Shown: positions 1 to 64,000 of the stretch, piece after piece | Layout of the letters: each line of letters starts with the position of its first letter | Numbering within the stretch: the stretch's first letter is position 1 | Sequence record: OP795442 | DNA: 64,000 nt | DNA from: Escherichia phage A7_1 | Reading direction: 5' to 3' (one strand) | Notes under the pieces: generated by a model | What the model was told of the DNA's origin: nothing | The model's input: only the letters and a program-made list of their open reading frames with translations | Database searches by the model: none | Made by a program: the position numbers and the translations under genes

Positions 1-1488
1 ATGTCTGCTACATTCGCACCAGCGAGTCGAAAGCAACAAATGGTTCTCGAATCTGACGCACAAATAATGGTTATCGGTGGTGCAGCGGGATCAGGTAAGT
101 CCTACCTGCTCCAGTTGATGCCTTTGTTGATTGTAAACGACCCTAGAACAGCGTGTATCATGTTCCGTCGTACCGTCCCTCAGATTCGTGGACAAGGTGG
201 TTTGTTCGACAAAGCTAAGGATATTTACAACCAACTGCCTCCGGTAGTTAAGCCTAAGTTTAAAGAAAATGAAATGACTGCGACATTCCCTAACGGTGCA
301 ACCGTTAAGTGGCAGTCTATGCAACACGTAAGCGATAAATTTGATATTCAGGGGTTGGAGTTTACATTTATCGGTGTTGACGAAGGAACACAGTTTGAAT
401 GGGAACAATTGGAATATATGATGTCCCGTTTGCGTTCAAACTCGAAATACCCTTCTCGCATGGTAATAAGTTGTAACCCCGATCCTGATCATTATCTTCG
501 TAAGATGGTTGACTGGTATCTCGATAAGGATGGATATCCTAATCCTGAAAAAGACGGTGTTATTCGTTATTTCGTCCGTGTGGATGACCAATACATGTGG
601 GGAGACTCAGTAGAGGAGTTGAAGAAACGTTATGGTAAGAAATGTAAGCCCGTATCGTTCACATTCATATCTTCCACTATTTATGACAACCCGCCAATGC
701 TTATCAACAACCCCGAATACCTTGCTCAGTTGGAAGGTCTTAACGAGGTTGACCGTGCACGACTTCTTCATGGTAACTGGGATGCTCGTCCGCAGGGTGC
801 AAACTATTTTAAACGTTCTTTCCTCAAAAATGTAGATCATCTCCCGCTTAATTGCGACAAGGTTAGATCTTACGATAAAGCAGGTACAGAGCGTTCCACA
901 GGTAACAAAACACCTGACTTCACGGCAGGTATAGGTGTAGCGCGAGATCAGGATGGGTTCTACTACCTGTTCGGTGATTATTGTGATGAATTCGTTGATA
1001 CTGGCGATTGGTCCACTGGACAAGCCGGACGCTTCTGCAAAAAAGCAGGTGAGCGTGACAAGATTATTCTTAAACAGGCAATACATGACGGAGATGACGT
1101 TAGGATCATCTTCCCTGTTGACCCTGGTCAAGCAGGTCTATCCGAATTTACTACATCTTCTCGTGAGTTATTAAGTAAAGGGTTCATGGTTGAGAAAGAT
1201 CCAACACCAGGTAACAAGAAGAAGCTTGTACGCTTCTCTCCGTTTGCTAACTTAGCACAGAACGGATTTGTACGGATTGTTGAGAAATCTTTTCCTATGG
1301 ACACATTAGAAGCTTTATTGAAGGAACTTGAATCTTTCGACGGTGAGAGGTCAACTGGATCACGTAAGGACGACTGGGTGGATGCCATCTCTTCGGGTAT
1401 TAACTATCTGGAGAAAACAGAAATTGTCCGTGCTGTTCCAATACCACGACCTCACGCCCCTACGATGTATTCCAGGTATAGACGATAA
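1..1488 (+). CDS. terminase large subunit
   Basis: 495 aa; Walker A-like GGAAGSGKS near N-terminus; first gene of the structural module, followed by portal. ORF starts at window edge so the 5' end may be incomplete. Confidence 0.85.
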   Translation: MSATFAPASRKQQMVLESDAQIMVIGGAAGSGKSYLLQLMPLLIVNDPRTACIMFRRTVPQIRGQGGLFDKAKDIYNQLPPVVKPKFKENEMTATFPNGATVKWQSMQHVSDKFDIQGLEFTFIGVDEGTQFEWEQLEYMMSRLRSNSKYPSRMVISCNPDPDHYLRKMVDWYLDKDGYPNPEKDGVIRYFVRVDDQYMWGDSVEELKKRYGKKCKPVSFTFISSTIYDNPPMLINNPEYLAQLEGLNEVDRARLLHGNWDARPQGANYFKRSFLKNVDHLPLNCDKVRSYDKAGTERSTGNKTPDFTAGIGVARDQDGFYYLFGDYCDEFVDTGDWSTGQAGRFCKKAGERDKIILKQAIHDGDDVRIIFPVDPGQAGLSEFTTSSRELLSKGFMVEKDPTPGNKKKLVRFSPFANLAQNGFVRIVEKSFPMDTLEALLKELESFDGERSTGSRKDDWVDAISSGINYLEKTEIVRAVPIPRPHAPTMYSRYRR

Positions 1489-1503
1489 CTGAGGGGAATT
1501 ATT

Positions 1504-3036
1504 TTGAAGAAGAAGAATAAAGGTCGCAACACACAGGTTCGTAAAGCGACGAGCGAAGAATTAAACGTTGCTCGTTTACGAATGAGTGAGCAAGGTACTT
1601 TTGCTTTAGCTAAGGTTCAGGTGGAAACTGAACGTATGAAAGCTGAAGAAATTAAATGGCCTCAATTGATCGGTACGGTTGAAGCTATGAAACAAGATGC
1701 TACGGTAGCGACTGGTCTTGATATGCTTTACACTTTCGTAGAGAAAGCATTCAAGGACTTCAAAGTAATCCCTGGCAAATCTAAAGAGTCTCAAGACGCA
1801 GCAGAGTTCATTACCTTCTGCCTTCGTAACATGGAAGGTCAAACCCTGCGTCAATTTGCCCGTGACGCTGCCACATTTAACGAATACGGCATCTCTGTAG
1901 TTGAGAAGGTATATACTCAGATCCAGACTGGTGAATATGCAGGACGATTTAAGATTAAAAACCTTGCATTCCGTCCACAGGCTTCTCTGAGTCGTAAAAA
2001 CCCTCTCGTGTACAGCGATGATGGTTCTCGTGTTGTAGGTGTTAAGCAATCCCTTGATTCTTTCAAGAACTACACTGCCAGTCCTCTTGGCGCTTCTATT
2101 AGTGGCCTTATCGGCTCTCGTAAAGGCAATGACGTTGTAATCCCAGCAAACAAGCTGATGATCATGACTACTGGTGGTTCTTCTTCTCAAGCACTCGGCG
2201 TTTCCCCGTTGGTTGCTTGTTACCGACCTTGGCGTGAAAAGGTTCTTATTGAGAACCTCGAAGTTGTTGGTGCTACGAAAGACATGGGCGGCGTTATCGA
2301 ACTGAAGATTCCTTCTGCCATCCTTAACAAAGCTGCCATCGATCCTTCCAGCTACGAAGCAGAAATGGTTCAGGGTTTGATGATGGATGCTGCAAACGCC
2401 CACTCCGGTGAGCAATCTTTCTTTATGCTACCATCTGACGTTAAAGACAACTCACCTTTGTACTCAATGTCTCTGAAAGGCATTGATGGTATGGGTAAAC
2501 AGTACAGCACTCGCGACCTGATCAGTGATCGTAAGAAATCAATTCTTGATCGTTTAGGTGCAGGATTCTTGAACGTAGGTAATGATGCCTCTGGTTCATA
2601 CAACCTGTCGGAATCAAAACAAACTATCCATACTCAATTTGTACAACGTGTTAATGAAATTATCGCTGAAGCACTGAATGAAAACCTGCTCCCTCAGCTT
2701 CTGGCTCTGAACGGTATTCGTCTGGCAGAAAAAGAAATGCCATTCGTTAAATTCGGTCAGATCGTTGATACAGACATGGAAGGTTTCTCTAAAGCGGTTC
2801 AGCGTATGGGTGCTGTCGGCTACTTGCCTAAGACACCGGAAGTTATTAATCGCATTCTTGATGTTCTTGGAATCGATTATCAAGTTGGTGAAGATATTTC
2901 GCAAGAAGAACTTATGCTTCTCCTTGGAGATAATACCAGTCGTTCTGGCGATGGCTTTGCACAGGGGACTTCTGGAAACGGGACTGCAAAGATTAGCGGA
3001 ACAAGAGATAATTCAGTTTCTAATTTAGAAAATTGA
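1504..3036 (+). CDS. portal protein
   Basis: 510 aa ORF directly downstream of terminase with GAGGGG RBS; size and position typical of portal. TTG start at 1504, so exact start uncertain. Confidence 0.7.
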   Translation: MKKKNKGRNTQVRKATSEELNVARLRMSEQGTFALAKVQVETERMKAEEIKWPQLIGTVEAMKQDATVATGLDMLYTFVEKAFKDFKVIPGKSKESQDAAEFITFCLRNMEGQTLRQFARDAATFNEYGISVVEKVYTQIQTGEYAGRFKIKNLAFRPQASLSRKNPLVYSDDGSRVVGVKQSLDSFKNYTASPLGASISGLIGSRKGNDVVIPANKLMIMTTGGSSSQALGVSPLVACYRPWREKVLIENLEVVGATKDMGGVIELKIPSAILNKAAIDPSSYEAEMVQGLMMDAANAHSGEQSFFMLPSDVKDNSPLYSMSLKGIDGMGKQYSTRDLISDRKKSILDRLGAGFLNVGNDASGSYNLSESKQTIHTQFVQRVNEIIAEALNENLLPQLLALNGIRLAEKEMPFVKFGQIVDTDMEGFSKAVQRMGAVGYLPKTPEVINRILDVLGIDYQVGEDISQEELMLLLGDNTSRSGDGFAQGTSGNGTAKISGTRDNSVSNLEN

Positions 3037-3057
3037 TCTTTGATTTAAATCAGACTC

Positions 3058-3675
3058 TTGCAAAACGAATCGTTCAGTGTTAAAATAAATATCACGGGAG
3101 CAATGATGGAAAACATTACTATCTCCGACCTTCCTTCACAAACCTATCTGTCCCGAATCCAAAAGGGACGGGCTGTGAAAAAGGCCAATGAGCTACTTAA
3201 ACAGGGCTTCAATAAAGAGGCTTCTATTTCTGGAGCCATTGGCTCCGTTCTTGTCCAAAAAGCTGCACAGAAAGAAGAGATGATTTCTTACGAGATCATT
3301 TACGAACCTGATACGCCGGATGCTCATGGACAATGGATGAGCAAAGAGACACTAGTTAAAGCACAACAAGATTTCAAGAAAGCTCAAGAAATCGGTGCGG
3401 TAACTGAGAACTTGTACCACTTGGTTGATACCGAAGCATTCAAGATCGTAGATCATTGGATTCAGCCAGAAATTGATGTAACTGTCACACAAACAGGAGA
3501 AATCATAAAAGCAGGATCATGGGTAGCAAAGGTTCAATATTCACCTGAAGCATGGGAGTTAAAGAAAGCTGGCATCGTCGGTGGATTATCTCTTCAGTGC
3601 GGTGGTATGTTGAATGAGGAAACAAATGAGCTATCCGATCTTGATTTCAGTATCGAATTGGAAGAGGAAGAATAA
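3058..3675 (+). CDS. head morphogenesis protein (possible prohead protease)
   Basis: ORF between portal and scaffold, the protease slot in lambda-like head gene order. No catalytic motif recognised. Start ambiguous (TTG 3058 or ATG 3103/3106 after GGGAG). Confidence 0.45.
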   Translation: MQNESFSVKINITGAMMENITISDLPSQTYLSRIQKGRAVKKANELLKQGFNKEASISGAIGSVLVQKAAQKEEMISYEIIYEPDTPDAHGQWMSKETLVKAQQDFKKAQEIGAVTENLYHLVDTEAFKIVDHWIQPEIDVTVTQTGEIIKAGSWVAKVQYSPEAWELKKAGIVGGLSLQCGGMLNEETNELSDLDFSIELEEEE

Positions 3676-4769
3676 TGATTAAGACCCTTATAGAGAAAGG
3701 TCGCCAGATTAAATCTCGCGGAATTGCTCTAACTCACCGAGATCAAGGCTACAGTGCGAATAACCGCCACGTAAGCCTCCTCACTAAATCTGACATTGAC
3801 CCTAGCAAACTTACGGTTGATGTTATCAAAGCCCTTGAGCAAGTTCAAGTAACTATCAGTATGGAAGAGTTTTTACGTCGCTTCTTCCACATGTATTGTG
3901 ATGATGCTGAGTTACTTACTAAGCTGCTGGGCTTCACAACTACCTTCGAAGACGAATATGCTGATAAAGATCCTGAAGACTTGGATTCTTATACGGCTGA
4001 TTACATCCGTCGTCATCAAGAATATCTCGATGAGAAGCTTGAAACAATCACTATCATCAAGAAAGCAAAAGAAGGTGCTGACCTTTCTCTCGTTGAACGC
4101 TTCGAGTTAATTAAGACTCGCAAGCAGTTTGAAGACGGATGTAAAGAATTGGGCCTTGACTTTGGTGACAATTCAGAATTACGCAAACCAGAAACTGGTG
4201 AAGTAGTTAAATCAGCTACTAAGCCTGAACCTGTAAGCTCCGCTGGAGCGACCACAACCATCAAGGAGACTCCTGTGGAAAAAGAAGTAGATGTAACCAA
4301 GTCCCAACAATTCATTGATCTGATGAAAGCTAATGAAGCGTTGATGGCTCAGGTTGAAGGTATGAAAGAAACCTTCACCGCTGCTCAAGAAATCGTTAAA
4401 GCTCAGGCTGTTGCAAAACGTGAAGTTGCCTTGAACAAAGCTGCAAGTTTTGGTTTTGTTGCTGATGACCAACGTGAAGCTGTTGCTGACCTGATCGAAG
4501 ACCCAGCTAAAGCATCTGTTGTTGCTGTGCTGGAAAAAGCTGCTGCTGCTCTTAAAGAGAAAGACGAAGCTCTCGTCGCTAAAGATGCAGAAATCGAAGA
4601 GATCAAAAAATCCTTCGCTGACGGCAAAGAAGTAGGTGCTGATGGTCAACTGACTGAAGTTGCTAAAGGCTCTGAAGACGCTCAGGCTCGTTTGAACCGA
4701 GTAATCGCAGAACGTGCAGCAGAGATCGCTAAGGCTGCTAACGGCAATGCTGAATTTATTAACGCCTAA
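3675..4769 (+). CDS. scaffolding protein
   Basis: 364 aa, Ala/Glu/Lys-rich with helical low-complexity C-terminal half; start overlaps upstream stop (ATGA); lies just upstream of capsid genes. Confidence 0.6.
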   Translation: MIKTLIEKGRQIKSRGIALTHRDQGYSANNRHVSLLTKSDIDPSKLTVDVIKALEQVQVTISMEEFLRRFFHMYCDDAELLTKLLGFTTTFEDEYADKDPEDLDSYTADYIRRHQEYLDEKLETITIIKKAKEGADLSLVERFELIKTRKQFEDGCKELGLDFGDNSELRKPETGEVVKSATKPEPVSSAGATTTIKETPVEKEVDVTKSQQFIDLMKANEALMAQVEGMKETFTAAQEIVKAQAVAKREVALNKAASFGFVADDQREAVADLIEDPAKASVVAVLEKAAAALKEKDEALVAKDAEIEEIKKSFADGKEVGADGQLTEVAKGSEDAQARLNRVIAERAAEIAKAANGNAEFINA

Positions 4770-4789
4770 TTATTGAGGAAACGAATAGA

Positions 4790-5221
4790 ATGGCTAAAGC
4801 ACATGTTGTAACTCTCGAAGGTAACTACTCTGATATCGTACTGGGCCGTGTTGTTGCATTTGGTGACACTGGTTGGAACTTTGAAGAAGTAGAAATGGAT
4901 TATACTGCTGATCTGGTCGCAGGTCTGCTGGTTAAAGCTGATGGTACTCCGGCTGCTGTTGCAGACGCTGCTGACGTTTACGGTGTTCTGGTTGACCGTA
5001 AAGTTCTGCCTGGTGTTACCAAGCATGACGGCGCTACCCCGATGGCTGGTGAGAAGCTTCCTATGACTATCGCTGTTCGTGGTCTGACCCTGAACGCAAC
5101 CAAACTGGTCTACGCTGATGGTACTGTAATTGACGCTGCTGGTAAACTGGCTCTGTCTAAAGCTGGAAACCAAGTGACTGACCGTGTAGTAGCTACCGAA
5201 TTCCTGGGCGCTGTCCTGTAA
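4790..5221 (+). CDS. putative head decoration / capsid-associated protein
   Basis: 143 aa ORF immediately upstream of the major capsid gene (position of lambda gpD); highly biased codon usage suggests high expression. Confidence 0.45.
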   Translation: MAKAHVVTLEGNYSDIVLGRVVAFGDTGWNFEEVEMDYTADLVAGLLVKADGTPAAVADAADVYGVLVDRKVLPGVTKHDGATPMAGEKLPMTIAVRGLTLNATKLVYADGTVIDAAGKLALSKAGNQVTDRVVATEFLGAVL

Positions 5222-5244
5222 CTTTTTCGAAGGAGAATATTTAA

Positions 5245-6240
5245 ATGCATAATGGTGATTTTCAAATCCTGGATTACACTGGCCTGATCTCTACTCTGCC
5301 GCGTGTTGATACCCTGCTTCAAAGCATGAACCTGTTCACTGAGAACTTTGGTCGTACCACTATCGCTAAAATCGAACGTCGTGATGACGGTGCTGGTCAG
5401 ATCAATGCTGTACAGCGTGGTAGCGTTCGTCAGCACCTGGGTAATGATCGTAAAAAGATCGTCAACCTGAATATCCCGTTCTTCCCTCTGGACCGTTCCA
5501 TTGACCGTGCTGATATCCAGAACTTCCGTGAATTCGGTACTGAAAATGCTCCGGCAACTGTTGAAGCTGAAGTAGCTCGTCACCTGGCTCGTATCCGTCG
5601 TAGTCATGCGGTTCTGAAATCCAAGGCAATGTACGCTGCTCTGAAAGGTACTTCCTGGTCGCCAAATGATCCGGTTTGTGATTACGACTACTACGATGTT
5701 TGGGGTGTAACCCAGCAGACTGCTGATGTTGACTTCACCTCTCTGGCTGTTGACCCGATTGAAGTGCTGGAAGCTGAAGCTCGTGCACATATCATCGATT
5801 ACGCAGGTGATCAAGGCGACAACTACGAGATCGTTGTTATGGCATCCCGTCAGTGGTTCTCTGCTCTGATTTCTCACCCGCAGGTAACTGGTGCATACTC
5901 TCAGTATCCGTCTACTCAGGAAATCCTGCGTCGTCGTCTGGGCGGTAATGCTAATAACCGTATCTTCGAACACAAGAACATCCTGTTCATCGAAGACATT
6001 TCCGGTAACATCCCTGCTGGTGAAGCATACATCTTCCCTCGTGGTATCGATCGTATGTTCGAAATCTATTACGCGCCGAGCGACACTCTGGAAGGTGCTA
6101 ACCAAGTAGCTCAGGAACTGTATGTATTCTTCAAAGAATCTCAGTACCTGCGTGAAGCGAAGATCGAATCTGAAACTTCCTTCCTGACTGTTAACAACCG
6201 TCCTGAACTGGTAGTTAAGTCTGTTGGTAAGTTTGAGTAA
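5245..6240 (+). CDS. major capsid protein (lambda E-like)
   Basis: 331 aa, strong RBS (AAGGAGA), strongly optimised codons, followed by a strong terminator; position after scaffold and decoration genes. Confidence 0.75.
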   Translation: MHNGDFQILDYTGLISTLPRVDTLLQSMNLFTENFGRTTIAKIERRDDGAGQINAVQRGSVRQHLGNDRKKIVNLNIPFFPLDRSIDRADIQNFREFGTENAPATVEAEVARHLARIRRSHAVLKSKAMYAALKGTSWSPNDPVCDYDYYDVWGVTQQTADVDFTSLAVDPIEVLEAEARAHIIDYAGDQGDNYEIVVMASRQWFSALISHPQVTGAYSQYPSTQEILRRRLGGNANNRIFEHKNILFIEDISGNIPAGEAYIFPRGIDRMFEIYYAPSDTLEGANQVAQELYVFFKESQYLREAKIESETSFLTVNNRPELVVKSVGKFE

Positions 6241-6256
6241 TCTTAATAACTAATTA

Positions 6257-6286
6257 AAGGTCACCTTCGGGTGGCCTTTTTTATTA
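6257..6286 (+). terminator. rho-independent terminator after capsid gene
   Basis: Hairpin AGGTCACC-TTCG-GGTGGCCT (one G-U pair) followed by TTTTTTATT. Confidence 0.75.
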
Positions 6287-6364
6287 TGCCTGTACAATTT
6301 AACCAAAATAGTGTACCATTATAAGATAGGCTATTAATCTAATCAATGACGAAGGAGTTATTTA

Positions 6365-6949
6365 ATGTCTAAGCAAACTCACTTGGAAGTCTTTAAGAGT
6401 GAATATCACATGCTCAAGTTCTTTGGTGAATATCTTGAAAAACTTGATGTAAACACCTCTGCACGTTTAGGTGCATTCCTTTATAGTTACGACGGTAAAC
6501 TGGTTCTTGCTCGTGGACTTTACGATTTCCTAACCCAAATGGAAAAGATGACCGCTCTCGGCATCGATACTATGGCTTCTGCACAAAAAGGTACAAGTTT
6601 CTTAGTGTTTTTCAAAGAAAAACCTAAAGACCCTTTAAAATTTCGATTAGATGTTAAGAAAATCGAGGCTGTTAAAGAAGCTATCGTTGCTGACACCCCG
6701 TCTAAGGTAATGGAAGAGTCTGTTCTTGTCAATACCAAAGTTGAAGAAGTAGAAGTAAAGGCAGAATCATCTGACCGTACTGAAGAAGAAAAAGCACAGA
6801 TCTTGACTAAAGCTGAAGAACTGCGTGATGACAGCAAAAAGGCTGCATCTAAGGCTGCATTGGAAGCTTTCGCTGTGGAATATGGTATTTCACTGAGCAA
6901 AGGCAAAACCTTTGATGGGATGCTTGAAGATTTAGCTGCTGCACTATAA
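6365..6949 (+). CDS. hypothetical acidic protein (head region)
   Basis: 194 aa ORF with AAGGAG RBS after the capsid terminator; Glu/Lys-rich C-terminal half. Confidence 0.6.
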   Translation: MSKQTHLEVFKSEYHMLKFFGEYLEKLDVNTSARLGAFLYSYDGKLVLARGLYDFLTQMEKMTALGIDTMASAQKGTSFLVFFKEKPKDPLKFRLDVKKIEAVKEAIVADTPSKVMEESVLVNTKVEEVEVKAESSDRTEEEKAQILTKAEELRDDSKKAASKAALEAFAVEYGISLSKGKTFDGMLEDLAAAL

Positions 6950-7002
6950 TCCCACCTCATGCCCCTGTTCAGGGGCTTAAAATCCCTAGGAGAATTTTAT
7001 AA

Positions 7003-10000
7003 ATGGCTGAATATAATGATAAGGTCGTGGAAGCATTCGTTACTGCCCCAGATCCTGTCGTAACTACCACTGGTGGTGGAGTTATTTTTGACGGTATTGA
7101 AACAGAAGATACTGTATCAACCCTGCTGATTGGTGATGGTACTGCATCCTCCCCTTTACAAGCGCAAGTCAAACTTTCTCGCCGTGCTGGTAACGCCCTG
7201 ACTATCGTTCAATCCGATACCGAGCAAGGCTTGTTTGCTACTGCCGGAGATGCTAAAGTTTCAGCTTCTCAAGTGAACATTGCAAAATACGTAACTGCGG
7301 AAGAAGCTGCTGCACAAGGCGATGCAGGTCTGGAAGGTATTTTGGTAGAGCCTGTCCATGCGACCACCACCGCAGTTGGCGATGCCTTGGAAATTACCGC
7401 AGATCCTTTGACGGCTAAAAAATCCCGCATTTCCCTGAAAGTTTCCCCTTCCGCAACCAACGCGTTATCTGTAGAGTCAGATGGATTGGCAGTTAAAGTC
7501 TCTCCTGCCGTTGACAACAGCCTGCAAGTCCGTGAAGGTGCACTTTACGTAGCTCCTGTTGGTGCTGATATTTCTCAAGACCCAGGTAACAAACTGGAAC
7601 AGCGTTCAGATGGACTGTTCGTAGAAACCATCAAAGGCGACAAAGGTGATCAGGGCGAGCAAGGACCAGAAGGTCCTCAAGGCCCAGCAGGGGAAGCTGG
7701 ACCTGCTGGACCACAGGGTGAAAAAGGCGACAAAGGCGATCAAGGTGAAGTCGGCCCTGCTGGCGCAACTGGCCCTGCTGGCCTGACTGGTGCAACTGGT
7801 CCTCGTGGTATAGAAGGACCTCGTGGCCCTGCTGGTATTGGTATTAATATCCTAGACACCCTTGCATCTGAAGACCAATTACCTTCTGTTGTTGATCTTT
7901 CGAATGGGGATACCTATGTAATAGGACAGAGTTTCTTTACCGTTATCACTGAAGGTGGTATCAAACAATGGAGAAACGTAGGTAACTTCGCTGGACCTGA
8001 AGGTCTTTCTGCATTTGAAGTTGCTGAAACCGCAGGCTTTGTTGGAACAGTTGATGACTGGTTGGCTACCCTTCGTGGTGCTGATGGAATCGGTCTGCAA
8101 TTACTCGGTTCTTTCCAACGAATTGAAGACCTTCCGGCAGAAGAGAACAACCCAGGCGATGCCTACATCATCCAAGAAAAGATGTATGTTTGGACTGGTG
8201 ATACAGATGGCTGGCAACCTGTAGGACAGATCGGTCCTGAAGGTCGTTCTGCTTATCAGGTCTGGCTGGCTAACGGGAACGTAGGTTCTCAGCGTGAATT
8301 CCTTGAATCACTGAAAGGTGAGAAAGGTGATACTGGCGATCAGGGTCCTCAGGGTATCCCAGGTGCAGATGGTAAAAATGCTAACGCCATTAATATCTTA
8401 GGTTCCGTTGCAGATCAGGCGAGTTTGCCAGAAGGTGCAGATGCAGGTGATGCTTACCTGATCGGTACTAACGTATTCGTTTCTGATGGTGCTGGCAACT
8501 GGCAAGACTTGGGATCTTTCCAAGGTCCGCAAGGTCCTACTGGTGCTAAAGGCGACAAGGGGGACAAAGGGGATAAAGGGGACAAAGGCGATAAAGGTGA
8601 TGACAACTATGCCATCGCAGTTGCTAACGGTTTCCAAGGATCAGTAAATGAATACCTTGCATCTATCAAGGGTGAGAAAGGTGACGTTGGTGCAACTGGC
8701 CCTCGTGGATTAGCTGGTCCACAAGGTGAACAAGGTCCTGTTGGTGCGGGTCTGAATATCCTTGGCTCAGTAGCTTCCGAAGACCAATTGCCTCAGACTG
8801 GTATTAGTGAAGGTGATGCTTATCTGATTGAAGCTGATCTTTATATCTTTACTGGCGGTCAGTGGACTAACGTTGGTAACATCAAAGGTCCCCAAGGGGA
8901 TGTAGGACCACAAGGTCCACAAGGTCCTATTGGTCTGACTGGGGCACAAGGACCGCAGGGTGCAACAGGGGCACAAGGTCCTGCTGGTCCCCAAGGTGAG
9001 ACTGGTCCACAAGGTGGTATTGGTCCACAGGGCGAGACTGGCGAGAAAGGTGACAAGGGCGATAAGGGTGATAAGGGTGATACTGGAATTGGTATCGTTG
9101 CTCGTGGTATTGTTGCAACTCAAGAAGCACTTCCTGCCGATGCCACCACTGGTGACTTCTACGTTGTAGAGTCTGAAGGTAATGGTTATGCTTGGGACGG
9201 CACTGCATGGGTACTGACTGGTCTTACTCGTGGACCTCAGGGTCTGAAGGGCGACAAAGGCGACACTGGTGAGAAAGGAGACAAAGGAGACAAAGGCGAC
9301 GCAGGTGATGCACTGAAGCTGAAAGGTTTGGTTGCAACCTCCGCTGAACTTCCTTCTACTGCTGAATTAGGTGACTTCTACGTAGCTGAAGACACTGGGA
9401 TCGGTTACGCTTGGGATGGCGTGGAATTCGTTTCTGCCGGAACCGTTAGAGGACCGCAAGGTGAAGTAGGGCCTCAGGGTGAAATTGGTCCTCAAGGACC
9501 GCAAGGCGAGAAGGGAGATGCTGGCGACCAAGGACCTCAAGGATTGGTCGGTGAAACAGGTGCAAAAGGTGATAAAGGGGATAAGGGTGACGTTGGCTCT
9601 GGTCTGATTCCGAGAGGAACTTTACCGTCTCAAGCAGACCTTCCTCAAACTGGTGAAGTTGGTGACTTCTACGTAGCTAACGATACTGGTATTGGATATG
9701 CTTTTGACGGAACTACATTCGTAGAAGCTGGCGTTGCCCGTGGTCCACAGGGTGAACAAGGACCTCAGGGTGAACAGGGACCTCAAGGTCTTAAAGGGGA
9801 TACTGGTGAAACAGGTGCTCAGGGACCTCAAGGTGCTCAAGGTGAGAAAGGTGATACCGGAGAACGTGGAGAGGTAGGTCCGCAAGGTGATCAGGGTCCG
9901 CAAGGTGAGCAAGGTCCTCAGGGTGATATCGGACCAGGTGTAGAGATCATTGGACGATTTGATACCTCTGATGAATTACCTTCCACGGGTACTTTGGGTC

Positions 10001-10803
10001 AAGGTTACCTTATCCAAGGCGACTTCTGGGGTTGGACTGGTGCAGCATACGAGAACTTGGGTCGTATTCAAGGTCCGGTTGGACCAGTAGGTCCTACGGG
10101 TGACCAAGGACCACAAGGCCCTGTCGGTAACAAAGGCGATAAAGGCGACCAAGGGACCCTTTGGGTAGTTTTTGCTCGTGCACCAATGGTGAGCGATGGT
10201 CGTGTTAACGACCTGTACCTCAACTCTTCCACTCTGGAATATTACCGTAAAACTTCCGCAACGAACTGGGCACTGCTCGGATTCTTAGGTGGTGGTAACG
10301 TGTATGACGCACCAGGGGACGGAAAGCTGTATGTCCGTACTGATGGTGGTTGGGTTGAATTACCTACCGCAGAAGTTCTGGAAGCACCTCGTGATGGTAA
10401 CCAATACGTCCGTAAAGACGGCGCTTGGACAACTGTTACAGTTCCTGTAACGGAAGCACCACTTGAAGGTGGATTCTACGTCCGTGAAAATGGTGCGTGG
10501 GTTAAACTGGATCAGTACGATTTACGTGTTGTTGCTTCAACTGGTGCAATTGATGCAAGCTCTGGTAATGCTTGGACTTTAGATGGTACAACCAACAAGT
10601 CCTTGACTATCACCGGATTGCCAGCAGGAAGGGCTAAAACCATAGTTTTACGATTCACTGGTAACGGTGGTCAGATTAACTGGGATAGCCAGATCGCTTG
10701 GTCTAACGGAACAGCACCTACTCTCGGGGCTACTCGCACTATCCTAACCTTGTTCTGGGATGGTGAGTTCCTGACGGGTACTCAAGCAATGACTATAGGT
10801 TAA
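7003..10803 (+). CDS. collagen-like repeat fiber protein
   Basis: 1266 aa with many Gly-X-Y runs (GPQGPQG, KGDKGD) alternating with about 8 copies of a module 'LP..G..GD.Y...W.G..W' and SAY...WL-SLKGEKGD motifs; C-terminal non-collagen domain. Confidence 0.85.
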   Translation: MAEYNDKVVEAFVTAPDPVVTTTGGGVIFDGIETEDTVSTLLIGDGTASSPLQAQVKLSRRAGNALTIVQSDTEQGLFATAGDAKVSASQVNIAKYVTAEEAAAQGDAGLEGILVEPVHATTTAVGDALEITADPLTAKKSRISLKVSPSATNALSVESDGLAVKVSPAVDNSLQVREGALYVAPVGADISQDPGNKLEQRSDGLFVETIKGDKGDQGEQGPEGPQGPAGEAGPAGPQGEKGDKGDQGEVGPAGATGPAGLTGATGPRGIEGPRGPAGIGINILDTLASEDQLPSVVDLSNGDTYVIGQSFFTVITEGGIKQWRNVGNFAGPEGLSAFEVAETAGFVGTVDDWLATLRGADGIGLQLLGSFQRIEDLPAEENNPGDAYIIQEKMYVWTGDTDGWQPVGQIGPEGRSAYQVWLANGNVGSQREFLESLKGEKGDTGDQGPQGIPGADGKNANAINILGSVADQASLPEGADAGDAYLIGTNVFVSDGAGNWQDLGSFQGPQGPTGAKGDKGDKGDKGDKGDKGDDNYAIAVANGFQGSVNEYLASIKGEKGDVGATGPRGLAGPQGEQGPVGAGLNILGSVASEDQLPQTGISEGDAYLIEADLYIFTGGQWTNVGNIKGPQGDVGPQGPQGPIGLTGAQGPQGATGAQGPAGPQGETGPQGGIGPQGETGEKGDKGDKGDKGDTGIGIVARGIVATQEALPADATTGDFYVVESEGNGYAWDGTAWVLTGLTRGPQGLKGDKGDTGEKGDKGDKGDAGDALKLKGLVATSAELPSTAELGDFYVAEDTGIGYAWDGVEFVSAGTVRGPQGEVGPQGEIGPQGPQGEKGDAGDQGPQGLVGETGAKGDKGDKGDVGSGLIPRGTLPSQADLPQTGEVGDFYVANDTGIGYAFDGTTFVEAGVARGPQGEQGPQGEQGPQGLKGDTGETGAQGPQGAQGEKGDTGERGEVGPQGDQGPQGEQGPQGDIGPGVEIIGRFDTSDELPSTGTLGQGYLIQGDFWGWTGAAYENLGRIQGPVGPVGPTGDQGPQGPVGNKGDKGDQGTLWVVFARAPMVSDGRVNDLYLNSSTLEYYRKTSATNWALLGFLGGGNVYDAPGDGKLYVRTDGGWVELPTAEVLEAPRDGNQYVRKDGAWTTVTVPVTEAPLEGGFYVRENGAWVKLDQYDLRVVASTGAIDASSGNAWTLDGTTNKSLTITGLPAGRAKTIVLRFTGNGGQINWDSQIAWSNGTAPTLGATRTILTLFWDGEFLTGTQAMTIG
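8548..8601 (+). repeat. tandem 9-bp repeat encoding (KGD)6
   Basis: aaa-ggN-gaY repeated six times in frame inside the collagen-like gene; similar shorter arrays at 7725-7745, 9043-9081 and 9250-9300. Confidence 0.8.
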
Positions 10804-10812
10804 TTTTTAAAT

Positions 10813-10834
10813 GGGGGCTTAGGCCCCCTCTTTC
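10813..10834 (+). terminator. rho-independent terminator
   Basis: GGGGGC-TTAG-GCCCCC hairpin followed by TCTTTC; directly after the stop of the 1266 aa gene. Confidence 0.55.
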
Positions 10835-10848
10835 AGAAAGGAGTTAAT

Positions 10849-11484
10849 ATGGTGATCGATAAGATTTATGGCTGGACCCCCATGATCCGCATGTCTGACA
10901 TGCGTTATCCGGTATACCTGGCCGACTACCGTGCTGAATATCCTAACGTATCTATTGGTAGCTTTGTTTACGCTGTCGGTATGGCTGAAGTTGGATATCA
11001 TGCGGTTTATGATGTACCGATGCCGCAAGGTGATGTTGTTACGGAAGGACTTCCAGAATTACGAGAAGACGGTTTCTGGTACAGAACTTGGAACGTTAGA
11101 GATTTCACCGAGCAAGAGATTGCCGATAATCTTATCCGTGAAAAAGAGCAACGCATCAATGAAGCTCGAATGGTTCTAGATAATGAAAGATCTGAGGGTG
11201 TTTTTGTATCCGGTAAAAGATATCAATCCGACGCTCAAGCTTTTACTTATTACAGTTCTATCTCTGCTGTTGCTAAAGATTCACCTGAAGGTGTTTTTCA
11301 CTTAGTGACCTCTGACAATCAGGTGGAGGAATTTTTTGGTGATGACGTTATTGTCCACATCAAAGAAATTCAAAAAGTAAATGCAAAAATTTACGATGAG
11401 TTTGCTAAAATTGTAAAAGTTATCCGCGAAGCAAAATCCCCTGAAGAAATCCCTCAAGTTCCTCCCTCGTTCCAAAATATCTAA
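10849..11484 (+). CDS. hypothetical protein (between collagen-like genes)
   Basis: 211 aa ORF with AAAGGAG RBS; possibly a fiber assembly factor by position only. Confidence 0.55.
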   Translation: MVIDKIYGWTPMIRMSDMRYPVYLADYRAEYPNVSIGSFVYAVGMAEVGYHAVYDVPMPQGDVVTEGLPELREDGFWYRTWNVRDFTEQEIADNLIREKEQRINEARMVLDNERSEGVFVSGKRYQSDAQAFTYYSSISAVAKDSPEGVFHLVTSDNQVEEFFGDDVIVHIKEIQKVNAKIYDEFAKIVKVIREAKSPEEIPQVPPSFQNI

Positions 11485-11516
11485 TTAATCTCCTAACGTA
11501 ACAGAAGGATGTAAAA

Positions 11517-13100
11517 ATGAGTACACTTGCTCGTGGTATTGCAGGAGAACAAAGAGGCGTATTTTATGGATATGCTCTTTACGATCTGGAACAAAAAAGA
11601 AAGATAGCCTTTAAAGATTTAACTAAGGGTGACTCAGGGGCAAAGGGCGATAAGGGTGATCCTGGTCCAGAAGGTCCACAAGGTGATAAAGGAGATACCG
11701 GAGAGCAAGGCCCTGTAGGACCTCAAGGTCCTGCTGGTGCAACAGGGCCACAAGGTGTGTCTGGTGAAAGAGGACCTCAAGGTCCCGAAGGTCCTGTAGG
11801 ACCTCAAGGTCCAATTGGTCCCGAAGGCCCAGTAGGGCCAATTGGCCCCCAAGGTCCAGAAGGTCCTAAAGGAGAGCAAGGTGACCAAGGCCCTTCTGGA
11901 TCTCAAGGCCCTCAAGGATTAAAAGGGGATACAGGGCCACAAGGACCTCAAGGTCCCGTTGGACCCAGAGGAGAGACAGGTGCAACAGGACCTGTTGGAC
12001 CTAAAGGGGACACAGGCCCAACAGGTCCAAAAGGAGAAACGGGTGAACAGGGACCCATTGGTCCGCAAGGACCTAAGGGTGATACAGGGCCTGTGGGTCC
12101 TGCAAGCTTAACCTTCAGAGGTTTCTATGAACCTCTTGAAGAATACAACGAAAAGGATACAGTAGCTTATAATGGTTCTACTTATTTTGCGTTAAGAACC
12201 AGTACAGGAGCAACACCGGATATTTCTCCCGATGACTGGGCATTACTTGCAGCTGAAGGTGCAGTTGGACCACAAGGACCTATGGGACCAGAGGGTCCGC
12301 AAGGTATCGCTGGTGCTCAAGGTCAGGAAGGCCCTGTAGGACCGCAAGGTGAACAGGGTCCGGTTGGACCTGTTGGCCCACAAGGCCCACAAGGTCCTGC
12401 GGGTCAGGAAGGAATAGAAGGCCCTCAGGGACCTCAAGGAGAAGAAGGCCCTATGGGACCTCAGGGACCACAAGGGATTGTAGGACCAACAGGTCCACAA
12501 GGCCCTCAAGGCCCCAAAGGGGACACTGGTGCAGTTGGACCACAAGGTCCTCAAGGCCAACAAGGTCTTGATGGTCCACAAGGCCCTGCTGGTCCGCAAG
12601 GCGAAAGAGGTGTTACTGGACTAACCGGACCCCAAGGTCCCAAGGGTGATATCGGCCCTGTGGGTCCGGCTGGCCCTCAAGGTAAGGATGGTAATTCTTA
12701 CACTATCTACAACTGGGGCAACATATCAACGGGCTATGGTGAGATGGTAATACCTGGTGTTACTAACACAGTATTCAGAGTGAGACGAGTAGGAACCACA
12801 TTAGAATACAGTGTACTTAGTAAAGGTGGTGCGAATAGATACCTTGACTTCCATACCATAATTCCAGCCCCCTCTACAGGGGGCGCTGTAATTATCCAAT
12901 CAGGAAATACAACATTGACATCCTCCAGCTCTTTAAATGTTGTTACATCTGCACCTCCTGGTCTTGGTTTTCGACCAATATTCATCTCTTTAAAAGAGTG
13001 GGGAGATAGGGCAATAGTAACCATAGAGGTTTTCCACACAGGTAGAAGTGGAGATGCCAGTTACCCAATACATGTTCGTATGCTAACGACGAAGTATTGA
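11517..13100 (+). CDS. collagen-like protein (second fiber protein)
   Basis: 527 aa; about 300 residues of uninterrupted Gly-X-Y (GPQGP, GPVGP) in two blocks plus a C-terminal globular domain of about 140 aa. Confidence 0.8.
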
Positions 13101-13104
13101 CATG

Positions 13105-13134
13105 AAAGCCACCTTCGGGTGGCTTTATTTTTAT
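13105..13134 (+). terminator. rho-independent terminator
   Basis: AAAGCCACC-TTCG-GGTGGCTTT hairpin followed by ATTTTTAT. Confidence 0.75.
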
Positions 13135-13157
13135 ACAAATGACTTTCTTTTAATTTT

Positions 13158-13712
13158 GTGATAACATGTTTTAATACACTGGAGGAATATATGACTGATG
13201 AAGAAGTAGTACAACTTGTCCGTAACTTTTTAGGCGGTCTTACTGAAGATGAAATGCCTGATAGCATGATTCTGTTTTTCTATAATAAATGGAAGGTCTG
13301 TTATGATTTAGAAAACAGACCTGATCAATTCTCCATTATTCTTTATAACACCGTATTAGATTGTGTCCGCTGGCTTCTGGTTCAAAGCGTTTCAAGTGGT
13401 GCTTCTGGCATCCGTGAAAGATTTGAGAAGGTAGGTGATGAGACGATATCTGTTAAGTATGGAGATAGCTCAGGTAATTGGCAAAATTTCTTGGATTACC
13501 TGCTTGAACATCCCGAATATATAGATCCTTGTTTAAAAGAGGCAAACGGGAATGGTTCAGGTCTTGTCATCATTGGCGGCGTAAGAAGAAATGAAGTTAA
13601 CCGTGTTCGTAGAAACCCAAATTCTCATAACGGTTTCATGGAGCAAGGTATCTATCCCGCACCAGGTACAAGATCCAGTGTAAGAAAGCGTAATCCGTGG
13701 ATGGTTAAGTAA
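13158..13712 (+). CDS. hypothetical protein (head completion / connector region)
   Basis: ORF after terminator; the more likely start is ATG 13191 after GGAGG (MTDEEVVQ...). Confidence 0.55.
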   Translation: MITCFNTLEEYMTDEEVVQLVRNFLGGLTEDEMPDSMILFFYNKWKVCYDLENRPDQFSIILYNTVLDCVRWLLVQSVSSGASGIRERFEKVGDETISVKYGDSSGNWQNFLDYLLEHPEYIDPCLKEANGNGSGLVIIGGVRRNEVNRVRRNPNSHNGFMEQGIYPAPGTRSSVRKRNPWMVK

Positions 13713-13775
13713 AGCTTTGAGTTTGTTGCTTTTGCTCATCTATTGTGGTAAAATAACTTTCATGGAGAAATAACC

Positions 13776-14237
13776 GTGAAGAAAACATCGACAATTGATT
13801 TTTCTGTCATGGATCGCTATTTCGACCAACTCTCAGATTTAGAAACAAAAGAGATTGAGGTGGGCTTCTTTGATGAGGCTCATTACTCTGGTCTAAATAT
13901 GGCGACTCTCGCAGCGATTCACGAACTAGGATGGAACAATCTTCCTGAACGTAACTTCATGCTTTCCACATCGATCCATTATCGAGGTGGACTTATCAAG
14001 AACCTCAAAAAACTCAATGATGATTTACTGAAAGGTAAGCCATATGACCCTGTGCTTAAGAAAATAGGTAAAGACTACGCTGACAGCATTCGTTTTACGA
14101 TTGACCAAGGTACGTTCTCTAATAACCGAGTGTCTACAGCATGGGCGAGCTATAAAGGGTTCAGTGATGCAATGATCCATTACGGCGATCTTTCAGATTC
14201 AGCGAAGTTTAAGATTGTCCCTCTTACGAAAGACTAA
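13776..14237 (+). CDS. hypothetical protein (neck / tail completion region)
   Basis: 153 aa, GTG start after GGAGA RBS; position between head and tail genes. Confidence 0.5.
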   Translation: MKKTSTIDFSVMDRYFDQLSDLETKEIEVGFFDEAHYSGLNMATLAAIHELGWNNLPERNFMLSTSIHYRGGLIKNLKKLNDDLLKGKPYDPVLKKIGKDYADSIRFTIDQGTFSNNRVSTAWASYKGFSDAMIHYGDLSDSAKFKIVPLTKD

Positions 14238-14246
14238 GGAGGCATC

Positions 14247-14687
14247 ATGTCTCGTGGCTATTTATTGTTAAGCCGTCGCAATCAGCTTATTCCTCGTATC
14301 GAGGTTGAAGGTCGCAGACGCGCTTATAAAAAGGTTGATCTGGATGACCCGTTTGATAACGGTGGTCTGGAGATTGAATATACACCATTCACGGCTGTTG
14401 AATGTGTCATTCAACCAATCAGAGGCAAAGCGCTTCGTGACCAGAACAACCAACTGACTACTGCTGGTGAGGAAGATTATGATTCCTACACTGTGTATTC
14501 AGAAACTGTATTGTATCGTGCACAAGAAGGAACGGATAAACTTTCTGATCAATTGTGGCTTCCCAATTCTGTTGGTGAGAATAGTTGGTTTACAGTAATG
14601 AAAGCTGACCGTTACCCAAGTGCAGGCAACATGAGATATCGTTACTATCTGATCGCTGTACCTGTTGGAACAGAGGGTGGATTATAA
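14247..14687 (+). CDS. hypothetical protein (neck / tail completion region)
   Basis: 146 aa, AGGAGG RBS; stop overlaps the next start. Confidence 0.55.
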   Translation: MSRGYLLLSRRNQLIPRIEVEGRRRAYKKVDLDDPFDNGGLEIEYTPFTAVECVIQPIRGKALRDQNNQLTTAGEEDYDSYTVYSETVLYRAQEGTDKLSDQLWLPNSVGENSWFTVMKADRYPSAGNMRYRYYLIAVPVGTEGGL

Positions 14688-15346
14688 TGGATCAATTGCC
14701 TAATGAGTTTACAAACTCCGACGAGATTATGGGCAATCTCACAAGGGTTATCGGTCGTCTCTTGAAAGACGTAACCACTTATAAGGTGGTTGAAGCTGGT
14801 GAAACAATCCCTAAAGTTGAGGGACCATTCATCCTCGTAGACCTCTCAGATTTAAGCCCTCTCGATTGGGAAACAAATCAGATTGTTGAGAATGGTATTA
14901 CACACACTGTTCACAACTACACTGCAACATACACACTCACCGCATATCGTGGAAAACCTCACTGGGCATTGACTCGTTTTCATCAGGCATTGAGCCTTGC
15001 ATGGATAAGAGATAAATACTTCCCTGTCGGATCACCTTATGCTTACTCGTCCACTTCTTCTATTGCAAGATTAAGAATTCCTCTTAATGAGCAATATTAT
15101 GAAAACAGGGCAAGGGTACTGATTACCTTTAACGTTACGTTCGTTGAAAGTGACTTTGGTCAGTTTGAAAATATCGAGAGCATCATTATCGACACCAGTG
15201 TTTCAGATCCTTCTGGAAACAAGATCGAAAATGAAGCCATTGTAGATATCAACGTCAAACCAGGTGGTGATGGTCCTAGTATCCCGCCAGAACCGGAGAT
15301 TCCTTTCACTTACATCGATACTATCGTTACTGTAAACGAGAAGTAA
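14687..15346 (+). CDS. hypothetical protein (tail completion region)
   Basis: 219 aa; ATGA overlap with the upstream gene. Confidence 0.55.
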   Translation: MDQLPNEFTNSDEIMGNLTRVIGRLLKDVTTYKVVEAGETIPKVEGPFILVDLSDLSPLDWETNQIVENGITHTVHNYTATYTLTAYRGKPHWALTRFHQALSLAWIRDKYFPVGSPYAYSSTSSIARLRIPLNEQYYENRARVLITFNVTFVESDFGQFENIESIIIDTSVSDPSGNKIENEAIVDINVKPGGDGPSIPPEPEIPFTYIDTIVTVNEK

Positions 15347-15458
15347 ATCCGGTTATTGATAGGCACACGCTTATCAGTGACAAATGAGGGGCTTTTAGCC
15401 CCTAATCAATTGGCACTTCCGGTGCTAGTCAATAATCGTCTAGAAGCAGAGGATAAAC

Positions 15459-16874
15459 ATGGCTTATGAAGATAAGGTAGTTGACGTCGAGGTAACGCTT
15501 GGCACTCAACCTATTGATACCGTAGGGTTTGAAACCCCAATGTTCTTAGCAGTACACAATAATTTCCCTGAACGTCTCCGTCTGTACGGATCTGTGGAAA
15601 GTCTGGTTGGTGATGGATTTGCAGTTGGGTCCGCAGCATATCAATTCGCATCCAATGCATTTGGTGGGTCTTTTGCCCCACAACTGGTAGCAATTGGTCG
15701 TATGTCCATGTCTGGTTCTCGAATCGACTTCACAGGCACTACCAATACCGAGCGTGTTGTGGTAAACATTACTATCAATAAGGTGGTAAAGGCAATAACT
15801 ATCACGATCAACCCTGGAAACACCCCTGGTCAGATCGCAACTGCTCTTGCAGAAGGTATTAACAATGATGTAGATTTGGCTGGTCGCGTTACTGCAACTG
15901 TTGAAGGCAGTACAGTCGTAGTTGTGCAATCCGCAGAGATTATCAGTGTAGGTAAAGGCGAAGGTAGCTACAAGATTGTAAACACCTCTGTTGAAACTGT
16001 TGCAACTGTTCTTCCGCAGGTACTTGCTGAAAACCACAACTGGTACTTCCTGTCTCACGAACAACGTTCTGATGCAGATATCGTTGCAGCGGCTGAATTT
16101 GCACAAGCTAATTACAAACTGCACGTATATAACTCCAGTGACAGCGATGCTCTGGCAGCAGCTAACCAAAGCGCTTCTGTGTTTGACACTCTGAAAGCTC
16201 TGGGTTACAACTCTTTAGGGACTTACGACAAAGAAGCGGATGTAGAATTCACCGAAGGTTCTGTTATCGGCGCAATGGCTGCTAACGATCCTTCTTACGG
16301 TGACTCTATTCACCTGAAGACAATGCCTGGCATGAAGCCTTCTACGATTTCCGAAACTCAGCGTAGCAACGCTTGGGGACGTAACGCAAACATCTATCGT
16401 GCAATGTACGGCACTAACAGCTACATCGAAGGGCGTACCTCCAGCGGTCAGTATGTTGACGTTATTCGTTTCTCCCATTGGCTGAAATTCCGCATGGAAG
16501 AATCTGTATTCGGATACATGAAGCGTCGTTCTGATCAAGGCCAGTCCATGAAGATGAGTGATGAAGACCTTCCGGTTCTGCGATCTATCCTGTTTAATAA
16601 CCCAATCAACATCGGTATTCGTAATGGTGGCATTCTGACTGGTTATGACACAGTGAACCGTGTTAGCTATGATCCGATTATCACCATTCCTCGCCGTGCT
16701 GAAATCCCAAGTAATGACTTAGCTAACCGTATTCTGCGTGATGTTAAAGTTGAAGTGGTTTACAACAACTCCCTGCACTACGTTAAAATTCGCGCTGCTG
16801 TTGTTCTGGATCGTCCGCAAAACACGACCCAAAGCACTCAGACTCCTTTCACTAACTCTACTGTAGGGGTGTAA
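15459..16874 (+). CDS. putative tail sheath protein
   Basis: 471 aa ORF immediately upstream of a 160 aa tube-sized gene, chaperone pair and tape measure (myovirus order); biased codon usage. Confidence 0.6.
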   Translation: MAYEDKVVDVEVTLGTQPIDTVGFETPMFLAVHNNFPERLRLYGSVESLVGDGFAVGSAAYQFASNAFGGSFAPQLVAIGRMSMSGSRIDFTGTTNTERVVVNITINKVVKAITITINPGNTPGQIATALAEGINNDVDLAGRVTATVEGSTVVVVQSAEIISVGKGEGSYKIVNTSVETVATVLPQVLAENHNWYFLSHEQRSDADIVAAAEFAQANYKLHVYNSSDSDALAAANQSASVFDTLKALGYNSLGTYDKEADVEFTEGSVIGAMAANDPSYGDSIHLKTMPGMKPSTISETQRSNAWGRNANIYRAMYGTNSYIEGRTSSGQYVDVIRFSHWLKFRMEESVFGYMKRRSDQGQSMKMSDEDLPVLRSILFNNPINIGIRNGGILTGYDTVNRVSYDPIITIPRRAEIPSNDLANRILRDVKVEVVYNNSLHYVKIRAAVVLDRPQNTTQSTQTPFTNSTVGV

Positions 16875-16877
16875 TAG

Positions 16878-17360
16878 ATGGCACTGAATCCTAAGTTAAT
16901 TAGTCTCCAGGCATACGACCCAGCGAAGGTTCTGATCTTCATCGGCGGTCAACGTGTTTCTGGATTTGCCGCTGATACGAAAGTTGTTGTTTCTCGTAAC
17001 AACGATAACATTACCCCGCTGTCTGGTGTTGATGGTGAAGTAAGTTCGGCTATCGTTCGCGACAACTCTGGTGTAGTAACTATCTCCTTGCAGAATACTT
17101 CTGTATGGAACGGTTATCTTTCCCAATGGCAGTTGCAAGCCCGTCTGACCGGACTTGTTTACTTCCCAATCCAGATTGAAGGTTCTCAGGGTCTGTCCTT
17201 GAACACCTTTGGTTGGATTCAACGTCAACCAGACCTGACCTATGGATCTGAAGTAGGGCAGATGGACTGGGAAATCGGCGTTGTCGATGCACAACTGAGT
17301 GCTGACCAGATTCAGGGTGTTGCTGCCGGAATCGGTGGAATCCTCGGTCTGGATCAATAA
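16878..17360 (+). CDS. putative tail tube protein
   Basis: 160 aa ORF between the sheath-sized gene and the chaperone pair. Confidence 0.55.
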   Translation: MALNPKLISLQAYDPAKVLIFIGGQRVSGFAADTKVVVSRNNDNITPLSGVDGEVSSAIVRDNSGVVTISLQNTSVWNGYLSQWQLQARLTGLVYFPIQIEGSQGLSLNTFGWIQRQPDLTYGSEVGQMDWEIGVVDAQLSADQIQGVAAGIGGILGLDQ

Positions 17361-17440
17361 TTACGTGAGCCTCAAGGATGAGGCCCTTCTCACGCAATGG
17401 ATGATATTCATATTAACAAAGTGGACACAGGAGTGTAAAC

Positions 17441-17911
17441 GTGCAAGGTTTTAAATTTAAAAAGACCACAGAGATTACTCTTTGCGGCGGTAAGCGATTC
17501 ACAATCTATCATTGGTCACCTACTCAAGTTATCCGTAATATGCCTAAGATTGGTAAACTGGTAGCTGTTCCTTTGGGCACGATGGCAGGTTCTGCTATTT
17601 CCGGTGGACAAGATTTTCAAGACGCTGTACCAACAGCAATTCTCTACATCTTAGATCGCATAGATGAAGGTGGTCTGGAAATTATTAATCTTCTGTTGGA
17701 AGGTGTAGAAGTAGACAACATGGGTGGCCCTATTGATATAGACGAAGTGTTCGATGGTCACGTAGAAGATTTGTTTAAACTGCTGGCAGAAATTATACAG
17801 GTGAACTACGGCTGTTTTTTCGGCAAGAGCGGTTTCGGGACAATCGAAAATCTCCTTCAGAAGTTCGGTCTGGTTCGCAAGGTGGACCAACTGGATCAGA
17901 CGGAAGCCTGA
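17441..17911 (+). CDS. tail assembly chaperone (G-like, frame 0 product)
   Basis: 156 aa ORF directly upstream of the tape measure gene; contains slippery heptamer T-TTT-TTC near its 3' end. Confidence 0.6.
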   Translation: MQGFKFKKTTEITLCGGKRFTIYHWSPTQVIRNMPKIGKLVAVPLGTMAGSAISGGQDFQDAVPTAILYILDRIDEGGLEIINLLLEGVEVDNMGGPIDIDEVFDGHVEDLFKLLAEIIQVNYGCFFGKSGFGTIENLLQKFGLVRKVDQLDQTEA

Positions 17912-18177
17912 GGCCGCTGAGTACGGTGGAAAGGGCCTTGGAGTATTGTAGGAAAAACTCCAGTCTGAAATGGTATGACTATCTTTATTTCCGTGTCATG
18001 GAGAAATTCAAGGGAGTTAATGAACTTTCTATTGAAAGTGGGGACATGGAAGACCTTCTTAAGAAAAATGAATATATAGATATTCAAGAATATTTGGAAG
18101 GTGTTCAAGAGAAAGAGAAGGAATACGAACGCCAGCGAATGGAACAACAAGAGGCCCAGTTAAAACGGAGAAAGTAA
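17441..18177 (+). CDS. tail assembly chaperone frameshift fusion (GT-like), predicted
   Basis: Frame 0 up to 17820 joined by -1 slip to the frame of ORF 17926-18177; about 245 aa. Conserved G/GT arrangement upstream of tape measure genes. Confidence 0.45.
17815..17821 (+). other. putative -1 programmed frameshift slippery site (TTTTTTC)
   Basis: X-XXY-YYZ heptamer in the chaperone frame (codons TTT-TTC = FF); the -1 frame stays open from 17821 to the stop at 18177. Confidence 0.5.
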
Positions 18178-18185
18178 ATAAATAG

Positions 18186-18220
18186 GGCTGGAGTCGAAAG
18201 ACTCTGGCCTTTATTTTTAT
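18186..18220 (+). terminator. rho-independent terminator (attenuator before tape measure)
   Basis: GGCTGGAGTC-GAAA-GACTCTGGCC hairpin (two G-U pairs) followed by TTTATTTTTATT. Confidence 0.55.
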
Positions 18221-18234
18221 TATGAGGAGTCAAA

Positions 18235-20658
18235 ATGGCTGTTGAAGTAATTGCAACAACAAAGAACCGTGTCATATTTGAAACTGACAAAGGTTCCTAT
18301 CGAAAAGCTCGTGAAGAGATTCGAAAACTCTCTAACGAATGGAAAAAGGCTTCAACAGAGGCTACTGCTGCCGGAAAGAATTCTCCTGCTGAGGCTTATA
18401 AACAATCTGCCCGTGAAATGCGATTAGTCAGTAAACGTTTGGAAGAAACTCGCAAACGTGAAGAGAAGAAAGCGACAGATTATCGTATTGCTCTGGCAAA
18501 GAAAGAAGCCAAGGCAAAGGAAGCGATCCAAAAGGTTTCTGCTGCAAAAATACGACAACAGGTTAAAAGCCTGACGGCTGCATCCCCTGGTTCTGCTGAG
18601 ATGAGAAAGTTCTATCAGGAACAGGAGAAAGCTGCCCGTGCTGCTGCAAGATCTGCAAACCGTACAGCGACACCTTTACCGCCTTTCAACATCCAACGTG
18701 TGGAAGCTGCAAATCAATTATTATCTCGCGGTAACAGAGAGCCAGGGTCAGGTATTGTTGGAGATCCTAATAGCCGATTCAACCCTGATTTAATTGCTGC
18801 ACAAAACAGAGCGATGCAACGTAGTTCTCGTATCAAAGAGAGAATGCAGAAGCAACAAACTCAAGAACAGGAACGTGAACGTGTCCGCGCTGCTCGTGCT
18901 GCTGCCCGTATTGATGATGTTACAGCACAACAACGTATTCGTCTATCCTCTCGATATGGTCGTGGTTATGCAGGTGCTTTGGGTCGTGATTCAGAGGGTC
19001 GTGGGATTGAAGATCTTAATAGACAATTCCGTGCGGGTACATTATCATCTGGACAATATCGACAAAGTGTTCAGGCACTCGAAAGACAATTTCGCGCCGC
19101 ACAATCAAGTGCTGGGTCTTTCTCTTCTACGTTGAGAGATATTCGTTCTAACTTGGTAAGTGCTACGGCTGCATATGGTGTTTTCTCCGCAGGTGCATCA
19201 ATCACTCGTCAAGGTCAATTCTTCGAAGGTATTAATGCAACCTCCTTGCTGATCTCTGATTCAGCAGAAGAGGCTGGTCAGCGTGTTAAGTTTGTTCGTG
19301 ACGAAGCATACCGTTTAGGTTTGGATCTGAAAACTGCATCGCAGGGATTTACCCAGTTAGCGATCTCTGCTGATGGTGTTATTAGTAAATCTCAAACAGA
19401 CGAATTATTTAGTGCATTTTCTGAATATTCCACCGCACTTCAGGTCGATCCCGTAAGATATCAGCGTGGCATTACAGCAATTCAACAGATCCTTGGTAAA
19501 GGTCAAGTAATGGCTGAAGAACTAAAGGGTCAGTTGGCTGAAGCAATTCCTGGTTCTTTACAGGTATTCTTGAAAGCAACTCAAGAAGCATTCGGCGACA
19601 CCTCTATCGACATTGCAAAATTGTTGAAGTTGATGGAAGATGGTGAATTGAAAGCCTCCAAGATCATACCCCTGGTTGGAAAATACTATGCAGAAGCTGC
19701 TAATAAGGGTGGCGCACTGGATAAAGCTTTAGAAAGTAACCGTGTTGCTTACCAGCGTTTAACTCAGACTTTTGCAGAGTTTCAAAACAGAATATTCCAA
19801 GGTGGCTTTGGTGAACAACTGACAAGAGTTTTCAATAACTTAGCTACAATCCTATCAAGCAATGGTAACGTTGCAAGCACCATCGGTAGATTCTTCGGTA
19901 ACGTAATTGAAGGATTTACAGACATGGTTCTTGAAATACATGATAACCTTGTCCTTTTGGATCGTGTGGTGTCTTATTACTTCAAGAAAATAGGTGTTGA
20001 AGGTGATACTCTTCGTCAAGTGTTTGATTGGGGTTCTTATCTCCTTGGTATCGGATTGTTCCTCGGCGGTCTAACTAAAGTGTTTAATATCCTAGCTAAG
20101 ATTGCAGGATTAAAAGGTGCACTTAAGGAGATTCGTGGAACCCTTGGTGGAGATTTAGCTACGGGTGGAAAAACCACAACTGGTGCAAACACTACAGCCT
20201 CTGGTGGCGCAACTACCCCAGGTAAGACAAGTGTAGCTGGAAGATTCAGTCAACTTGGTAAGCTTGGTAAGCTTTTTGGCCTTGGTACGCTTTATTCAGC
20301 AGGGTCAGAAATCAATGACCGCTTTATCCAAAGTGGAGAGAGCCGATTGGCTGGAGCAGGGCTTGACGCAACAGCTTTCCAGCAGCAATATGGTGTAACT
20401 CCACAACCTGTCGGGTTAACTGATGTGTTCAGAGAGTTGTTTGGTGGCTCTCGTGACATAACTGTAGATCCTAACACTATCTCGACTCCATCTGGTATTC
20501 GCCCTAGCGGATTTCCTCTGGAAACTCCAGCAGCACCACCTGAAGGTAAGATCACCGTTGAGATCAAGAGTGGAGAGATTCGTCAATATATCCGTGCAAT
20601 TGTGGATGAAGAGAACGGATTCAATATCAACCTGCTCACTCAGGGTGGTAACCAATAA
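18235..20658 (+). CDS. tail tape measure protein
   Basis: 807 aa, Ala/Arg/Gln-rich helical N-terminal region and Gly-rich hydrophobic segment; directly downstream of the frameshifted chaperone pair. Confidence 0.8.
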   Translation: MAVEVIATTKNRVIFETDKGSYRKAREEIRKLSNEWKKASTEATAAGKNSPAEAYKQSAREMRLVSKRLEETRKREEKKATDYRIALAKKEAKAKEAIQKVSAAKIRQQVKSLTAASPGSAEMRKFYQEQEKAARAAARSANRTATPLPPFNIQRVEAANQLLSRGNREPGSGIVGDPNSRFNPDLIAAQNRAMQRSSRIKERMQKQQTQEQERERVRAARAAARIDDVTAQQRIRLSSRYGRGYAGALGRDSEGRGIEDLNRQFRAGTLSSGQYRQSVQALERQFRAAQSSAGSFSSTLRDIRSNLVSATAAYGVFSAGASITRQGQFFEGINATSLLISDSAEEAGQRVKFVRDEAYRLGLDLKTASQGFTQLAISADGVISKSQTDELFSAFSEYSTALQVDPVRYQRGITAIQQILGKGQVMAEELKGQLAEAIPGSLQVFLKATQEAFGDTSIDIAKLLKLMEDGELKASKIIPLVGKYYAEAANKGGALDKALESNRVAYQRLTQTFAEFQNRIFQGGFGEQLTRVFNNLATILSSNGNVASTIGRFFGNVIEGFTDMVLEIHDNLVLLDRVVSYYFKKIGVEGDTLRQVFDWGSYLLGIGLFLGGLTKVFNILAKIAGLKGALKEIRGTLGGDLATGGKTTTGANTTASGGATTPGKTSVAGRFSQLGKLGKLFGLGTLYSAGSEINDRFIQSGESRLAGAGLDATAFQQQYGVTPQPVGLTDVFRELFGGSRDITVDPNTISTPSGIRPSGFPLETPAAPPEGKITVEIKSGEIRQYIRAIVDEENGFNINLLTQGGNQ

Positions 20659-20664
20659 TTACAG

Positions 20665-20690
20665 GGGGCTTCGGCCCCCTTTTTTATTGT
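20665..20690 (+). terminator. rho-independent terminator
   Basis: GGGGGC-TTCG-GCCCCC followed by TTTTTTATT. Confidence 0.75.
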
Positions 20691-20726
20691 ACTTATTCGT
20701 GTTAAAATACTGAAAGGAGGAAACTT

Positions 20727-21602
20727 ATGGCTACTGATTTAAAACCTAGCACTTACAAAATGGGTACGTATTCACCTGAGCAGATTGCTGCTATCGACAA
20801 GGCGTATCAGCAAGGTCAAGCTGAAGAGGCCCGTCAAAAACAGACGGCTCAGAATACCAAGTTGCGTGAAGATGTTCAATACACACTCTTCGCTTCTGGT
20901 ATAAATACAGGTAGAGCACCACTTCTTTACGACAAGAACCAAACAGACGATATTGCTATCCTGTTTGACGTTGTTACTACCCACACCTACACAAAGGATT
21001 ATAACAAAACCAGTTATGCTGTAGAATCAAAAGCTAAAGCATCTGATCATGTTGTAACTCAAGATGGTAAATTTAGTTTTTCGGCAGTCATCACTGACTC
21101 TCCTTTAATTATAAACGAGAGAAACTATATTGATTTCGATACAGACAAAAATAACCCGTTACAATCCAAGCGTCCAGCAAAAGCTGTAGAGATCCTTAAG
21201 CAAATTGGTGATGGTCATCAACTTGTTACCTTGGTAACAGAAGATGATATCCTGACGAACTATGTGATCACAAACTTCTCTGTTACTCGTGACAATGGTC
21301 AGGGAGGTAGCATTGCTGTTAGTTTGACCCTTGAAGAGTTCCGTTTCCGTGATATTTCTAAAACAGTTTTAGCAAGAACTACTGCTGATCCTAAGAAAGC
21401 TAAGAATGTAAACTCTGGCACTAAACAGACCGCAGAGAATGGTTCTGTTAGCGACAACGCTCAAGGTAAGCGTAAAACACCGTATCTCGGAAAGAATGCT
21501 GCTGCAAAAGAGCGAATCGAAAACGCACTTACAGGAACGACAGATTTCTCTGGAGAGGCAGGTAAGAAATATGAATTTGATCCAGCATCTTTGAAGAGGT
21601 AA
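20727..21602 (+). CDS. tail / baseplate protein (hypothetical)
   Basis: 291 aa, AAAGGAGG RBS, first gene after the tape measure terminator. Confidence 0.6.
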   Translation: MATDLKPSTYKMGTYSPEQIAAIDKAYQQGQAEEARQKQTAQNTKLREDVQYTLFASGINTGRAPLLYDKNQTDDIAILFDVVTTHTYTKDYNKTSYAVESKAKASDHVVTQDGKFSFSAVITDSPLIINERNYIDFDTDKNNPLQSKRPAKAVEILKQIGDGHQLVTLVTEDDILTNYVITNFSVTRDNGQGGSIAVSLTLEEFRFRDISKTVLARTTADPKKAKNVNSGTKQTAENGSVSDNAQGKRKTPYLGKNAAAKERIENALTGTTDFSGEAGKKYEFDPASLKR

Positions 21603-21604
21603 TA

Positions 21605-21973
21605 ATGATTGATCTTAACAAGAAATATGTGAGAACATTCGATTTTGAATTGACTGGATACCCTGACGAAACATTCCGTGTGGTCCTCGACTCCGTAACT
21701 TACGAGGTTCGTTTTACATGGAATGAAAGGGATGAGTCTTGGTTATTCTCTTTAGGTGATATCGGTGTTTCTCCTACGATAACTACCAAATTGACTTGCT
21801 ATAGTGATATTATCGGACCTTATCGTTATTTGGATAATGTTCCCGATGGTAACCTGTATTTATTCCCATTGCGAGATATTGCTACTCGTGTGGGTCGTTA
21901 TAATGTTGGACCTCTTTCTGGTGTCCAGATGATTTATGCATCCAGAGAGGAAGATGTGGAGGCGATCAATTAA
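21605..21973 (+). CDS. tail / baseplate protein (hypothetical)
   Basis: 122 aa; start 3 nt after the upstream stop. Confidence 0.55.
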   Translation: MIDLNKKYVRTFDFELTGYPDETFRVVLDSVTYEVRFTWNERDESWLFSLGDIGVSPTITTKLTCYSDIIGPYRYLDNVPDGNLYLFPLRDIATRVGRYNVGPLSGVQMIYASREEDVEAIN

Positions 21974-22929
21974 TGAAGGCATTGGAAAGGACATATACTT
22001 TAGTTATCGGAAGACCTGTTTATATTGGTGAAAAGCCTGTCAACATTGAGCGCTACGCCAGTAACAGTAACCAAGGTGAAGCATATGAGATCAAGGATCT
22101 TCATATTACCTTTCAGTTAAAGAAAGACAACTCAAAGGAACCTAACAAGGGATACGTAAGTGTATTTAACCTTTCCGATGACGTTGTTAACTACCTCAGT
22201 ATAAACCAAAGGGAATCTCTCGCTGTCCTTTTAAAAGCGGGATACAATGGTGACGAAAAACTTATCTTTTCTGGAACAATCGAGTTTGTAGAGGATACTT
22301 TCTCAGAGGAAACACGAGAGACTAAGTTTATTTTTGGTGATGGAACGCTAAACTTGACTACCGCCACAACCTCACGATCTTACAGAAAGGGAACGCCTGT
22401 GAATCAGGTTCTTAATGACCTTATCTCTGATCTTAAGCTACCCAAAGGGCGTGTTGTTCCTTTTAGTGCTGACACATTGCAGAGTTCTATGGCATTTACT
22501 GGGAATGCGGCACAGAACTTAGAAAACCTTGCAAAAAATACCGGATCTACCTTTTCCATACAGGATGGTGCTGTTTATTGGACAAAAGAAGGTTCTCGGT
22601 TTGCAAATGTTATGTTTGAGATCTCCGAAGAAGGCGGGATGGTTGGCACACCAACATTAAAGCAACCAAACATCTCGAAGAAGAAAAAGAAGAAAGATAC
22701 AAAAGAGACTTCAAATAAGAAGGAGAAGAATGTAAAAGAGGACGTTGGTTTAACAGTAACTACACTCCTTAATGGTGCGATCCTTCCTGAGTCTACAGTA
22801 TACCTAAACACTCGCTACATTAAAGGTTTTTACAAAGTCATTGAGTTGACACACAGGGGCGGTTACGAAACAGGCGACTGGGTAACCGAATTAGGTCTTG
22901 CAGAAACACGAGGGGAGTTGATAAGATAA
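21973..22929 (+). CDS. tail / baseplate protein (hypothetical)
   Basis: 318 aa with internal poly-Lys tract (KKKKKKDTKETSNKKEK); start overlaps upstream stop. Confidence 0.55.
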   Translation: MKALERTYTLVIGRPVYIGEKPVNIERYASNSNQGEAYEIKDLHITFQLKKDNSKEPNKGYVSVFNLSDDVVNYLSINQRESLAVLLKAGYNGDEKLIFSGTIEFVEDTFSEETRETKFIFGDGTLNLTTATTSRSYRKGTPVNQVLNDLISDLKLPKGRVVPFSADTLQSSMAFTGNAAQNLENLAKNTGSTFSIQDGAVYWTKEGSRFANVMFEISEEGGMVGTPTLKQPNISKKKKKKDTKETSNKKEKNVKEDVGLTVTTLLNGAILPESTVYLNTRYIKGFYKVIELTHRGGYETGDWVTELGLAETRGELIR

Positions 22930-22932
22930 CTT

Positions 22933-23625
22933 ATGGCTTACGTAGATCGTTATGATGCAGCACTATCTGTCTTTGTCGGAAGATATCTGCGAAACAACGT
23001 GCATACTAACATCCGAGGAACAGTGGTTGGCGTTAATTACGCCATTCCATCTGTTGATGTTAAACCTATGGCACAAACTGAATTTGAGAACGGAACAGTA
23101 GAAGCTTATCCGGTTATTTACGATGTTCCGATTAACTTCCCTTCCGGTGCAGGTGGAAAGGCAAGATTATCTATGCCTATAAAAGTCGGAGATCTAGTAG
23201 GTGTTGCTTTTTCAGAAAGAAATGAAAGCGACTTCAAGGATGTGAATACCCATCAATTGTTCCCTGGTTGGGCTGTGACACAGATATTTACCGAAGGTAA
23301 TGGAAAGGCTGCTCATCCAGATAACGTTGTTCTTGAGAACGACAAAGGAGTTATGACATTGATGCCTGATGGTACGATGACGTTTCAGAATCCCGCTGCA
23401 AATCTAAAGATTGAGCAAAGTGGCAAGATGACATTTTCGAATGGCCCTGCCAACATAGAAGTAATGGAATCTGGAATGGTAAGGGTGAATGGTTGCACCA
23501 TAACAACCTCCGGTAACGTGATCACAGCTTCCGGTGTTGATCTGGAAGATTTTTATGCCGACTACCTCAACCATAGACATAGTGGCGTTGAAAGAGGTGG
23601 TGATATAAGCGGGGTTAAAGTATAA
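22933..23625 (+). CDS. putative baseplate spike / hub protein (gpV-like position)
   Basis: 230 aa ORF upstream of the gp25/W-like and J-like genes. Confidence 0.45.
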   Translation: MAYVDRYDAALSVFVGRYLRNNVHTNIRGTVVGVNYAIPSVDVKPMAQTEFENGTVEAYPVIYDVPINFPSGAGGKARLSMPIKVGDLVGVAFSERNESDFKDVNTHQLFPGWAVTQIFTEGNGKAAHPDNVVLENDKGVMTLMPDGTMTFQNPAANLKIEQSGKMTFSNGPANIEVMESGMVRVNGCTITTSGNVITASGVDLEDFYADYLNHRHSGVERGGDISGVKV

Positions 23626-24149
23626 TGGCTACAGTATTTAAAGACTTCCTTCTAGATCCCTTAACAGGGGATCTTGATTTCTCGACTAGAACTTTGCAGG
23701 TTGTCACCTCTAACCAGATGAGTTTACGTCAGAGGCTTTATCTTCGCTTCGGGATCTGGCAGGGTACTTGGTATTTCGACGAAACAATAGGATTCCCCTA
23801 TGGGATGTTTATTGCTAAGAAACTATCAAAAACTGTTCTTGATAACAGGATAAAGCAAGAAGTTCGTCAAGAACCTGATGTTATTGCGATAAAAGATTTC
23901 AATTCTTCTGTGGAGATTTACAGCCGTAGTTATAAATGCTTCTTTACGGTTGTAACGTCAGAGGGTGAAGAGATTAACTTCGCATTCTTAGGTGATGATA
24001 CTTATGAGTATCCAACACCGCCGGAAGGTAACGTTGAACTGTGTGGTGACGAAGGTTCTTTAATTGAGTTCAAGAACAAACTTTACTACCTGATTAACTT
24101 TAGATTACCGAAATATGGTGACTCTACTTGGGTCAACACCTGGAAATAA
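23625..24149 (+). CDS. putative baseplate wedge protein (gp25/W-like)
   Basis: 174 aa; N-terminal segment (LRQRLYLRFG...W) resembles the gp25/GPW family; start overlaps upstream stop; terminator follows. Confidence 0.45.
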   Translation: MATVFKDFLLDPLTGDLDFSTRTLQVVTSNQMSLRQRLYLRFGIWQGTWYFDETIGFPYGMFIAKKLSKTVLDNRIKQEVRQEPDVIAIKDFNSSVEIYSRSYKCFFTVVTSEGEEINFAFLGDDTYEYPTPPEGNVELCGDEGSLIEFKNKLYYLINFRLPKYGDSTWVNTWK

Positions 24150-24155
24150 CCTCAA

Positions 24156-24183
24156 GGGAGCCTCGTGCTCCCTTTTCTTTTAA
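24156..24183 (+). terminator. rho-independent terminator
   Basis: GGGAGC-CTCGT-GCTCCC followed by TTTTCTTTT. Confidence 0.7.
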
Positions 24184-24240
24184 TTCTCTGGATATTATGA
24201 TAAAATACGCTTATCGTCTAATTTTGGAGCAGGAGGAACA

Positions 24241-25725
24241 ATGGCGTCCAATTACGGTCTAACGGGTAGTGGATTTAACCTCCCGCCGATGGAAGACTTG
24301 ATTCAGGAAACGAAGAAAACTTTCAAGAATGAATTTGGTGAAGATTTCAATACCGAAAGTAACTCAGTTGCTGACAAACTCATTTCTATCTTTAACGAAC
24401 GTGAATATCAACTCTGGTTGTTGATGGGTTCTGTTTATTACGCACAGACAATGCAAGGTGCAGAAGGTATTTACCTTGACGACCTTTTATCTAAGCGTGG
24501 TATTTATCGTAACGGGAAGACTCGAAGCACAGGTCAGGTTCAGTTGACCATTGATTCCACTATCCCTTACAACATGATTTACTCTGCCTCTGCATACACC
24601 ATCGACAACGATTATCGTCTCTCTAACGATGTTCAGGTTGCAGGAAACATTTTTGCTCAGGTCATCCGTGGTTCGGATCTTTCTGTCGGGAGTTACAGAT
24701 TACAGATCCAGAACATCAATGATCAATCGATCAAGACCATGACATATCAATTGACAGCCACCACTGGTGCGCCTGTTATCGCATTCTTCTCTGCAATTAA
24801 AGATTTCATTGTGGAGAACACTATCCTGTCCAACCGTGATAAAATCATTATTGATTCCGTAGCCAACTCTATCCACATTGGGTATGATAGTAACAAGAAC
24901 CTTATCGGCTTGTCAAGCAGAATCGATTTCCGTACTCAACCATTGGCAGGTACTAGAACTATCACAATGGATGTTAGAGCTACGGAGCCTGGTTTAACAT
25001 CTCGTGATGCTTTCAGTGTTCGTGGAATAAGTCCGGTTCCGGCGGGTTTCCTTGACTTGACGAACCTGATTGCATTCACTCCAGGGTCAGACGTAGAATC
25101 AGATAATGAATACCGTCTCCGTGCAATTGATGCAGTTAACACAGGAAAGGCCACTCGTGCAGCGATCCTTTCTGCACTGTTGAACAAAGTTGAGGGTATA
25201 GAAAAGGTAAGGATCTTTGCAAACAATACCGACAAGACTAACTCTGTTGGTGTACCTCCTTACTCCTTCATGCCTGTTGTTTACGGTGGTAACACTGCTG
25301 AAATCAGTCAGGTACTTTACGACACTATCGCTGGTTCCAACAATACGTCAGGGAGTACTTTCTACAACATCACCACTGAAGATGACCAAGTAGAAACAAT
25401 CTGGCACACGAAGGCCCAAGCTCGTAACCTGAGTATGAGAATCAGCTATCGTGGAAGACCTCTTTCTGTTGTCGAAGAAACAACTATCTCAAATAGCTTG
25501 ATTACTGCGATAAATGGGACTATTATAGCCGGAACTCTGTACAACGTTCAGTTGGTAGGTACAGTTATCAGTTCAACGGCATCATCTCGTTTCACTCAAG
25601 TTTTTGTTGAGATTAAGAACGTAGAAGAACCTGAGTCTTCCTATGTTGGAACAGATGTATCTGCCGATGTTACTGAAGTATTCGCCCTGTCCGCAGAGAA
25701 TATTGAATTCCGTCAGATAGTTTAA
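24241..25725 (+). CDS. putative baseplate J-like protein
   Basis: 494 aa ORF (GGAGCAGGAGG RBS) in the baseplate cluster, followed by a 213 aa ORF and tail fiber genes (P2/Mu-like J-I-H-G order). Confidence 0.5.
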   Translation: MASNYGLTGSGFNLPPMEDLIQETKKTFKNEFGEDFNTESNSVADKLISIFNEREYQLWLLMGSVYYAQTMQGAEGIYLDDLLSKRGIYRNGKTRSTGQVQLTIDSTIPYNMIYSASAYTIDNDYRLSNDVQVAGNIFAQVIRGSDLSVGSYRLQIQNINDQSIKTMTYQLTATTGAPVIAFFSAIKDFIVENTILSNRDKIIIDSVANSIHIGYDSNKNLIGLSSRIDFRTQPLAGTRTITMDVRATEPGLTSRDAFSVRGISPVPAGFLDLTNLIAFTPGSDVESDNEYRLRAIDAVNTGKATRAAILSALLNKVEGIEKVRIFANNTDKTNSVGVPPYSFMPVVYGGNTAEISQVLYDTIAGSNNTSGSTFYNITTEDDQVETIWHTKAQARNLSMRISYRGRPLSVVEETTISNSLITAINGTIIAGTLYNVQLVGTVISSTASSRFTQVFVEIKNVEEPESSYVGTDVSADVTEVFALSAENIEFRQIV

Positions 25726-25734
25726 GGAGAAAGA

Positions 25735-26376
25735 ATGGCAGAGGTTACAGAAAAGAAGGATGTTAACCACATACATCCTCTGCCTGATTTCGTCAAAGGG
25801 GGTATTGATTATTTACCCCCTGAGATCTTTGAGAATAAAGATAATATCCAAAAGGTCCTTGAGATCTTCTTGAAACGTCTTGAACTCATAGATCAGAAAG
25901 CTGTTGAACTGGCAGAGATGAGAACGATCATCAATGCAGAGGGCGACACTCTCGACGAAATAGGCAGACAAAACGGTATCTTCCGTAACGGATTGAATGA
26001 TCCTGAGTACAGGGCTGTTATTATAATCCTTACAGGTATTGGATCTAAAAGTGGAACAAGATCTGAAATTATATCCACATTGAAGCAATTATTCGGTGAA
26101 GAGGGTGTGACTACCTATAAGGGTAGAAACTACCGTATGGATATTAACATCTTCAATACCTGTGTGGAAGTTGAGCTTATTCTTGACCAAATACTTGATA
26201 TGCTCCCTCTGGTGACTCACTTGCGAGTTGTGGAGAATCAGGGATACCCGTTTGGATTTGAGGGTGACGAACAAGCATTTGGGTGGGCATCCGTCTACGA
26301 CACTGATCGTACTGGCGCGGGTGGACTTGCAACTTTAGTTTATGTATCTGACGACGAAGACCCTTGGGGCTTTTAA
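25735..26376 (+). CDS. putative baseplate / tail fiber attachment protein
   Basis: 213 aa ORF between the J-like gene and the tail fiber gene. Confidence 0.45.
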   Translation: MAEVTEKKDVNHIHPLPDFVKGGIDYLPPEIFENKDNIQKVLEIFLKRLELIDQKAVELAEMRTIINAEGDTLDEIGRQNGIFRNGLNDPEYRAVIIILTGIGSKSGTRSEIISTLKQLFGEEGVTTYKGRNYRMDINIFNTCVEVELILDQILDMLPLVTHLRVVENQGYPFGFEGDEQAFGWASVYDTDRTGAGGLATLVYVSDDEDPWGF

Positions 26377-26388
26377 TGGGAGAATTTA

Positions 26389-28023
26389 ATGGCTAGACCA
26401 ACAACACCGATTGTTGTCTTTGCGGCACAAGATGTTAACCTTCCTGGTACTGGAAGACCTAACAAATCAAAACCGATTGATGACCTTTTAGCAAAGGGCT
26501 ATGACAAAGGGCAAAAACCAGCGGCAGAAGAATTCAACTATATTCTTCACCAGTCTGGTGCTTGGCTTAATTGGATCGTAGAAGAGAAGTTTCCAGAGGT
26601 TGAAGAAGAATACAAGCGACTGATTCAGGAACTCGAAACACGAGTAAACAATCAACTGGAAGTTATTCGTGAAGATGTTGCGAACGTAAGACAATCTGTT
26701 GCAACCTTAAGAACTTATGTAGAGCAGACTGTTGCAGATCTTCGTCGTGAGATCACTGCGGTTGATCAGCGTGTTACTCGTTTGTCTCAAGACTTGGATA
26801 ATGCTGTTTCCAGATTGAACGCACGTATTGATGAACTTGAACCCCGTTTAGTCCCTATTGGTGCAATATTGACTTGGGCTGGTCAGGTCCCTCCTGCGGG
26901 ATTCTTAGAGTGTAATGGTCAGGTATTTAGTACATCACAGAACCCGAAACTATATGAGGTTCTGGGAAGAAACGTGGTGCCTGATTATCGTGGACTCTTC
27001 CTTCGTGGGTGGGCACATGGTTCTGGTGCTTATGATCCAGATTCTGGTCGTGGGTTAGGTTCTATACAAGGGGATGCAATTAGAAACATTACCGGAAACA
27101 TGGGTTGGGAAAGTATCCGTACTGACCACGGATATCGCCAATCTGGTGCGCTTTATACTCAAGTTAACTCTTATGCTGGACCAGACCATGACGGTGGAAA
27201 CCCTGCTGGCGACATTAAGTTCGATGCAAGCCGAGTAGTTCCTACCGCACCGGAAAACAGACCTAAGAACGTCGCGGTAATGTATATTATCAAGACTGAC
27301 CAAGCTCAAGGGACAGGGAGTTTATCTCCTACTGCGCTTGTTACGACACCAGATAGCATTACTAACCGTGTTGGATTTACTCGTGGAATTTCTGCACAGG
27401 TACTTCCTGCCAACTTAGCAAGTCAATACCCTGTAACTTGGACCTCTCAAAATGGTAACGTTGCAACGGTAGATAGTGCGGGTAACGTAAGACTGACTGG
27501 CCCAGGTGAGACAAACATTATAGCTTCTATCGCTACTGGAATCTCGGCTCAAATTAAGATAGTTTCGTACACAGCCCTGAGTGCCGTTTCTATTGGGACA
27601 ATACCGAGTATACAGGTGAACAGATCTGAACTGATCCCTGTGAATAAAACACCTGCGAACTCTAACGAACCACTTGAATATTCTAGTAGTAATTCTAACG
27701 TAGCTGTCGTGACTCAAAGCGGGTATGTTTCTGGTGTTGCTCCAGGTACTGCTGTTATTACTGTTCGTGGATCTATTACAGGTATCCAAGCAACGAGACA
27801 AGTTACAGTTATTCCAGCCGTAATTGTTCAAACTATCGAAGATGTTCGTTTAGGTATTGAGCAACAAACCACTATGAATGGTGATAACTATACCACCCCT
27901 GTTCGTGCTCCGGCAGGATGTGTTATTACTGGTGTTGTTTCAGCGGGACTTGGATTAAACCAAGGTTATTACAAGCCAATCCAGAAGCGTATGTCTGGCG
28001 TATGGGTAACGGTAGAGGGCTAA
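26389..28023 (+). CDS. tail fiber protein (tail-collar domain plus Ig-like repeats)
   Basis: 544 aa; N-terminal coiled coil; motif AILTWAGQVPPAGFLECNGQ...YRGLFLRGW typical of phage tail-collar fiber domains; C-terminal Ig-like beta repeats. Confidence 0.7.
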   Translation: MARPTTPIVVFAAQDVNLPGTGRPNKSKPIDDLLAKGYDKGQKPAAEEFNYILHQSGAWLNWIVEEKFPEVEEEYKRLIQELETRVNNQLEVIREDVANVRQSVATLRTYVEQTVADLRREITAVDQRVTRLSQDLDNAVSRLNARIDELEPRLVPIGAILTWAGQVPPAGFLECNGQVFSTSQNPKLYEVLGRNVVPDYRGLFLRGWAHGSGAYDPDSGRGLGSIQGDAIRNITGNMGWESIRTDHGYRQSGALYTQVNSYAGPDHDGGNPAGDIKFDASRVVPTAPENRPKNVAVMYIIKTDQAQGTGSLSPTALVTTPDSITNRVGFTRGISAQVLPANLASQYPVTWTSQNGNVATVDSAGNVRLTGPGETNIIASIATGISAQIKIVSYTALSAVSIGTIPSIQVNRSELIPVNKTPANSNEPLEYSSSNSNVAVVTQSGYVSGVAPGTAVITVRGSITGIQATRQVTVIPAVIVQTIEDVRLGIEQQTTMNGDNYTTPVRAPAGCVITGVVSAGLGLNQGYYKPIQKRMSGVWVTVEG

Positions 28024-28025
28024 TT

Positions 28026-28538
28026 ATGAGAATGAATAACTTCAAGCTTTATACACCGGAAGTTAAAGCTTTTGGAGAGGGTGTTCAGTATTTTCAGGAC
28101 GATAAAGGTCGTGATTTCTACGACTCTCGTGAACTGTTCAAAAAGAAATATGTTGTTTTCTTTGATGAACATAGCATTGTCCGTGGCTGGGCAAAGAGTG
28201 AAGAGGTTACCCGTCTTCACCCAGGTGGTTTGTCTGTTGTGGACCTTAATACACTCCCCAAAGATTTTTCTTTGCAAGGTGGTGTTTGGTCATTCAACGG
28301 TAAACAGGTAGTTAAGGCAGATTATGACCCTGCTTTTAGCACCGCTGCAAGAAAGGCTGGCATTCTGCAAGTGATCGGTTCTGTTATCGTCCCGCTTCAG
28401 GATGCTGTTGAATTGGGAGATGCTACAGACGATGAGCTTGAGAGATATAACGATCTTCGCAAGATGAGAGTTAAAGTCATGCGTATCCCTGATAGCACCT
28501 CCCCTGGTGATATCGACTGGTCAGAGTTCACCTTTTAA
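28026..28538 (+). CDS. tail fiber assembly chaperone
   Basis: ATG at 28026 right after the fiber stop; 170 aa starting MRMNNFKLYTPEV, resembling Tfa-type chaperones. The longer track ORF from 27918 is an overlapping extension. Confidence 0.6.
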   Translation: MRMNNFKLYTPEVKAFGEGVQYFQDDKGRDFYDSRELFKKKYVVFFDEHSIVRGWAKSEEVTRLHPGGLSVVDLNTLPKDFSLQGGVWSFNGKQVVKADYDPAFSTAARKAGILQVIGSVIVPLQDAVELGDATDDELERYNDLRKMRVKVMRIPDSTSPGDIDWSEFTF

Positions 28539-28577
28539 CCTTAGATAAGTCGGGCTTCGGCCCGACTATGGAGACTT

Positions 28578-28910
28578 ATGATTGTTGATATAATGGCAGT
28601 TCTGAAAGCACTTTGGGGTCTTTTAACATTCATTTTGCTGGGTGCACTAAAGATCTTTTACACCGACTTTAAAAAATTAGAGTCACGTCAAAGTGAGCTT
28701 GAAAAAGATGTTCTTCGTTTGAAGGAATCTGCGGTTACTAAGGATAGTATCGATGCCATTCTTGACCGTAAGATAAAGCATATCACTGATACGATTCAAG
28801 ATATCAGGACCGATATCACAGATATGCGAAAGGAAGCGAAAGAAGAAAACCACGCTCTACAGAAAGATATTCGAGAGTTACTAAACAAAATTATTGAGAA
28901 CCGCAAATGA
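28578..28910 (+). CDS. membrane-anchored coiled-coil protein
   Basis: 110 aa; N-terminal hydrophobic helix then charged coiled coil; ATGA overlap with the next gene. Confidence 0.5.
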   Translation: MIVDIMAVLKALWGLLTFILLGALKIFYTDFKKLESRQSELEKDVLRLKESAVTKDSIDAILDRKIKHITDTIQDIRTDITDMRKEAKEENHALQKDIRELLNKIIENRK

Positions 28911-29365
28911 TTACAGCCATAATATATGGCATTTGTTTCGTAATCCTTGCTACTCGAAAAGAGAGTGGAACAAAGATAATGGCTGGGCTTTGCCTAGCCT
29001 ATCTCGTATTGGAGAACCTGATCCTTTGGTTCTTCTCTACGCAACAATATTTCGACATCACTCTTTATTTTAATGTTCTCTGGACATTGGATTCGATACT
29101 GCTTTTCACTATGGGTTGTACAGTGAAAGGATTACGACAAAAACTTATCGTATGCCTAAGTATTCCGTTCATGCTTATTCAAGTGTTTGCAATCCAATAT
29201 CCAGAATTGTTCCCCTTATGGGTTTACGAATTCGCTCTTAGAGACGCTCACAAATATTTCATAGAAACCTTTGTGTTCGTTTATTCTTGGAAGGATAATA
29301 CCGTACCGGAATGGATAAGAACAGCAGTAGTGATATTTCTAGTGCTCATTGCCCACATGGTATGA
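28907..29365 (+). CDS. polytopic membrane protein
   Basis: 152 aa with at least 4 hydrophobic segments. Confidence 0.5.
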   Translation: MITAIIYGICFVILATRKESGTKIMAGLCLAYLVLENLILWFFSTQQYFDITLYFNVLWTLDSILLFTMGCTVKGLRQKLIVCLSIPFMLIQVFAIQYPELFPLWVYEFALRDAHKYFIETFVFVYSWKDNTVPEWIRTAVVIFLVLIAHMV

Positions 29366-29387
29366 ACATTGATAATGAAGGTGATCT

Positions 29388-29648
29388 ATGTTAAAATTTC
29401 TCAAAGACCTAGTGACCTCTGCGGTGGAACCAGATAAAGCTTCTCATACGAAGTTTTGGTCTAACGTAGGTATGGCTGCTATGACTGCCGTCTTTCTCTG
29501 GTATGGATTCAACAATACATTGCCTGAATGGTACGTATGGCTTTATGCCCCTACGGTAGTGGCCCCACACCTGTTGAGTGACCTCATCAACCTCCGTTGG
29601 GGATTATCTTTGAAAAAAGATAAAGACCCTTCCGACGAAAACAAGTAA
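29388..29648 (+). CDS. small membrane protein (two hydrophobic segments)
   Basis: 86 aa; hydrophobic segments MAAMTAVFLWYGF and WYVWLYAPTVVAPHLL; charged C-terminus. Confidence 0.5.
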   Translation: MLKFLKDLVTSAVEPDKASHTKFWSNVGMAAMTAVFLWYGFNNTLPEWYVWLYAPTVVAPHLLSDLINLRWGLSLKKDKDPSDENK

Positions 29649-29660
29649 GAGGAGAAAACT

Positions 29661-32600
29661 GTGTCGTCTAATACTGATATATTGGCACTGGTAAGCACTG
29701 AAGCAGACCTCGCTGTTGATCAGATCATCGAAGACTCTCGAAGACTTCATTTGATCGTCAACGGAACTGCAACAGAACAAGCTGTTACAGAAGATGGTAG
29801 CTTAATTCCTAGTGTACGTAAAGCGATAATTGATAACTTTTATTTTAAAACTCCACCGTTACCGTGGAGAAATGGAAGTTCAGTTATTGAATTCAATCAG
29901 TTGTATGCCTTTACTGATGTAAATGGCAACGTAACTTGGTGGTATGCCCCAGGTGCAACCAGCAGTACCCCTGTCGTTATGCGAGATAGTCCAATCAACG
30001 ACGGGAAGTTTAGACCTTTCTTCGATAAAGGTAACATTCAAGAAACTTACGCCCCTATCCTTTCCCCTGTCTTCCGTGGAAACCCTACCGTACCCCTTGC
30101 TGCTGAAGGCGATAGCTCATTTACTATCGCGAACACCGCTTGGGTTAGCCGAGAAATAGAAAAAGTACGTGGTGAGGTTCTTGAAGAATCCAGAGGTGAA
30201 TTCCAAAACATTATCGTTGCAGATGATGCGAGTCTGAAAGATCTCTATGTAAGTGGAGAAACCATCTTTACTGGTGATAGGATCGCTGCTCTTGATGCCG
30301 AGTTATCTTTAAAAAGATTACGAATGACAGGTACAGGCGCAGAAATCGCATTTGAACAAAATGGTGTTCCACCCCAAGCAGGATTAACAAAAAGAACAAA
30401 TATCAAACCTTTCCAAGTCACCACTGGGGTTGTTGATACAGATAATATAACTGCGAGAGAGATCAAGGTTGGAAATACCTCTGTTTCCACGAATTCCCTC
30501 GATGTTGATGGATTCATGCAAGGTGACTATCTTCACTTACAGGGTAATGCCAACAACGCAGAAGACCGCCCACAACTGATCGTTGACGGTGTTGCGGAAA
30601 TAAATACTCTTCGTGTGACGAACACCATTGAAGGATTGAAGGCTGACGTTGAAGGTCTGGATATTAATCCTAACAGTATTGTGGTTGAAAGAACTGCGGA
30701 GATCAAGGGAAATACAACCCTTGGTGCAGATCTTTCCGTTTCTGGCAATACCGTATTGAAAGATGTACGCATCGATGGTACTCTTACTGGCGCGGGAATC
30801 GGCGTTGATGGTAAAGATATCTCTCCTCGTAACGTGAGTGCAACATCCGTAACAGTTGCAGAGAATTTAAATATCACAGGTCCAACTAATGCTTCCGGCG
30901 ATGTTACAGTAAACAACCTCACTGTTAACGGGACACTTAGAGCAGATATCGATTTTGGAACAAGTGCTGTTGAATTTCAAGATTTAACTGTAACCAATAG
31001 AGCTACGATTAAAGATCTTGAGATCACGGGCAACGTTACAGGTTTTACTCCCTCTGTTGATGGAGAAGCAATATCCCCTTCATCTGTGACAACGACAGGG
31101 AACATTGATGTTGGAAACAATCTACGTGTCCGTGGCGATCTTAGCCTAGATGGTGAATTGAGCCTTCCAAGCTTAGATACTGGAGATATCTCCGCTGCTG
31201 AAATTGACGCTGCAAGTCTTTCGGTTAGTGGTGACATTACCGCAGGGACAACCTCGACTACAACGGTTAATAATCTTGTGGTAACAGGAACCACTACAGG
31301 AATCACTGTAACGGGCAATGTTGATGGACAAGACATTCTCCCATCGTCGGTAGAAACAACGTCTGTAGAAGCTTCTGAGAGCGTTACAACGGCAAACCTG
31401 ACAGCCACTGGAGAAACTCAGGTAAATAACCTGACAATCACGGGAACTGTAACAGGTTTTGAAGTAGACCTCACTGGGCGGGACATTCAGGTTAATACCC
31501 TGACGGTTACTCGTGGATCAACTTTTGACGAGGTTACTGCTAATAACATAACCAACAATCAAAAGATTACTACGGTAGATCTTCAGGTAACTGGAAACCT
31601 GACAAATGCCAATGGTGAGCAATTCTTTGCAAACGTCACTGGTCAAGACATTCTTCCAAATAGTGTGCAGTCTGCAACGTCTGTGAGAACTAAAACGCTA
31701 CGTGTCGAAGAGACTAGCCTCTTGGAAGGTGCTGTTACCTTAAATGATGGTTTGACTATCACCGCTGGTAATATCACATCTGTTCAAGGTCAAGCAAGCT
31801 TCAATGACGTACAGGTATTTGGATCTCTTCTGGACGCGAATGGTAATGCCTTAGGGACAGCGGAAAGCATAAACGGTAAAGATATCTCTCCCCGTAGCGT
31901 AACCGCTCAAGTTGAGATTCAGACTACTGCAATTGTTGCTACAGGTCAAGCTGAAGTTGGTTCTTTGATTTCAACTGGACAAGTAACGGCAGGAAGCTTA
32001 GAGGTTTCAGGGATAGGCAACATTGATCAAGTCATCACCGATGATATCCGTGCTGGTAAAGTGACTTCCGGTAACACTGTTATCACTCGCACTGTCGGGT
32101 CTAATGACCCCGCTCTTGAAGTTCGTGGACCAGGTGAGATTCAGGGCGACCTTAATGTAACCGGAACTGTAACTGGTAACATCGATCTTAGCTCTCAGGA
32201 CGTTAACGTTGCTTCTATGACCTCAACGGGAACAGTAAATGCCCTTTCCATTGAGTCTCGTACATCGGTAACTGGATTATCTGGTACATTCGGTGAAGAT
32301 TATGAAGGTGCACCTACATACGGGATAACTTCTCTTTCCGGCGCAAACATCAACAAGAACCTTCGAGTTGGTGGAAACCTGACTGTTGTTGGTAACATCT
32401 CTGGCAATATCGACTTGTCTGGAAAGGCGATCGAGCCTGCATCTTTGTCTACCACGACAGCTACGTTAACGACGGCGAACATAACAGACCTGACTGTAAC
32501 TGGTCAGTTTAATATCCCGACTGTACCGTTAAATGTTCAATCCCTTAGTTCTGAAAACGCTATTTCCGCAAGCAAGTTCAGCACCACACCAAAAGAAGTA

Positions 32601-32894
32601 AGCACCACCTCTTCTTCTTATATCCCAGACGGCTCAACGAGCATATATAACGTAAACGTTATAAATGATGTTGAAGTGAAAGCGCCGATTGGCCTGTTGA
32701 GTTCAGGAAAAGGTGAGTCAGTATTCCTCTTCTTTGAACAGGATGGTACTGGTGGACATGCGGTAACATTCGGATCGGAGTTTGTTGTGCACGGTACTGA
32801 AACCATCAACACAGATGCAAACACTGTATCGGTAGTTAACATGGTTTATCGTGGCAAAGGCCCATTGATTGACGTATTCATCACTCGTCGCTAA
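29661..32894 (+). CDS. large tail fiber / tailspike protein with internal repeats
   Basis: 1077 aa, GTG start after AGAGGAG; about 8 repeats containing 'G.DI.P.SV', Thr/Asn/Val-rich as in beta-helical fibers; terminator follows. Confidence 0.7.
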   Translation: MSSNTDILALVSTEADLAVDQIIEDSRRLHLIVNGTATEQAVTEDGSLIPSVRKAIIDNFYFKTPPLPWRNGSSVIEFNQLYAFTDVNGNVTWWYAPGATSSTPVVMRDSPINDGKFRPFFDKGNIQETYAPILSPVFRGNPTVPLAAEGDSSFTIANTAWVSREIEKVRGEVLEESRGEFQNIIVADDASLKDLYVSGETIFTGDRIAALDAELSLKRLRMTGTGAEIAFEQNGVPPQAGLTKRTNIKPFQVTTGVVDTDNITAREIKVGNTSVSTNSLDVDGFMQGDYLHLQGNANNAEDRPQLIVDGVAEINTLRVTNTIEGLKADVEGLDINPNSIVVERTAEIKGNTTLGADLSVSGNTVLKDVRIDGTLTGAGIGVDGKDISPRNVSATSVTVAENLNITGPTNASGDVTVNNLTVNGTLRADIDFGTSAVEFQDLTVTNRATIKDLEITGNVTGFTPSVDGEAISPSSVTTTGNIDVGNNLRVRGDLSLDGELSLPSLDTGDISAAEIDAASLSVSGDITAGTTSTTTVNNLVVTGTTTGITVTGNVDGQDILPSSVETTSVEASESVTTANLTATGETQVNNLTITGTVTGFEVDLTGRDIQVNTLTVTRGSTFDEVTANNITNNQKITTVDLQVTGNLTNANGEQFFANVTGQDILPNSVQSATSVRTKTLRVEETSLLEGAVTLNDGLTITAGNITSVQGQASFNDVQVFGSLLDANGNALGTAESINGKDISPRSVTAQVEIQTTAIVATGQAEVGSLISTGQVTAGSLEVSGIGNIDQVITDDIRAGKVTSGNTVITRTVGSNDPALEVRGPGEIQGDLNVTGTVTGNIDLSSQDVNVASMTSTGTVNALSIESRTSVTGLSGTFGEDYEGAPTYGITSLSGANINKNLRVGGNLTVVGNISGNIDLSGKAIEPASLSTTTATLTTANITDLTVTGQFNIPTVPLNVQSLSSENAISASKFSTTPKEVSTTSSSYIPDGSTSIYNVNVINDVEVKAPIGLLSSGKGESVFLFFEQDGTGGHAVTFGSEFVVHGTETINTDANTVSVVNMVYRGKGPLIDVFITRR

Positions 32895-32896
32895 TA

Positions 32897-32923
32897 GAGG
32901 CCCTTCGGGGCCTTTTCTTTTTA
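32897..32923 (+). terminator. rho-independent terminator
   Basis: AGGCCC-TTCG-GGGCCT followed by TTTCTTTTT. Confidence 0.7.
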
Positions 32924-32933
32924 GGAGGACAAC

Positions 32934-34169
32934 ATGATCCCTTTTCCAATTATTAATTTCGGTGGCGGTGTTCCACTACCTGTAGGCGTTACAATCAAGT
33001 ATGCAGTAAGTACCAGCACCGGAAATATTTTTATTCTGCTTACCAATGGGCATCTATATGTAACCGGATCTAATTATCTAAACGGGCTTGGTAAAACAGG
33101 GACCACAAATAATGCAACTTCGGGATGGTCACTTACTAACACAGGTGTTGAAGAAGTTTATGAGGTAGGAACAGAAAGTACACTGTACGGCGGTGTGTGG
33201 GTTAAGAAAAATAATAACCACTATGAATATATCTCTGCTGTAGTCTTTCCCGCTGTTGACACAACTCTCCAAAACAGTTGGAACGTCTTGCCTGAATCCG
33301 CATACATCGTTGGTGGTGTAAATATCTTATCTTCAGCAATACAAATAGCCAGATCATACGCGATCCAACCCGACGGCACTGTTTACAGACTGCTTCCAGA
33401 GGGGCCGCAAGTAGCTTGGCCTGAAAAAACAAAATACCTGTATTTTGCAAACTATAATGCTATTCGTGTCGAGGTGGATGGGACTTTAAAATACCGAGGC
33501 GACAATGGTGTAGATCAAGTGGCAGGCACTTCTGCCGGAACAACATTATCAACTTGGACAACCATCGGGGATTCTTCTGTAAGGTATATTAGGGCAAAAT
33601 GTGCTCGTGGTCAAGTGGCTAACACGAGTGGCGGTTCAGGTGCTCAATCTATTGTACTTGTTGTTGCACAGAGGGAAGATGGGTCATGGGATGCAGTTGG
33701 ATCGGCAGCAAGAGCAGGGATAAACTCAACCAACGTCCTCGGTCCTAATTTAGCACCTATGACAAGCATACCTGCGGGGGTTGAAGTTTATGTCACCAAC
33801 CAGATCAGCTATACAAACGCAAGTGTGAGCACAAGGGCAGCACTGCAAGTATTCATCTCTGACAGGGTTAATGGCATCTATCAATCAACGGGTGGACAAG
33901 GGGGATACACCTATTCTTTATTTAGGAATCTTCCTATAACCACCAACGCAACATCTTTCGAGAACATATCCGAAGATATTATAAACGATGGCGGTATCCT
34001 CAACATGACAGGTTCATTATCCGACACTTTCAAAGTGATTGTTAGTGGTAATGGTAATCTTTACTGGACAGGGAGAGGTTACACAGGGGCTATGTACCCT
34101 GCTGACTTTACGGCCTCTAATACGATAGCTCAGAAGTTTAACTTGGAAGGTATAGTTATTCCAGCATAA
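32934..34169 (+). CDS. hypothetical tail fiber-associated protein (last late gene)
   Basis: 411 aa, AGGAGG RBS, Gly/Thr/Asn-rich; last plus-strand gene before the convergent terminator. Confidence 0.55.
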   Translation: MIPFPIINFGGGVPLPVGVTIKYAVSTSTGNIFILLTNGHLYVTGSNYLNGLGKTGTTNNATSGWSLTNTGVEEVYEVGTESTLYGGVWVKKNNNHYEYISAVVFPAVDTTLQNSWNVLPESAYIVGGVNILSSAIQIARSYAIQPDGTVYRLLPEGPQVAWPEKTKYLYFANYNAIRVEVDGTLKYRGDNGVDQVAGTSAGTTLSTWTTIGDSSVRYIRAKCARGQVANTSGGSGAQSIVLVVAQREDGSWDAVGSAARAGINSTNVLGPNLAPMTSIPAGVEVYVTNQISYTNASVSTRAALQVFISDRVNGIYQSTGGQGGYTYSLFRNLPITTNATSFENISEDIINDGGILNMTGSLSDTFKVIVSGNGNLYWTGRGYTGAMYPADFTASNTIAQKFNLEGIVIPA

Positions 34170-34170
34170 A

Positions 34171-34206
34171 GAAAAGGCGCTCAAATGAGCGCCTTTATTT
34201 TTATCT
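34171..34206. terminator. bidirectional terminator between convergent modules
   Basis: AAAGGCGCTC-AAAT-GAGCGCCTTT hairpin flanked by an A-tract upstream and ATTTTTAT downstream; sits between plus-strand stop 34169 and minus-strand stop 34218. Confidence 0.75.
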
Positions 34207-34217
34207 AAATTTTACGA

Positions 34218-35393
34218 TCAAAACGGAATATCGTCGTCAAAATCCATATCATCTACAGACATATTTACATGTCCTTCAATATCAGGGGTAGGTGAATCTT
34301 CTGCTGACGGAGTTAACTGCGGTTCCGGCTCAGGTTTCTTTTCCTCTTGCTTAGGAGTTGAAGCACCGTTACGGATCTTATCTTCCAATTGACAGATGAA
34401 TCGGAAATTCTCTTCAGTCTTAGCAATAAAGGTTTCGATATTGTCACGACCCCAACGGGCAGAAAGAATGCCACACTGGCCTAAACGAGCACCGAAAGAG
34501 TAATCATCCATAGATTTAAACTCTTCACGCAGTTTTGCTTTGATCGAATCCATCGCTGCAAGAACTTGTTCTACGATCACACCCTGATTTGCAATAGTTT
34601 CATCAGGGAACATTGCATCGGTAATAGACAGTGCATTACCTAAACGAATAGGTAGATCATCTTTACCTTTACCTGAACGTGATCCTGTTCCAGTACTTGC
34701 ACCTTTTGGACCGTAAGCTTTAAAGCCTGTAACCGTACCATCATCTGAACGAACACCTGCAATACGACCACCTTCTGTAATCTGACCCGCCTGTTCATCA
34801 GTGAGGTTTACAGTAACTTCTGTGCCGTCTTCCAGCTTAACAACTACCTTATTGCCTTCAATAGATGTGATATCACCATAAATCTTCTTAGCTGCACCAC
34901 CAGACGGCTTTTGCTGCTGTTGGGAACCACTTGATTGCTGCTGTTTCTGACGAGGCTCACGAGCACCGGATGCGTCAGTAATTTTGATACGTGCTTTCTT
35001 ACCTTCTGTAGAAGAACCTTGACTACCATCTTCTTTGGTATAGGTCTTGATAACAACAGGTAAACGAATTTTCATACCCTCTTTAAGATCAGTGTAACCA
35101 CCTTCAGGATTTTTAATCTGGAACTGATTCTCATACTTCAGGTTTTTAACTTCACCCTCACCAAAAGAAATCCATGCTTGATCTTCACCTTCTTTAAGAA
35201 GAACCGCATAGCGGTGGGTATTGTTAATGCTTTTCTGCTGACCAGTATTCTTGTCTTTGAAGGTAGTCACTCGTGGGCTACCATCTTCATTAATACGTTT
35301 GATCATGATACGTTCAATCGTACCTGCTGCAATGTTTACTGTGGTATCGGAAACAGCATCGTATACAGCATTGATAACTTTAACTTCAGACAT
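34218..35393 (-). CDS. single-stranded DNA-binding protein (SSB-like, acidic C-terminal tail)
   Basis: 391 aa; Gly/Ser/Gln-rich linker; C-terminus ...DDMDFDDDIPF matches the bacterial SSB tail motif (DDDIPF). Confidence 0.6.
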   Translation of the reverse strand: MSEVKVINAVYDAVSDTTVNIAAGTIERIMIKRINEDGSPRVTTFKDKNTGQQKSINNTHRYAVLLKEGEDQAWISFGEGEVKNLKYENQFQIKNPEGGYTDLKEGMKIRLPVVIKTYTKEDGSQGSSTEGKKARIKITDASGAREPRQKQQQSSGSQQQQKPSGGAAKKIYGDITSIEGNKVVVKLEDGTEVTVNLTDEQAGQITEGGRIAGVRSDDGTVTGFKAYGPKGASTGTGSRSGKGKDDLPIRLGNALSITDAMFPDETIANQGVIVEQVLAAMDSIKAKLREEFKSMDDYSFGARLGQCGILSARWGRDNIETFIAKTEENFRFICQLEDKIRNGASTPKQEEKKPEPEPQLTPSAEDSPTPDIEGHVNMSVDDMDFDDDIPF

Positions 35394-35476
35394 TTAAATC
35401 TCCTTTAACTATTGAACACACCACTTAAGGCCGAGAAACTATATTACAACTAACTTATTTGAATTGCAAATAACTT

Positions 35477-35857
35477 TTAGAGATAAACTCGCTTAACTTT
35501 TTCATGAACATTATCAAACAAAGTGTTGATCATCTGCAAGTCTTTAATAAGTTCTTCCGTAAATTGTTCTTCTTTGTGAGCAAACACACGAGAACGGTCA
35601 ATGTTTACGGGATCTGCACTTTGGTCACCAGACAGGTCGAAAATGTCGATACCAATACGAGCACGACCTTTTTCAATCTTATTCTCATCATCAATACCAT
35701 AAACACTCATGATTTGCATTTCACGATCTTCTTCACTGTTTGTGTAAATGATCGTCGTATTCAAATTCTTAACACCATCGTAAATGTGAATGTTACGTGT
35801 CGCAGAGATAGGAATCCAATCAGCAACCAAATAATCTTTACCGTCGAAAATACTCAT
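35477..35857 (-). CDS. hypothetical protein
   Basis: 126 aa ORF in the minus-strand operon; no motif recognised. Confidence 0.5.
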   Translation of the reverse strand: MSIFDGKDYLVADWIPISATRNIHIYDGVKNLNTTIIYTNSEEDREMQIMSVYGIDDENKIEKGRARIGIDIFDLSGDQSADPVNIDRSRVFAHKEEQFTEELIKDLQMINTLFDNVHEKVKRVYL

Positions 35858-35911
35858 CTTCTTTCCTCTTTTGTTTAAGTGGGGCCATTATGCCCCACAC
35901 TTAACTTTCTG

Positions 35912-36499
35912 TCAAGGACGTTTCGGTGGACTAACGACACCTTTTTTAGATAAAGGTAATTCGTCTGCATCTTTTCCACGAAGAGATTCTAGCCACTCAT
36001 CTAAAGACAGGGGTACTTTACCATCACCTTTGGACCATACAGATAAGCAATACAGATCGTATGCAGATGGACCTCGATCACCTTTGTCACCATTCAACCC
36101 TTTTAAACTATCCAGCCAATCCTTCTCATTTAGTGGGATAGCGCCAGGATCTTCTTTACGAAGAACTCTCAGGTATGTTTCATAAGCAGACTCTCCACGG
36201 GGACCAATTGGACCAGGTAAACCTTGCGGTCCCTTTGCATACTCAAGACACTTAGAATCTAAATATGCAGACTTTGAACCATCATTAACCACTGAAACTT
36301 TATACAATGACCAAGCCAACAGAACTATCCAACAAGCAAACAATGCAAGCGGGTAAGGGATCATTGAAGTAAAGAATGACAGGGCTAAAATTACAACCTT
36401 GTTCTTGTGATCACGACGGAAAGCGATGATCACAGGGGCTAACCAGATAGCAAAGATAACCCACGCAGATAAGATAAACAACCAACTAATGTATTCCAT
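35912..36499 (-). CDS. membrane protein with collagen / fiber-like SAY...WL-SLKG modules
   Basis: 195 aa; two N-terminal hydrophobic helices; two copies of G(P/E)SAY...WL(D/E)SL(K/R)G plus short Gly-X-Y stretches, the same module as in the 7003-10803 fiber protein. Confidence 0.6.
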   Translation of the reverse strand: MEYISWLFILSAWVIFAIWLAPVIIAFRRDHKNKVVILALSFFTSMIPYPLALFACWIVLLAWSLYKVSVVNDGSKSAYLDSKCLEYAKGPQGLPGPIGPRGESAYETYLRVLRKEDPGAIPLNEKDWLDSLKGLNGDKGDRGPSAYDLYCLSVWSKGDGKVPLSLDEWLESLRGKDADELPLSKKGVVSPPKRP

Positions 36500-36687
36500 T
36501 AAGCCTCCTCAGTATCGTCTTTAAAGTAATCTAACATCCAACTCTCTACAGGTTTCGCATAGTAACCTGTTCGCCCTTTCTTTTGGAACTCCATAACAAT
36601 TTCATTTGCAATACTTTTTGTGATTGCGATCCCGATTAGTGCTCCACCAGGACCCATTACTGCGTGTGAACTAAAAACATTACTCAT
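36499..36687 (-). CDS. hypothetical small protein
   Basis: 62 aa; stop overlaps the start of the downstream gene. Confidence 0.4.
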   Translation of the reverse strand: MSNVFSSHAVMGPGGALIGIAITKSIANEIVMEFQKKGRTGYYAKPVESWMLDYFKDDTEEA

Positions 36688-36751
36688 ATTTAACCCCCTT
36701 TATTCTCTCCGCAACCGACAAGAAGAAGTATACATAAAATGATTAACCTCT

Positions 36752-36904
36752 TCAATAGCTACCTCCAAAATATTTTGTAGCCTCTACTGCAAATATTGTC
36801 CCAAGTATGAACCATGTCGCACTTAGCACGTTGAAAGGTAAAAACCTCGATCCTGCAAGAGAAACCATAATAAAAAATGTTACAAAAATCTCTGGAGAAA
36901 TCAT
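36752..36904 (-). CDS. small membrane protein (50 aa, not in ORF track)
   Basis: ATG overlaps the upstream stop (ATGA); translation MISPEIFVTFFIMVSLAGSRFLPFNVLSATWFILGTIFAVEATKYFGGSY is strongly hydrophobic. Confidence 0.3.
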   Translation of the reverse strand: MISPEIFVTFFIMVSLAGSRFLPFNVLSATWFILGTIFAVEATKYFGGSY

Positions 36905-37305
36905 CATTGTTTGATAGCCCCTTTGGCAATCATCTCGTCAAGTTCATCTTCCGCACGACACATGATTTGGTAGATAGTTTCTGGATTGTTTAAGAATTCT
37001 GTGTACTTCTTGATACGACAAACTAAACGTGCACGAACTTTACGCTCACGGGCCACATGATTAAAGTAATGTCCCTTTTGTCTGTAGACCCAAGCATAAT
37101 ATACAGTTTTTGCTCTCTGGCGATCAGAACCTAAACGTTCAGCTAATTCCGTGTACGGGTCATTGTTGGTTGGACCAAACAAAAATATTTCTGCAAAACT
37201 TTCCTTCATGATACGAGCTTCTTCATCCGTAACTCGCGGACATTCTTCAGAACCGTAACGTGGGGTTTTAGTGGCATTTGGCTTCTTAGGGTATACTTTA
37301 CGCAT
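36904..37305 (-). CDS. hypothetical basic protein
   Basis: 133 aa with GAGGAG RBS; Arg/Lys-rich, possible nucleic-acid binding. Confidence 0.5.
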   Translation of the reverse strand: MRKVYPKKPNATKTPRYGSEECPRVTDEEARIMKESFAEIFLFGPTNNDPYTELAERLGSDRQRAKTVYYAWVYRQKGHYFNHVARERKVRARLVCRIKKYTEFLNNPETIYQIMCRAEDELDEMIAKGAIKQ

Positions 37306-37372
37306 TTCATCACTCCTCTAATTAAAACTCTTACTCCCGATGTGAGGAGCCTTTCGGCCCCTCCCTTAAATA

Positions 37373-37981
37373 TCAATCACAACTGCTTGAAGAACTGCTA
37401 CTGCTACTATCCGAAGAATAACTATCGTAAGATGATGAGCTATCATACGAACTTGATCGACTTGAAGAACAGTAAGAACTTGAACTACTTGTACGATCTT
37501 CACTGGATGACATTACGGCAGCATACGTTGCCACACCACCTAAAGCTGCCACCTGAGGATCAACCTGGCTAGTTCCATATCCGTTTGGAGAGTCGCTCAT
37601 TTTACGTGGCGCTGCCCGACGTGCCTGATCAATATATTGTCGCTTTGCCTTCGGTGGTAATTTCTTACCTTGAGCATAAGACGGCAGTTCAACACCCTTC
37701 AGTTGTTCATCCAAAGGTTTCGGCGGCGTAGCCTGTGATTTTGGTCGTTCAACAGAGATATCAACAACCTTCATCGTCTTATCTTTGATGTTTAACCCAA
37801 CCAATACCTCATTTTCTTTTAATGGTTCTTCCAGATCGCGTGTTTCAACTGGACCGAATTTAACGCTTTCAGTTTCCTGACGCTGTTCGGCCTGCTTTGC
37901 AATATACTTGTCGATCGCCGCAGTTTCTACTTCCAGCGGAATAAACAGTGATTTTACCCAAGCAACAAACTTCTTGATCAT
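37373..37981 (-). CDS. hypothetical protein with Ser-rich C-terminal tail
   Basis: 202 aa; last about 50 residues are almost entirely Ser with Tyr/Asp/Cys (...SSSSSYCSSSRSSSYDSSSSYDSYSSDSSSSSSSSSCD). Confidence 0.5.
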   Translation of the reverse strand: MIKKFVAWVKSLFIPLEVETAAIDKYIAKQAEQRQETESVKFGPVETRDLEEPLKENEVLVGLNIKDKTMKVVDISVERPKSQATPPKPLDEQLKGVELPSYAQGKKLPPKAKRQYIDQARRAAPRKMSDSPNGYGTSQVDPQVAALGGVATYAAVMSSSEDRTSSSSSYCSSSRSSSYDSSSSYDSYSSDSSSSSSSSSCD

Positions 37982-38202
37982 ACTCTTTCTCCTTTTTCAT
38001 CAATAACAATCAGTGGCTCAATAACTAAAAGACGTTGCTTCATAAGACTTTTTATAGTCTCATCAATGTCAGACAGAAGAATATCTTTTTGACCTTCTAT
38101 CCAATTGAGTGCTGCCTTTTCTGAAACAAATGCAATACCTTCTTGACCAATATCCCATTCACAGAATACTTTATACACCATCATCTTCTCCCTTGTCAAC
38201 AT
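37978..38202 (-). CDS. hypothetical small protein
   Basis: 74 aa; start uncertain (internal Met residues at 7/8 would reduce overlap with the upstream gene). Confidence 0.4.
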   Translation of the reverse strand: MLTREKMMVYKVFCEWDIGQEGIAFVSEKAALNWIEGQKDILLSDIDETIKSLMKQRLLVIEPLIVIDEKGERV

Positions 38203-38488
38203 TATTCGGGTTAAGTTTCTTTTCTGCGGCCTTCAAAATAATATCCAGCTTTTCAATTTCCTTATGTAAAGGCTCAGATAATAACTTCTCACCAAAAAGC
38301 CAGAATTTCTTCATGCCTTTCTTAACGCACTTTCCCATAAAGCCCGCGAGGTCTTCTAGTCGCCAAGCAATAAAACTAAATATTGCAGCTAAAAGGTGAA
38401 TCAAGGCCAGCAGTAAACGATGCGGGTTTAGTACAGCAAGGCACAGGATCATAAAGATTATTTTAGTAAAACCCCAAATAATTTTCAT
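38171..38488 (-). CDS. small membrane protein
   Basis: 105 aa with two hydrophobic helices. Confidence 0.45.
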   Translation of the reverse strand: MKIIWGFTKIIFMILCLAVLNPHRLLLALIHLLAAIFSFIAWRLEDLAGFMGKCVKKGMKKFWLFGEKLLSEPLHKEIEKLDIILKAAEKKLNPNNVDKGEDDGV

Positions 38489-38871
38489 TCGTAATTGATC
38501 TCCACTTTAACAATTTTACCAGTTTTATCATTGAATACTTCAATATCGTAGTATTCAATAACACCTTCATCATCAAAAGAACTTTTTTGTTTGCAAGGTG
38601 ATACCCAAAAACCGTGGATTACTGCCTCCTCCAGTCCGTCGGTATGTGATACAACACTCAATGTCGGGTAAGGAACCATAATAGGTTTTACCTCACCACA
38701 ACCACACGTACAGCAAAATACTTCATCTTCTTCCAGTTGGTACAGTCGCTTTTCTGGAACAAAAGTCAGATGCGCCAAAGGATATTTAGAAACGATGGCA
38801 TTAATATAAGGCTTTCCTGCCAAGCTGTCAATAAAATCATTAAATTCTTTTCTATTTTTTGATAATCTCAT
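38485..38871 (-). CDS. hypothetical Cys-cluster protein
   Basis: 128 aa containing CCTCGCG and a later Cys/His, possible metal-binding; ATGA overlaps on both sides. Confidence 0.5.
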   Translation of the reverse strand: MRLSKNRKEFNDFIDSLAGKPYINAIVSKYPLAHLTFVPEKRLYQLEEDEVFCCTCGCGEVKPIMVPYPTLSVVSHTDGLEEAVIHGFWVSPCKQKSSFDDEGVIEYYDIEVFNDKTGKIVKVEINYE

Positions 38872-39104
38872 CGAGTACCTCCAAAAATATTTAAAGCTTT
38901 AGAATAATCAATGTGACCTGGAACAGTGTGGGCCTCTTGTACAAGGCATTGCCGACAAATACGTGACACAACTGTTGTCTTGATCTCTTCTGTATCGTAG
39001 AAGCGAGACATTACCTTTGTAACTTGATTACATTGAGTAATAACAAAATCGTGTTTACAACTTGGTTTGTTTTCTTCAGTTTCTTTCTTTTTAAAAGGCC
39101 ACAT
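38868..39104 (-). CDS. hypothetical zinc-ribbon-like protein
   Basis: 78 aa with two Cys pairs (C..H...C and CRQC). Confidence 0.45.
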   Translation of the reverse strand: MWPFKKKETEENKPSCKHDFVITQCNQVTKVMSRFYDTEEIKTTVVSRICRQCLVQEAHTVPGHIDYSKALNIFGGTR

Positions 39105-39112
39105 GGTGACTC

Positions 39113-39295
39113 CTATTCTTCAACTATTTCGTATTCATCTTTCAAGAGCATAAATTGATAGCCCTTGCCCTTATTCGCAATAATAGTACCAGACGCGCTT
39201 TCTTTTGTCACGAAAAGAATTGAATCTTTTTGGACACCGTAATACTTAAGTTGCTCAAGCAGTTTGGTCTTTGATTCTAAGATTTTGACTTTCAT
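39113..39295 (-). CDS. hypothetical small protein
   Basis: 60 aa ORF in the coupled operon. Confidence 0.35.
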   Translation of the reverse strand: MKVKILESKTKLLEQLKYYGVQKDSILFVTKESASGTIIANKGKGYQFMLLKDEYEIVEE

Positions 39296-39552
39296 CAGAT
39301 ATCAATTACTACGATTTCAAGCATTGAATTTTCAACAGCTTCCTTAAGCTCATCGTATACAATAATAGACCAATCATTGTTAAGATTACCTTTGATCAGT
39401 TTGGCTATCTGTTCTAACGAGGTCACAAAAGGTGTGTCACTCTCGTTATTGGAAAGACTTAACTTTGTATGGATAAAGCCATCATCGTCGGCAGTCTGCC
39501 AAAATGAAACAAATTCACCACTGACTTTATGTTTTGCTGAGTAAAATTTCAT
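39295..39552 (-). CDS. hypothetical protein
   Basis: 85 aa; stop adjacent to the next start. Confidence 0.45.
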   Translation of the reverse strand: MKFYSAKHKVSGEFVSFWQTADDDGFIHTKLSLSNNESDTPFVTSLEQIAKLIKGNLNNDWSIIVYDELKEAVENSMLEIVVIDI

Positions 39553-39573
39553 TTAATTATCCTCTCTGCCAGT

Positions 39574-39840
39574 TTATAACTTTTCTTTACCTAAAGTAAG
39601 ACTAATTTCGAAAGTTTTTGTTATAACTTTGTCGTCTTTGTCGAAGAAATCGAATTGGACATAACTCTCGGTCGAACTGACAACCAGACCTACAGAGACA
39701 GTCCCTTCTGGTACGAGAGCCTTATATTCTTCTTTTAGCACAACGTCGTAAAAATACAACGCTCCACAATAAACTTCATCCCAACCATCAAAAGATTCGA
39801 TGAAAGCTTTTTCAATACCAACTAAAGTATTTTCTGACAT
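39574..39840 (-). CDS. hypothetical protein
   Basis: 88 aa ORF; no motif recognised. Confidence 0.45.
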   Translation of the reverse strand: MSENTLVGIEKAFIESFDGWDEVYCGALYFYDVVLKEEYKALVPEGTVSVGLVVSSTESYVQFDFFDKDDKVITKTFEISLTLGKEKL

Positions 39841-39863
39841 TATATTATCCTCTTCGTTTCAAG

Positions 39864-40130
39864 TTAGATATAGTCTACACCAGCTTGTTCCAACAAGTCA
39901 AGTCTCAATTTAAGTTCTTTTTCACGATAATCGGAAACAAGTTTATCCTTTTTCTTTTCTTCTTCCTCAAACTGTTCGAGAGGAAGAATACGAATAATGT
40001 GTTCTGCCTTCATGTAGGACGTTGAACCAATAAGCTGAACATTACCATTTGGTAACAATCGGCCCTTGATCACCCGATAACGAGGGAACAAGTCATATTT
40101 AACAATCGCGGTAACTGCTAGATTACTCAT
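39864..40130 (-). CDS. hypothetical protein
   Basis: 88 aa; Glu/Lys-rich helical C-terminus. Confidence 0.45.
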   Translation of the reverse strand: MSNLAVTAIVKYDLFPRYRVIKGRLLPNGNVQLIGSTSYMKAEHIIRILPLEQFEEEEKKKDKLVSDYREKELKLRLDLLEQAGVDYI

Positions 40131-40500
40131 GTGTATTCTCCATATCGCGAATTCGATCTTCTACCCAACCACGACGATAAATGTTGAGGTAAGATTTACC
40201 TTTTGAACCATGATGGGCATATTCGTCAAAATCAAAATCGAAAGGTGTCTCGGTGTTAAGACCTGCATCAAAGAATTGATTCTTCATTTCGAATTGCACT
40301 TTCATATCTGGATCATTTTTACCTAAAAATGAGGACAAATTAAAACAAAGGCCAGCACCTCGGTAAAAAGCCCCATCTTTTGGTGCACCGATATCTAACC
40401 ATTTTTTATATTCTCGGTAGAAATTCAGAAGTTGCGGACTGCTTTTCATTTTGTTCTCCTCATTTGTTTTGATAGGACTACTATAACATAGTCCTATCAA
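40123..40500 (-). CDS. hypothetical protein (paralog of 50204-50500)
   Basis: Shares WLD.GAP...GLC and FxDAGLN.EFPFD motifs with ORF 50204-50500. Likely true start is ATG 40449 after AGGAGAA (MKSSPQ...); a palindrome lies at 40471-40498. Confidence 0.5.
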   Translation of the reverse strand: MIGLCYSSPIKTNEENKMKSSPQLLNFYREYKKWLDIGAPKDGAFYRGAGLCFNLSSFLGKNDPDMKVQFEMKNQFFDAGLNTETPFDFDFDEYAHHGSKGKSYLNIYRRGWVEDRIRDMENTHE

Positions 40501-40582
40501 CTTGTATACTATTTAATTAAAGATTTTATGAATACTTGGTAGGACCCTTCTTTAAATACTCATCTGGATAATAAAAATCATC

Positions 40583-40960
40583 CTATACTCCAAATGTGGA
40601 TTTGATTTCAGCAATAACCTCATGCACATTGTTTTCGTTTACTTCAAATGTGTAGGACGTTGGTTTAAGGAACGTCTGAGGTGAAACATTAACAAAGAAT
40701 TCAAATTCATCATCAAAAATTTCAAAGTATTTTCCCGGTGTTGATTCTTGACTTTTGAAAACAGTACCATCTTCCATAGTAACAGAAGAAACAGATTTTT
40801 CACCAAGGGTGTATGTTTTTAACTCATCAACAACGAAACTAGGACCGTGACGACGTAGTATTTCAACCATAGTTCGGTTGGCCCCGCAAATACCTGTCCG
40901 CTTAATAAATAACTCTTCACACCGAGGATTGAGAATATAAGTTTTTCCTACTTGCATCAT
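40583..40960 (-). CDS. tandem paralog family member 3
   Basis: 125 aa; shares MxxGKTYxLN, HGPxFVV, EDGxxG and C-terminal IKSTFxx with the two adjacent ORFs. Confidence 0.55.
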   Translation of the reverse strand: MMQVGKTYILNPRCEELFIKRTGICGANRTMVEILRRHGPSFVVDELKTYTLGEKSVSSVTMEDGTVFKSQESTPGKYFEIFDDEFEFFVNVSPQTFLKPTSYTFEVNENNVHEVIAEIKSTFGV

Positions 40961-40970
40961 AACAACCCCC

Positions 40971-41330
40971 TTAGGATAAGTTAAATGTGGATTTGATCAG
41001 GTCGATAGTTTCTTGTGCGTTTTGCTCAGATACTGACACCTGGATAATTTTAAGATCACTGACCTCTTCGAAGTATTTGAACTCAGATTCACGAAGTTCA
41101 AAGTACATTGCCCCACAGCCCACACTGAATGAATCACACCCTACAGCACCATCTTCTGTTGTGATGTTATTAACATACTCATCACCTTCGATCATACTCA
41201 TGTTATTAACAATAAATCGCGGCCCGTGCTCATCCAGAAAAGAAACAATCTCGTGATTGTAACTTGGGTCAGCCTTAATAAATTCTTCCACGAATTTTGG
41301 ATTAAGTTTATAAGTTTTACCTACTTCCAT
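40971..41330 (-). CDS. tandem paralog family member 2
   Basis: 119 aa; same conserved blocks as 40583-40960 and 41342-41716. Confidence 0.55.
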   Translation of the reverse strand: MEVGKTYKLNPKFVEEFIKADPSYNHEIVSFLDEHGPRFIVNNMSMIEGDEYVNNITTEDGAVGCDSFSVGCGAMYFELRESEFKYFEEVSDLKIIQVSVSEQNAQETIDLIKSTFNLS

Positions 41331-41341
41331 CTTTGTTCTCC

Positions 41342-41716
41342 TTACGCCAGGTTAAAGGTAGCTTTAATCAAATCTAAAGTTTCTTGTGCATTACTACGAG
41401 AGACGGCAACCTGAATAATAACAGGGTCTTCATCTTCCCCGACTTCTTTGAAGAAGGGAAATTCACTCTCTGCAAGTTCAAAGTATACACACTTGTTACC
41501 TTCGCAGTCGTGAAAAACGTCACTACCTAAAGTACCATCTTCAAATATGACATTGTTAACATATGCAACATTATCATAGAAGTGGGTGGTGTTGACAACA
41601 AATTTAGGACCGTGCTTATAAATAAGGTCAACCAATTCTTGATTGTAGCTAGGGTCCATATTGATAAAAGCTTTTTCTAAGTCTTTATTAAGAATGTAAG
41701 TTTTTCCGATTTCCAT
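41342..41716 (-). CDS. tandem paralog family member 1
   Basis: 124 aa; same conserved blocks (MEIGKTYILN...HGPKFVV...EDGTLG...LIKATFNLA). Confidence 0.55.
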   Translation of the reverse strand: MEIGKTYILNKDLEKAFINMDPSYNQELVDLIYKHGPKFVVNTTHFYDNVAYVNNVIFEDGTLGSDVFHDCEGNKCVYFELAESEFPFFKEVGEDEDPVIIQVAVSRSNAQETLDLIKATFNLA

Positions 41717-41736
41717 CTTTGCTCTCCTCTTATTTG

Positions 41737-41913
41737 TTGATGAATTGGCTAAGGATTTCGATAAGATCTTTAGCTTGTTTCTTGTCGAGAATCACGCTGT
41801 CTCCTGCATGGCAGATTTCAATAACATCCTCTTCTGCATGATATTCAACTTCCTTTGCATGAAAATCTTCAGTTTCTTTAATCACTTTTACAATGCGCTG
41901 TGTCATCTTGTTT
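41737..41913 (-). CDS. small hypothetical protein (58 aa, not in ORF track)
   Basis: Minus-strand ORF MTQRIVKVIKETEDFHAKEVEYHAEEDVIEICHAGDSVILDKKQAKDLIEILSQFINK with upstream GGGAGAG; fills an otherwise empty gap. Confidence 0.3.
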
Positions 41914-42016
41914 CTCTCCCTTTCTCTCTTTCATCGTTTAGTTTCGATAAGGTGATAGTACATCAACTAACCAATTATTATTTAGCAATTAGTGCTAAAC
42001 GCCATAATCAATCTTA

Positions 42017-42259
42017 TTAATTTTCATTTAATACCCTTAGTGCTCTCTTTTCACAAATATCCCTGAGCCTGATTACCTCTCCTATTAGATAGGAAATAGC
42101 CTTAGCTTGTACTGGTTCATCGTAATCCCCAACCGTCCCAAACACTTCATCGAGAGATAGGAAGAACTCTGAAGAGTAAATACTGTTTTGATCTTCTATA
42201 GCACGGTCTGCATTAAATTTAATATCTTCCAGGGCGCTATTACTGATATTCATAGTCAA
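42017..42259 (-). CDS. hypothetical protein
   Basis: 80 aa; start overlaps the upstream stop (ATGA). Confidence 0.45.
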   Translation of the reverse strand: MTMNISNSALEDIKFNADRAIEDQNSIYSSEFFLSLDEVFGTVGDYDEPVQAKAISYLIGEVIRLRDICEKRALRVLNEN

Positions 42260-42681
42260 ACTCCATAATCTATCTTAACAAGCTTCCCTTTGTAGTATCC
42301 AAAGTTTTTAGGAAATGCGTCGTACTCGAAGAAATCTCGGTCAAGGGTTCTATCTTTATCGTTATCAATCTCATCATAAAGTTTTTGTAGATCAGCTGTA
42401 AATAATTCCTTATTCTCTACTGATTTAGCCTTGTGCATCACAACCATAAGTCCGAATCTGTTTGAGTAAGCTATTGGGCATAGATGCGGGTTATTATACC
42501 CTTTCCACTGACCCTCTGTCATATTGCTGAGCATTCCCTGAACAAACGCCTTCCATGAATTAAATCTTGGGAACTTAATCGCATACTTGTTTGTGATTAT
42601 GACAATTCTCGTCCCACCACTCCTGTTTATCTGCATCTTAATATCTCCAGACCTCGTTACTTGTTTCGATGAGGGCATCAT
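42256..42681 (-). CDS. hypothetical protein with weak kinase-like motifs
   Basis: 141 aa; contains KYAIKFP (reminiscent of a kinase VAIK beta3 lysine) and C-terminal KIDYG (DFG-like). Too short for a full kinase; call is tentative. Confidence 0.45.
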   Translation of the reverse strand: MMPSSKQVTRSGDIKMQINRSGGTRIVIITNKYAIKFPRFNSWKAFVQGMLSNMTEGQWKGYNNPHLCPIAYSNRFGLMVVMHKAKSVENKELFTADLQKLYDEIDNDKDRTLDRDFFEYDAFPKNFGYYKGKLVKIDYGV

Positions 42682-42718
42682 ACCAGAATGAATCTGTGTG
42701 TCAACACTTTTTATTCAG

Positions 42719-42748
42719 ATAATAAAAAACCACCCCGAAGGGTGGTTT
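42719..42748 (-). terminator. rho-independent terminator (minus strand)
   Basis: Minus strand reads AACCACC-CTTCGG-GGTGGTT followed by TTTTTTATT; just downstream of the stop at 42752. Confidence 0.7.
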
Positions 42749-42751
42749 AAA

Positions 42752-43276
42752 TTAATTGCACAGGATGGTCTTTATAGCTGCATCAACTTCTGGACCTTCC
42801 TTACCGATAAAAGAAGCAAGACCCTTAAGTTTACAGGCTTCATACACTGCCCTAGCTTCTTCTTTTGTCCTGTATCTCCCAATATGTTTTTTGTTGATCT
42901 TGACCCTCCATTTCTGGCGATCTTCTTCCCAAGATATGCCTTTTCTTTTTGTCCAGTAACGATTAAGGTCACCGGAGATAAACAGGCAGGTTTCTGGTGA
43001 ATATACCTTACCGCCTTTTAAATCTTTATCAAGGCACTTCCCCTTCCAATCCTTTGTTTGCATCCACGCTTTGAAATTGCTAAACCTGAGCCACTCTTCA
43101 CAGACGGTAGTCCCCTCATAAGAGGGGTCCCTTGACAAAGCGCCCTGATCGTAACAACGTTGAAGCATACTCATCCATCGCATGTAGAATGGGCACATCT
43201 TTTCGTCTGGCCTAACATTGTAACCTGCGTCGTTTATACCCTTTCCGTAAACCATAAAAAACTCCTTATAAATCAA
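42752..43276 (-). CDS. AP2-domain DNA-binding protein (homing endonuclease-associated family)
   Basis: 174 aa; C-terminal KGISWEEDRQKWRVKINKKHIGRYRTKEEARAVYE fits the AP2 pattern (G.SW....KW...I....IG.Y....A..AY); directly downstream of the DNA polymerase. Confidence 0.5.
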   Translation of the reverse strand: MIYKEFFMVYGKGINDAGYNVRPDEKMCPFYMRWMSMLQRCYDQGALSRDPSYEGTTVCEEWLRFSNFKAWMQTKDWKGKCLDKDLKGGKVYSPETCLFISGDLNRYWTKRKGISWEEDRQKWRVKINKKHIGRYRTKEEARAVYEACKLKGLASFIGKEGPEVDAAIKTILCN

Positions 43277-43282
43277 TAACTA

Positions 43283-45937
43283 CTAATGGCACGCCCCCCA
43301 GTTCATCCCTGTGAGGTATTCTCCAGTTATCATCACTGGTGATTTCATCATCTTAGCTGCTTGTTCGACACAACGAACAACCATCTCTCCTACAGGGCAG
43401 TATGTAATAGTGAAGATACCATTTTCATCAGGATCACACTTAAACTTCCCTTCTTTCACACAATGACCATCTAAGACCATCTTCTTAGCCAAGCAAGCTT
43501 CTACAAATTTTTTCGCGTCAGCTTCGTTGTCAAAGGTCCAGGTCTTCTTGAACTTGTGTGGCACTTCAAGCTGGTATTCATCATGATAGTAAATGATACG
43601 GCGAACACCTTCATCATACCAACCTTTCTTAACCAACTGCCAGTGCAGGAGGATACCTACCAAGTCAAACAGTGCAGCACCACCATTCTGCTGATAAGCA
43701 TTAAGCAATGAGTGTTTGGAACGAGTGTAGATCTTACGTCCATCAAGACCGTAGATGAATCGCTTACCGTTAGCTTCCCAAAACTTCTCTAGTGCTTCTT
43801 TACGACCTTTCAAGCCGATGTTGCTATCCCAGAATGCGTCGATTACTGCCTGGGCCTTCTCAAGAGTGATCCCCAGCATTGATGCAATCTTCGCTGCCTG
43901 TGCCCCGTACATAATTCCGTATGTCACACCTTTACCTTCACCACGAGAAACCTTCTTCCCTGCCGCTTTGGTATACGCTTCTGCGTTTCGGGAGTGAGCA
44001 TCTCCAGATTCCATGATACGAAGATAAGCGCCACCATCGAAATCATACGCGCCCCATGCCGCGATCATACCTTCCAAGTTTGAACCGTCGATACCTACCT
44101 GATATTTACCCTCGGAGGCTCTAAACAGTTCACGCATCTCTTTACCGAGAAGAACTTTCTCATCCGGCTTAGGTACGTTTGCTACGATCGTATGCTTACG
44201 ACGACCTGTGTTAGTTATTCCACTATAACGGGCCGGAAGTTTACCGTCAACCCGTAGACGTGGATGGTTAAGCCATCCGGTATCAACCTTCTCTTCTTTC
44301 AGTGGGTCAAGAACAGATCGTCGGTTACGTAAAGACAGCCATTTAACAATCTGTTTAGCCATTTCACCATCTACTCGCTCAAGGTTAGGGCAAAGACCCT
44401 GCTGATCCTTAAGTTGTGGAGATGTTGGTAATGCACGGGCTTTCTTCCTGAAGAACTTATACATCTTCTCTTTATCTTGCCACTGCTTACCACTGATACC
44501 TAAACTTTTCAGAATCAGATCGCGATATTCAGTCTGGTCAAGATCATCAATATATTGACGAACAATGATATCGACTTCGTTATCGGGACGTTGTTTCTTA
44601 AACTGGTCCTTCGTCGCATCTTTAGTTCGCCACAATGTTGGGACCCAACCAGCATCACGAATAAGGAATTTTTTAACGTCATCCTGATTACCAATACGCA
44701 TCGGGATCATAATGTCCGGCATCTTTTGTTCTTTGATATCCATCAAAGCACGAGCCATATCTTCCGGCGGCAAAGGAACAAGCCCTTGCTGCTTAACGTT
44801 TTGTGCACGGATAAAATCACCCATTTTGGATTCATCTTCTACACCGTGTTCAACACAATACTTGATCGCGGCGGCAGTAAGAGATCCGTCAGCCTTAAAC
44901 GGCTTACTTGGTGCACCTTTAAACTCTAATGCTTCCCAATTGATATTATAACCTAACTTCTCTAACCATTTCCAACCTGTACCGGAAAGAGATCCATCAC
45001 CCTTGAAAGGCTTAGATGGGAATGTCGGTTGTGCTGATTTCGACATTTCTTTCTTCGGTAACTTAGGTTCAACCTCTAACTCAATGTCTGTCATCATCTT
45101 ATCGATACGATCACGGAGCTTGAGTGCTTTTTCTTCATCAAATGAAACACCCTGAATCTCTTGCTCAATCATCAGGTAGTCGGTCAGCATACCTCGACGC
45201 AGGGCATTCTTCCAGTTGATCATTTTAAACTTCTTCTGATCTTTGTCTGTTTCATCCTTAAACATGAAGCGTTTATCATCTGGCATGGATTCACAAGAGA
45301 TCTCTTTCATCAGAGCATCCCACACCATTTCGTTGATAATTACGTCTTCAATAATACGATCGCAATATTTCCAAAGTGGAAGGCCACGCCAATCTTCAAT
45401 CGCCACTTTCTGGTTGGCTACTCGCATACCCCAAGCTTCAAGCCCGTGAGGGCCTACAGGCTTCATTTTACCTGTGACTGGGTTCTTTACCATCTCGGGA
45501 CAACCACGAGGCAGAGGGCGATCTGGATACAATGTACGGGACATTGAAAGTGTATCGAAGATGTTTACTTGTTTACCATTAATCGTACCCATGCAACCAG
45601 GGTCTGCAAACATATCGTAAGTTGTTCCAAGCATCTTCTTAAACAACTGGAGGTCGTAGCCGAAGATGTTGTGGATAGCAATTGCTTTAGGCTCTGTGAC
45701 AAACCACTCGTTTAATTCCTCAATGGTCCGAATCTTAAAGTTTTTACCTTTAGATTGGATAAATTTAACAGCTTGATCGTAACCTTCCCGCTGGGGATCA
45801 AGAAAGATGTTCCAGTTATCTTTTTTATACTCTTTAAACAAGACGCAGTGAATCAGATCAACCTCTGTCAATAGACCATTCGCTTCCGCATCTCCAATAA
45901 ATAAGCCTTTCATTTTTTCTCCTTCTTCAAGCTCCAA
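43283..45937 (-). CDS. DNA polymerase, family A (T7 gp5 / Pol I-like) with 3'-5' exonuclease
   Basis: 884 aa; exo I motif FIGDAEANG (D.E) at N-terminus; motif B RGEGKGVTYGIMYGAQAAK and motif C YYHDEYQ. Confidence 0.9.
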   Translation of the reverse strand: MELEEGEKMKGLFIGDAEANGLLTEVDLIHCVLFKEYKKDNWNIFLDPQREGYDQAVKFIQSKGKNFKIRTIEELNEWFVTEPKAIAIHNIFGYDLQLFKKMLGTTYDMFADPGCMGTINGKQVNIFDTLSMSRTLYPDRPLPRGCPEMVKNPVTGKMKPVGPHGLEAWGMRVANQKVAIEDWRGLPLWKYCDRIIEDVIINEMVWDALMKEISCESMPDDKRFMFKDETDKDQKKFKMINWKNALRRGMLTDYLMIEQEIQGVSFDEEKALKLRDRIDKMMTDIELEVEPKLPKKEMSKSAQPTFPSKPFKGDGSLSGTGWKWLEKLGYNINWEALEFKGAPSKPFKADGSLTAAAIKYCVEHGVEDESKMGDFIRAQNVKQQGLVPLPPEDMARALMDIKEQKMPDIMIPMRIGNQDDVKKFLIRDAGWVPTLWRTKDATKDQFKKQRPDNEVDIIVRQYIDDLDQTEYRDLILKSLGISGKQWQDKEKMYKFFRKKARALPTSPQLKDQQGLCPNLERVDGEMAKQIVKWLSLRNRRSVLDPLKEEKVDTGWLNHPRLRVDGKLPARYSGITNTGRRKHTIVANVPKPDEKVLLGKEMRELFRASEGKYQVGIDGSNLEGMIAAWGAYDFDGGAYLRIMESGDAHSRNAEAYTKAAGKKVSRGEGKGVTYGIMYGAQAAKIASMLGITLEKAQAVIDAFWDSNIGLKGRKEALEKFWEANGKRFIYGLDGRKIYTRSKHSLLNAYQQNGGAALFDLVGILLHWQLVKKGWYDEGVRRIIYYHDEYQLEVPHKFKKTWTFDNEADAKKFVEACLAKKMVLDGHCVKEGKFKCDPDENGIFTITYCPVGEMVVRCVEQAAKMMKSPVMITGEYLTGMNWGACH

Positions 45938-46078
45938 CTAGACTAAAACAAAGCCCAGCCGGAGGTATGACCCTTCGGCTAGGTTATCAAAAGTGTCGGT
46001 ATCCTTCATCAATAAAATAAAGCATCACTAACAGGGCGAATACCCCACATAAGAAGATCAAGCCCAATAAGGTGGGCA

Positions 46079-46354
46079 TCAGTCTTCTATTACCTCAAAT
46101 TCACCACTAAAAGCTACGATAGTTTCACCGTAGCCCATGTTCAATCGGGCAGTTGTAGGTTTGCCATTCCTAGATAGATAGTACACCCTCGCTTCGTAAA
46201 TGTCACCAACTTTTACACCGTAAGCCTGTAGGTCTTTGTTATTGATATCTTTATTTTCAGCATTGATTATTCGAACACTGCTGATCTCTGAGTATACAGA
46301 ATTATCTTTCATCAGTATTTTTCCTCTGGACGGAAAACTCCACGGCAAGCCCAC
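46079..46354 (-). CDS. hypothetical protein
   Basis: 91 aa ORF; overlaps the upstream gene by about 40 nt, so the start may be at an internal Met. Confidence 0.4.
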   Translation of the reverse strand: MGLPWSFPSRGKILMKDNSVYSEISSVRIINAENKDINNKDLQAYGVKVGDIYEARVYYLSRNGKPTTARLNMGYGETIVAFSGEFEVIED

Positions 46355-46596
46355 ATACTTGCTTCTTTGAGGCGATCTTTAGCCTTAGATAAGCAATCAG
46401 ATGCAAAAAGCACGGAATCTAGATCCCCTTCGGGAATCGAAGAGTCATTAGCCAGTCGATTATATTCCTCAATAATCTCGTCTTCTAATGCTTTTAAAAT
46501 AAGACCTAAACGAATTTCAGCATCTTTAATGGCATTCACCTTACCGATTTTTTCATCGGTGTGTGGTTTGTAGCCCTTAATGTCATCAATAGCCAT
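46312..46596 (-). CDS. hypothetical protein
   Basis: 94 aa helical ORF; ATGA overlap with the upstream gene. Confidence 0.45.
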   Translation of the reverse strand: MAIDDIKGYKPHTDEKIGKVNAIKDAEIRLGLILKALEDEIIEEYNRLANDSSIPEGDLDSVLFASDCLSKAKDRLKEASMWACRGVFRPEEKY

Positions 46597-47090
46597 TACC
46601 AGTCCTCCTCTGTTTGTTCATACTCTGAAGGGGTGATGAAGTAATTCTGACCCCGCTTGCACTGGTTGAAAGTCCCAACATACCAAGTACCGATATCCAT
46701 GTTGATGAAAGTTTCTTCTTGAACAAAGATCAGATCAGCAAGATTATTGTCTGATCGTTGGGTCGCTAACAAAATATGCTCAAAATCTGCCAACGTCATG
46801 TTATAAGAGAAACCATCTTCGTCCTCCATAACCGCAACAACAGAACTGCGCCCCTGAGTGAATTGACGAAACTGTAAACGTAAATGACGATGCTCATGTT
46901 CATTCGTCTTTACCTTTTTCCGATTTTCAAAGTATTCTTCGGAATAATACGGATGCTTTAACTTTAGCTTTTCAATCTCTTCTAAAGAAAGAGCGTCCTT
47001 GTCCCAACCAGTGAACCATTTACCGTTATGATCAAATACCGCAGGGTATTTACGCTTACTTAAATCTTTAAACATCATAATCCTCCCCAT
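46596..47090 (-). CDS. hypothetical protein
   Basis: 164 aa; His-rich segment (EHEHRH). Confidence 0.5.
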   Translation of the reverse strand: MGRIMMFKDLSKRKYPAVFDHNGKWFTGWDKDALSLEEIEKLKLKHPYYSEEYFENRKKVKTNEHEHRHLRLQFRQFTQGRSSVVAVMEDEDGFSYNMTLADFEHILLATQRSDNNLADLIFVQEETFINMDIGTWYVGTFNQCKRGQNYFITPSEYEQTEEDW

Positions 47091-47400
47091 AAATATCTTG
47101 AATTTTTGAACTTAGGTATTCAGGATCGCTACCATCATACCAGACTTCTACGAAAACCTTTTGGGAACCTTTAACGATCTTTGCACCGACTCTTTCAATA
47201 CCTTTAAAGAAAGATTGCAAGATGTAATCATCTAACACGTTTACTCCATAAGCATCGTGGAGGGATTTTTCATTGTGAACATACACAACCATCTTACCAT
47301 CATAGGTGATTTGGATATGGGGATCATCTTCCCAAGTAATAGCCGGAGAATCCGGCTCAAGCTTTGCAATAACACCAATAGTCAATCGGTTGTCACTCAC
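47068..47400 (-). CDS. hypothetical protein
   Basis: 110 aa; start overlaps the stop of the GHKL-like gene (ATGA). Confidence 0.5.
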   Translation of the reverse strand: MSDNRLTIGVIAKLEPDSPAITWEDDPHIQITYDGKMVVYVHNEKSLHDAYGVNVLDDYILQSFFKGIERVGAKIVKGSQKVFVEVWYDGSDPEYLSSKIQDIYGEDYDV

Positions 47401-48614
47401 TCTTTACCCCCTGCGATGCGTAACATTTTGATAGTTTTCTCCAGTTCTTTACGAGGTTTAGCAACTAAACGACGTTCGTGTCGCTTCAGGAAGCCTTCTA
47501 AGAACTCTAGCGGTTTAAAGGATAACACTTCCTGTACTGATTCGTCAACAGCATACTCTTTCTGGACCATACGATAAACCGGATTTTTTACAGTTACAGG
47601 AGTATAACCCTTCGTGATCGCCATCTGAGTAACAACACGTTTCTTACCGTCGGTCCACGAATCGTCAATAGGGAAAGAATCTTTTCCGTATTTTTCAGCG
47701 AACAACTTAACTGCTGTCTTTGTCAGGTCGTCCTGATCTTCTTGTGACCGACTTTGACCCCAATAATAGCCACCAGAGGTCTTAGCACGACGTTCTGAGA
47801 ACAAAGCAAGGTCATCGTACTGCTCAAGAGCTAAACGCGCCAGAAGCTCGATATCGTCGCTTTCTGACAGTAGTCGGTTTGCTTCATACTTAACCTCAAA
47901 AGTATTTGCACTATCACGATCACGGTCAAGAGTAAAGGCTTCCGGCTTAAAATCATAATCGAATTTAAAATTACCTGGAACACGAGTAACGAACAGTCCA
48001 TTTACAAACAGGTTGCAGTCGCCACCTGTGATAGAGCCATCCTCTTCTTCATTTTGGTATTCGTCCGCAGCATTGTATAGCTTAGTATAAGCTTTACCGC
48101 GGTCATTCTGAATAACGACTGTACGTTCAGTAGTTGGTGCATAGTTATCCATAATTTCCGACATAGCGTACTGAGGGATGTTTTCAATGATAACGGTCAC
48201 AGTATTTGAATCACGACCCGATAAGGCGTTTTCATGGATATCCACCGCCAAAATGTTCTGTTCGTATGTGGTATCGTAAACCATATTTGGAATCCAAAGA
48301 TCATTACCATTTTCGATAACGATATCTGCGCCTTCACGAACAAGCACCAGAAGACCCACTTTCAGACCTTCACCAAACTTACCGATCTTACTGTCATCAT
48401 CACGTTTGGTTGAAACACCCATCAAAAGGCCGGAAACAGGAACAACACCGCCACGAGAGATGATTGTGATCTTACCTTGATTACTATCATCATTCCCAAA
48501 ATAAATATTGAAATCTTCTGTATCGATAGCATTTTGCATGAGTTCACGAGCACCTTGCCACCATGACCAGTGGCTGACGTAATTTTCAGTGATGCTCAAT
48601 TTAATCTGTTTCAT
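47397..48614 (-). CDS. GHKL-family (Hsp90 / MutL / MORC-like) ATPase-domain protein
   Basis: 405 aa; N-box-like ELMQNAIDT (consensus EL..NA.DA) followed by Gly-rich boxes (RGG; GKFGEGLKVG), the Bergerat ATP-binding fold; C-terminal 200 aa unassigned. Confidence 0.6.
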   Translation of the reverse strand: MKQIKLSITENYVSHWSWWQGARELMQNAIDTEDFNIYFGNDDSNQGKITIISRGGVVPVSGLLMGVSTKRDDDSKIGKFGEGLKVGLLVLVREGADIVIENGNDLWIPNMVYDTTYEQNILAVDIHENALSGRDSNTVTVIIENIPQYAMSEIMDNYAPTTERTVVIQNDRGKAYTKLYNAADEYQNEEEDGSITGGDCNLFVNGLFVTRVPGNFKFDYDFKPEAFTLDRDRDSANTFEVKYEANRLLSESDDIELLARLALEQYDDLALFSERRAKTSGGYYWGQSRSQEDQDDLTKTAVKLFAEKYGKDSFPIDDSWTDGKKRVVTQMAITKGYTPVTVKNPVYRMVQKEYAVDESVQEVLSFKPLEFLEGFLKRHERRLVAKPRKELEKTIKMLRIAGGKE

Positions 48615-48626
48615 TTATTTGTCCTC

Positions 48627-49343
48627 TTATTTGTTGTATTGATAAATTGCTTCAGCTAAGCCCCGTGGGGTTAGTGACCGGATCATCTTAGTTCTTGCTG
48701 ACTTACCTCCTAACTTATTCTGCTGATCTGACCAACCAGGTGCAACAGGAACCGGAGAGGTTTTTGGAATTATAAACCCATTTCCTGTCCAAAGTCCAGT
48801 CTTTTTCGGATAAGCATCCCTTGGTTTAATGTATTGAGGAAAATAAGGGTTAACATCATTTACCGGAAGGTAACCGCCATATTCCCAAGGGTTAAAATAT
48901 ACAGTAGGTTTTCGCCATTGTCCAGCTAAAACACTTACTGGGTTTTCAATCATATACGGACAATCGAAAACAAATTCAGCAAGCCAAGCTGCAATCTTCG
49001 CAGTTCTTACCGCCTTGACCTGGAAGAAAGGATCTTTTGCTTTCTTCGATGCAAAGTGACGAGAACCACTAACAGCCATATCGGTACATGGAGGATAGGC
49101 AAGGATCAGGTCCGGCGCAGGCAATCCTAAGTTCTCTACATTCTCCATCCATTCAATATCGATAAAGGCGTTAACGTAAGTGATGTTGGGATGAATTTCC
49201 TTTACGCCTTCATAATCCCCGTGATCAGCATCGTCATAGTTGAAGCAGTAGCATTTGTGCCCTGCCTTCGCCCAGGGAAGAACATCAATCCCTGAACCAG
49301 AAAAGAGACTCCAGATAATCTTTTTATTCATCGTAGCATCCAA
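48627..49343 (-). CDS. C5-methyltransferase-like protein (minimal catalytic core, no obvious target-recognition domain)
   Basis: 238 aa; motif I LFSGSG (F.G.G), motif IV PPCTDMAVSG (catalytic Pro-Cys), motif VI IENP (ENV-like), QWR after it; order matches the C5-MTase catalytic domain. Confidence 0.55.
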   Translation of the reverse strand: MDATMNKKIIWSLFSGSGIDVLPWAKAGHKCYCFNYDDADHGDYEGVKEIHPNITYVNAFIDIEWMENVENLGLPAPDLILAYPPCTDMAVSGSRHFASKKAKDPFFQVKAVRTAKIAAWLAEFVFDCPYMIENPVSVLAGQWRKPTVYFNPWEYGGYLPVNDVNPYFPQYIKPRDAYPKKTGLWTGNGFIIPKTSPVPVAPGWSDQQNKLGGKSARTKMIRSLTPRGLAEAIYQYNK

Positions 49344-49636
49344 ATAGTGGTTAATTTACAAATACACCAGAAAATCCCGATCAGTGTAGCCAGAGTAATA
49401 ACACAAGTCAATACTATAGGTAAGAATATCGTCATAATCACTGCAAAAACTGAAATACCTATGCTTGCAATAAGATCCGGCACGAAATAGTGAAATGGAT
49501 CTCTTGCCTTTTTAATGTTGTCCCATGTTATTACTACGGAGCTAAGGACGAGCCAGAATAAAAAGTACAAAATGCAAGGAAATAAAGTCATGTGTGACTT
49601 AACCATATCAAACCACATGTTGTAGAATTCAATCAT
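49328..49636 (-). CDS. small membrane protein
   Basis: 102 aa, three hydrophobic segments. Confidence 0.45.
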   Translation of the reverse strand: MIEFYNMWFDMVKSHMTLFPCILYFLFWLVLSSVVITWDNIKKARDPFHYFVPDLIASIGISVFAVIMTIFLPIVLTCVITLATLIGIFWCICKLTTIWMLR

Positions 49637-49956
49637 TCAGTTTTCCTCGGTACAGATGCAATAACAGCCTTTTCGACGAGACATACAATAAATCTCCCAA
49701 TCCCTGCCAAAAGGAGAGCAAAGACTGTAAAAGGCAACCCATAAATAAGAACCAAAATCATCAATCCAAAACAAGCGGAAAACAGGACTTCTGTGCCTAG
49801 CCACATTTTGGAGTAATTGATATAATTATGCCGCAATTTTAAAAACAGTCCAGCAATAGAGCCTACAGAAAATATACCAATCAACCAAGGTGCAGTTACA
49901 AATGAACGACTGAACCCTTCCCAAAAAACAAAAACATTAATGATTGCTTCGATCAT
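49633..49956 (-). CDS. small membrane protein
   Basis: 107 aa, hydrophobic throughout; ATGA overlaps on both sides. Confidence 0.45.
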   Translation of the reverse strand: MIEAIINVFVFWEGFSRSFVTAPWLIGIFSVGSIAGLFLKLRHNYINYSKMWLGTEVLFSACFGLMILVLIYGLPFTVFALLLAGIGRFIVCLVEKAVIASVPRKTE

Positions 49957-50207
49957 AAACCATACCTCGCTTCATATAAGAATTCATCAAGATCTTTACT
50001 GTCGTCGGAACCTTCTACTGTCAACGGCATCAGGTGTTCTTTGAAATAATAGCAAAGATTGCCGGAACTCGTTTCCACTAAACATGTGGTTTTGCAAACC
50101 ATCTTAACTTTCACCGATAGTCCCGCATCTTCATGGCTGTGGACCATTGCAAGACAACCATCATAAAGCTTATCCTCGTAAGGTAAGCAAGGATCTGGAT
50201 TTTTCAT
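49953..50207 (-). CDS. hypothetical Cys-containing protein
   Basis: 84 aa with several Cys residues. Confidence 0.45.
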   Translation of the reverse strand: MKNPDPCLPYEDKLYDGCLAMVHSHEDAGLSVKVKMVCKTTCLVETSSGNLCYYFKEHLMPLTVEGSDDSKDLDEFLYEARYGL

Positions 50208-50500
50208 CGTGAACTTTCCTCCTCCGCATGTTTACGCACCCATTCTACACGGGACGCGTTCAGGTGTTTGTTATCGTCGTAGTGATACGCTTTCCAACCT
50301 TCGTCGAAAGGGAACTCCCAGTTCAGTCCGGCATCGGTAAACTGTTGCTGCATCTCTTTGAGTAACTTATAGTCACACTCTGAAAACTCTTCCAGTGCGT
50401 TACACAGACCGCAGGTCCGATCAAACGTCTCGGAGTGTGGTGCACCAGCGTCAAGCCACTCAGCATAGGCTTTATAGAATGCTTTAAGTTGCTCGCTCAT
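50204..50500 (-). CDS. hypothetical protein (paralog of 40123-40500)
   Basis: 98 aa; shares WLDAGAP...CGLCNAL...FTDAGLNWEFPFDEG with ORF 40123-40500. Confidence 0.5.
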   Translation of the reverse strand: MSEQLKAFYKAYAEWLDAGAPHSETFDRTCGLCNALEEFSECDYKLLKEMQQQFTDAGLNWEFPFDEGWKAYHYDDNKHLNASRVEWVRKHAEEESSR

Positions 50501-50896
50501 TTATTTATCCTCTGCATATGCAATCTTAGTCATGTAGTCAATACAATCATATTGAACATTGTGGCTATTAAAAACAGCCTTGTCTTTGTAAATAACTTGC
50601 CAATAATCAATGCTTTCAATTTCGGAAAGGTATGCAACACACTCCCCTTTTGGATTAATAAGTTCAACTCGATCAGTTTCTCGTAATTTCCAACCAGTAG
50701 GTAACTGAACAGCTTGTTCCTTAAAAATCACAATATCGTCACGGTGACCAGTTGCCCTTTTAAATGCCCGCAGTAATTCTTTGTATTCACGATATTTCAC
50801 ATAAAGGCCGTCCTCTGATTTTTCCATACGGGCTTCATTGATATTGCAATTACCATCCATATCTCCAACCAGGTCGTAACGATATACAGGTTTCAT
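50501..50896 (-). CDS. hypothetical protein
   Basis: 131 aa ORF immediately following the upstream stop. Confidence 0.5.
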   Translation of the reverse strand: MKPVYRYDLVGDMDGNCNINEARMEKSEDGLYVKYREYKELLRAFKRATGHRDDIVIFKEQAVQLPTGWKLRETDRVELINPKGECVAYLSEIESIDYWQVIYKDKAVFNSHNVQYDCIDYMTKIAYAEDK

Positions 50897-51105
50897 TTTT
50901 TAACTTTCTCCTTTTTCTCAGGTTTTACATCGCAAACTTTTTGTTGATAACTGATCGGTGTTACATAGCGCCACGTCTTTTTAAGGTTCTCAACGAGGAT
51001 TCGCATTTGTTCCTCATCAGCACCCCAGCCTGCGGTATGTGCTATTTCATCAACACTCATCTGGCATTTAACGTACCATCTTGTAATTGTCTTCGATTGT
51101 ATCAT
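50893..51105 (-). CDS. hypothetical small protein
   Basis: 70 aa; Lys-rich C-terminus. Confidence 0.4.
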   Translation of the reverse strand: MIQSKTITRWYVKCQMSVDEIAHTAGWGADEEQMRILVENLKKTWRYVTPISYQQKVCDVKPEKKEKVKK

Positions 51106-51132
51106 TATCGTTTCCTTAAGGTCAAGAGATTT

Positions 51133-51429
51133 TTATTTAATACCTAATTCTTTTGCACTGTAAATATCATTACCTTCATAGCCTTTGTAGTAGATCAGGA
51201 TATCTTTGACAATCTCTCCCGTCGGTCCGCTCCGGCGAGTACGTGGTCGCTGTGCATTGACCAAATAAACTTCACCACGAGTATTTATTTTTGTTGTACG
51301 ATGGCCTTCGACAAAGGTCAAAGTTGTATATGCAGGAACCTTAACAAGAACTTCTACCTGGTCACCAGCAGTATTCTGTTGTTCATTTGCCATATCGTCT
51401 TTAACAACAGTCGTCATAAGTTTGGTCAT
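51133..51429 (-). CDS. hypothetical protein
   Basis: 98 aa ORF; no motif recognised. Confidence 0.45.
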   Translation of the reverse strand: MTKLMTTVVKDDMANEQQNTAGDQVEVLVKVPAYTTLTFVEGHRTTKINTRGEVYLVNAQRPRTRRSGPTGEIVKDILIYYKGYEGNDIYSAKELGIK

Positions 51430-51431
51430 TT

Positions 51432-51695
51432 TTATTCTCCTTTGTTCAATGTGGATACGAATTCGATATAAGATTCTGCATTTCGTTTATGATAAATCTG
51501 AGGATAGCTGTCGGTTACTTTGCCGTATTTGATGTATCGCTCAAGCATACCGACAACACCACCAATGGAATGCACAACAACGCCTTCTTCACCGACAAAG
51601 GTAACCACTTCTACGAATGGACTGTTATCATAAGAACGATTTACAATCAGATCGCCGACTTCAAATTCGATTTTATCATTTTGTGAGTAGTGCAT
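51432..51695 (-). CDS. hypothetical protein
   Basis: 87 aa, first gene downstream of the terminator at 51754-51782. Confidence 0.45.
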   Translation of the reverse strand: MHYSQNDKIEFEVGDLIVNRSYDNSPFVEVVTFVGEEGVVVHSIGGVVGMLERYIKYGKVTDSYPQIYHKRNAESYIEFVSTLNKGE

Positions 51696-51753
51696 TTGTT
51701 TCTCCTTTCTGTTTGGTATGGGAGAAGTATAGGGGAGTTTAGGAGGGGTGTCA

Positions 51754-51782
51754 ATAGAAAAACCGCCCGAAGGCGGTTTATT
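51754..51782 (-). terminator. rho-independent terminator after primase-helicase (minus strand)
   Basis: Minus strand reads AAACCGCC-TTCG-GGCGGTTT followed by TTCTATT; downstream of the stop at 51793. Confidence 0.65.
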
Positions 51783-51792
51783 TTGAAAAATA

Positions 51793-52902
51793 TCAGAAAG
51801 GTGCTTCGTCGTCGAAATCTACATCTTCAACTTCCGGTACATCAGGAATGTCACCTGCGGATTCAACGATACTCTGTTGTTCCCACGTAGGTTCCTCTGA
51901 AGGTTGGTCCATTTCTTCCATAACCTTCTTGATCTCTTCCTCTTGCTCACGTAGGAAGTTATCATCCGGCTCAGGAATATCTTCCTCTTTAATATCTGAA
52001 CGAGTGAGATCACTGTTTTGTTCAGACAAAGGTTGAATCTCTGCGGCCTTAGGTTTGAAATCTGGAGAACGATGATCATCTTCTGGATGAGCGGCATACC
52101 ACTCACGAAGAGTTTCATAAGGACTCTCTAGGAAGCCCTCTGGCGGTTCCAGATAATCACCTGTATCAATGTCATAGAACACAGGGAATTTACCAGCACG
52201 ACCGTGTTTACGGTCATCCAGGATAACAAAGTAAGAAGTGTTACGTTGTTTCATCGGAAGCTCTGGATCTTTGTTACGTTCAATACCCCACATATAGTAA
52301 GTGTTTCGCATCATTGCACGGCTACCAGCAAACTGCGCCGACTGGACTTGACCACCAAATTCATGAGGCTTACCAGATTCAGGCTTGTTAAGGTGACAGA
52401 AGCAATAATAAGTAAAGCCAAGCTCTTTTGCCAGTTTGGAGATCTCATCCGAGAATCGTTCCAGTTCCTGGTTAGCTTCAGAAGCACTCATACCTTGCAC
52501 AAGACGAGTGATCGGGTCAATAAAGATATCTTCACAACCTTCTACGATCACTGCGTGACGGATAGCACCTTTCAGTTCATCCCATACTGCACGACCATAG
52601 TTGTTATAATAGATAACACTATCACCAACTTCATCAGTAGCTTTGATCAGTTCTTCTTGCTTAAAGTAGCCACGTTGACCTTCAAATACTTCATTACCCC
52701 AAATGTCACGGAAAGTTCCATCTTCTTGAGGAATCATTACCTTTTCTGCGTTAACAAAGTCTTTATGATAACGCTTACCTGCGATCTTCTTACAAGTGAT
52801 CTCGTTCTCTTCTTCAAACTTAAACACCGCAGCTTTTGACTTCTCAATACCCGTGATGTGTTCAACCATTTGGTTAAGAAGTTCAGACTTGCCCATTTTC
52901 AC
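51793..52902 (-). CDS. primase-helicase, 3' exon (gp4 / DnaB-like helicase domain; proposed exon starts near 52899)
   Basis: Begins (V)KMGKSELL, the second half of a Walker A; CHLNKPESGKPHEFGG resembles T7 gp4 CHLKNPDKGKAHEEG; acidic tail ...VDFDDEAPF. The annotated GTG start is probably intron sequence. Confidence 0.75.
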   Translation of the reverse strand: MKMGKSELLNQMVEHITGIEKSKAAVFKFEEENEITCKKIAGKRYHKDFVNAEKVMIPQEDGTFRDIWGNEVFEGQRGYFKQEELIKATDEVGDSVIYYNNYGRAVWDELKGAIRHAVIVEGCEDIFIDPITRLVQGMSASEANQELERFSDEISKLAKELGFTYYCFCHLNKPESGKPHEFGGQVQSAQFAGSRAMMRNTYYMWGIERNKDPELPMKQRNTSYFVILDDRKHGRAGKFPVFYDIDTGDYLEPPEGFLESPYETLREWYAAHPEDDHRSPDFKPKAAEIQPLSEQNSDLTRSDIKEEDIPEPDDNFLREQEEEIKKVMEEMDQPSEEPTWEQQSIVESAGDIPDVPEVEDVDFDDEAPF

Positions 52903-53652
52903 CGTTATGTTCGACAGGGTTCGCTACTCCCTGCCCGTTCTCTTACGAACTGCTACATGTCCCCATGCAGACCAGACTATATCTTCAACCTGTTTCCAGG
53001 TGCTATGCACTTCGGACCGCTTGGTCCTACTCTACTCGATTCAAGAGTCTAGCTCTTGTCTTTCGATAGTCGTTGCTCCTTCCTCTCAACCGCTTTGTAA
53101 TTTGTCTTACGGTATCTCTGTGTATCCCAAAATGCTCTGCAATTTCTTTTTGTTGAAGCGTGGTATTAATAACCATTTCGTAAACCTGCTTCTCAAAATC
53201 ATCAGCATATCTATTTGGATTTCTTCTACCGTTGGCCCAACCATGATCGACATTTTCTTTCGTGGTTGTCCATTCCAAATTAACATCGTTGTTGTTTTGC
53301 CTGTCGCTATCTTTATGATTAACAACAGGAAGGTTATGAGGGTTATCAACGTAGTGTTCAGCCACCAATTGGTGAATAAATCTACGTGTAACCTTACCAT
53401 CTTTACTTAACGAAACTCTAAGATACCCTGAACTATTGGTATCCGGTTTGAGTTTTTTAAGCTTCCGGTAAACATCTCCCCTTCGGGTAATGATGTAATT
53501 TTCAAAACCTTTTATTCTTTTCATTTCCCCCTCCTTGCAATAAACAAAGAGGTTGAGAGGCTTGGATCAGGATTACGTGTTCTACGCTTCCCCTGAGTTC
53601 ACATAGTATTTAGTCGAGGCATCTCTGCCAAGGCTGGCTAGACTTAATGTTT
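52900..53652 (-). mobile_element. putative self-splicing (group I-type) intron carrying an HNH homing endonuclease gene
   Basis: Insert between ...GAG (exon ends in U) and KMGKS (preceded by G). Candidate P1: exon GCUGGU pairs with intron GCCAGC 15 nt in. Intron has GACTAAAT and AAGATATAGTC elements. Boundaries approximate. Confidence 0.5.
53027..53524 (-). CDS. HNH homing endonuclease (intron-encoded)
   Basis: 165 aa; N-terminal GFENYIITRRGDVY (NUMOD4-like), HNH core HQLVAEHYV...NHKD...NLEWTTTKEN, C-terminal helix-turn-helix-like segment; own RBS AAGGAGGGGG. Confidence 0.8.
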   Translation of the reverse strand: MKRIKGFENYIITRRGDVYRKLKKLKPDTNSSGYLRVSLSKDGKVTRRFIHQLVAEHYVDNPHNLPVVNHKDSDRQNNNDVNLEWTTTKENVDHGWANGRRNPNRYADDFEKQVYEMVINTTLQQKEIAEHFGIHRDTVRQITKRLRGRSNDYRKTRARLLNRVE

Positions 53653-54588
53653 ACCAGCACCGATGAAGTAACCTTCACCTGGACGACGACCCAAGGTAAG
53701 CTTGGTCATGGTGGGCCAAGGGAACTTCTTGCCGAGTTTAGGGATCTCATGTGCCTTTTCGCGGAACTGTGAATAAGTCGAGAAACCATCCGGCACATAT
53801 TCCTTTGGCTTCATTGCAGCCCAAAACAACTGATCAGAAAGTCCTTTGTTATACATGTCGCAAGGGTCCATATCTTCTGGAATGTCCACGACCTTCATTT
53901 GTGGAATTACAGAGTATACCGCTGCAACTGCATCTTTACCTTTCATGATCCCTTTGGCCTTCTCTGCTTCTGTCGCACGGTCAGCATCGAAAGCTACGAT
54001 AATCTCTTCAAACTTACTCAGAAGCTTATAGTTATTCTTCTGTGATAAGTTTTGCACGGCATTGGATGTACCGTTAGAGATAGATACAACTGTGAAGTTT
54101 GGTTTACGAGTGGAACCATCCTTCGGTTTGTACTTCTCTGTCAATACCTGCCACAAGATTGCAGCATCGTATTCACCTTCAGTGATAAAGATCATACGTT
54201 TGGAAGACTTGTTTGCACCTTCCAGACCAAACATATCACAGGCTACAGATTGGAAACCGATAGTTGTAAAGTGCCCTTTCTGTTGCTTAGGGATCGTAAG
54301 ATCACGCTTTTTAAAACCTACAACCTTACCTTCCAATGTGTACGGAAAATAATGTGCTTCTGGAGTCATACCGTCTTTAGCTGACAACTTGGTACGAATA
54401 CCAAATCGTTTAGCTGTCTTTTCGTCGATACCACGCTCAGGGATACTTTTACACGGGTAAGTCAATACATCTTCAACTGTTTCTTCCACACGAGACACAC
54501 CACCACCATAATTACGTGCTACTGAAGCTTTAGGATTTTTATGTCCGAACTTATAACCGCCAAACAAACTTTCGCCAATAGTGCTCAT
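53644..54588 (-). CDS. primase-helicase, 5' exon (TOPRIM primase domain; proposed exon ends near 53653)
   Basis: TOPRIM motifs IFITEGEYDA and VAFDADRAT; C-terminus LTLGRRPGEGYFIGAG parallels the segment preceding the T7 gp4 Walker A; ORF stops 3 codons later (KH*) inside the insert. Confidence 0.75.
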   Translation of the reverse strand: MSTIGESLFGGYKFGHKNPKASVARNYGGGVSRVEETVEDVLTYPCKSIPERGIDEKTAKRFGIRTKLSAKDGMTPEAHYFPYTLEGKVVGFKKRDLTIPKQQKGHFTTIGFQSVACDMFGLEGANKSSKRMIFITEGEYDAAILWQVLTEKYKPKDGSTRKPNFTVVSISNGTSNAVQNLSQKNNYKLLSKFEEIIVAFDADRATEAEKAKGIMKGKDAVAAVYSVIPQMKVVDIPEDMDPCDMYNKGLSDQLFWAAMKPKEYVPDGFSTYSQFREKAHEIPKLGKKFPWPTMTKLTLGRRPGEGYFIGAGKH

Positions 54589-54746
54589 TACTGCTCCTTG
54601 ATCATCGTCGCCAAATAAATAGTGTTACCGTTTGAATTAATACCTGTTGTTACAGAACCCATCAATTTATAACCGTAATCGTAATATTCTACAATACGCC
54701 TTTCAAGAGATAGTGTATTTGTATAAGTCAGGATCTTAACGTCCAT
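54588..54746 (-). CDS. small hypothetical protein (52 aa, not in ORF track)
   Basis: ATG overlaps the upstream stop and its TAA overlaps the primase ATG (TAATG); carries AAGGAG for the primase within its 3' end. Confidence 0.3.
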   Translation of the reverse strand: MDVKILTYTNTLSLERRIVEYYDYGYKLMGSVTTGINSNGNTIYLATMIKEQ

Positions 54747-55021
54747 CAAAAACCTCCAGTTTCTTCATTAAATGCCTGACTTACTTGTGCATCACGGACA
54801 CGTTCTTCAATACAACGATACACCACTTCATAAGGGATATCAAGAGCAATTTCTTCACCATCTTCATAAACAGTGATTGAAAAAATATCTAAGTAATCTT
54901 CGGCATCCCAATCTGATTCTGCATCTGGAATACCCTTGTACATAATAACCTCGGCCTCAACTACTACCTCTTTACCGATCGCTTTATGAAAATGTGTGAA
55001 TTCGAAGTTTACTGTACGCAT
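54746..55021 (-). CDS. hypothetical acidic protein
   Basis: 91 aa ORF; Asp/Glu-rich. Confidence 0.45.
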   Translation of the reverse strand: MRTVNFEFTHFHKAIGKEVVVEAEVIMYKGIPDAESDWDAEDYLDIFSITVYEDGEEIALDIPYEVVYRCIEERVRDAQVSQAFNEETGGF

Positions 55022-55057
55022 TTTATTTTCTCCTGATAATTTATATTTATTTACTGC

Positions 55058-55249
55058 TTACTTTTTGGAAATGATATGTTCTTCACGAACTTGAAGCTTA
55101 GTGCCATCTGTCATCTCGACAAGGTAGGCATTGCAAAGAATGTATTCTTGCAGCATCAAGATCTTACCATCACCTTTCTTACCGTACTTTTCGCCAACTT
55201 GATCGAAGCTCACATCATCATTGATTGCATATTTGAACACATTATTCAT
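55058..55249 (-). CDS. hypothetical small protein
   Basis: 63 aa; start overlaps the upstream stop. Confidence 0.4.
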   Translation of the reverse strand: MNNVFKYAINDDVSFDQVGEKYGKKGDGKILMLQEYILCNAYLVEMTDGTKLQVREEHIISKK

Positions 55250-55677
55250 GCGTATTCAACCTCACTGATCATTTCAAAGCCGTCATTTTGGATTAATGTT
55301 TTAACAAAGCCAATATTACCTTCTTCTATGTTTCGATGCAACCACATATAACCTTCAGCACAGTAAACATTAACACCGTAGCCTAGTTTAGCTGCCCGTT
55401 CAAAATCACCGCTTTCTTTCTTAACCAAACAACGAACCGTCTTTTTCATTAGTCTTTCCCCCTTATGATCAGGAACAACGTGTTTATTGATTACTTTAAC
55501 AATACGTTCCCGTAATTGTTGTGTATGCCCATATTTTGAAAAAGTCCCCATGATCTCACCAATATGCTTACTGAATAGGTGAGGTGGGATTTTTAACTTT
55601 CCGAGTTGATCCATATCATTCCTCAATAATCTCAAGTTTACCGTTGATAGTGTACAACGTAGTTGCTTTATCTTCAA
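55246..55677 (-). CDS. hypothetical protein
   Basis: 143 aa; basic helical N-terminal half, possible DNA-binding regulator (weak). Confidence 0.5.
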   Translation of the reverse strand: MKIKQLRCTLSTVNLRLLRNDMDQLGKLKIPPHLFSKHIGEIMGTFSKYGHTQQLRERIVKVINKHVVPDHKGERLMKKTVRCLVKKESGDFERAAKLGYGVNVYCAEGYMWLHRNIEEGNIGFVKTLIQNDGFEMISEVEYA

Positions 55678-55840
55678 TGGCTTTTAAAGCCTGAATGACA
55701 GAATCATAAAACTGTTCAGATTCCTTAACTTCTTGTTTGCACTTCTGGATATGATCAGCACTAATGTCGCGAAGACTCAGCAGTTGTGCACGGTTCAGTA
55801 CAGATAGGTCTACAGAAAAATCATCAACTTTAAAACTCAT
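55616..55840 (-). CDS. hypothetical small protein
   Basis: 74 aa; AAGGAG RBS after the terminator at 55886-55916. Confidence 0.45.
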   Translation of the reverse strand: MSFKVDDFSVDLSVLNRAQLLSLRDISADHIQKCKQEVKESEQFYDSVIQALKAIEDKATTLYTINGKLEIIEE

Positions 55841-55885
55841 CTCTAATCTCCTTGTTTGTGTTCAGTTACTTTATCATTTTAAGAT

Positions 55886-55916
55886 AAAGATGCAACAAGT
55901 TTATTGCATCTTTTTG
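55886..55916 (-). terminator. rho-independent terminator after helicase gene (minus strand)
   Basis: GATGCAA / TTGCATC 7-bp inverted repeat with T-rich flank on the minus strand (and TTTTTG on plus); located just past the stop at 55923. Confidence 0.5.
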
Positions 55917-55922
55917 AATTAT

Positions 55923-57281
55923 TTATTGATCCTTGAAGATACTGGGGAACTTCTCGTGATAGAAGTTTACAACATCTTGGTCAACAATGATATCTTTTAC
56001 TCGTAAGCGTTTCAAAAGGCGAAGACCTTCTACACTCGTGGCACGGGAGAGCATAACATATGCTTGACCAGGTGTGAAAGTACCAAAGCCGAGATCGATG
56101 TTTACCTTACCTAAAGTTAAACCTTGTGCCTTGTGACCAGTGATCGCATAGCCCAACTTGAATGGGTATTGAATGTATTCACCAATAGATTTATCAACAA
56201 GAACAGTCTTTTCAACCATCTTCTTGATCATCTTTTTAGTCCCGTCCGGCATATCAACCTCTTCCTCTTCAAGCATCATCTTTTTCTCAGGTACTTGAGC
56301 AACGTTGTTCCATGTTGCAGGACCAATTGGGACCATCTTGCCATCGATATCTACAACAACAAAGGTTTTTGCGATACGACGCACAATACCGACTGTACCA
56401 TTGACATAATCAGGAACTTTCTTCTTCTGATCATTGTCGTTAACAACGATCATTACTTTAAGACCTTCTTTGAGAAAGAGCTTTTCGTTAACTGGACGTT
56501 CAACAAACTCACCAGTAATACGAGCATTAAATTCATGCTGTTCAGCATTAATCTTTGCGTATTCTTTGTTGTTGATCTCTTCTGCCAGCTTGTTCGTGGT
56601 AGTTAAAGTTACTGCTCCATCAAGTGGACGACCAAAGCAACGCTGATTAAAGAAGTTAACAGCATCGGGGATGTTCTTCCCGATACGGATATTATTAAGG
56701 TGTTCTGCAAACACAGGATCACTTTGACGATGCACTTTGGGAAGATAGGCATAGGTCAAATTCAAGGATTCCCAACTTTCACAACCAAAAGGAATTTCCT
56801 TGCCATGTAGCTCACGGAACAGGGGAACTTCTTCTTTCTTAAGAACAGGCTTGATCTGGAAACCATCGCCAAACATGATGATCTGGAGTCCACCAAAAGG
56901 CTTATCGGATTTACGATGATGGCGAAGTTTCATATCGATTTCCTTCAGTTTGTCACTTCGAGTCATACCGATCTCATCAAACACGATACCATCCAGTGCA
57001 TCAGATGCCATAAGCATAGCTGCCTTTTTAGATTTTGCCTTATAATCCTCGGAAGTTGTGACACCAAAGGTTAAACCAAACGCCTTGTGAGCCGTAACAC
57101 CACGGATGTTTAATGATGCTACACCTGTAGGACCAACAAACAGAAAACTATCGGCAAAGAAGTCACGCAATGCAGCGATCATCATACTTTTACCACTACC
57201 ACCAGGTCCGGTGATAAAAACGTTTTCACCATTCATGATTGCCTGCATCGCTGCTTCGTTACCGATCACTGTCTTAGTCAT
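55923..57281 (-). CDS. SF1 DNA helicase (Dda / RecD-like)
   Basis: 452 aa; Walker A ITGPGGSGKS near N-terminus, Walker B region IVFDEIGM, C-terminal GQAYVMLSRAT motif typical of Dda/RecD/PIF1-type helicases. Confidence 0.85.
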   Translation of the reverse strand: MTKTVIGNEAAMQAIMNGENVFITGPGGSGKSMMIAALRDFFADSFLFVGPTGVASLNIRGVTAHKAFGLTFGVTTSEDYKAKSKKAAMLMASDALDGIVFDEIGMTRSDKLKEIDMKLRHHRKSDKPFGGLQIIMFGDGFQIKPVLKKEEVPLFRELHGKEIPFGCESWESLNLTYAYLPKVHRQSDPVFAEHLNNIRIGKNIPDAVNFFNQRCFGRPLDGAVTLTTTNKLAEEINNKEYAKINAEQHEFNARITGEFVERPVNEKLFLKEGLKVMIVVNDNDQKKKVPDYVNGTVGIVRRIAKTFVVVDIDGKMVPIGPATWNNVAQVPEKKMMLEEEEVDMPDGTKKMIKKMVEKTVLVDKSIGEYIQYPFKLGYAITGHKAQGLTLGKVNIDLGFGTFTPGQAYVMLSRATSVEGLRLLKRLRVKDIIVDQDVVNFYHEKFPSIFKDQ

Positions 57282-57492
57282 TATTTAGTTCCTCATATTC
57301 ATATGGGTAGAGTAGATATCCTTTGTTGTCTTTTAGTGCTACGGCTATAACACTCTCAAGGTAAAAATCATCATCATAGTGAATTTCTTCAATTACAAGA
57401 ATATCACCTTTCTTTGGATGGTCATCGCGATCACTGAAATCATTTAGTAGCTTTATTTTTACGTTTTTCATATAACATCTCCGCTGCCACAA
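57274..57492 (-). CDS. hypothetical small acidic protein
   Basis: 72 aa; overlaps the helicase start by 8 nt. Confidence 0.4.
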   Translation of the reverse strand: MWQRRCYMKNVKIKLLNDFSDRDDHPKKGDILVIEEIHYDDDFYLESVIAVALKDNKGYLLYPYEYEELNND

Positions 57493-57652
57493 GGGTTAAG
57501 ATCATTGCCATATACATTACAATAGAGGTCACACTGATTTGAATGAATAGTTCATCAGTAACATGATTGAAGTAAACATTCTTTACATATCGAACCCCTA
57601 TAAGCCAAAATGCCATCACCACAGCAAATGTTAGTATCATACGTTTTATCAT
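57440..57652 (-). CDS. putative holin (two hydrophobic segments)
   Basis: 70 aa with two hydrophobic helices and Lys-rich C-terminus; start overlaps the endolysin stop (ATGA). Confidence 0.45.
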   Translation of the reverse strand: MIKRMILTFAVVMAFWLIGVRYVKNVYFNHVTDELFIQISVTSIVMYMAMILTLVAAEMLYEKRKNKATK

Positions 57653-58164
57653 TTCTTCTTCTCCTCTTTGTCTTTATAAAAGATGTGATTTTCTATGGTT
57701 ACTGTTCTTTTTAGAAGTTTACGCCAAACGGGTTTAACCTTCTTCGTATGATAATACAGAGATCCATATGTCGGGTCAAACCTTTTGTACAAAATCTCGT
57801 TATTTTTTAGCTTATGTACGAATTTTGATATACTAAGAGCACCCTCCCAAGAATCTTTATCTGTTATATTATAGGAAGATTTGGTTAGTGTCCACGAGAA
57901 CTGAGAGGCTTGATACACAACACCCTTCATAGTGGTTGGGAACTTATCATGCTTCATACGATTCATAGTTACGAATGCAACAGCCATTTGACCATTGACC
58001 GTTTCTCCTCTCGCTTCCATATAAACATTGCAAGCTAAGGCATTAATAGAGTTATCCTTTTTAGTGCATTTGTGGATAACTTTCTGTGCTCTCTCTTTGG
58101 CATAAGTAACGCCTGGTGCCAGAGACAGAGTACAAATAAAACTATATAATACTAATTTCTTCAT
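57649..58164 (-). CDS. endolysin, SleB-type cell wall hydrolase with N-terminal signal peptide
   Basis: 171 aa; N-terminal MKKLVLYSFICTLSLAPGVTYA resembles a Sec signal; NVYMEARGE and QFSW motifs characteristic of the SleB / cell-wall hydrolase family. Confidence 0.65.
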   Translation of the reverse strand: MKKLVLYSFICTLSLAPGVTYAKERAQKVIHKCTKKDNSINALACNVYMEARGETVNGQMAVAFVTMNRMKHDKFPTTMKGVVYQASQFSWTLTKSSYNITDKDSWEGALSISKFVHKLKNNEILYKRFDPTYGSLYYHTKKVKPVWRKLLKRTVTIENHIFYKDKEEKKK

Positions 58165-58210
58165 TTTCCCTCCAATTGAGGACCCAGCTTATCACTGGGT
58201 CGCTCTCTTG

Positions 58211-58597
58211 TCAACTACCTTCTGTATGCTTTTTAATTTGGTCAGCGATCCCTTTCCATAGGCCGTTAAGGAAAGGGTTGCTTGTGATTACCTCGCCTAA
58301 CCAGGGGCCGTACAGGCGATATACGTAGTCATCTGTGATCGCATAGATACTTCCATCCCGTACAGCCAGTCCACGCACAAGAGATGTTGTTACACGACGG
58401 CCTGCGAATCCAGTTTTTTGATATTCCACTTCTGTATTCTCAATATAACCGACCAAATTCACAAGGTTTTTTGTCCCATCAATTGTAAAACCACACTTAT
58501 TTTCAAGATCTTCTGAAATAGTGCTGATCCCTTCTAGTGAGAAGTTGCCACCGAACTTTAGGCCATACTTAGCTGCAAGTTTATCGTGCGCTGTCAT
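58211..58597 (-). CDS. hypothetical protein
   Basis: 128 aa ORF; no motif recognised. Confidence 0.5.
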   Translation of the reverse strand: MTAHDKLAAKYGLKFGGNFSLEGISTISEDLENKCGFTIDGTKNLVNLVGYIENTEVEYQKTGFAGRRVTTSLVRGLAVRDGSIYAITDDYVYRLYGPWLGEVITSNPFLNGLWKGIADQIKKHTEGS

Positions 58598-58788
58598 TTT
58601 ACACTTTCCTTGATCAGTTGCTCAAAAGTTTCAACATCCTGAGTGATATGTGCTGTACTTCCATCACGGAAGACAACAACGGTAGTTTCTTCACCAAAAT
58701 GATTACCTTCACGAAAGAGAAGAATCTCTTCTACACGTAGAGCAACTTTAAGACCACCCTCACCTGTCAAATTTGCTTTTACGAACAT
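58594..58788 (-). CDS. hypothetical small protein
   Basis: 64 aa; ATGA overlap with the upstream gene. Confidence 0.4.
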   Translation of the reverse strand: MFVKANLTGEGGLKVALRVEEILLFREGNHFGEETTVVVFRDGSTAHITQDVETFEQLIKESVK

Positions 58789-58979
58789 TATAAACCTCCC
58801 ATGCTACGAAGAATAACATCTTTCATACGAATAAGAATTTCATTCTTATCCACCTCAGGAAAAATTTCAACCAGTTTAATAAGTAAACTTCTTCCACTTT
58901 TATACTCACCCGATCTTGCAAGGTGTAGAACAGTTCTTGCAAACTCTAACTCGTCTAAAGGTACTTTTCCTTCAACCAT
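58788..58979 (-). CDS. hypothetical small protein
   Basis: 63 aa; stop adjacent to the next start. Confidence 0.4.
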   Translation of the reverse strand: MVEGKVPLDELEFARTVLHLARSGEYKSGRSLLIKLVEIFPEVDKNEILIRMKDVILRSMGGL

Positions 58980-59233
58980 TCCGCAGCCTCCTTCAAGTTG
59001 TCAAACACTTTATAAGCAACACCTGTATATTCTGAATCCCAATCGTCACTTGGGTCATAATCCTCGTTAATCTCTTCTACATCAACATGATACTTATTTT
59101 CGTAGTCCTTTTCAACAAGAATACGAAGATCATGATAAACAGATGCTTCAACTTGGTCTGCTATTTTATCAAAGTAATCTCGATCTGTCATCTTTATACC
59201 CCACAACGTTGGAGAAAAGCTTCGCAAATGCAC
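58955..59233 (-). CDS. hypothetical acidic protein
   Basis: 92 aa; Asp/Glu-rich. Confidence 0.4.
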   Translation of the reverse strand: MHLRSFSPTLWGIKMTDRDYFDKIADQVEASVYHDLRILVEKDYENKYHVDVEEINEDYDPSDDWDSEYTGVAYKVFDNLKEAAEWLKEKYL

Positions 59234-59445
59234 AAAAAATCTTCTTTTTCTACATTCTTGATATCCATACCGATCTCTTTAAAAAGTTTAGGAAGATCAA
59301 GAGCCTTCGCGTCCTTTTCTAACTTGAAATAGCCGTTCTTATCATACGGAATTTTTTGGAGGAATAGAACATCTGGATTATCAGAGCCTTTTGTTTTTGT
59401 TGCTAGATAATCATAAATATCTTCACGAGGTACTGGCTTCTTCAT
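59194..59445 (-). CDS. hypothetical protein
   Basis: 83 aa ORF; no motif recognised. Confidence 0.4.
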   Translation of the reverse strand: MKKPVPREDIYDYLATKTKGSDNPDVLFLQKIPYDKNGYFKLEKDAKALDLPKLFKEIGMDIKNVEKEDFLCICEAFLQRCGV

Positions 59446-59446
59446 A

Positions 59447-59890
59447 TTATTCTCCTGTCAAATTTAATTTGTCACCTTTTCGCATCTCAAGGAAGGCTTT
59501 GAGATCTCCAAACTTAGTTTCCGTAAACGCAGAACCTGCCGGAGCTTTGTTATAATCCCATGTTTCCTTTGCTTCGTCAATATCTCCCACACGAGATTCA
59601 ATTTTCTTTCTGAATTCGTAAACGGAATACTTTGAACGAATAACTTTCGGCGGTACGTAACGCATAATGCCTGCGTCGCTTGATCTCTTTGATAATGAAA
59701 CCTTTTGTTGATGCATTTTAACACATCTTAAAACGTACTCCTCGAATTCCTTTTTAAAAGCCAGGTGAATCAAGGATTCTGGTGCAGAGAAGTGAACCTT
59801 GCGATAAGACCCATCATCATCCATAAGGTAACACACTTCTGGTTTTCCTGCAAAAACTTCAACATCAAAACTTTCAATCTGGAACTTCAT
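59447..59890 (-). CDS. hypothetical protein
   Basis: 147 aa ORF; no motif recognised. Confidence 0.5.
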   Translation of the reverse strand: MKFQIESFDVEVFAGKPEVCYLMDDDGSYRKVHFSAPESLIHLAFKKEFEEYVLRCVKMHQQKVSLSKRSSDAGIMRYVPPKVIRSKYSVYEFRKKIESRVGDIDEAKETWDYNKAPAGSAFTETKFGDLKAFLEMRKGDKLNLTGE

Positions 59891-59934
59891 AAAGTAAAAC
59901 CCCCATCGGTTAGGATAGGGGTATATTACATTGG

Positions 59935-60129
59935 TTACTCTACAGAGTCAACCGTTTCAACAAAGATAATATCACCATATTTCAGCTTACGGCGGTTGTC
60001 ACCTTTGTGGGTGTGGTCCACAGGGTTAAATGATCCAATATCATTGGAATGTTTCCAGCCAGATTTAACAGAAAACTGCTTAACAACAGCAGCAAAATCT
60101 TCCGGCTTTAACTCAATCATATGCTCCAT
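59935..60129 (-). CDS. hypothetical small protein
   Basis: 64 aa ORF with upstream GGAG. Confidence 0.4.
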   Translation of the reverse strand: MEHMIELKPEDFAAVVKQFSVKSGWKHSNDIGSFNPVDHTHKGDNRRKLKYGDIIFVETVDSVE

Positions 60130-60216
60130 TACATACTCCTTTCATAAGAAATTTCTCTATAGGGGCTTCATAGAGTAAAACCCCTATTGATTAAGATAGA
60201 ACCTATTATCAGTTAT

Positions 60217-60606
60217 TTACTCGTCAACAACTTTCCAACTCCAAAGATAACCATCTTTAGGCATAGTGGAACCTTTAACAAATATCATTTCGTCATAAAG
60301 ATCATCTTCGTTCGGCAAATCTTCTAAAAGTTTAAACTCAACATTGTTATACTCATTATAGATGATTTGTGCACGGAGTTTCTTGCCTACCTTAATGGAG
60401 TTAGTTTCTGATCGAACACATTCAATAATGTATCCCTTTTCATAAGAAATTTCTTCACGAGATACCTTATAGACCTTGACCAACGCAGGAAATTCCTTTT
60501 GTATTTTCAAAGCTGTATGCTGCGCTTCTTGTTCACTATCATAACCCTTGAAGAATTTAAAAACTTCACCTTCCCACTTGATCCAGACTTCATATTCTTT
60601 TTCCAT
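60217..60606 (-). CDS. hypothetical protein
   Basis: 129 aa ORF; no motif recognised. Confidence 0.5.
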   Translation of the reverse strand: MEKEYEVWIKWEGEVFKFFKGYDSEQEAQHTALKIQKEFPALVKVYKVSREEISYEKGYIIECVRSETNSIKVGKKLRAQIIYNEYNNVEFKLLEDLPNEDDLYDEMIFVKGSTMPKDGYLWSWKVVDE

Positions 60607-60616
60607 GTATCACCTC

Positions 60617-60934
60617 TTAAGAAATAAGTTGGATTTTTGGACCTTTTTCTTTTTCTGCTTGACGCAGGCGTTCACGAACGTACAGTTCGATATCAGTTGG
60701 TCGCCACAATTCAACTATAACCACATCGAAACGGTTTTCGTGAGCACCAGGTTGTTTATTCATGTAGCTTGCCATCAGGTCTGCACTTTCTTGATCAGCA
60801 AATACAGCTTTTGCTACGATTGGCTTACCATCTTCAGTTTGTCCCATACTCATGCTCGGAATGTTGTGACCTGCATCATTATCACGAATAGCAAACACAA
60901 GAGTAGTTTCAGCATTTTTCAGAAAGTCAGTCAT
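60617..60934 (-). CDS. hypothetical protein
   Basis: 105 aa ORF; no motif recognised. Confidence 0.5.
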   Translation of the reverse strand: MTDFLKNAETTLVFAIRDNDAGHNIPSMSMGQTEDGKPIVAKAVFADQESADLMASYMNKQPGAHENRFDVVIVELWRPTDIELYVRERLRQAEKEKGPKIQLIS

Positions 60935-61154
60935 TAATAATCTCCACGTCAGAATTGATATCAGTTTTATAAAACAGTCCCAGAGTTTCTGCGACCCCTA
61001 TCTCTATGAAAACAGCATCCTCATACACAACTGCATCAGAGGTTGCGTATACTTTATTATAAATTGGCTGGCCTGTAAAGTCACAATCAACAATATATTT
61101 AAACTTTTGGCCTTTCTTTACATCACGGGCCTTGATCAGCTTAACATTAATCAT
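60927..61154 (-). CDS. hypothetical small protein
   Basis: 75 aa; overlaps neighbours by 8 nt on each side. Confidence 0.4.
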   Translation of the reverse strand: MINVKLIKARDVKKGQKFKYIVDCDFTGQPIYNKVYATSDAVVYEDAVFIEIGVAETLGLFYKTDINSDVEIIND

Positions 61155-61842
61155 CGGTACTCCCTATTTGTAATGGTACAATACCTAAAGCTTCCAAACC
61201 TGCCTCCACGACCTTACGATTTACAGAAGCCTCAAACTCTGCTTGTGCTTTCGCCTTAACAACCTCGGAGTTTTCCTTAAACACGTTAATCGCATGTTGA
61301 GTGATATCCGGCAGCTTTGAATGAACACGAGTGATCTTATTCTTAAGTTCAGTCAATTCTTTCTTTGTTGCCTTACCTTTCTCAATAAGTTGCTGGACTT
61401 CAATTACGGCTTCCAGATGGTCCTTTAAAAGATCTTTTAAGTCTTTATCCACGTTCAAGCCGATCATGTCAGAACTGTTTTGTTGTCCCTCAATGCCAGG
61501 AACATATCCATCGCCCTTGATATATCTTAATGTGATTGGTACGCCTTGTCCACTATGGGATGCCACTAACTCTGCCCATTGGTAAGATGTTAATTCAATC
61601 TCAATGACACGAGAGTTTCGTGACGTATAATAAGACGGCAAACCATAAGAGATCTCCTGGTATGCGGTATCAATACGTAAACAAACACGTTGATTATGGG
61701 TCGTGTCTGATCCGAACATTTCCACATTCCCACCAGTTGGGTGAGTGATTGATGCCAACCCATAAGCTGGGTGTGTCTGGATTACACGCTCAAATACTCC
61801 AGCTTCAGATAATTTTACTTCGGGCTTCATTACGTTTCTCAT
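61147..61842 (-). CDS. hypothetical protein with C-terminal coiled coil
   Basis: 231 aa; charged heptad-like C-terminal 90 residues. Confidence 0.55.
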   Translation of the reverse strand: MRNVMKPEVKLSEAGVFERVIQTHPAYGLASITHPTGGNVEMFGSDTTHNQRVCLRIDTAYQEISYGLPSYYTSRNSRVIEIELTSYQWAELVASHSGQGVPITLRYIKGDGYVPGIEGQQNSSDMIGLNVDKDLKDLLKDHLEAVIEVQQLIEKGKATKKELTELKNKITRVHSKLPDITQHAINVFKENSEVVKAKAQAEFEASVNRKVVEAGLEALGIVPLQIGSTDD

Positions 61843-61850
61843 AAAATCCC

Positions 61851-62051
61851 CTATTTTATTTTTACAATGTATTTAGAAGTTCTTCGGATTCTTTGGGTCC
61901 TTGTCCAAGTTGGGTCAACATACTCTATTCCTGCCATACCCTTACTCGGGATGATTCTGGTGATAATCCCCTTAAATATAGTTTTACGATCGTCATAAGT
62001 AAAAGCTACTTTGTCACCAACTTTCATCTCTATACCCATTAAATCTTTCAA
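61851..62051 (-). CDS. hypothetical small protein
   Basis: 66 aa ORF; no motif recognised. Confidence 0.4.
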   Translation of the reverse strand: MKDLMGIEMKVGDKVAFTYDDRKTIFKGIITRIIPSKGMAGIEYVDPTWTRTQRIRRTSKYIVKIK

Positions 62052-62055
62052 ATCA

Positions 62056-62280
62056 TCAACCCCGTCTTTCTTTCAGTTCCTGTAAGAACAACTCATCAGC
62101 AAGATTATTTAAACTATTTGCCAGATTTCGGGCTTGTTCACGAGTAACACGAATACCAACAGAATCACAACCCTCACGATCGCAGTAGTCAATTCCGATC
62201 AGGATTTTACCTTTTTCAGTTGAGGGTGTAATATTAATTTCTGCCTGATAATCTACGCCAATATCCTGGAATGTCATCAT
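62056..62280 (-). CDS. hypothetical small protein
   Basis: 74 aa; start ATGATG overlaps the stop of an upstream small ORF. Confidence 0.4.
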   Translation of the reverse strand: MMTFQDIGVDYQAEINITPSTEKGKILIGIDYCDREGCDSVGIRVTREQARNLANSLNNLADELFLQELKERRG

Positions 62281-62435
62281 TTTGTGTATACCTCTTGTAT
62301 TTCTGCGATTAATGTTTCAGAGGAACTGGCAATTTCTGCTCGGACTTCCTCTGCTTTTTCTTTATCTTCAAATAGGGTCGGATGAATTTGAGCATCCTCA
62401 CCACAATGAAGACACAGTATAGCATAATACTTCAT
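62277..62435 (-). CDS. small hypothetical CxxC protein (about 52 aa, not in ORF track)
   Basis: ORF MKYYAILCLHCGEDAQIHPTLFEDKEKAEEVRAEIASSSETLIAEIQEVYTK fills the apparent gap; ATGA overlap upstream, TGATG overlap downstream. Confidence 0.3.
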   Translation of the reverse strand: MKYYAILCLHCGEDAQIHPTLFEDKEKAEEVRAEIASSSETLIAEIQEVYTK

Positions 62436-62797
62436 CACTTATTACCTTTTTCTTCTTCATGCGGCTTAACAATAATCTCTTCAATAATCTCAGGATCAAT
62501 GTTTTTAGTATACATAAAAGTATAAAGCGCCGTTTTCAAAGCGGCACGTTTACCATAGTAATGATCTGCGATGCCATTCTGTTTTGATAGTTTATGAATC
62601 TCCACTATTTTGCTTTCAACTTCTTCGTTGGAGATCTCTATATACTCGACTGCTGACATGCGTTCAATAAATATTGCATTAAGACCGTATAACTTGGCAT
62701 CTCGCTCCACGTATTCTTTGAATCGCTGCCACTCTACCTCATCTTTGATAAGGTCTGCAATTTTAAAGATTACTGGGTGCTTACGTGATTTGGTCAT
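62435..62797 (-). CDS. hypothetical protein
   Basis: 120 aa; Glu/Lys-rich. Confidence 0.5.
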   Translation of the reverse strand: MTKSRKHPVIFKIADLIKDEVEWQRFKEYVERDAKLYGLNAIFIERMSAVEYIEISNEEVESKIVEIHKLSKQNGIADHYYGKRAALKTALYTFMYTKNIDPEIIEEIIVKPHEEEKGNK

Positions 62798-62853
62798 TTA
62801 TTCTCTCCTCGTTTGTTTTGATAGGGTCATATTACACGACCCTTGATATGTTG

Positions 62854-63111
62854 TCAACTAAAAATTAAAGAAACAACGTGGTAAATTACTTGGGGAAAGA
62901 TAACTACGAAGTACAGATCAACAAATCCAGAGATAAAGTGATAAGCCTTCAGTTTTGTACGTTTACCTTTGTAAAAATCAGAGATGATTTTGAAATATTT
63001 ATAAAGATTCCTTAAAAGTGCAAAACCGATCAACCCCAATCCACTAAGAACCACAACAAAAAGTGAAAACTGGACGTCCGCACTAAAAACACCAACAATA
63101 AGATCTAACAT
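62854..63111 (-). CDS. small membrane protein
   Basis: 85 aa with two long hydrophobic segments. Confidence 0.45.
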   Translation of the reverse strand: MLDLIVGVFSADVQFSLFVVVLSGLGLIGFALLRNLYKYFKIISDFYKGKRTKLKAYHFISGFVDLYFVVIFPQVIYHVVSLIFS

Positions 63112-63392
63112 TAAATTTCCTCCAAATCAGCTTCTACGACATAGATACCTGGTAAAACTCTATAAGCCCAGGTGTTAAAAGTACAAGAATACATAATTCC
63201 TTTTACCTTGTAAGTTTTATTTGCAAACTGGCTTACAGGGTCAGTGACTTTAACTACGGTGTCACTTGCAAACTTAGGCATACCGTGCTTTGAAATTGCT
63301 TCACGATCAACTTTGTAAACATCCCTCCCAAAGAACTTTTCTAGTGGACAAAGATTATTCTCAAAATCAGTACCCATAGTCAACATCTCCAT
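63111..63392 (-). CDS. hypothetical protein
   Basis: 93 aa; ATGA overlap with the downstream gene. Confidence 0.45.
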   Translation of the reverse strand: MEMLTMGTDFENNLCPLEKFFGRDVYKVDREAISKHGMPKFASDTVVKVTDPVSQFANKTYKVKGIMYSCTFNTWAYRVLPGIYVVEADLEEI

Positions 63393-63633
63393 TAATTACC
63401 GAGGTGCTTTTGTTTGTCTTACCATTTGAAGTCTTGATATGAGTATCTGCATGAGGACAATACACCACATTCAGACTCATATCTCCTGGGTTAGCTTTGA
63501 GACGATAAATCTTACAACCTGCCTCTTTCATTTCTTGCGGTAAAATGTAATTAGTAGTCTTATCGACAACGCCCTTTTGATCACAACCGGAAATGAAACA
63601 TACCATAAAAATCGCAGCAATAATCTTTTTCAT
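63367..63633 (-). CDS. putative lipoprotein
   Basis: 88 aa; N-terminal MKKIIAAIFMVCFISGCDQ has a signal peptide and lipobox-like ISGC. Confidence 0.5.
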   Translation of the reverse strand: MKKIIAAIFMVCFISGCDQKGVVDKTTNYILPQEMKEAGCKIYRLKANPGDMSLNVVYCPHADTHIKTSNGKTNKSTSVINGDVDYGY

Positions 63634-63980
63634 TTTACCTCCATCATAAATACTTTAACTTTTCGTACCTCTAATCTTACTTTATTAGAGCCTTGAAGTC
63701 TATTTCTTTTTTCAATTGCGTCATTAATGTCGCCATAGAAGTAGTGATCCTTACCTATTGTTGGTATTCCATTGCCGCCTTGCATAGCCAGTGTATACAT
63801 TTCTTTTCCACCTTGCAACCCTTTTGATACTTTTTCTTCAAAATATTTATTGAATTGGGTTGGTGAAGTGTCAATTTCTACATCATCTTCCCATCCCATA
63901 ACTTTATCCCAAAAACGGTCAATCTTGTCAAGAACTTTGTTACTAATCTTTTTAATCTTCTTCAACATAATCTTCCCCAT
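63630..63980 (-). CDS. hypothetical protein
   Basis: 116 aa basic ORF; ATGA overlap with the lipoprotein gene. Confidence 0.45.
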   Translation of the reverse strand: MGKIMLKKIKKISNKVLDKIDRFWDKVMGWEDDVEIDTSPTQFNKYFEEKVSKGLQGGKEMYTLAMQGGNGIPTIGKDHYFYGDINDAIEKRNRLQGSNKVRLEVRKVKVFMMEVK

Positions 63981-64000
63981 TATTTATTTGGATACCGAAA

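Follow-up and report, generated by a model that had tools for sequence, protein, structure and literature searches.

The reference point for the genes analysed here is frd.2 of phage T4 (NP_049852; Pfam PF03197), which is assigned to PHROG 622 (supplementary table). T4 frd.2, which lies between gene 32 and frd, is an early gene whose amber mutant plates normally, and a part in host takeover is generally assumed for members of its family (PMC12152347). The gene is described as highly conserved among T4-like phages (PMC11879866). In the T4 CRISPRi-ART screen, frd.2 was the sole gene of unknown function to be called 'Fit', with a weak or marginal effect (score 0.83, p=0.027; for comparison, gene 32 had a score of 3.29, p=1e-5). 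In addition, Frd.2 has been grouped with GoF and MotB.1 in an 'LSm-like fold' superfamily, for which FeoA was the best PDB neighbour (Kim et al. 2025, PMC12152347).

Tandem arrangements of this family are already annotated. T4 carries one copy and other T4-like phages two in tandem, as in the diverged, head-to-tail frd.2a/frd.2b arrays of the Dhakaviruses SP18 and JS10 and the 128-aa plus 120-aa pair of Mosigvirus FP43. T4-like phages also carry promoter-early stem-loop (PeSL) cassettes, which consist of an AT-rich leader, a T-even promoter, a strong stem-loop, a Shine-Dalgarno (SD) sequence and an ATG (Arbiol 2010, PMC2839356; Comeau 2014, PMC4122927). A role in the modular shuffling of T4-like phages has been proposed for these cassettes (PMC4122927). 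Here we compare with these systems a 64,000-nucleotide stretch of Escherichia phage A7_1 (OP795442; hereafter the window), for which a tandem triplication of a small gene had been predicted.

A three-gene FRD2 array downstream of the DNA polymerase gene

The interval 40583-41716 is filled exactly by consecutive minus-strand ORFs (ORF list for 39000-43500), which we refer to as copies A, B and C. Copy A (41342..41716, minus strand) encodes a 124-aa Frd.2-family protein with a pI of 4.36 and a net charge of -13, copy B (40971..41330, minus strand) encodes its 119-aa sister, and copy C (40583..40960, minus strand) encodes a 125-aa family protein of a subtype other than A and B. The A-B and B-C spacers are 11 and 10 nt long, each with a Shine-Dalgarno sequence, the start-to-start distances are 373 and 386 nt, and the ribosome-binding site (RBS) and N-terminal DNA are conserved across the copies (repeat family D1). 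In BLASTP with compositional adjustment, A and B share 52% identity (E=3e-42), A and C 35% (E=2e-19), and B and C 37% (E=3e-20). Because these E-values were obtained with compositional adjustment, the homology of the three copies goes beyond chance or composition, and the expected set of three tandem minus-strand paralogs of about 120 aa is borne out with no sign of a compositional artefact. The three-way alignment contains 35 invariant columns, which include the motif blocks listed in the original prediction. Two of those blocks, EDG..G and the C-terminal ET(L/I)DLIK, however, fit A and B only, as copy C reads EDGTVF and EVIAEIKSTFGV at these places. A family HMM run over all six frames found no fourth member in the 64-kb window.

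Each copy scores above the curated gathering threshold of 29 bits for PF03197, 'Bacteriophage FRD2 protein' (A, 67.9 bits, E=1.3e-18; B, 74.3 bits, E=1.3e-20; C, 73.0 bits, E=3.5e-20), and each matches PHROG 622 over its full length (residues 1-123; E=8e-22 for copy A). Homology to T4 Frd.2 itself is significant and full-length at 30-38% identity, and the T4 protein is similar in length, predicted two-domain architecture and acidic character, and is likewise the product of a small early-type accessory gene. An exhaustive profile search was needed because a word-indexed search yielded just 10 close relatives; it returned 42 representatives at 50% identity among 1.84e9 proteins, about 33 of which stand alone, with lengths of 112-138 aa. 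A, B and C are also stand-alone, and in a 34-sequence alignment they carry the invariant or near-invariant positions of the family (N-terminal GK.Y, N25, HG..F, YFE, EF..F, N104 and F116). Large multi-repeat proteins (P0030, P0039 and others) were rejected as homologs, being cadherin-repeat proteins with spurious D/E/G-rich similarity. T4 frd.3 and frd.1 were likewise rejected as members with the family HMM, and T4 is therefore single-copy for the family. On these matches, A, B and C are new members of the known, functionally uncharacterised T4 Frd.2 early-gene family, and the family is not novel, as PF03197 and PHROG 622 already cover all three. Nor did related phages turn out to carry one lone copy serving an established housekeeping function: T4 is single-copy, with no such role assigned to its frd.2. 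A tblastn search with copy C located the family in 267 phage records, nearly all of them 160-190-kb T4-like genomes together with five from Septuagintavirus, and by this measure the family is otherwise confined to T4-like phages, Septuagintavirus being the exception.

Protein A71_154 of Escherichia phage A7_1 and copy A are identical (100%), and the closest records (A5-4, A73, W70, UPEC06 and LTH01) are ~140-kb genomes of the genus Septuagintavirus, subfamily Vequintavirinae. All three array positions are kept in these five related phages and in one metagenomic contig, in every case just downstream of the family-A DNA polymerase gene. The canonical family position between gene 32 and frd.1/frd, seen in T4, FP43 and a T4-like contig, is thus not the one found here, where the genes follow the DNA polymerase A gene of an rV5-like phage, but this position is a contextual feature and not a definition of the protein family. 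Unlike the two-copy arrays of T4-like genomes, the present array has three copies of at least two subtypes and resides in a different phage subfamily.

At the start of the transcription unit to which the triplet belongs, a sequence scan identified a terminator hairpin (42748-42727, minus strand) and, after it, TTGACA-N16-TG-TATGAT (42704-42677), a near-consensus sigma-70 promoter. UPEC06 has this same hairpin after the polymerase stop codon, and then TTGACA-N17-TAAGAT, an RBS and copy A. In the window, three small genes (141/126 aa, 80 aa and 58 aa; 41730..42681, minus strand) are inserted between the promoter and copy A. These genes occur only in this phage and A5-4; UPEC06, LTH01 and A73 lack them and have the triplet immediately after the polymerase gene. 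Upstream of ~41720, the window no longer shows identity to LTH01 and UPEC06. Given the terminator-then-promoter layout in both the window and UPEC06, the array can be placed in a sigma-70-driven, presumably early unit, and A, B and C are probably expressed early by the host RNA polymerase. The predicted setting of the array, in an early region and among small accessory genes, is consistent with this layout, with the timing read from the sequence. GC content did not serve as a marker of foreign origin (36-38% for A, B and C versus 42% for the window), because the neighbouring small genes are equally AT-rich. A gene of the Acb2/Tad1 family, a recognised anti-defence family, is located ~5 kb from the array.

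Origin of the array and replacement of copy C

In a bootstrapped neighbour-joining tree (100 replicates), A and B, at 54% identity in this comparison, group together in 90 of 100 bootstraps, and A, B and C are monophyletic in 0-1 of 100. With the 120-aa paralog of Mosigvirus FP43 and with P0007, a protein whose gene sits in a T4-like gp59-gp32-FRD2-frd.1 contig, copy C shares 46-50% identity, compared with 36-40% with A and B. The nearest outside relative of A and B, at 40-43% identity, belongs to a cluster annotated 'frd.2b' in the T4-like Shigella phage SP18. By identity and branching order, A and B are a lineage-specific pair, and C is a more distant paralog with its nearest relatives in T4-like phages.

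The third position of the array has been exchanged among close relatives. In LTH01 and the metagenomic contig L011, a different, 129-aa subtype stands in place of copy C. This subtype is 60% identical to the FP43 128-aa protein, its C-terminus is near-identical to that of T4 Frd.2, and the LTH01 protein forms a clade with the FP43 128-aa type in 83 of 100 bootstraps; LTH01 C thus resembles the Mosigvirus 128-aa type, the window's copy C the 120-aa type, and A and B are nearest to frd.2b. In a nucleotide scan of the window against LTH01, identity stays at 90-100% over A, over B and up to about codon 15 of C, collapses over the remainder of C and returns at ~40520, which sets the boundaries of the replacement at ~40910 and ~40520. 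At the nucleotide level, LTH01 C and its downstream element are colinear with the FP43 128-aa gene and its element (76.3% over 464 nt, E=4e-88), and the window's C and downstream element align with the P0007 gene and its 3' element at ~77% identity in a patchy manner (both by BLASTN).

The right-hand boundary of the replacement coincides with a T4-type early promoter/stem-loop cassette that is PeSL-like (40443..40527, minus strand). The cassette is ordered as an AT-rich leader, a -35 element TATACA, N17, a TG-extended -10 element TATAGT, a hairpin, the SD GAGGAG and the ATG of the next gene, and its core can be written as GTATACAA-hairpin-AAAAC. The hairpin (40469-40500; 13-bp stem, dG -18.4 kcal/mol, z -5.4) overlaps the spacer and the -10 element and has no U-run; the hairpin directly after the copy C stop codon is weak (-7 kcal/mol, z 0.06). 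In megablast, the 85 bp at 40443-40527 are the sole part of the region that matches T4-like genomes, with 84-89% nucleotide identity at 7-11 sites per genome; the window and the complete A73 genome contain a single copy each. The cassette core is identical in LTH01, in FP43, where it sits directly upstream of the 120-aa FRD2 paralog, and in Avunavirus Av-05, where it adjoins a T4-type internal-head-protein homolog. In FP43, a neighbouring cassette repeats this layout but has another stem sequence (-17.0 kcal/mol). Downstream, the cassette is predicted to drive a 108-aa gene (40123..40449, minus strand; PHROG 2510). This gene was rejected as T4-like, since tblastn placed its relatives in phAPEC8-like, Rhizobium, Erwinia and other phages, none of them T4-like.

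As read from its sequence, the cassette matches most features of PeSL elements and differs from them in stem-loop position and copy number. The order of leader, promoter, stem-loop, SD and ATG is shared, and the promoter TATACA-N17-TATAGT with its TG extension compares with the PeSL consensus TTTACW-N17-TAYWAT. PeSL elements occur at the borders of insertions, deletions and replacements, and the present cassette lies exactly at such a border: identity to LTH01 returns at ~40520, and an extra 80-aa gene in A5-4 is inserted just upstream of the cassette. However, the PeSL stem-loop is located upstream of the promoter and acts as a terminator, whereas the hairpin here overlaps the spacer and -10 element. 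PeSL elements are also present in many copies per genome, whereas this one is single-copy, and in contrast to PeSL elements of T4-like phages it is additionally found outside them, here and in Av-05.

These observations bear on three accounts of the array. If one ancestral gene had been duplicated twice in this lineage, with the copies diverging at different rates, the head-to-tail order, the near-identical spacing (373 and 386 nt), the conserved RBS and N-terminal DNA and the family motifs common to all three copies would follow. We nevertheless consider this very unlikely, because the three copies almost never group in the tree, C is nearer to T4-like proteins than to A and B, C and its 3' cassette are colinear with T4-like loci in nucleotide sequence, and C has been swapped for another T4-like subtype in LTH01 and L011. 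What stands of the predicted tandem triplication is therefore the tandem paralogs, and the tree contradicts a single event in situ. Vertical descent from an ancestor of Vequintavirinae and T4-like phages, followed by loss from most Vequintavirinae, would agree with the array occupying the same place in all known Septuagintavirus genomes, but appears highly improbable. No family ORF was found within 7 kb of the polymerase gene in representatives of Certrevirus (polymerase 91% identical), Seunavirus and Vequintavirus. In addition, 76% identity over 464 nt to a Mosigvirus locus greatly exceeds expectation for phage families that share no other nucleotide similarity, and the neighbouring T4-type cassette, multi-copy in T4-like genomes, occurs here just once. 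Horizontal acquisition is the best reading, given that the family is otherwise confined to T4-like phages, that 464 nt are colinear with a Mosigvirus locus, and that no family member was detected around the polymerase gene of three other Vequintavirinae genera.

The most economical reading of the sequence data is thus horizontal acquisition from T4-like coliphages, one local duplication for A and B, and a cassette-type replacement of C, with the genes apparently picked up together with the T4-type promoter cassette. Under this scheme, T4-like coliphages would have been the donors and the Septuagintavirus lineage of Vequintavirinae the recipient, and A and B would stem from a lineage-specific duplication within a type whose nearest outside relative is the Dhakavirus 'frd.2b'. 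Copy C would represent a separate subtype that travels as a gene-plus-3'-cassette module, and may have been exchanged one or more times through recombination between the gene's 5' end, which is conserved across the family, and the PeSL-like cassette. The locus behaves as accessory: it shows horizontal transfer, close relatives differ by insertions and deletions, and copy C has undergone allele replacement.

Predicted fold, selection and candidate functions

An AlphaFold2 model of copy B, computed from the 34-sequence family alignment, has a pLDDT of 91.2 and a pTM of 0.73. The predicted fold is an N-terminal FeoA/SH3-like barrel with two inserted helices and a small, conserved C-terminal alpha/beta domain, and the model displays the bent antiparallel beta-barrel of SH3/LSm topology and the separate C-terminal domain of the GoF/MotB.1/Frd.2 superfamily. 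As reported for that superfamily, the best PDB neighbour is FeoA (5.2), and FeoA and the DtxR C-terminal SH3-like domains are among the closest known folds. The further neighbours are MIB repeats (4.5-5.1), CarD (4.7), IdeR/DtxR SH3-like domains (3.6-4.6), UvrD/PcrA Tudor domains (4.1-4.5) and EF-P/KOW barrels (3.8-4.0), and neither Hfq nor an Sm protein is present in the top 60. A Foldseek search of viral models (BFVD) gave 45 matches at E<1e-3, all from T4-like phages, and the BFVD matches include GoF (E=2.9e-4) and T4 MotB.1 (E=1.2e-3). These fold matches independently reproduce the GoF/MotB.1/Frd.2 superfamily. A sequence search of solved structures with a three-copy profile returned chance matches alone (best E=0.047). 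The A, B and C proteins are very acidic (pI ~4.4), in line with the family (median pI 4.45, median net charge -11), with the exception that the N-terminal domain of copy C, unlike those of A and B, is basic (pI 8.7). A paired Cys in the A/B loop was dismissed as a metal site because the Cys is not conserved among A orthologs.

Nei-Gojobori estimates among the available close-relative orthologs gave a dN/dS of 0.11-0.31 for copy A, 0.06-0.31 for copy B and 0-0.08 for copy C (same-allele comparisons); synonymous divergence between the paralogs is saturated. Retention in relatives together with these values indicates that A, B and C are real, maintained genes, and the ortholog dN/dS suggests that each copy is conserved for its own function. 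Purifying selection on each copy in turn implies three distinct, useful activities. On this point the host-interaction selection put forward in the original prediction finds no support, as the orthologs are under purifying selection (dN/dS 0-0.31) and give no hint of diversifying selection among the close relatives compared.

Frd.2-type proteins are most likely early accessory factors that bind a host or phage partner, a proposal favoured because of the SH3/Tudor-like barrel, the strong negative charge, the small size and the promoter context. Because the genes lie first or nearly first in a unit driven from a sigma-70 promoter just past the DNA polymerase gene, they would probably be expressed early by the host RNA polymerase. 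The SH3-like barrel would then bind a macromolecule of the host or the phage, with a protein as the most plausible candidate, and this binding may tune gene expression or host takeover early in infection, with A, B and C differing in their partner or partner variant.

Two more specific functions were weighed against this proposal. The proteins could be small acidic decoys, sponges or DNA mimics directed against E. coli immunity, with the paralogs covering different systems or variants. Their small size and very acidic character (pI about 4.4), the likely early accessory region, the multiple copies exchanged horizontally between unrelated coliphage families with allele replacement, the Acb2/Tad1-family gene ~5 kb away and the dispensability of T4 frd.2 on laboratory strains (PMC12152347) all point in this direction. 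We still regard an anti-defence role as unlikely, given that A, B and C have no similarity to known anti-defence families: there was no match to a Pfam anti-defence family or to NCBIfam, and a PADLOC scan gave a chance-level match alone (E=0.006). Moreover, the T4-like gene is fixed beside gene 32 and frd, unlike typical patchy anti-defence genes, the weak fitness effect was seen in a laboratory host with few defence systems, and the orthologs are under purifying selection with no arms-race sign. The broader suggestion of a host-takeover or anti-defence role accordingly keeps the support of the early T4 family's assumed part in host takeover (PMC12152347) and of the accessory behaviour of the locus, but not that of any anti-defence model. 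Alternatively, the proteins could be LSm/Hfq-like RNA chaperones that alter the stability or translation of phage or host mRNA, as proposed for the GoF/MotB.1/Frd.2 superfamily. An LSm-like barrel has been predicted there, and GoF(D25Y) stabilises an mRNA (PMC12152347); the modelled copy B also matches GoF and MotB.1 in Foldseek, and the N-terminal domain of copy C is basic. However, the acidic charge of the proteins speaks, though not decisively, against an RNA-related activity, no Hfq or Sm protein is among the top 60 structural neighbours, and this function is quite unlikely in our assessment. Taken as a whole, acquisition from T4-like phages of what would be early, partner-binding accessory factors is the best explanation, and one that we hold to be probable with due reserve.

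Meaning for the Frd.2 family and for phage gene flow

As an evolutionary curiosity the array is a modest one, and it does not amount to a new kind of system. Mildly novel are the presence of the family outside T4-like phages, a three-copy array assembled from at least two subtypes, and nucleotide-level evidence for gene-plus-cassette modules moving between phage families. A keyword search of the genus description paper (PMC11370258) found no mention of FRD2, paralogs or T4-like gene transfer.

It is tempting to speculate, though we find it doubtful, that the FRD2 array represents a modular host-interaction arsenal traded between Straboviridae and Vequintavirinae, which are unrelated groups of virulent coliphages, as gene-plus-promoter/stem-loop cassettes, its factors possibly serving counter-defence or host takeover and being tuned to different E. 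coli targets. If true, PeSL-mediated shuffling, so far within T4-like phages only, would extend to inter-family gene flow, and the identical Av-05 cassette beside a T4-type internal-head-protein gene would be a second instance of such flow.

Import by an unrelated lineage, together with three copies under purifying selection, suggests that the advantage the family brings in E. coli is transferable and does not depend on the T4 genome, and Septuagintavirus phages could therefore be a second genetic system in which to study it. Functional work there could draw on three naturally occurring variants, the third of them in two allelic forms. The adjoining cassette, in addition, illustrates in a concrete case a possible route for small accessory genes between phage families with a common host.

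Layout of the window and the polymerase locus

The window is organized as two divergent arms, and the sign of its GC skew changes near 34 kb. The plus-strand arm (1..34000) is a block of large ORFs with 44% GC that are presumably structural genes, whereas the minus-strand arm (34000..64000) carries replication and small accessory genes and has 40% GC. An ARAGORN search found no tRNA genes in the window.

In the minus-strand arm, we compared the polymerase locus, which comprises the DNA polymerase gene (43283..45937, minus strand) and a free-standing HNH endonuclease gene (42752..43276, minus strand; PHROG 953, E=5e-58), with the corresponding loci of L001 (A5-4), L004, L006 and the metagenomic relative L011. 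In the window (884 aa) and in UPEC06 the polymerase gene is uninterrupted. In A5-4, A73, LTH01 and the metagenomic contig, insertion of a ~163-172-aa ORF breaks it into two or three ORFs. In place of this insert, the window has the HNH endonuclease gene immediately downstream of its polymerase gene. Together, the split polymerases of the relatives and the HNH gene 3′ of the window polymerase suggest homing-endonuclease traffic at this locus.

Shortly upstream of the polymerase gene lies a 94-aa ORF (46312..46596, minus strand) that matches the Acb2/Tad1 hairpin domain PF24729 at 60.9 bits (E=1.4e-16; cut-off 27 bits), and a counterpart is also called in L011. Acb2/Tad1 is a recognized family of anti-CBASS and anti-Thoeris sponges, of which we take Vs.4 to be the T4 member.

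Variable genes flanking the FRD2 copies

Three small minus-strand genes (41730..42681), encoding proteins of 141/126 aa (PHROG 4301), 80 aa and 58 aa, separate copy A of the FRD2 genes from its sigma-70 promoter, an arrangement found only in the window and A5-4. Because the promoter -10 element overlaps the first ATG of the 141-aa ORF, translation probably starts at the internal Met16 (42636). The 58-aa protein has a weak, sub-threshold match (E=0.0016) to PF24448, the C-terminal domain of a T4 y05I-like putative transcription factor. At the other end of the array, copy C of A5-4 is separated from the promoter cassette by an additional 80-aa gene (PHROG 16188; L001 5009-5251). This gene is absent from the window and the other relatives, and marks a further indel at the border of the cassette.

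The shared cassette and apparent double-barrel proteins

The T4-type promoter/stem-loop cassette (40443..40527, minus strand) has a core that is identical among a Mosigvirus, Septuagintavirus phages and the Avunavirus Av-05, whose cassette (L010 1501-1564) adjoins a homolog of a T4-type internal head protein (PHROG 7673). Cassettes of the Mosigvirus FP43 lie at L002 2921-3007 and 3364-3434. A second FP43 cassette has its hairpin in the same place but shares none of the stem sequence, suggesting selection on the hairpin structure itself. The hairpin overlaps the -10 element, and may act as a terminator of upstream read-through, a recombination site or a DNA-level structure.

Some T4-like phages also encode proteins, P0044 (254 aa) and P0048 (225 aa), that score weakly against PF03197 and resemble a tandem fusion of two FRD2-type N-terminal barrels with a different C-terminal tail; matching 225-aa models exist in BFVD. 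This two-barrel appearance hints that FRD2-type barrels may work in pairs.

Follow-up and report, generated by a model that had tools for sequence, protein, structure and literature searches.

The window analysed here is a stretch of 64,000 nucleotides from Escherichia phage A7_1 (A7-1; OP795442), a phage of the genus Septuagintavirus in the subfamily Vequintavirinae (PMC11370258). Its minus strand carries, at 43283-45937, a gene for a family-A DNA polymerase (Pfam entry: PF00476), the ORF of which is intact (884 aa counted from the first possible start, a TTG) and ends in a TAG stop codon at 43283..43285. The next gene on this strand, A71_158 (42752..43255), encodes a protein of 167 aa and closes with a TAA stop codon at 42752-42754. 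It is directly followed, again on the minus strand, by an intrinsic terminator at 42727..42748, formed by the stem-loop AAACCACCCTTCGGGGTGGTTT and a subsequent T-run. The protein is 100% identical to a public entry of 167 aa, A71_158 of Escherichia phage A7_1, which is annotated there as a hypothetical protein.

The initial annotation had placed an AP2-domain protein immediately downstream of the DNA polymerase, in a minus-strand ORF at 42752-43276. This ORF exists, and both of the peptide stretches quoted from it are found in its translation. Its upstream limit at 43276, a TTG, is merely the first possible start and lies 21 nt too far upstream; translation of A71_158 almost certainly starts at the ATG at 43255-43253, with the ribosome-binding site (RBS) AAGGAG 6 nt upstream of it (43262..43267, minus strand), within a leader of the sequence TATAAGGAGTTTTT. 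The distance from the polymerase stop codon to this ATG is 27 nt, so that the position immediately downstream of the polymerase stands. No promoter for A71_158 was found in these 27 nt, and the closest promoter-like site (42704-42677) belongs to the gene that follows; given the lack of a separate promoter, A71_158 is probably co-transcribed with the polymerase gene and read from its transcript. The ORF is not a chance occurrence, because it has 946 database homologues at E<=1e-3 and matches the PHROGs family phrog_953, 'HNH endonuclease', over its full length (E=4e-58). Its base composition is unremarkable (GC 0.41-0.45, like that of the polymerase gene), and a tblastn search for paralogues in the window recovered the gene itself alone.

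The C-terminal part of the protein is an AP2 DNA-binding domain of three strands and a helix (aa 103-149; 42809..42949, minus strand). The Pfam AP2 model (PF00847) matches the single sequence at aa 103-144 with 17.4 bits (E=0.0055), below the gathering score of 33.3; when 40 members of the family were scanned with a lenient cut-off of E<=1, 20 matched the same model, the best with E=8e-7. A search with the family profile recovers the solved AP2 domain of the plant protein WRI1 (7wq5; E=1.1e-5), and the AlphaFold model of A71_158 (mean pLDDT 84.7) folds aa 107-149 into three strands and a helix with pLDDT >90. As the single-sequence Pfam score is sub-threshold, we base the AP2 assignment on this profile-level and fold evidence. 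A Foldseek search of the PDB with the full-length model returned nothing significant, with the AP2 domain of PF14_0633 at E=2.4.

The AP2 domain is preceded by a second conserved domain (aa 15-104; 42944..43213, minus strand; model pLDDT 89), which consists of a helical part carrying W27, R33, C34, Y46, C52 and W55, followed by a predicted β-β-α unit (aa 73-102; 42950..43039, minus strand). In the AlphaFold model (pLDDT about 90) two strands (73-76, 91-94) and a helix (95-102) make up this unit, which is placed directly before the AP2 domain and contains a putative active site of D76-K77-D78, Y85, C90 and N98. An alignment of 40 sequences shows W27, W55, W64 and W70 to be invariant and C34, C52 and C90 to be invariant or almost so, and the conservation of Trp and Cys also holds in 156 representatives of clusters at 50% identity. 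Of the putative active site, K77 and D78 are each found in 153 of these 156 representatives, D76 in 152, Y85 in 155, C90 in 154 and N98 in 151, and 119 of the 120 close homologues retain the DKD motif. No conserved His is present in the domain in the 40-sequence, the 120-homologue or the 156-representative set. Besides C90, the cysteines C21 (141/156), C34 (152/156) and C52 (131/156), all encoded at about 43195-42986 of the window, are widely kept, and these four could bind a structural zinc ion, a feature of many HNH enzymes.

This combination of domains is that of the IPA-HNH homing endonuclease genes (HEGs), which Barth, Dunham and Seed (2023) defined from gp59, gp115/116 and gp209 of Vibrio phage ICP1 by a divergent N-terminal HNH and a C-terminal AP2 domain; 240 phages were reported to carry 431 of these genes, 29% of which stand beside DNA polymerase genes (PMC10448857). 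A BLASTP comparison of A71_158 with ICP1 gp59 gives E=1e-14, with 33% identity over 117 aa. The motifs WxxMLxRCY (WxxMLQRCY in the comparison with gp59), VCEEW, LDKD, (K)VYxPExC and a following N are common to A71_158, gp59 and ORF209 of ICP1, the last of which aligns with the LDKD...Y..C...N motifs. Judged by these sequence relationships, A71_158 is a member of the IPA-HNH family, located at the site most typical of that family. A profile search with the N-terminal domain against 1.84 billion cluster representatives yielded 26,998 proteins at E<=1e-3, of which 8,768 reach E<=1e-10; the family is thus very large (about 27,000 clusters at 50% identity), and it is without a Pfam model or a solved structure. 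We found no biochemical test of any IPA-HNH protein in the searchable literature. Several claims made from the single sequence can be judged at this point. The C-terminal AP2 pattern is backed by the family profile, the WRI1 match and the predicted fold, and the conserved N-terminal Cys and Trp positions are real in both alignments. The profile search proposed for the N-terminal domain leads to PHROG families annotated as HNH endonucleases and to the IPA-HNH family. The suggested homing-endonuclease type holds through the homology to gp59, with nuclease activity as a probable property of a domain that has a Lys for the His of canonical HNH enzymes.

Comparison with related phages delimits a cassette of about 530 nt at 42755..43286 (a segment to which no strand is assigned), the 5' boundary of which is the TAG of the polymerase gene. 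It is absent from A5-4, UPEC06, W70 and LTH01. In UPEC06 and LTH01 its place is taken by 4 nt, and the terminator stands 4 nt after the polymerase stop codon; A5-4 and W70 lack the cassette with slightly different limits. A5-4, which belongs to the same species as A7-1 and comes from the same farm, is 97% identical to the window up to 42755 and from 43314 onwards, with 38 nt between these points as against 558 in the window. The terminator at 42727-42748 is common to the cassette-less relatives and is there directly 3' of the polymerase stop codon (UPEC06, A5-4). The phages CR3 and PcCB7V also lack the cassette and have an unrelated Laminin_G_3 gene in its place. The Certrevirus Pectobacterium phage P7_Pc has an orthologue that occupies the same junction and is followed by the same terminator (74.6% aa identity; annotated as 'putative restriction endonuclease'), and so do the metagenomic phages L005 and L004 (72% and 62%). 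More distant homologues, with 42-48% identity, likewise follow the polymerase gene directly in the Mydovirus KpS8 and in the Justusliebigvirus phages alia and PaulScherrer, and some genomes hold several IPA-HNH copies. The presence/absence polymorphism that the initial annotation proposed to look for beside the polymerase gene is confirmed by these comparisons, and it is precise.

The far side of the terminator is variable as well. A7-1 and A5-4 have in common a block of about 970 nt (41732-42698) that UPEC06, W70 and LTH01 lack; its three small ORFs (41730-41906, 42017-42259 and 42256-42681) gave no confident Pfam match. The block lies directly beyond the cassette terminator, and two variable segments thus abut at that terminator. 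Beyond this block, at 40583-41716, are three tandem paralogous genes of 125, 119 and 124 aa, the products of which all start with M-x-x-GKTY; the third (41342-41716), which was the only one scanned, matches the Pfam family FRD2 (bacteriophage FRD2 protein) with E=1.3e-18.

We consider it likely that A71_158 is a free-standing IPA-HNH HEG, which combines a divergent HNH-like nuclease domain with an AP2 domain and is lodged after the polymerase stop codon and ahead of the terminator. We infer nuclease activity, a target site and active homing for this protein along the following lines. The cassette is self-contained, with its own leader, RBS and ORF. When A7-1 co-infects a cell with a cassette-less relative, the AP2 domain would bind a specific site at or near the conserved polymerase 3' end and the junction of the latter with the terminator. 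The β-β-α unit would then nick or cut that site, with D76 and N98 holding the metal ion and K77 and/or Y85 standing in for the usual His. Recombinational repair from the cassette-bearing genome would finally copy the gene, along with short flanking stretches of the polymerase gene, into the recipient. The compared polymerases all end in ...W-x-x-C/S-H-stop, and this shared end is a plausible candidate for the recognition region.

The proposed catalytic role of the β-β-α unit depends on how its conserved residues are read. Without any gap, D76, K77, Y85 and N98 fall on (D/N)69, H70, N78 and N91 of the HNH_3 alignment, an equivalence that is positional and not structural. The metal-ligand positions before the His and in the helix are kept (D76 and N98, at the spacing of N-or-D69 and N91), and the position of the catalytic His, the general base at the end of strand 1, holds a Lys, K77. 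On this defining feature the IPA-HNH domain fails as a canonical HNH domain. Replacement of the general base by Lys is what might be seen if A71_158 were a domesticated or catalytically dead relative of the HEGs, one that merely binds DNA through its AP2 domain and serves as a regulator or exclusion factor, for instance as a repressor around the replication genes. Its place in the polymerase operon is in keeping with such a role, as is the treatment of two of the three His-less groups in a survey of His-Me finger proteins as having lost nuclease function (PMC5714182); moreover, endonuclease-derived DNA-binding proteins have been co-opted elsewhere, e.g. CapR and the plant AP2 factors (PMC10448857). 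However, the Lys is fixed across the family (153/156) together with D76, D78, Y85 and N98, which is the pattern of a working active site and not of relaxed selection, and PacI offers a precedent of an active β-β-α nuclease that has dispensed with the His by means of a loop Tyr (PMC5714182). The IPA-HNH genes also behave as mobile DNA, with several copies in some genomes, a precise insertion or deletion between strains of one species and, as discussed below, transfer between lineages with very different polymerases. We therefore regard a purely DNA-binding A71_158 as unlikely.

The sequences around the insertion bear on whether the cassette has moved. An alignment with A5-4, UPEC06, W70 and LTH01 shows the 3' end of the polymerase gene (43283..43424, minus strand) to be mosaic: 43283-43313 is unalignable with A5-4 and identical to UPEC06, and 43322-43424 has 27 mismatches to UPEC06, W70 and LTH01 as against none to A5-4. 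These patches lie within 150 nt of the cassette insertion. The flanks of the junction match the cassette-less UPEC06, with no sign of a long tract co-converted from a foreign donor. The leader TATAAGGAGTTTTT before the ATG is conserved in PaulScherrer, alia, L004, L005 and P7_Pc; it has one coding-strand occurrence in the window, hence it is not a generic RBS context of A7-1, and from its distribution it appears to travel with the cassette. The identities of polymerase and endonuclease to those of A7-1 are, respectively, 85% and 75% in P7_Pc, 82% and 72% in L005, 64% and 48% in KpS8, and 49% and 33% in ICP1; in alia the polymerase is 26% identical, yet the endonuclease 42%. The manner in which the endonuclease tracks the polymerase in the first four phages fits long vertical inheritance with repeated loss too. 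Along with the shared post-polymerase position in these four and the match of the cassette flanks to UPEC06, it speaks for an ordinary accessory gene that was ancestrally located after the polymerase gene, was deleted in most relatives and does not home at present. Such a history would nevertheless need the identical base-precise deletion, restoring the order of stop codon and then terminator, in several lineages, and it leaves unexplained the copies of alia and PaulScherrer (42-44% identical, with polymerases at 26%), the conservation of the leader with the cassette and the mosaic patches at the polymerase 3' end; we hold it to be improbable.

Direct comparisons did not establish homology of the N-terminal domain to HNH enzymes. 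Neither A71_158 nor the 40 family members show sequence-profile homology to an HNH family (PF13392 HNH_3 or PF01844), and a Pfam scan of the first 100 residues matched no family in any of these 40. No NCBIfam family matches A71_158, and searches of the PDB by sequence, with the single sequence and with the N-terminal profile, gave spurious matches only (KDPG aldolase and deoxycytidine kinase). In hhalign comparisons with an HNH_3 alignment derived from the intron HNH protein of the window, the N-terminal profile scored a probability of about 0.1%, both in its 40-sequence and in its 156-sequence version, and with this repeated negative we do not claim HNH membership on sequence grounds. The N-terminal domain of the IPA-HNH proteins was previously called HNH by HHsearch and is too divergent for the Pfam HNH_3 model (PMC10448857); the HHsearch matches were not reproduced here. 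A Foldseek search of the PDB with the isolated domain ranks the HNH enzyme PacI first, at a non-significant E=1.0 and TM 0.48, and the HNH enzyme colicin E9 sixth, a weak match at E=7. Against predicted viral structures, 91-98 columns are aligned with small genuine HNH-AP2 endonucleases (Anath, Phieco32 and PP90), which is more than the AP2 domain alone can supply. That this domain is instead an enzyme or DNA-binding fold unrelated to HNH, for which the label would be a misnomer even if it were a nuclease of another type, would agree with the two hhalign probabilities below 1% and with the lack of Pfam, PDB sequence and significant PDB Foldseek matches, but it is improbable in view of the modelled β-β-α unit, which adjoins the AP2 domain in the order of canonical HNH-AP2 proteins, the gap-free positional fit to N-or-D69/H70/N78/N91, the 91-98 columns shared with the viral HNH-AP2 endonucleases, the presence of PacI and colicin E9 among the weak top PDB matches and the HHsearch matches to HNH reported by Barth et al. 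(PMC10448857).

A reading of 'DKD' as a PD-(D/E)xK motif was also considered and rejected, as the motif order and the predicted β-β-α topology do not fit. The domain is most likely a β-β-α nuclease with a catalytic residue other than His. The possibly new point in this reading is the near-invariant Lys where the catalytic His is expected, in the order D-K-D, then Tyr, then Asn. More tentatively, and with somewhat less than even confidence, we propose that the IPA-HNH proteins are an unrecognised His-less branch of the β-β-α-metal nucleases, in which K77 and/or the loop Tyr Y85 (as in PacI) replaces the His, and also that the sub-lineage of A71_158 uses, as a specialised landing site, the C-terminal codons that nearly all family-A polymerase genes share (...W-x-x-C/S-H-stop). 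If this were true, landing on these codons would let the sub-lineage hop among phage subfamilies whose polymerases are 26% identical. The sole wider interest of A71_158 is biochemical: a family that seemingly goes without its namesake His yet strictly keeps the D-K-D/Y/N constellation.

Endonuclease genes also occur elsewhere in the replication module. In the window, an insertion of about 740 nt (52903-53643) separates the Toprim part (53644-54588) of the primase/helicase gene from its DnaB_C part (51793-52902); this insertion holds a minus-strand ORF with HNH_3 and HTH domains (53027-53524). The Rfam group I intron model matches 52953-53143 weakly, with 24.9 bits (E=5.8e-4) against a gathering score of 50. 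UPEC06 has an ORF 85% identical to this HNH_3+HTH ORF. In A5-4, W70 and LTH01 an insertion of about 770 nt with an HNH_3 ORF is located inside the polymerase gene, at the point corresponding to 43582/43583 of the window; that of A5-4 (L001 3565-4336) reaches 42.9 bits with the same Rfam model (E=2.3e-9), which again falls short of the gathering score. The window and UPEC06 carry the uninterrupted polymerase allele at this point, and next to it, at 43586-43607, the window differs by seven substitutions from the three insertion-carrying genomes and by none of these seven from UPEC06. The intron HNH gene of the initial annotation is thus present as an ORF splitting the primase/helicase gene, with a group I intron match that is sub-threshold. 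Its suggestion that the replication module is a target of selfish endonuclease genes agrees with the probable HEG after the polymerase, the HNH insertion in primase/helicase and, in A5-4, W70 and LTH01, that in the polymerase.

The relation of A71_158 to these insertions was examined in three ways. An intron- or intein-encoded HEG is rejected for A71_158 itself, as the polymerase ORF is intact and A71_158 stands after its stop codon; the window gave no Rfam match at the gathering score, and there is no intron signal around the gene. A54_275, the ORF in the A5-4 polymerase insertion, was considered as a moved relative of A71_158 and rejected, being a standard HNH_3 protein with no similarity to it. 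A mutual exclusion between polymerase intron and post-polymerase gene holds in the five genomes examined from this clade (A7-1, A5-4, UPEC06, W70 and LTH01) and fails in L004 (ERZ27239200, 1374-5510), where a polymerase gene in three pieces is followed by an IPA-HNH gene. The insertions in this polymerase gene are at 3369-4081 (with a 149-aa ORF) and 4415-4671, and their presence together with the IPA-HNH gene means that polymerase insertions and the post-polymerase gene can coexist.

The paper describing the genus took the pieces of the A5-4 polymerase for 'additional DNA polymerases' and makes no mention of homing, HNH or introns (PMC11370258). The difference between A7-1 and A5-4 in the polymerase region is now explained by a probable HEG after the polymerase gene in the former and, in the latter, by a probable group I intron that contains an HNH gene, and the label 'hypothetical protein' of A71_158 can be replaced by a specific identity. 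The locus provides one more example of nuclease genes marking the boundaries of genetic exchange in phages. A7-1 and A5-4 form a natural pair with the same laboratory host, which makes them convenient for work on activity and homing.

Among known systems, the free-standing HEGs of the Seg and Mob types in T4-like phages are small, lie between essential genes, are variably present in close relatives and are accompanied by local recombination mosaics (discussed in PMC10448857). A71_158 resembles them as a small gene between essential genes, with variable presence and mosaic flanks; unlike it, they are GIY-YIG proteins or HNH_3 proteins with a zinc finger, have other DNA-binding domains and are non-homologous. 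The canonical HNH(HNH_3)-AP2 homing endonucleases, with an I-HmuI-type HNH_3, are described from phages, cyanobacteria and ciliates (Magnani et al. 2004, as cited in PMC10448857 and in PMC5714182, group 2). They share with A71_158 a nuclease unit (a putative one in A71_158) directly before the AP2 domain, the β-β-α topology, which in A71_158 is predicted, and an equal motif spacing (H70/N78/N91 as against K77/Y85/N98). A71_158 differs from them in having Lys for His and Tyr for the middle Asn, in escaping detection by the Pfam HNH_3 model and by hhalign, and in the extra helical, Cys/Trp-rich segment that precedes its β-β-α unit. PacI (PDB 3ldy/3m7k; His-Me finger group 20) is without a catalytic His and uses a Tyr in the inter-strand loop instead (PMC5714182). 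It is a small β-β-α nuclease, as A71_158 is predicted to be, and the invariant Y85 of the IPA-HNH proteins lies in the equivalent loop; in contrast to A71_158, with which it has no sequence similarity, it is without an AP2 domain and is a restriction enzyme rather than a mobile phage gene. ICP1 gp59 is free-standing like A71_158, has a homologous N-terminal domain and a C-terminal AP2 domain, and its gene comes straight after that of a family-A DNA polymerase of the rV5 type. The two differ in length (272 aa in gp59 versus 167), gp59 alone having an N-terminal extension of about 85 aa, and A71_158 comes from a Septuagintavirus coliphage that is absent from the discussion in the paper on the IPA-HNH family (PMC10448857). 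A71_158 is a further case of a known kind, and an ordinary one for a large lytic phage.

What the first reader, a model, noticed from the sequence alone, without database searches (positions are those of the whole stretch)
47397..49343. Adjacent GHKL-type ATPase and minimal C5-methyltransferase-like gene pair
Seen in sequence: the 405 aa ORF has a Bergerat-fold signature (ELMQNAIDT then Gly-rich boxes including GKFGEGLKVG). The next ORF (238 aa) has C5-MTase motifs in canonical order (LFSGSG, PPC, ENP, QWR) but is too short to hold a normal target-recognition domain. Inference: the operon continues into two small membrane proteins (49328-49956) and several unknown ORFs (46079-47400). A GHKL ATPase coupled to a TRD-less Cys-nucleophile methyltransferase-like enzyme is not a pairing I can assign to a described phage function. 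Candidate roles are DNA or nucleotide modification, anti-restriction, or a phage-borne defense or counter-defense module.
Basis: partly seen in the sequence, partly recalled or inferred. Interest (0 to 1): 0.65.

Follow-up and report, generated by a model that had tools for sequence, protein, structure and literature searches.

The report
Known phage Dcm methylase beside GHKL gene
The two genes are real, but they are independent phage accessory genes that are neighbours only in one narrow lineage: a compact cytosine DNA methylase from an already studied family, and an uncharacterised ATPase-fold protein.

Summary
Both observations hold. The 405 aa protein has an N-terminal GHKL (Bergerat) fold, and the 238 aa ORF (more likely 234 aa from ATG 49331) is a C5-cytosine methyltransferase fold with the catalytic motifs intact.

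The idea of a coupled, undescribed module is not supported. The methylase belongs to PHROG 757, found in 1,549 of 50,697 phage genomes. It is 55% identical over its full length to the KarlJaspers (Bas06) Dcm gene. The Dcm of the closely related strain K42 makes 5mC, has a CCWGG site implicated as its target, and triggers retron Ec86. The GHKL family occurs in only 101 phage genomes.

A methylase lies within 10 kb of a GHKL gene in only 3 of 79 viral loci, all Certrevirus-like, and no GHKL gene lies near any of 80 methylase loci. Within the genus Certrevirus all states occur: both genes, methylase only, GHKL only, and GHKL plus a decayed methylase remnant. The two genes also diverge discordantly (GHKL 69–75% identical, methylase 45–46%).

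The open residue is the GHKL family itself. It appears phage-restricted, is rIIA/MORC-like in fold, and almost always has Ser, Asn or Thr where the canonical adenine-binding Asp of motif II sits. Its function is unknown.

The parts
48627..49331 (-). Compact Dcm-like C5-cytosine DNA methyltransferase. It is 234 aa from ATG 49331; the mechanical ORF extends to TTG 49343, giving 238 aa.
   Evidence: phrog_757 at 5e-78. Pfam DNA_methylase 20.7 bits, just under the gathering score of 22. AF2 pLDDT 92, with Foldseek top hits to DNMT3A/3B. 55% identical over full length to KarlJaspers Dcm bas06_0055. ATGA start/stop overlap with the upstream ORF.
49290..49304 (-). Methylase motif I, FSGSG (AdoMet-binding loop)
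   Evidence: Translation verified. F14, G16, S17 and G18 are nearly invariant in 55 homologs. Aligns to M.HaeIII motif I.
49086..49094 (-). Methylase motif IV, PPC (catalytic cysteine; C82 in 234-aa numbering)
   Evidence: P84, P85 and C86 are invariant. Aligns with C82 of KarlJaspers Dcm, the catalytic residue mutated in the retron Ec86 study.
48939..48947 (-). Methylase motif VI, ENP
   Evidence: E133, N134 and P135 are invariant. Aligns with E128 of KarlJaspers Dcm.
48912..48917 (-).
   Evidence: W143 and R144 are invariant, but Q142 is not conserved. The motif sits just before strand E148-150 in the model. Assigning it to motif VIII is an inference from order and topology.
48681..48893 (-). 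Short conserved segment at the TRD position (aa 151-221), containing the KK pair at 48801-48806
   Evidence: Many invariant residues, including P152, G156, D163, D176, Y178, K180, T182, W185, F190 and L211-G213. K180/K181 align with K175/K176 of KarlJaspers Dcm, mutated as putative substrate-binding residues.
47397..48614 (-). GHKL-fold protein, 405 aa (phrog_6077, function unknown). N-terminal Bergerat domain (~aa 1-165), then a beta-rich middle region and a helical C-terminal region.
   Evidence: phrog_6077 at 9e-126. NCBIfam sacsin N-terminal ATP-binding-like domain at 2e-5. PADLOC TmtA at 2e-4. AF2 pLDDT 85, with Foldseek hits to Topo VI-B, Hsp90-N, PMS2 and GyrB. BFVD hits to rIIA proteins. 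RBS AAGAGGA upstream of the ATG.
48522..48545 (-). GHKL motif I, ELMQNAID (E24 catalytic base, N28 Mg2+ ligand)
   Evidence: R23, E24, N28 and D31 are invariant in 74 diverse homologs. Aligns to MORC2 and T4 rIIA motif I.
48447..48464 (-). Motif II-equivalent, IISRGG. Ser53 stands where the canonical DxGxG Asp sits.
   Evidence: Position 53 across 74 homologs: Ser 33, Asn 30, Thr 7, Asp 3, His 1. Three alignments place the canonical Asp opposite Ser53: P0178/P0179 (DTGPG, DYGKG), MORC2 (DDGAG) and T4 rIIA (DFGPG).
48357..48386 (-). GHKL motif III, the Gly-rich ATP lid IGKFGEGLKV, preceded by conserved K70 (48405-48407)
   Evidence: G78, G81 and G83 are invariant. E82, K85 and K70 are each present in 73 of 74 homologs. 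The pattern resembles the MORC2 and rIIA 'SK...IGxFGxGxK'.
47916..47927 (-). Family-specific DRDR motif (aa 230-233) at the junction of the beta-rich and helical regions
   Evidence: R233 is invariant, and R231 and D232 are each present in 72 of 74 homologs. Its role is unknown.
49328..49956 (-). Two small hydrophobic (membrane-type) ORFs of 102 and 107 aa, upstream in the same gene array
   Evidence: Kyte-Doolittle segments of at least 1.6 are present in both. Junctions overlap by 4 nt. phrog_15955 (unknown function) matches the 107 aa ORF.
51726..51779 (-). Terminator (51779-51760) followed by a near-consensus sigma-70 promoter (51754-51726). This is the likely start of the transcription unit containing both genes.
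   Evidence: The stem has 8 pairs followed by a T-tract. The promoter is TTGACA-17-TATACT, 11 of 12 matches. It lies in the only sizeable gap (97 nt) upstream of the array. This is a consensus match only, not shown experimentally.
46062..46077 (-). Weak terminator-like hairpin at the end of the array, before the DNA polymerase gene
   Evidence: It lies in the 141-nt gap before the DNA polymerase gene.
46312..46596 (-). Acb2/Tad1-family ORF (94 aa) in the same array, three genes downstream of the GHKL gene
   Evidence: PF24729 at E 1.4e-16, 60.9 bits against a gathering score of 27.

Best explanation
The locus holds two functionally independent accessory genes. They lie in one tightly packed early/middle gene array between the primase/helicase and DNA polymerase genes of a Septuagintavirus (Vequintavirinae) coliphage.

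**Gene 1 (48627-49331)** is an orphan, compact Dcm-like DNA C5-cytosine methyltransferase of the PHROG 757 family.
- Mechanism, inferred from the family: AdoMet-dependent methyl transfer through the motif IV cysteine (C86), with the ENP glutamate and the WR arginine activating the flipped cytosine.
- A short, highly conserved ~70-residue segment stands in for a full TRD, as in DNMT3A.
- The target is most likely CCWGG-type sites on replicating phage DNA. This would mask them from EcoRII-type restriction, and would make the phage detectable by retron Ec86.

**Gene 2 (47397-48614)** is a stand-alone member of a GHKL-fold family seen only in phage or phage-like contexts.
- Most likely, and this is a low-confidence inference, it is a nucleotide-driven dimerising switch or clamp of the rIIA/MORC/sacsin branch, acting early in infection.
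- Its base-contact residue is altered: Ser/Asn/Thr replaces the motif II Asp.
- Its cellular target is unknown.

The adjacency of the two genes is inherited synteny within Certrevirus and Septuagintavirus, not a conserved module.

What is shown: the folds, the motifs, family membership, the phylogenetic distribution, and independent gain and loss. What is inferred: activity and specificity of this particular methylase, and any activity of the GHKL protein.
For: **Methylase identity**
- phrog_757 at 5e-78.
- The window protein, KarlJaspers Dcm, rV5 ORF231 and CR9_073 all fall in phrog_757.
- DNMT3A/3B are the best structural matches.
- P84-P85-C86, E133-N134-P135 and W143-R144 are invariant.
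- It is 55% identical over full length to KarlJaspers Dcm (E 1e-87), and the residues C82, E128 and K175/K176 are aligned and conserved.
- In the retron Ec86 study, expressing the K42 Dcm raised 5mC on msDNA by LC-MS, a C82A/E128A/K175A/K176A mutant did not, and mutating the CCTGG site abolished retron defence (bioRxiv 10.1101/2023.08.16.553469).
- AAS23 gp52 is 51% identical, and AAS23 DNA was reported Dcm-methylated by restriction digest (PMC8004638).

**Independence of the two genes**
- The methylase occurs in 1,549 phage records and the GHKL gene in 101.
- Only 3 of 79 IMG/VR GHKL loci have the methylase within 10 kb. None of 80 methylase loci has a GHKL gene within 10 kb.
- rV5 has the methylase only, as does CR3. 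phiTE and DU_PP_I have the GHKL gene only. PcCB7V has an intact GHKL gene plus a 56-aa methylase remnant.
- In pEp_SNUABM_01 and in the contigs behind L013/L137 and L012/L141 (loci from the same contigs), both genes are present but tens of kb apart.
- Divergence is discordant: GHKL 69-75% identical against methylase 45-46%, while unrelated phages carry closer methylases at 56-62%. The nearest relatives of the Certrevirus methylase outside that genus are in Phapecoctavirus (65%). That genus yielded no GHKL hits, an inference from the organism counts.
- No gene family is a conserved neighbour of the GHKL gene across 53 sequence groups.

**GHKL fold:**

**Single gene array:**
Against: - When both genes are present in Certrevirus or Septuagintavirus they are always adjacent and co-oriented. 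The gap is 12 nt here and 13 nt by coordinates in POP15, and one small ORF intervenes in CR9. Methylases from two different subclades occupy that position, which could hint at selection for adjacency.
- Activity and specificity of this exact methylase were not measured.
- CCWGG specificity in the K42 study was assumed from E. coli Dcm and supported only by site mutagenesis, not mapped genome-wide.
- BASEL found Vequintavirinae exceptionally sensitive to the RM systems tested, so any protective benefit must be narrow (PMC8594841).
- For the GHKL protein, loss of the motif II Asp leaves it open whether it binds ATP at all.
Confidence: 0.75

Rival explanations
1. The two proteins form a functional module. 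The GHKL ATPase would act with the methylase in the manner of MORC/paraMORC GHKL proteins in bacterial R-M operons, for example by loading, clamping or regulating the minimal methylase on DNA, or by reading its mark.
For: - The genes are adjacent, co-oriented and 12 nt apart in one gene array.
- The same arrangement occurs in POP15, and in CR9 with one small ORF between them.
- GHKL-cytosine methylase linkage is documented in bacterial R-M neighbourhoods (PMC2292703).
- The family profile's only PDB sequence hit is MORC2 (E 0.09).
Against: - Co-occurrence is 3 of 79 and 0 of 80 loci in the two reciprocal surveys.
- Either gene is lost within a single genus.
- Other genomes carry both genes tens of kb apart.
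- Divergence of the two genes is discordant.
- The K42 family member raises 5mC when expressed on its own, without any phage GHKL partner.
- No SF2 helicase, Vsr or restriction endonuclease partner turned up in Pfam or PHROG scans of the array's ORFs.
- No S5 domain was detected.
Confidence: 0.08
2. The 238 aa protein is not a DNA methylase. Instead it would be a TRD-less Cys-nucleophile enzyme acting on free nucleotides or RNA, or the first step of a base hypermodification pathway such as the phage C5-MT/TET systems.
For: - It is unusually short for a C5-MTase, and the Pfam score is below the gathering threshold.
- Phage C5-MTs do feed hypermodification pathways (PMC8256090).
Against: - A 55%-identical homolog methylates DNA (5mC on msDNA by LC-MS), with a CCTGG site in the msDNA stem required for retron defence.
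- The TRD-position segment is present and strongly conserved.
- No TET/JBP, glycosyltransferase or other tailoring enzyme was found among the array's ORFs.
- In the TET systems the MT and TET trees are congruent. Nothing comparable is seen here.
Confidence: 0.03
3. The GHKL protein acts independently of the methylase as a counter-defence factor. It would be an rIIA-like protector against abortive-infection systems, or a nucleotide-binding decoy or sponge, sitting in an anti-defence gene array.
For: - rIIA proteins are the closest named viral structures (E 1e-7 to 1e-4, probability 1.0).
- The same array encodes an Acb2/Tad1-family protein and an anti-restriction-type methylase.
- The family is found only in phage-like contexts among arrays of small early ORFs.
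- The altered base-contact residue, with an otherwise invariant pocket, suggests a ligand change.
- There is a weak HMM link to the Tiamat defence protein TmtA and to sacsin-type domains.
Against: - The protein is not in any rIIA PHROG.
- hhalign to T4 rIIA is weak (E 0.004, probability 8.7%) and covers only the GHKL core.
- It is 405 aa against about 725 aa for rIIA, has no rIIB-like neighbour and no membrane segment.
- There are no functional data, and the function of rIIA itself is poorly defined.
Confidence: 0.2

Closest known systems
Phage Dcm-like C5 cytosine methyltransferase of KarlJaspers/K42 (bas06_0055; PHROG 757), the trigger of retron Ec86
   Same: Same PHROG family and 55% identity over full length. 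Same size (234 vs 236 aa). The catalytic C82, E128 and KK residues are conserved, and DNMT3A is the best structural match in both cases.
   Different: Different phage family (Vequintavirinae myovirus against Drexlerviridae siphovirus). Activity, sequence specificity and retron triggering have not been tested for this protein.
DNMT3A/DNMT3B catalytic domain
   Same: Best solved-structure match (E 4.5e-8, TM about 0.5). Both have the C5-MTase core with an unusually small TRD.
   Different: Only 13-18% identity. The phage protein is shorter still (234 vs about 285 aa), and nothing indicates DNMT3-type oligomerisation or CpG specificity.
E. coli / Shigella Dcm (PDB 3ME5) and canonical bacterial C5-MTases (Pfam PF00145)
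   Same: Same order of motifs I, IV, VI and VIII. 3ME5 is the HHpred best hit reported by the authors of the clade paper and of the AAS23 paper. A CCWGG site is implicated for the K42 homolog.
   Different: Below the Pfam gathering score (20.7 vs 22), with only the N-terminal ~100 residues matching. About half the length of Dcm. The TRD is reduced to ~70 residues, and the motif IX/X region is compressed (RSLTPRGLAEAI).
T4 rIIA (GHKL-containing 'lysis inhibitor')
   Same: N-terminal Bergerat fold. Motif I and the 'SK...IGxFGxGxK' lid pattern are shared.
   Different: 405 aa against 725 aa. Not in the rIIA PHROGs. rIIA keeps the DFGPG Asp where this protein has SRGG. No rIIB partner was seen.
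Prokaryotic MORC/paraMORC GHKL proteins of R-M operons (Iyer, Abhiman and Aravind 2008)
   Same: A GHKL gene lies next to a cytosine methylase. There is a weak profile match to MORC2 with the same lid motif.
   Different: No S5 domain was detected, no helicase, Vsr or endonuclease partner is present, the neighbourhood is not conserved, and the setting is a phage rather than a cellular defence locus.
Sacsin-type N-terminal ATP-binding-like domain / Tiamat TmtA
   Same: The only sequence-profile hits for the window protein's GHKL core (NCBIfam NF047352 at 2e-5; PADLOC TmtA at 2e-4).
   Different: Both hits score well below the curated cut-off (25 vs 50 bits) and cover only ~65 residues. TmtA is a 1,486-position model.

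Membership tests
DNA C5-cytosine methyltransferase (PF00145 superfamily) | Class I Rossmann-type MTase fold with C5-MTase architecture | tested here: met
   AF2 pLDDT 92. Foldseek matches to DNMT3A/3B, MET1, DNMT1, DIM2 and the CP-933R prophage MTase at probability 1.0.
DNA C5-cytosine methyltransferase (PF00145 superfamily) | Motif I FxGxG, motif IV PC (catalytic Cys) and motif VI ENV-type Glu, in canonical order | tested here: met
   FSGSG, PPC and ENP are present in that order and are invariant or nearly invariant in 55 homologs.
DNA C5-cytosine methyltransferase (PF00145 superfamily) | Motif VIII QxRxR | tested here: inconclusive
   Only W143-R144 (followed by K145) are conserved. Q142 is not, and the spacing from ENP is 9 residues rather than about 40.
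DNA C5-cytosine methyltransferase (PF00145 superfamily) | Score at or above Pfam's gathering threshold | tested here: not met
   20.7 bits against 22, matching residues 11-109 only. TIGR00675 scores 15 against 100 bits.
DNA C5-cytosine methyltransferase (PF00145 superfamily) | A target recognition domain between motifs VIII and IX | tested here: inconclusive
   A ~70-residue, highly conserved segment sits at that position. It is much shorter than a canonical TRD, and DNA recognition by it was not tested.
Phage Dcm-like compact C5-MTase (PHROG 757; K42/KarlJaspers Dcm) | Full-length homology to the studied member, with its catalytic residues conserved | tested here: met
   phrog_757 at 5e-78. 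55% identity, E 1e-87, with C82, E128 and KK aligned. KarlJaspers Dcm falls in the same PHROG.
Phage Dcm-like compact C5-MTase (PHROG 757; K42/KarlJaspers Dcm) | 5mC formation on DNA at CCWGG | not testable with these tools
   Reported only for the K42 homolog. The window holds 74 CCWGG sites and shows no depletion against 86 +/- 8.5 expected.
GHKL (Bergerat-fold) ATPase | Bergerat alpha/beta sandwich fold | tested here: met
   Foldseek PDB matches to Topo VI-B, Hsp90-N, PMS2, MutL-N and GyrB (E 4e-5 to 5e-2, probability up to 1.0) over the N-terminal ~165 residues.
GHKL (Bergerat-fold) ATPase | Motif I ExxxNxxD and motif III Gly-rich lid | tested here: met
   E24, N28, D31, G78, G81 and G83 are invariant in 74 homologs.
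GHKL (Bergerat-fold) ATPase | Motif II DxGxG with the adenine-binding Asp | tested here: not met
   The window protein has Ser53. Across the family the position is Ser 33, Asn 30, Thr 7, Asp 3 and His 1. The alignment is consistent across three comparisons.
GHKL (Bergerat-fold) ATPase | ATP binding and hydrolysis | not testable with these tools
   No biochemical data are available, and no model coordinates were available for ligand docking.
MORC/paraMORC R-M-associated GHKL systems | GHKL+S5 module in a conserved neighbourhood with methylase plus SF2 helicase, Vsr or a restriction endonuclease | tested here: not met
   No S5, helicase or nuclease domain was found in Pfam or PHROG scans of the protein or its neighbours. 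The neighbourhood is not conserved.
rIIA | Membership of the rIIA protein families, a ~700 aa architecture and an rIIB partner | tested here: not met
   No rIIA PHROG hit, whereas T4 rIIA hits phrog_612 at 9e-250. hhalign probability is 8.7% over 90 columns. The neighbours are small ORFs of unknown function.
Phage C5-MT/TET hypermodification cluster | Adjacent TET/JBP dioxygenase and tailoring enzymes co-evolving with the MT | tested here: not met
   No such domains were found in the array. The criteria for this system come from PMC8256090.

The most novel reading that the evidence does not exclude
The phage-restricted GHKL family (phrog_6077 and relatives) may be a new functional class of Bergerat-fold protein. 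It keeps an invariant Mg2+/catalytic motif I and Gly-rich lid but has systematically swapped the adenine-binding Asp for Ser, Asn or Thr. On this reading it would bind a non-ATP ligand, such as another nucleotide or a signalling nucleotide, and act as a counter-defence factor. In the Certrevirus/Septuagintavirus lineage it might additionally cooperate with the adjacent Dcm-like methylase.
Probability: 0.1. Interest if true: 0.6.

Novelty: new member of a known kind. Interest (0 to 1): 0.2.

Why it matters
Mostly this is a clean-up result. It removes a candidate "new module" and assigns the methylase to a family that is already studied.

- **Testable prediction.** Because a 55%-identical homolog is the trigger of retron Ec86, this phage should be sensed by Ec86-carrying E. 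coli, and should escape by mutating gene 48627-49331.
- **Open lead on the GHKL family.** It occurs in about 100 sequenced phages and many viral contigs, has no known function, and replaces a residue otherwise regarded as universal for ATP binding in GHKL proteins. A knockout plus a nucleotide-binding assay would be cheap.
- **Context.** The surrounding array also carries an Acb2/Tad1-family gene, so it may be a useful place to look for further counter-defence genes.

Tried and rejected
- **Single-sequence searches of the 405 aa protein.** Pfam and PDB sequence searches gave nothing. The fold needed a structure prediction and family profiles.
- **Family profiles against PDB sequences.** These gave only marginal hits: MORC2 at E 0.09 and M.HaeIII at E 0.79.
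- **Conserved partner for the GHKL gene.** I clustered all ORFs within 6 kb of it in 80 loci. The best cluster reached only 5 of 53 GHKL sequence groups, so context gave no functional clue.
- **Retron paper on Bas51 (PMC12548924).** The trigger there is the N6-adenine methylase, not this enzyme, so it was set aside.
- **rIIA membership.** Considered and rejected.
- **MORC-type R-M system.** Considered and rejected because there is no S5 domain, no helicase or nuclease partner and no conserved neighbourhood.
- **Hypermodification pathway.** Considered and rejected because no TET or glycosyltransferase genes are present.
- **CCWGG depletion in the window.** Not significant and uninformative.
- **The "bacterial" homolog P0177.** It turned out to lie on a phage-like contig.
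- **Not done.** AF-Multimer of the pair (structure jobs were exhausted), the third database homolog search, and the representative-library search. These two searches were judged unlikely to change the verdict.


Full report
**What is there.** The window is a Vequintavirinae coliphage of the Septuagintavirus clade. Both proteins are 100% identical to A71_164 and A71_165 of Escherichia phage A7_1, and the DNA is 97.6% identical to phage A5-4.

The two ORFs lie on the minus strand at 47397-48614 (405 aa) and 48627-49343 (238 aa). They sit in an array of 14 co-directional ORFs joined by -4, 0 or +2 nt junctions. The array is bounded upstream by a 97-nt gap holding a strong terminator and an 11/12 sigma-70 promoter (51779-51726). 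Downstream, a 141-nt gap with a weak terminator-like hairpin precedes the DNA polymerase gene. The methylase most likely starts at ATG 49331, which forms an ATGA overlap with the preceding stop. That gives the 234 aa annotated in A7_1.

- The 238 aa protein matches phrog_757 ('DNA methyltransferase') at 5e-78, and Pfam DNA_methylase at 20.7 bits, just below the gathering score of 22.
- Its AlphaFold model is confident (pLDDT 92). The best solved-structure matches are the DNMT3A/3B catalytic domains (E 4.5e-8, probability 1.0), followed by MET1, DNMT1 and a prophage methylase.
- In 55 homologs the residues P84-P85-C86, E133-N134-P135 and W143-R144 are invariant, and FSGSG is nearly so.
- The protein is not TRD-less. 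About 70 strongly conserved residues (aa 151-221) occupy the TRD position.
- The 405 aa protein has no Pfam hit, but matches phrog_6077 (unknown function) at 9e-126, a sacsin-type ATP-binding-like domain at 2e-5, and the Tiamat protein TmtA at 2e-4.
- Its model (pLDDT 85) matches Topo VI-B, Hsp90-N, PMS2/MutL-N and GyrB over the N-terminal ~165 residues. Among viral structures it matches its own family and then many rIIA proteins.

**The methylase belongs to a known, studied family.** tblastn finds it in 1,549 of 50,697 phage genomes. These include Drexlerviridae, Dhillonvirus, Klebsiella siphoviruses of 48-52 kb (Webervirus-type by my reading), Phapecoctavirus and rV5 itself.

It is 55% identical over its full length (E 1e-87) to bas06_0055 of phage KarlJaspers, a 711-bp gene annotated 'Dcm-like C5 cytosine methyltransferase'. 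Both proteins fall in phrog_757.

The retron Ec86 study used the Dcm of the closely related strain K42 (bioRxiv 10.1101/2023.08.16.553469). It reported the following:
- Expressing this Dcm raises 5mC on msDNA, measured by LC-MS.
- A C82A/E128A/K175A/K176A mutant does not.
- Mutating the CCTGG site in the msDNA abolishes defence.
- Phage escapers carry mutations in dcm.
- The predicted structure superposes on DNMT3A.

All four mutated residues align with conserved residues of the window protein.

Two other papers bear on the family. Pantoea phage AAS23 gp52 is 51% identical, and the authors inferred activity from restriction digests (PMC8004638). The paper describing this phage clade already lists a cytosine methylase found by HHpred (PMC11370258).

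Two caveats apply. CCWGG specificity was assumed from E. coli Dcm rather than mapped genome-wide. BASEL found Vequintavirinae exceptionally sensitive to the RM systems tested, so any protection must be narrow (PMC8594841). CCWGG is not depleted in the window, with 74 sites against 86 +/- 8.5 expected.

**The pairing is not a conserved module.** The GHKL family is found in only 101 phage genomes.

| Test | Result |
|---|---|
| IMG/VR loci with a GHKL homolog that also have the methylase within 10 kb | 3 of 79, all Certrevirus-like (69-75% identical GHKL) |
| Methylase loci that also have a GHKL gene within 10 kb | 0 of 80 |
| rV5 | methylase directly upstream of primase/helicase, no GHKL gene in the fetched region |
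| Certrevirus CR9, POP15 | both genes |
| Certrevirus CR3 | methylase only |
| Certrevirus phiTE, DU_PP_I | GHKL only |
| Certrevirus PcCB7V | intact GHKL plus a 56-aa methylase C-terminal remnant, mis-annotated 'N-type ATP pyrophosphatase' |
| Erwinia phage pEp_SNUABM_01; contigs behind L013/L137 and L012/L141 | both genes present, tens of kb apart |

The two genes also diverge discordantly. Between this phage and Certrevirus the GHKL proteins are 69-75% identical, but the adjacent methylases are only 45-46% identical. Methylases of rV5 (57%) and of other contigs (58-62%) are closer. The nearest relatives of the Certrevirus methylase outside that genus are in Phapecoctavirus (65%), a genus that by the organism counts has no GHKL homolog.

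This contrasts with the congruent trees of genuinely coupled phage C5-MT/TET pairs (PMC8256090). The simplest reading is that both genes are independent cargo of the variable region between primase/helicase and polymerase, and that their adjacency was inherited once in this lineage.

**What the GHKL protein is.** Across 74 unique, diverse homologs, R23, E24, N28, D31, G66, G78, G81, G83 and R233 are invariant. K70, E82, K85, R231 and D232 are nearly so. The Mg2+/catalytic motif I and the Gly-rich lid are therefore under strong selection.

The canonical motif II Asp, which contacts adenine in other GHKL proteins (my knowledge of the superfamily), is different. It is Ser53 here, and across the family it is Ser in 33 homologs, Asn in 30, Thr in 7, Asp in 3 and His in 1. 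Three independent alignments place a canonical Asp opposite Ser53: those of distant homologs P0178/P0179, MORC2 and T4 rIIA.

Other observations on this protein:
- It is not in an rIIA PHROG.
- hhalign to T4 rIIA is weak (E 0.004, probability 8.7%).
- No S5 domain, membrane segment or conserved neighbour was found.
- Even the one 'bacterial' homolog lies on a phage-like contig.

I infer a nucleotide-driven switch or clamp with altered base recognition, acting early in infection. The presence of an Acb2/Tad1-family gene in the same array makes a counter-defence role plausible. None of this is shown.

**Comparison with known systems and verdict.** GHKL-cytosine methylase linkage is a described theme in bacterial R-M operons (PMC2292703). 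This locus lacks the defining S5 module, the helicase or nuclease partners, and a conserved neighbourhood.

- The methylase half is a new member of a known, experimentally studied family.
- The GHKL half is a member of an uncharacterised phage family with an unusual motif II.
- The proposed coupling is not supported.

Interest is low overall. The GHKL family is the only part worth an experiment.

Noticed in passing
window 46312-46596 (-): A 94 aa ORF matches the Acb2/Tad1 hairpin domain (PF24729, E 1.4e-16, 60.9 bits against a gathering score of 27). That family comprises anti-CBASS/anti-Thoeris nucleotide sponges. The ORF lies in the same gene array, three genes downstream of the GHKL gene. 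Its 3' end (46310-46371) is about 90% identical at the DNA level to T-even phages, at a place next to regB.
   Followed up: partly
window 51432-51695 (-): An 87 aa ORF carries a 'Phage tudor' domain (PF24144, E 3.5e-29). It is the first gene after the predicted promoter of the array.
   Followed up: no
window 51726-51779 (-) and 46062-46077 (-): A strong intrinsic-terminator hairpin is immediately followed by an 11/12 sigma-70 promoter, in the 97-nt gap after the DnaB-like primase/helicase ORF. A weak terminator-like hairpin lies before the DNA polymerase gene. Together they delimit a ~5.6 kb array of 14 small genes.
   Followed up: partly
alignment A1: proteins P0175, P0178, P0179: The most distant GHKL-family homologs keep the canonical DxGxG Asp (P0178, P0179). 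They also carry a C-terminal HExxH-like motif (LVHEFAH, LVHEWAH, ILHEATH) that the window protein lacks, which hints at a metallopeptidase-type extension in that branch.
   Followed up: no
L002 (Pectobacterium phage PcCB7V) 4816-6206: Two public annotations are misleading. 'N-type ATP pyrophosphatase' is a 56-aa remnant of the methylase C-terminus, and 'chaperon protein htpG' is the GHKL-family protein.
   Followed up: yes
window 48627-49331 (-): This methylase is a close family member of the phage Dcm that triggers retron Ec86. The phage is therefore predicted to be sensitive to Ec86/Eco1-carrying hosts, with escape through loss of this gene.
   Followed up: partly
window ~34000: Cumulative GC skew peaks near 34 kb. 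This coincides with the switch from plus-strand to minus-strand gene blocks.
   Followed up: no
window 46079-46354 (-): A 91 aa GTG-start ORF overlaps the Acb2-like ORF by 43 nt and has no family hit. Either its start is mis-set or the ORF is not real.
   Followed up: no
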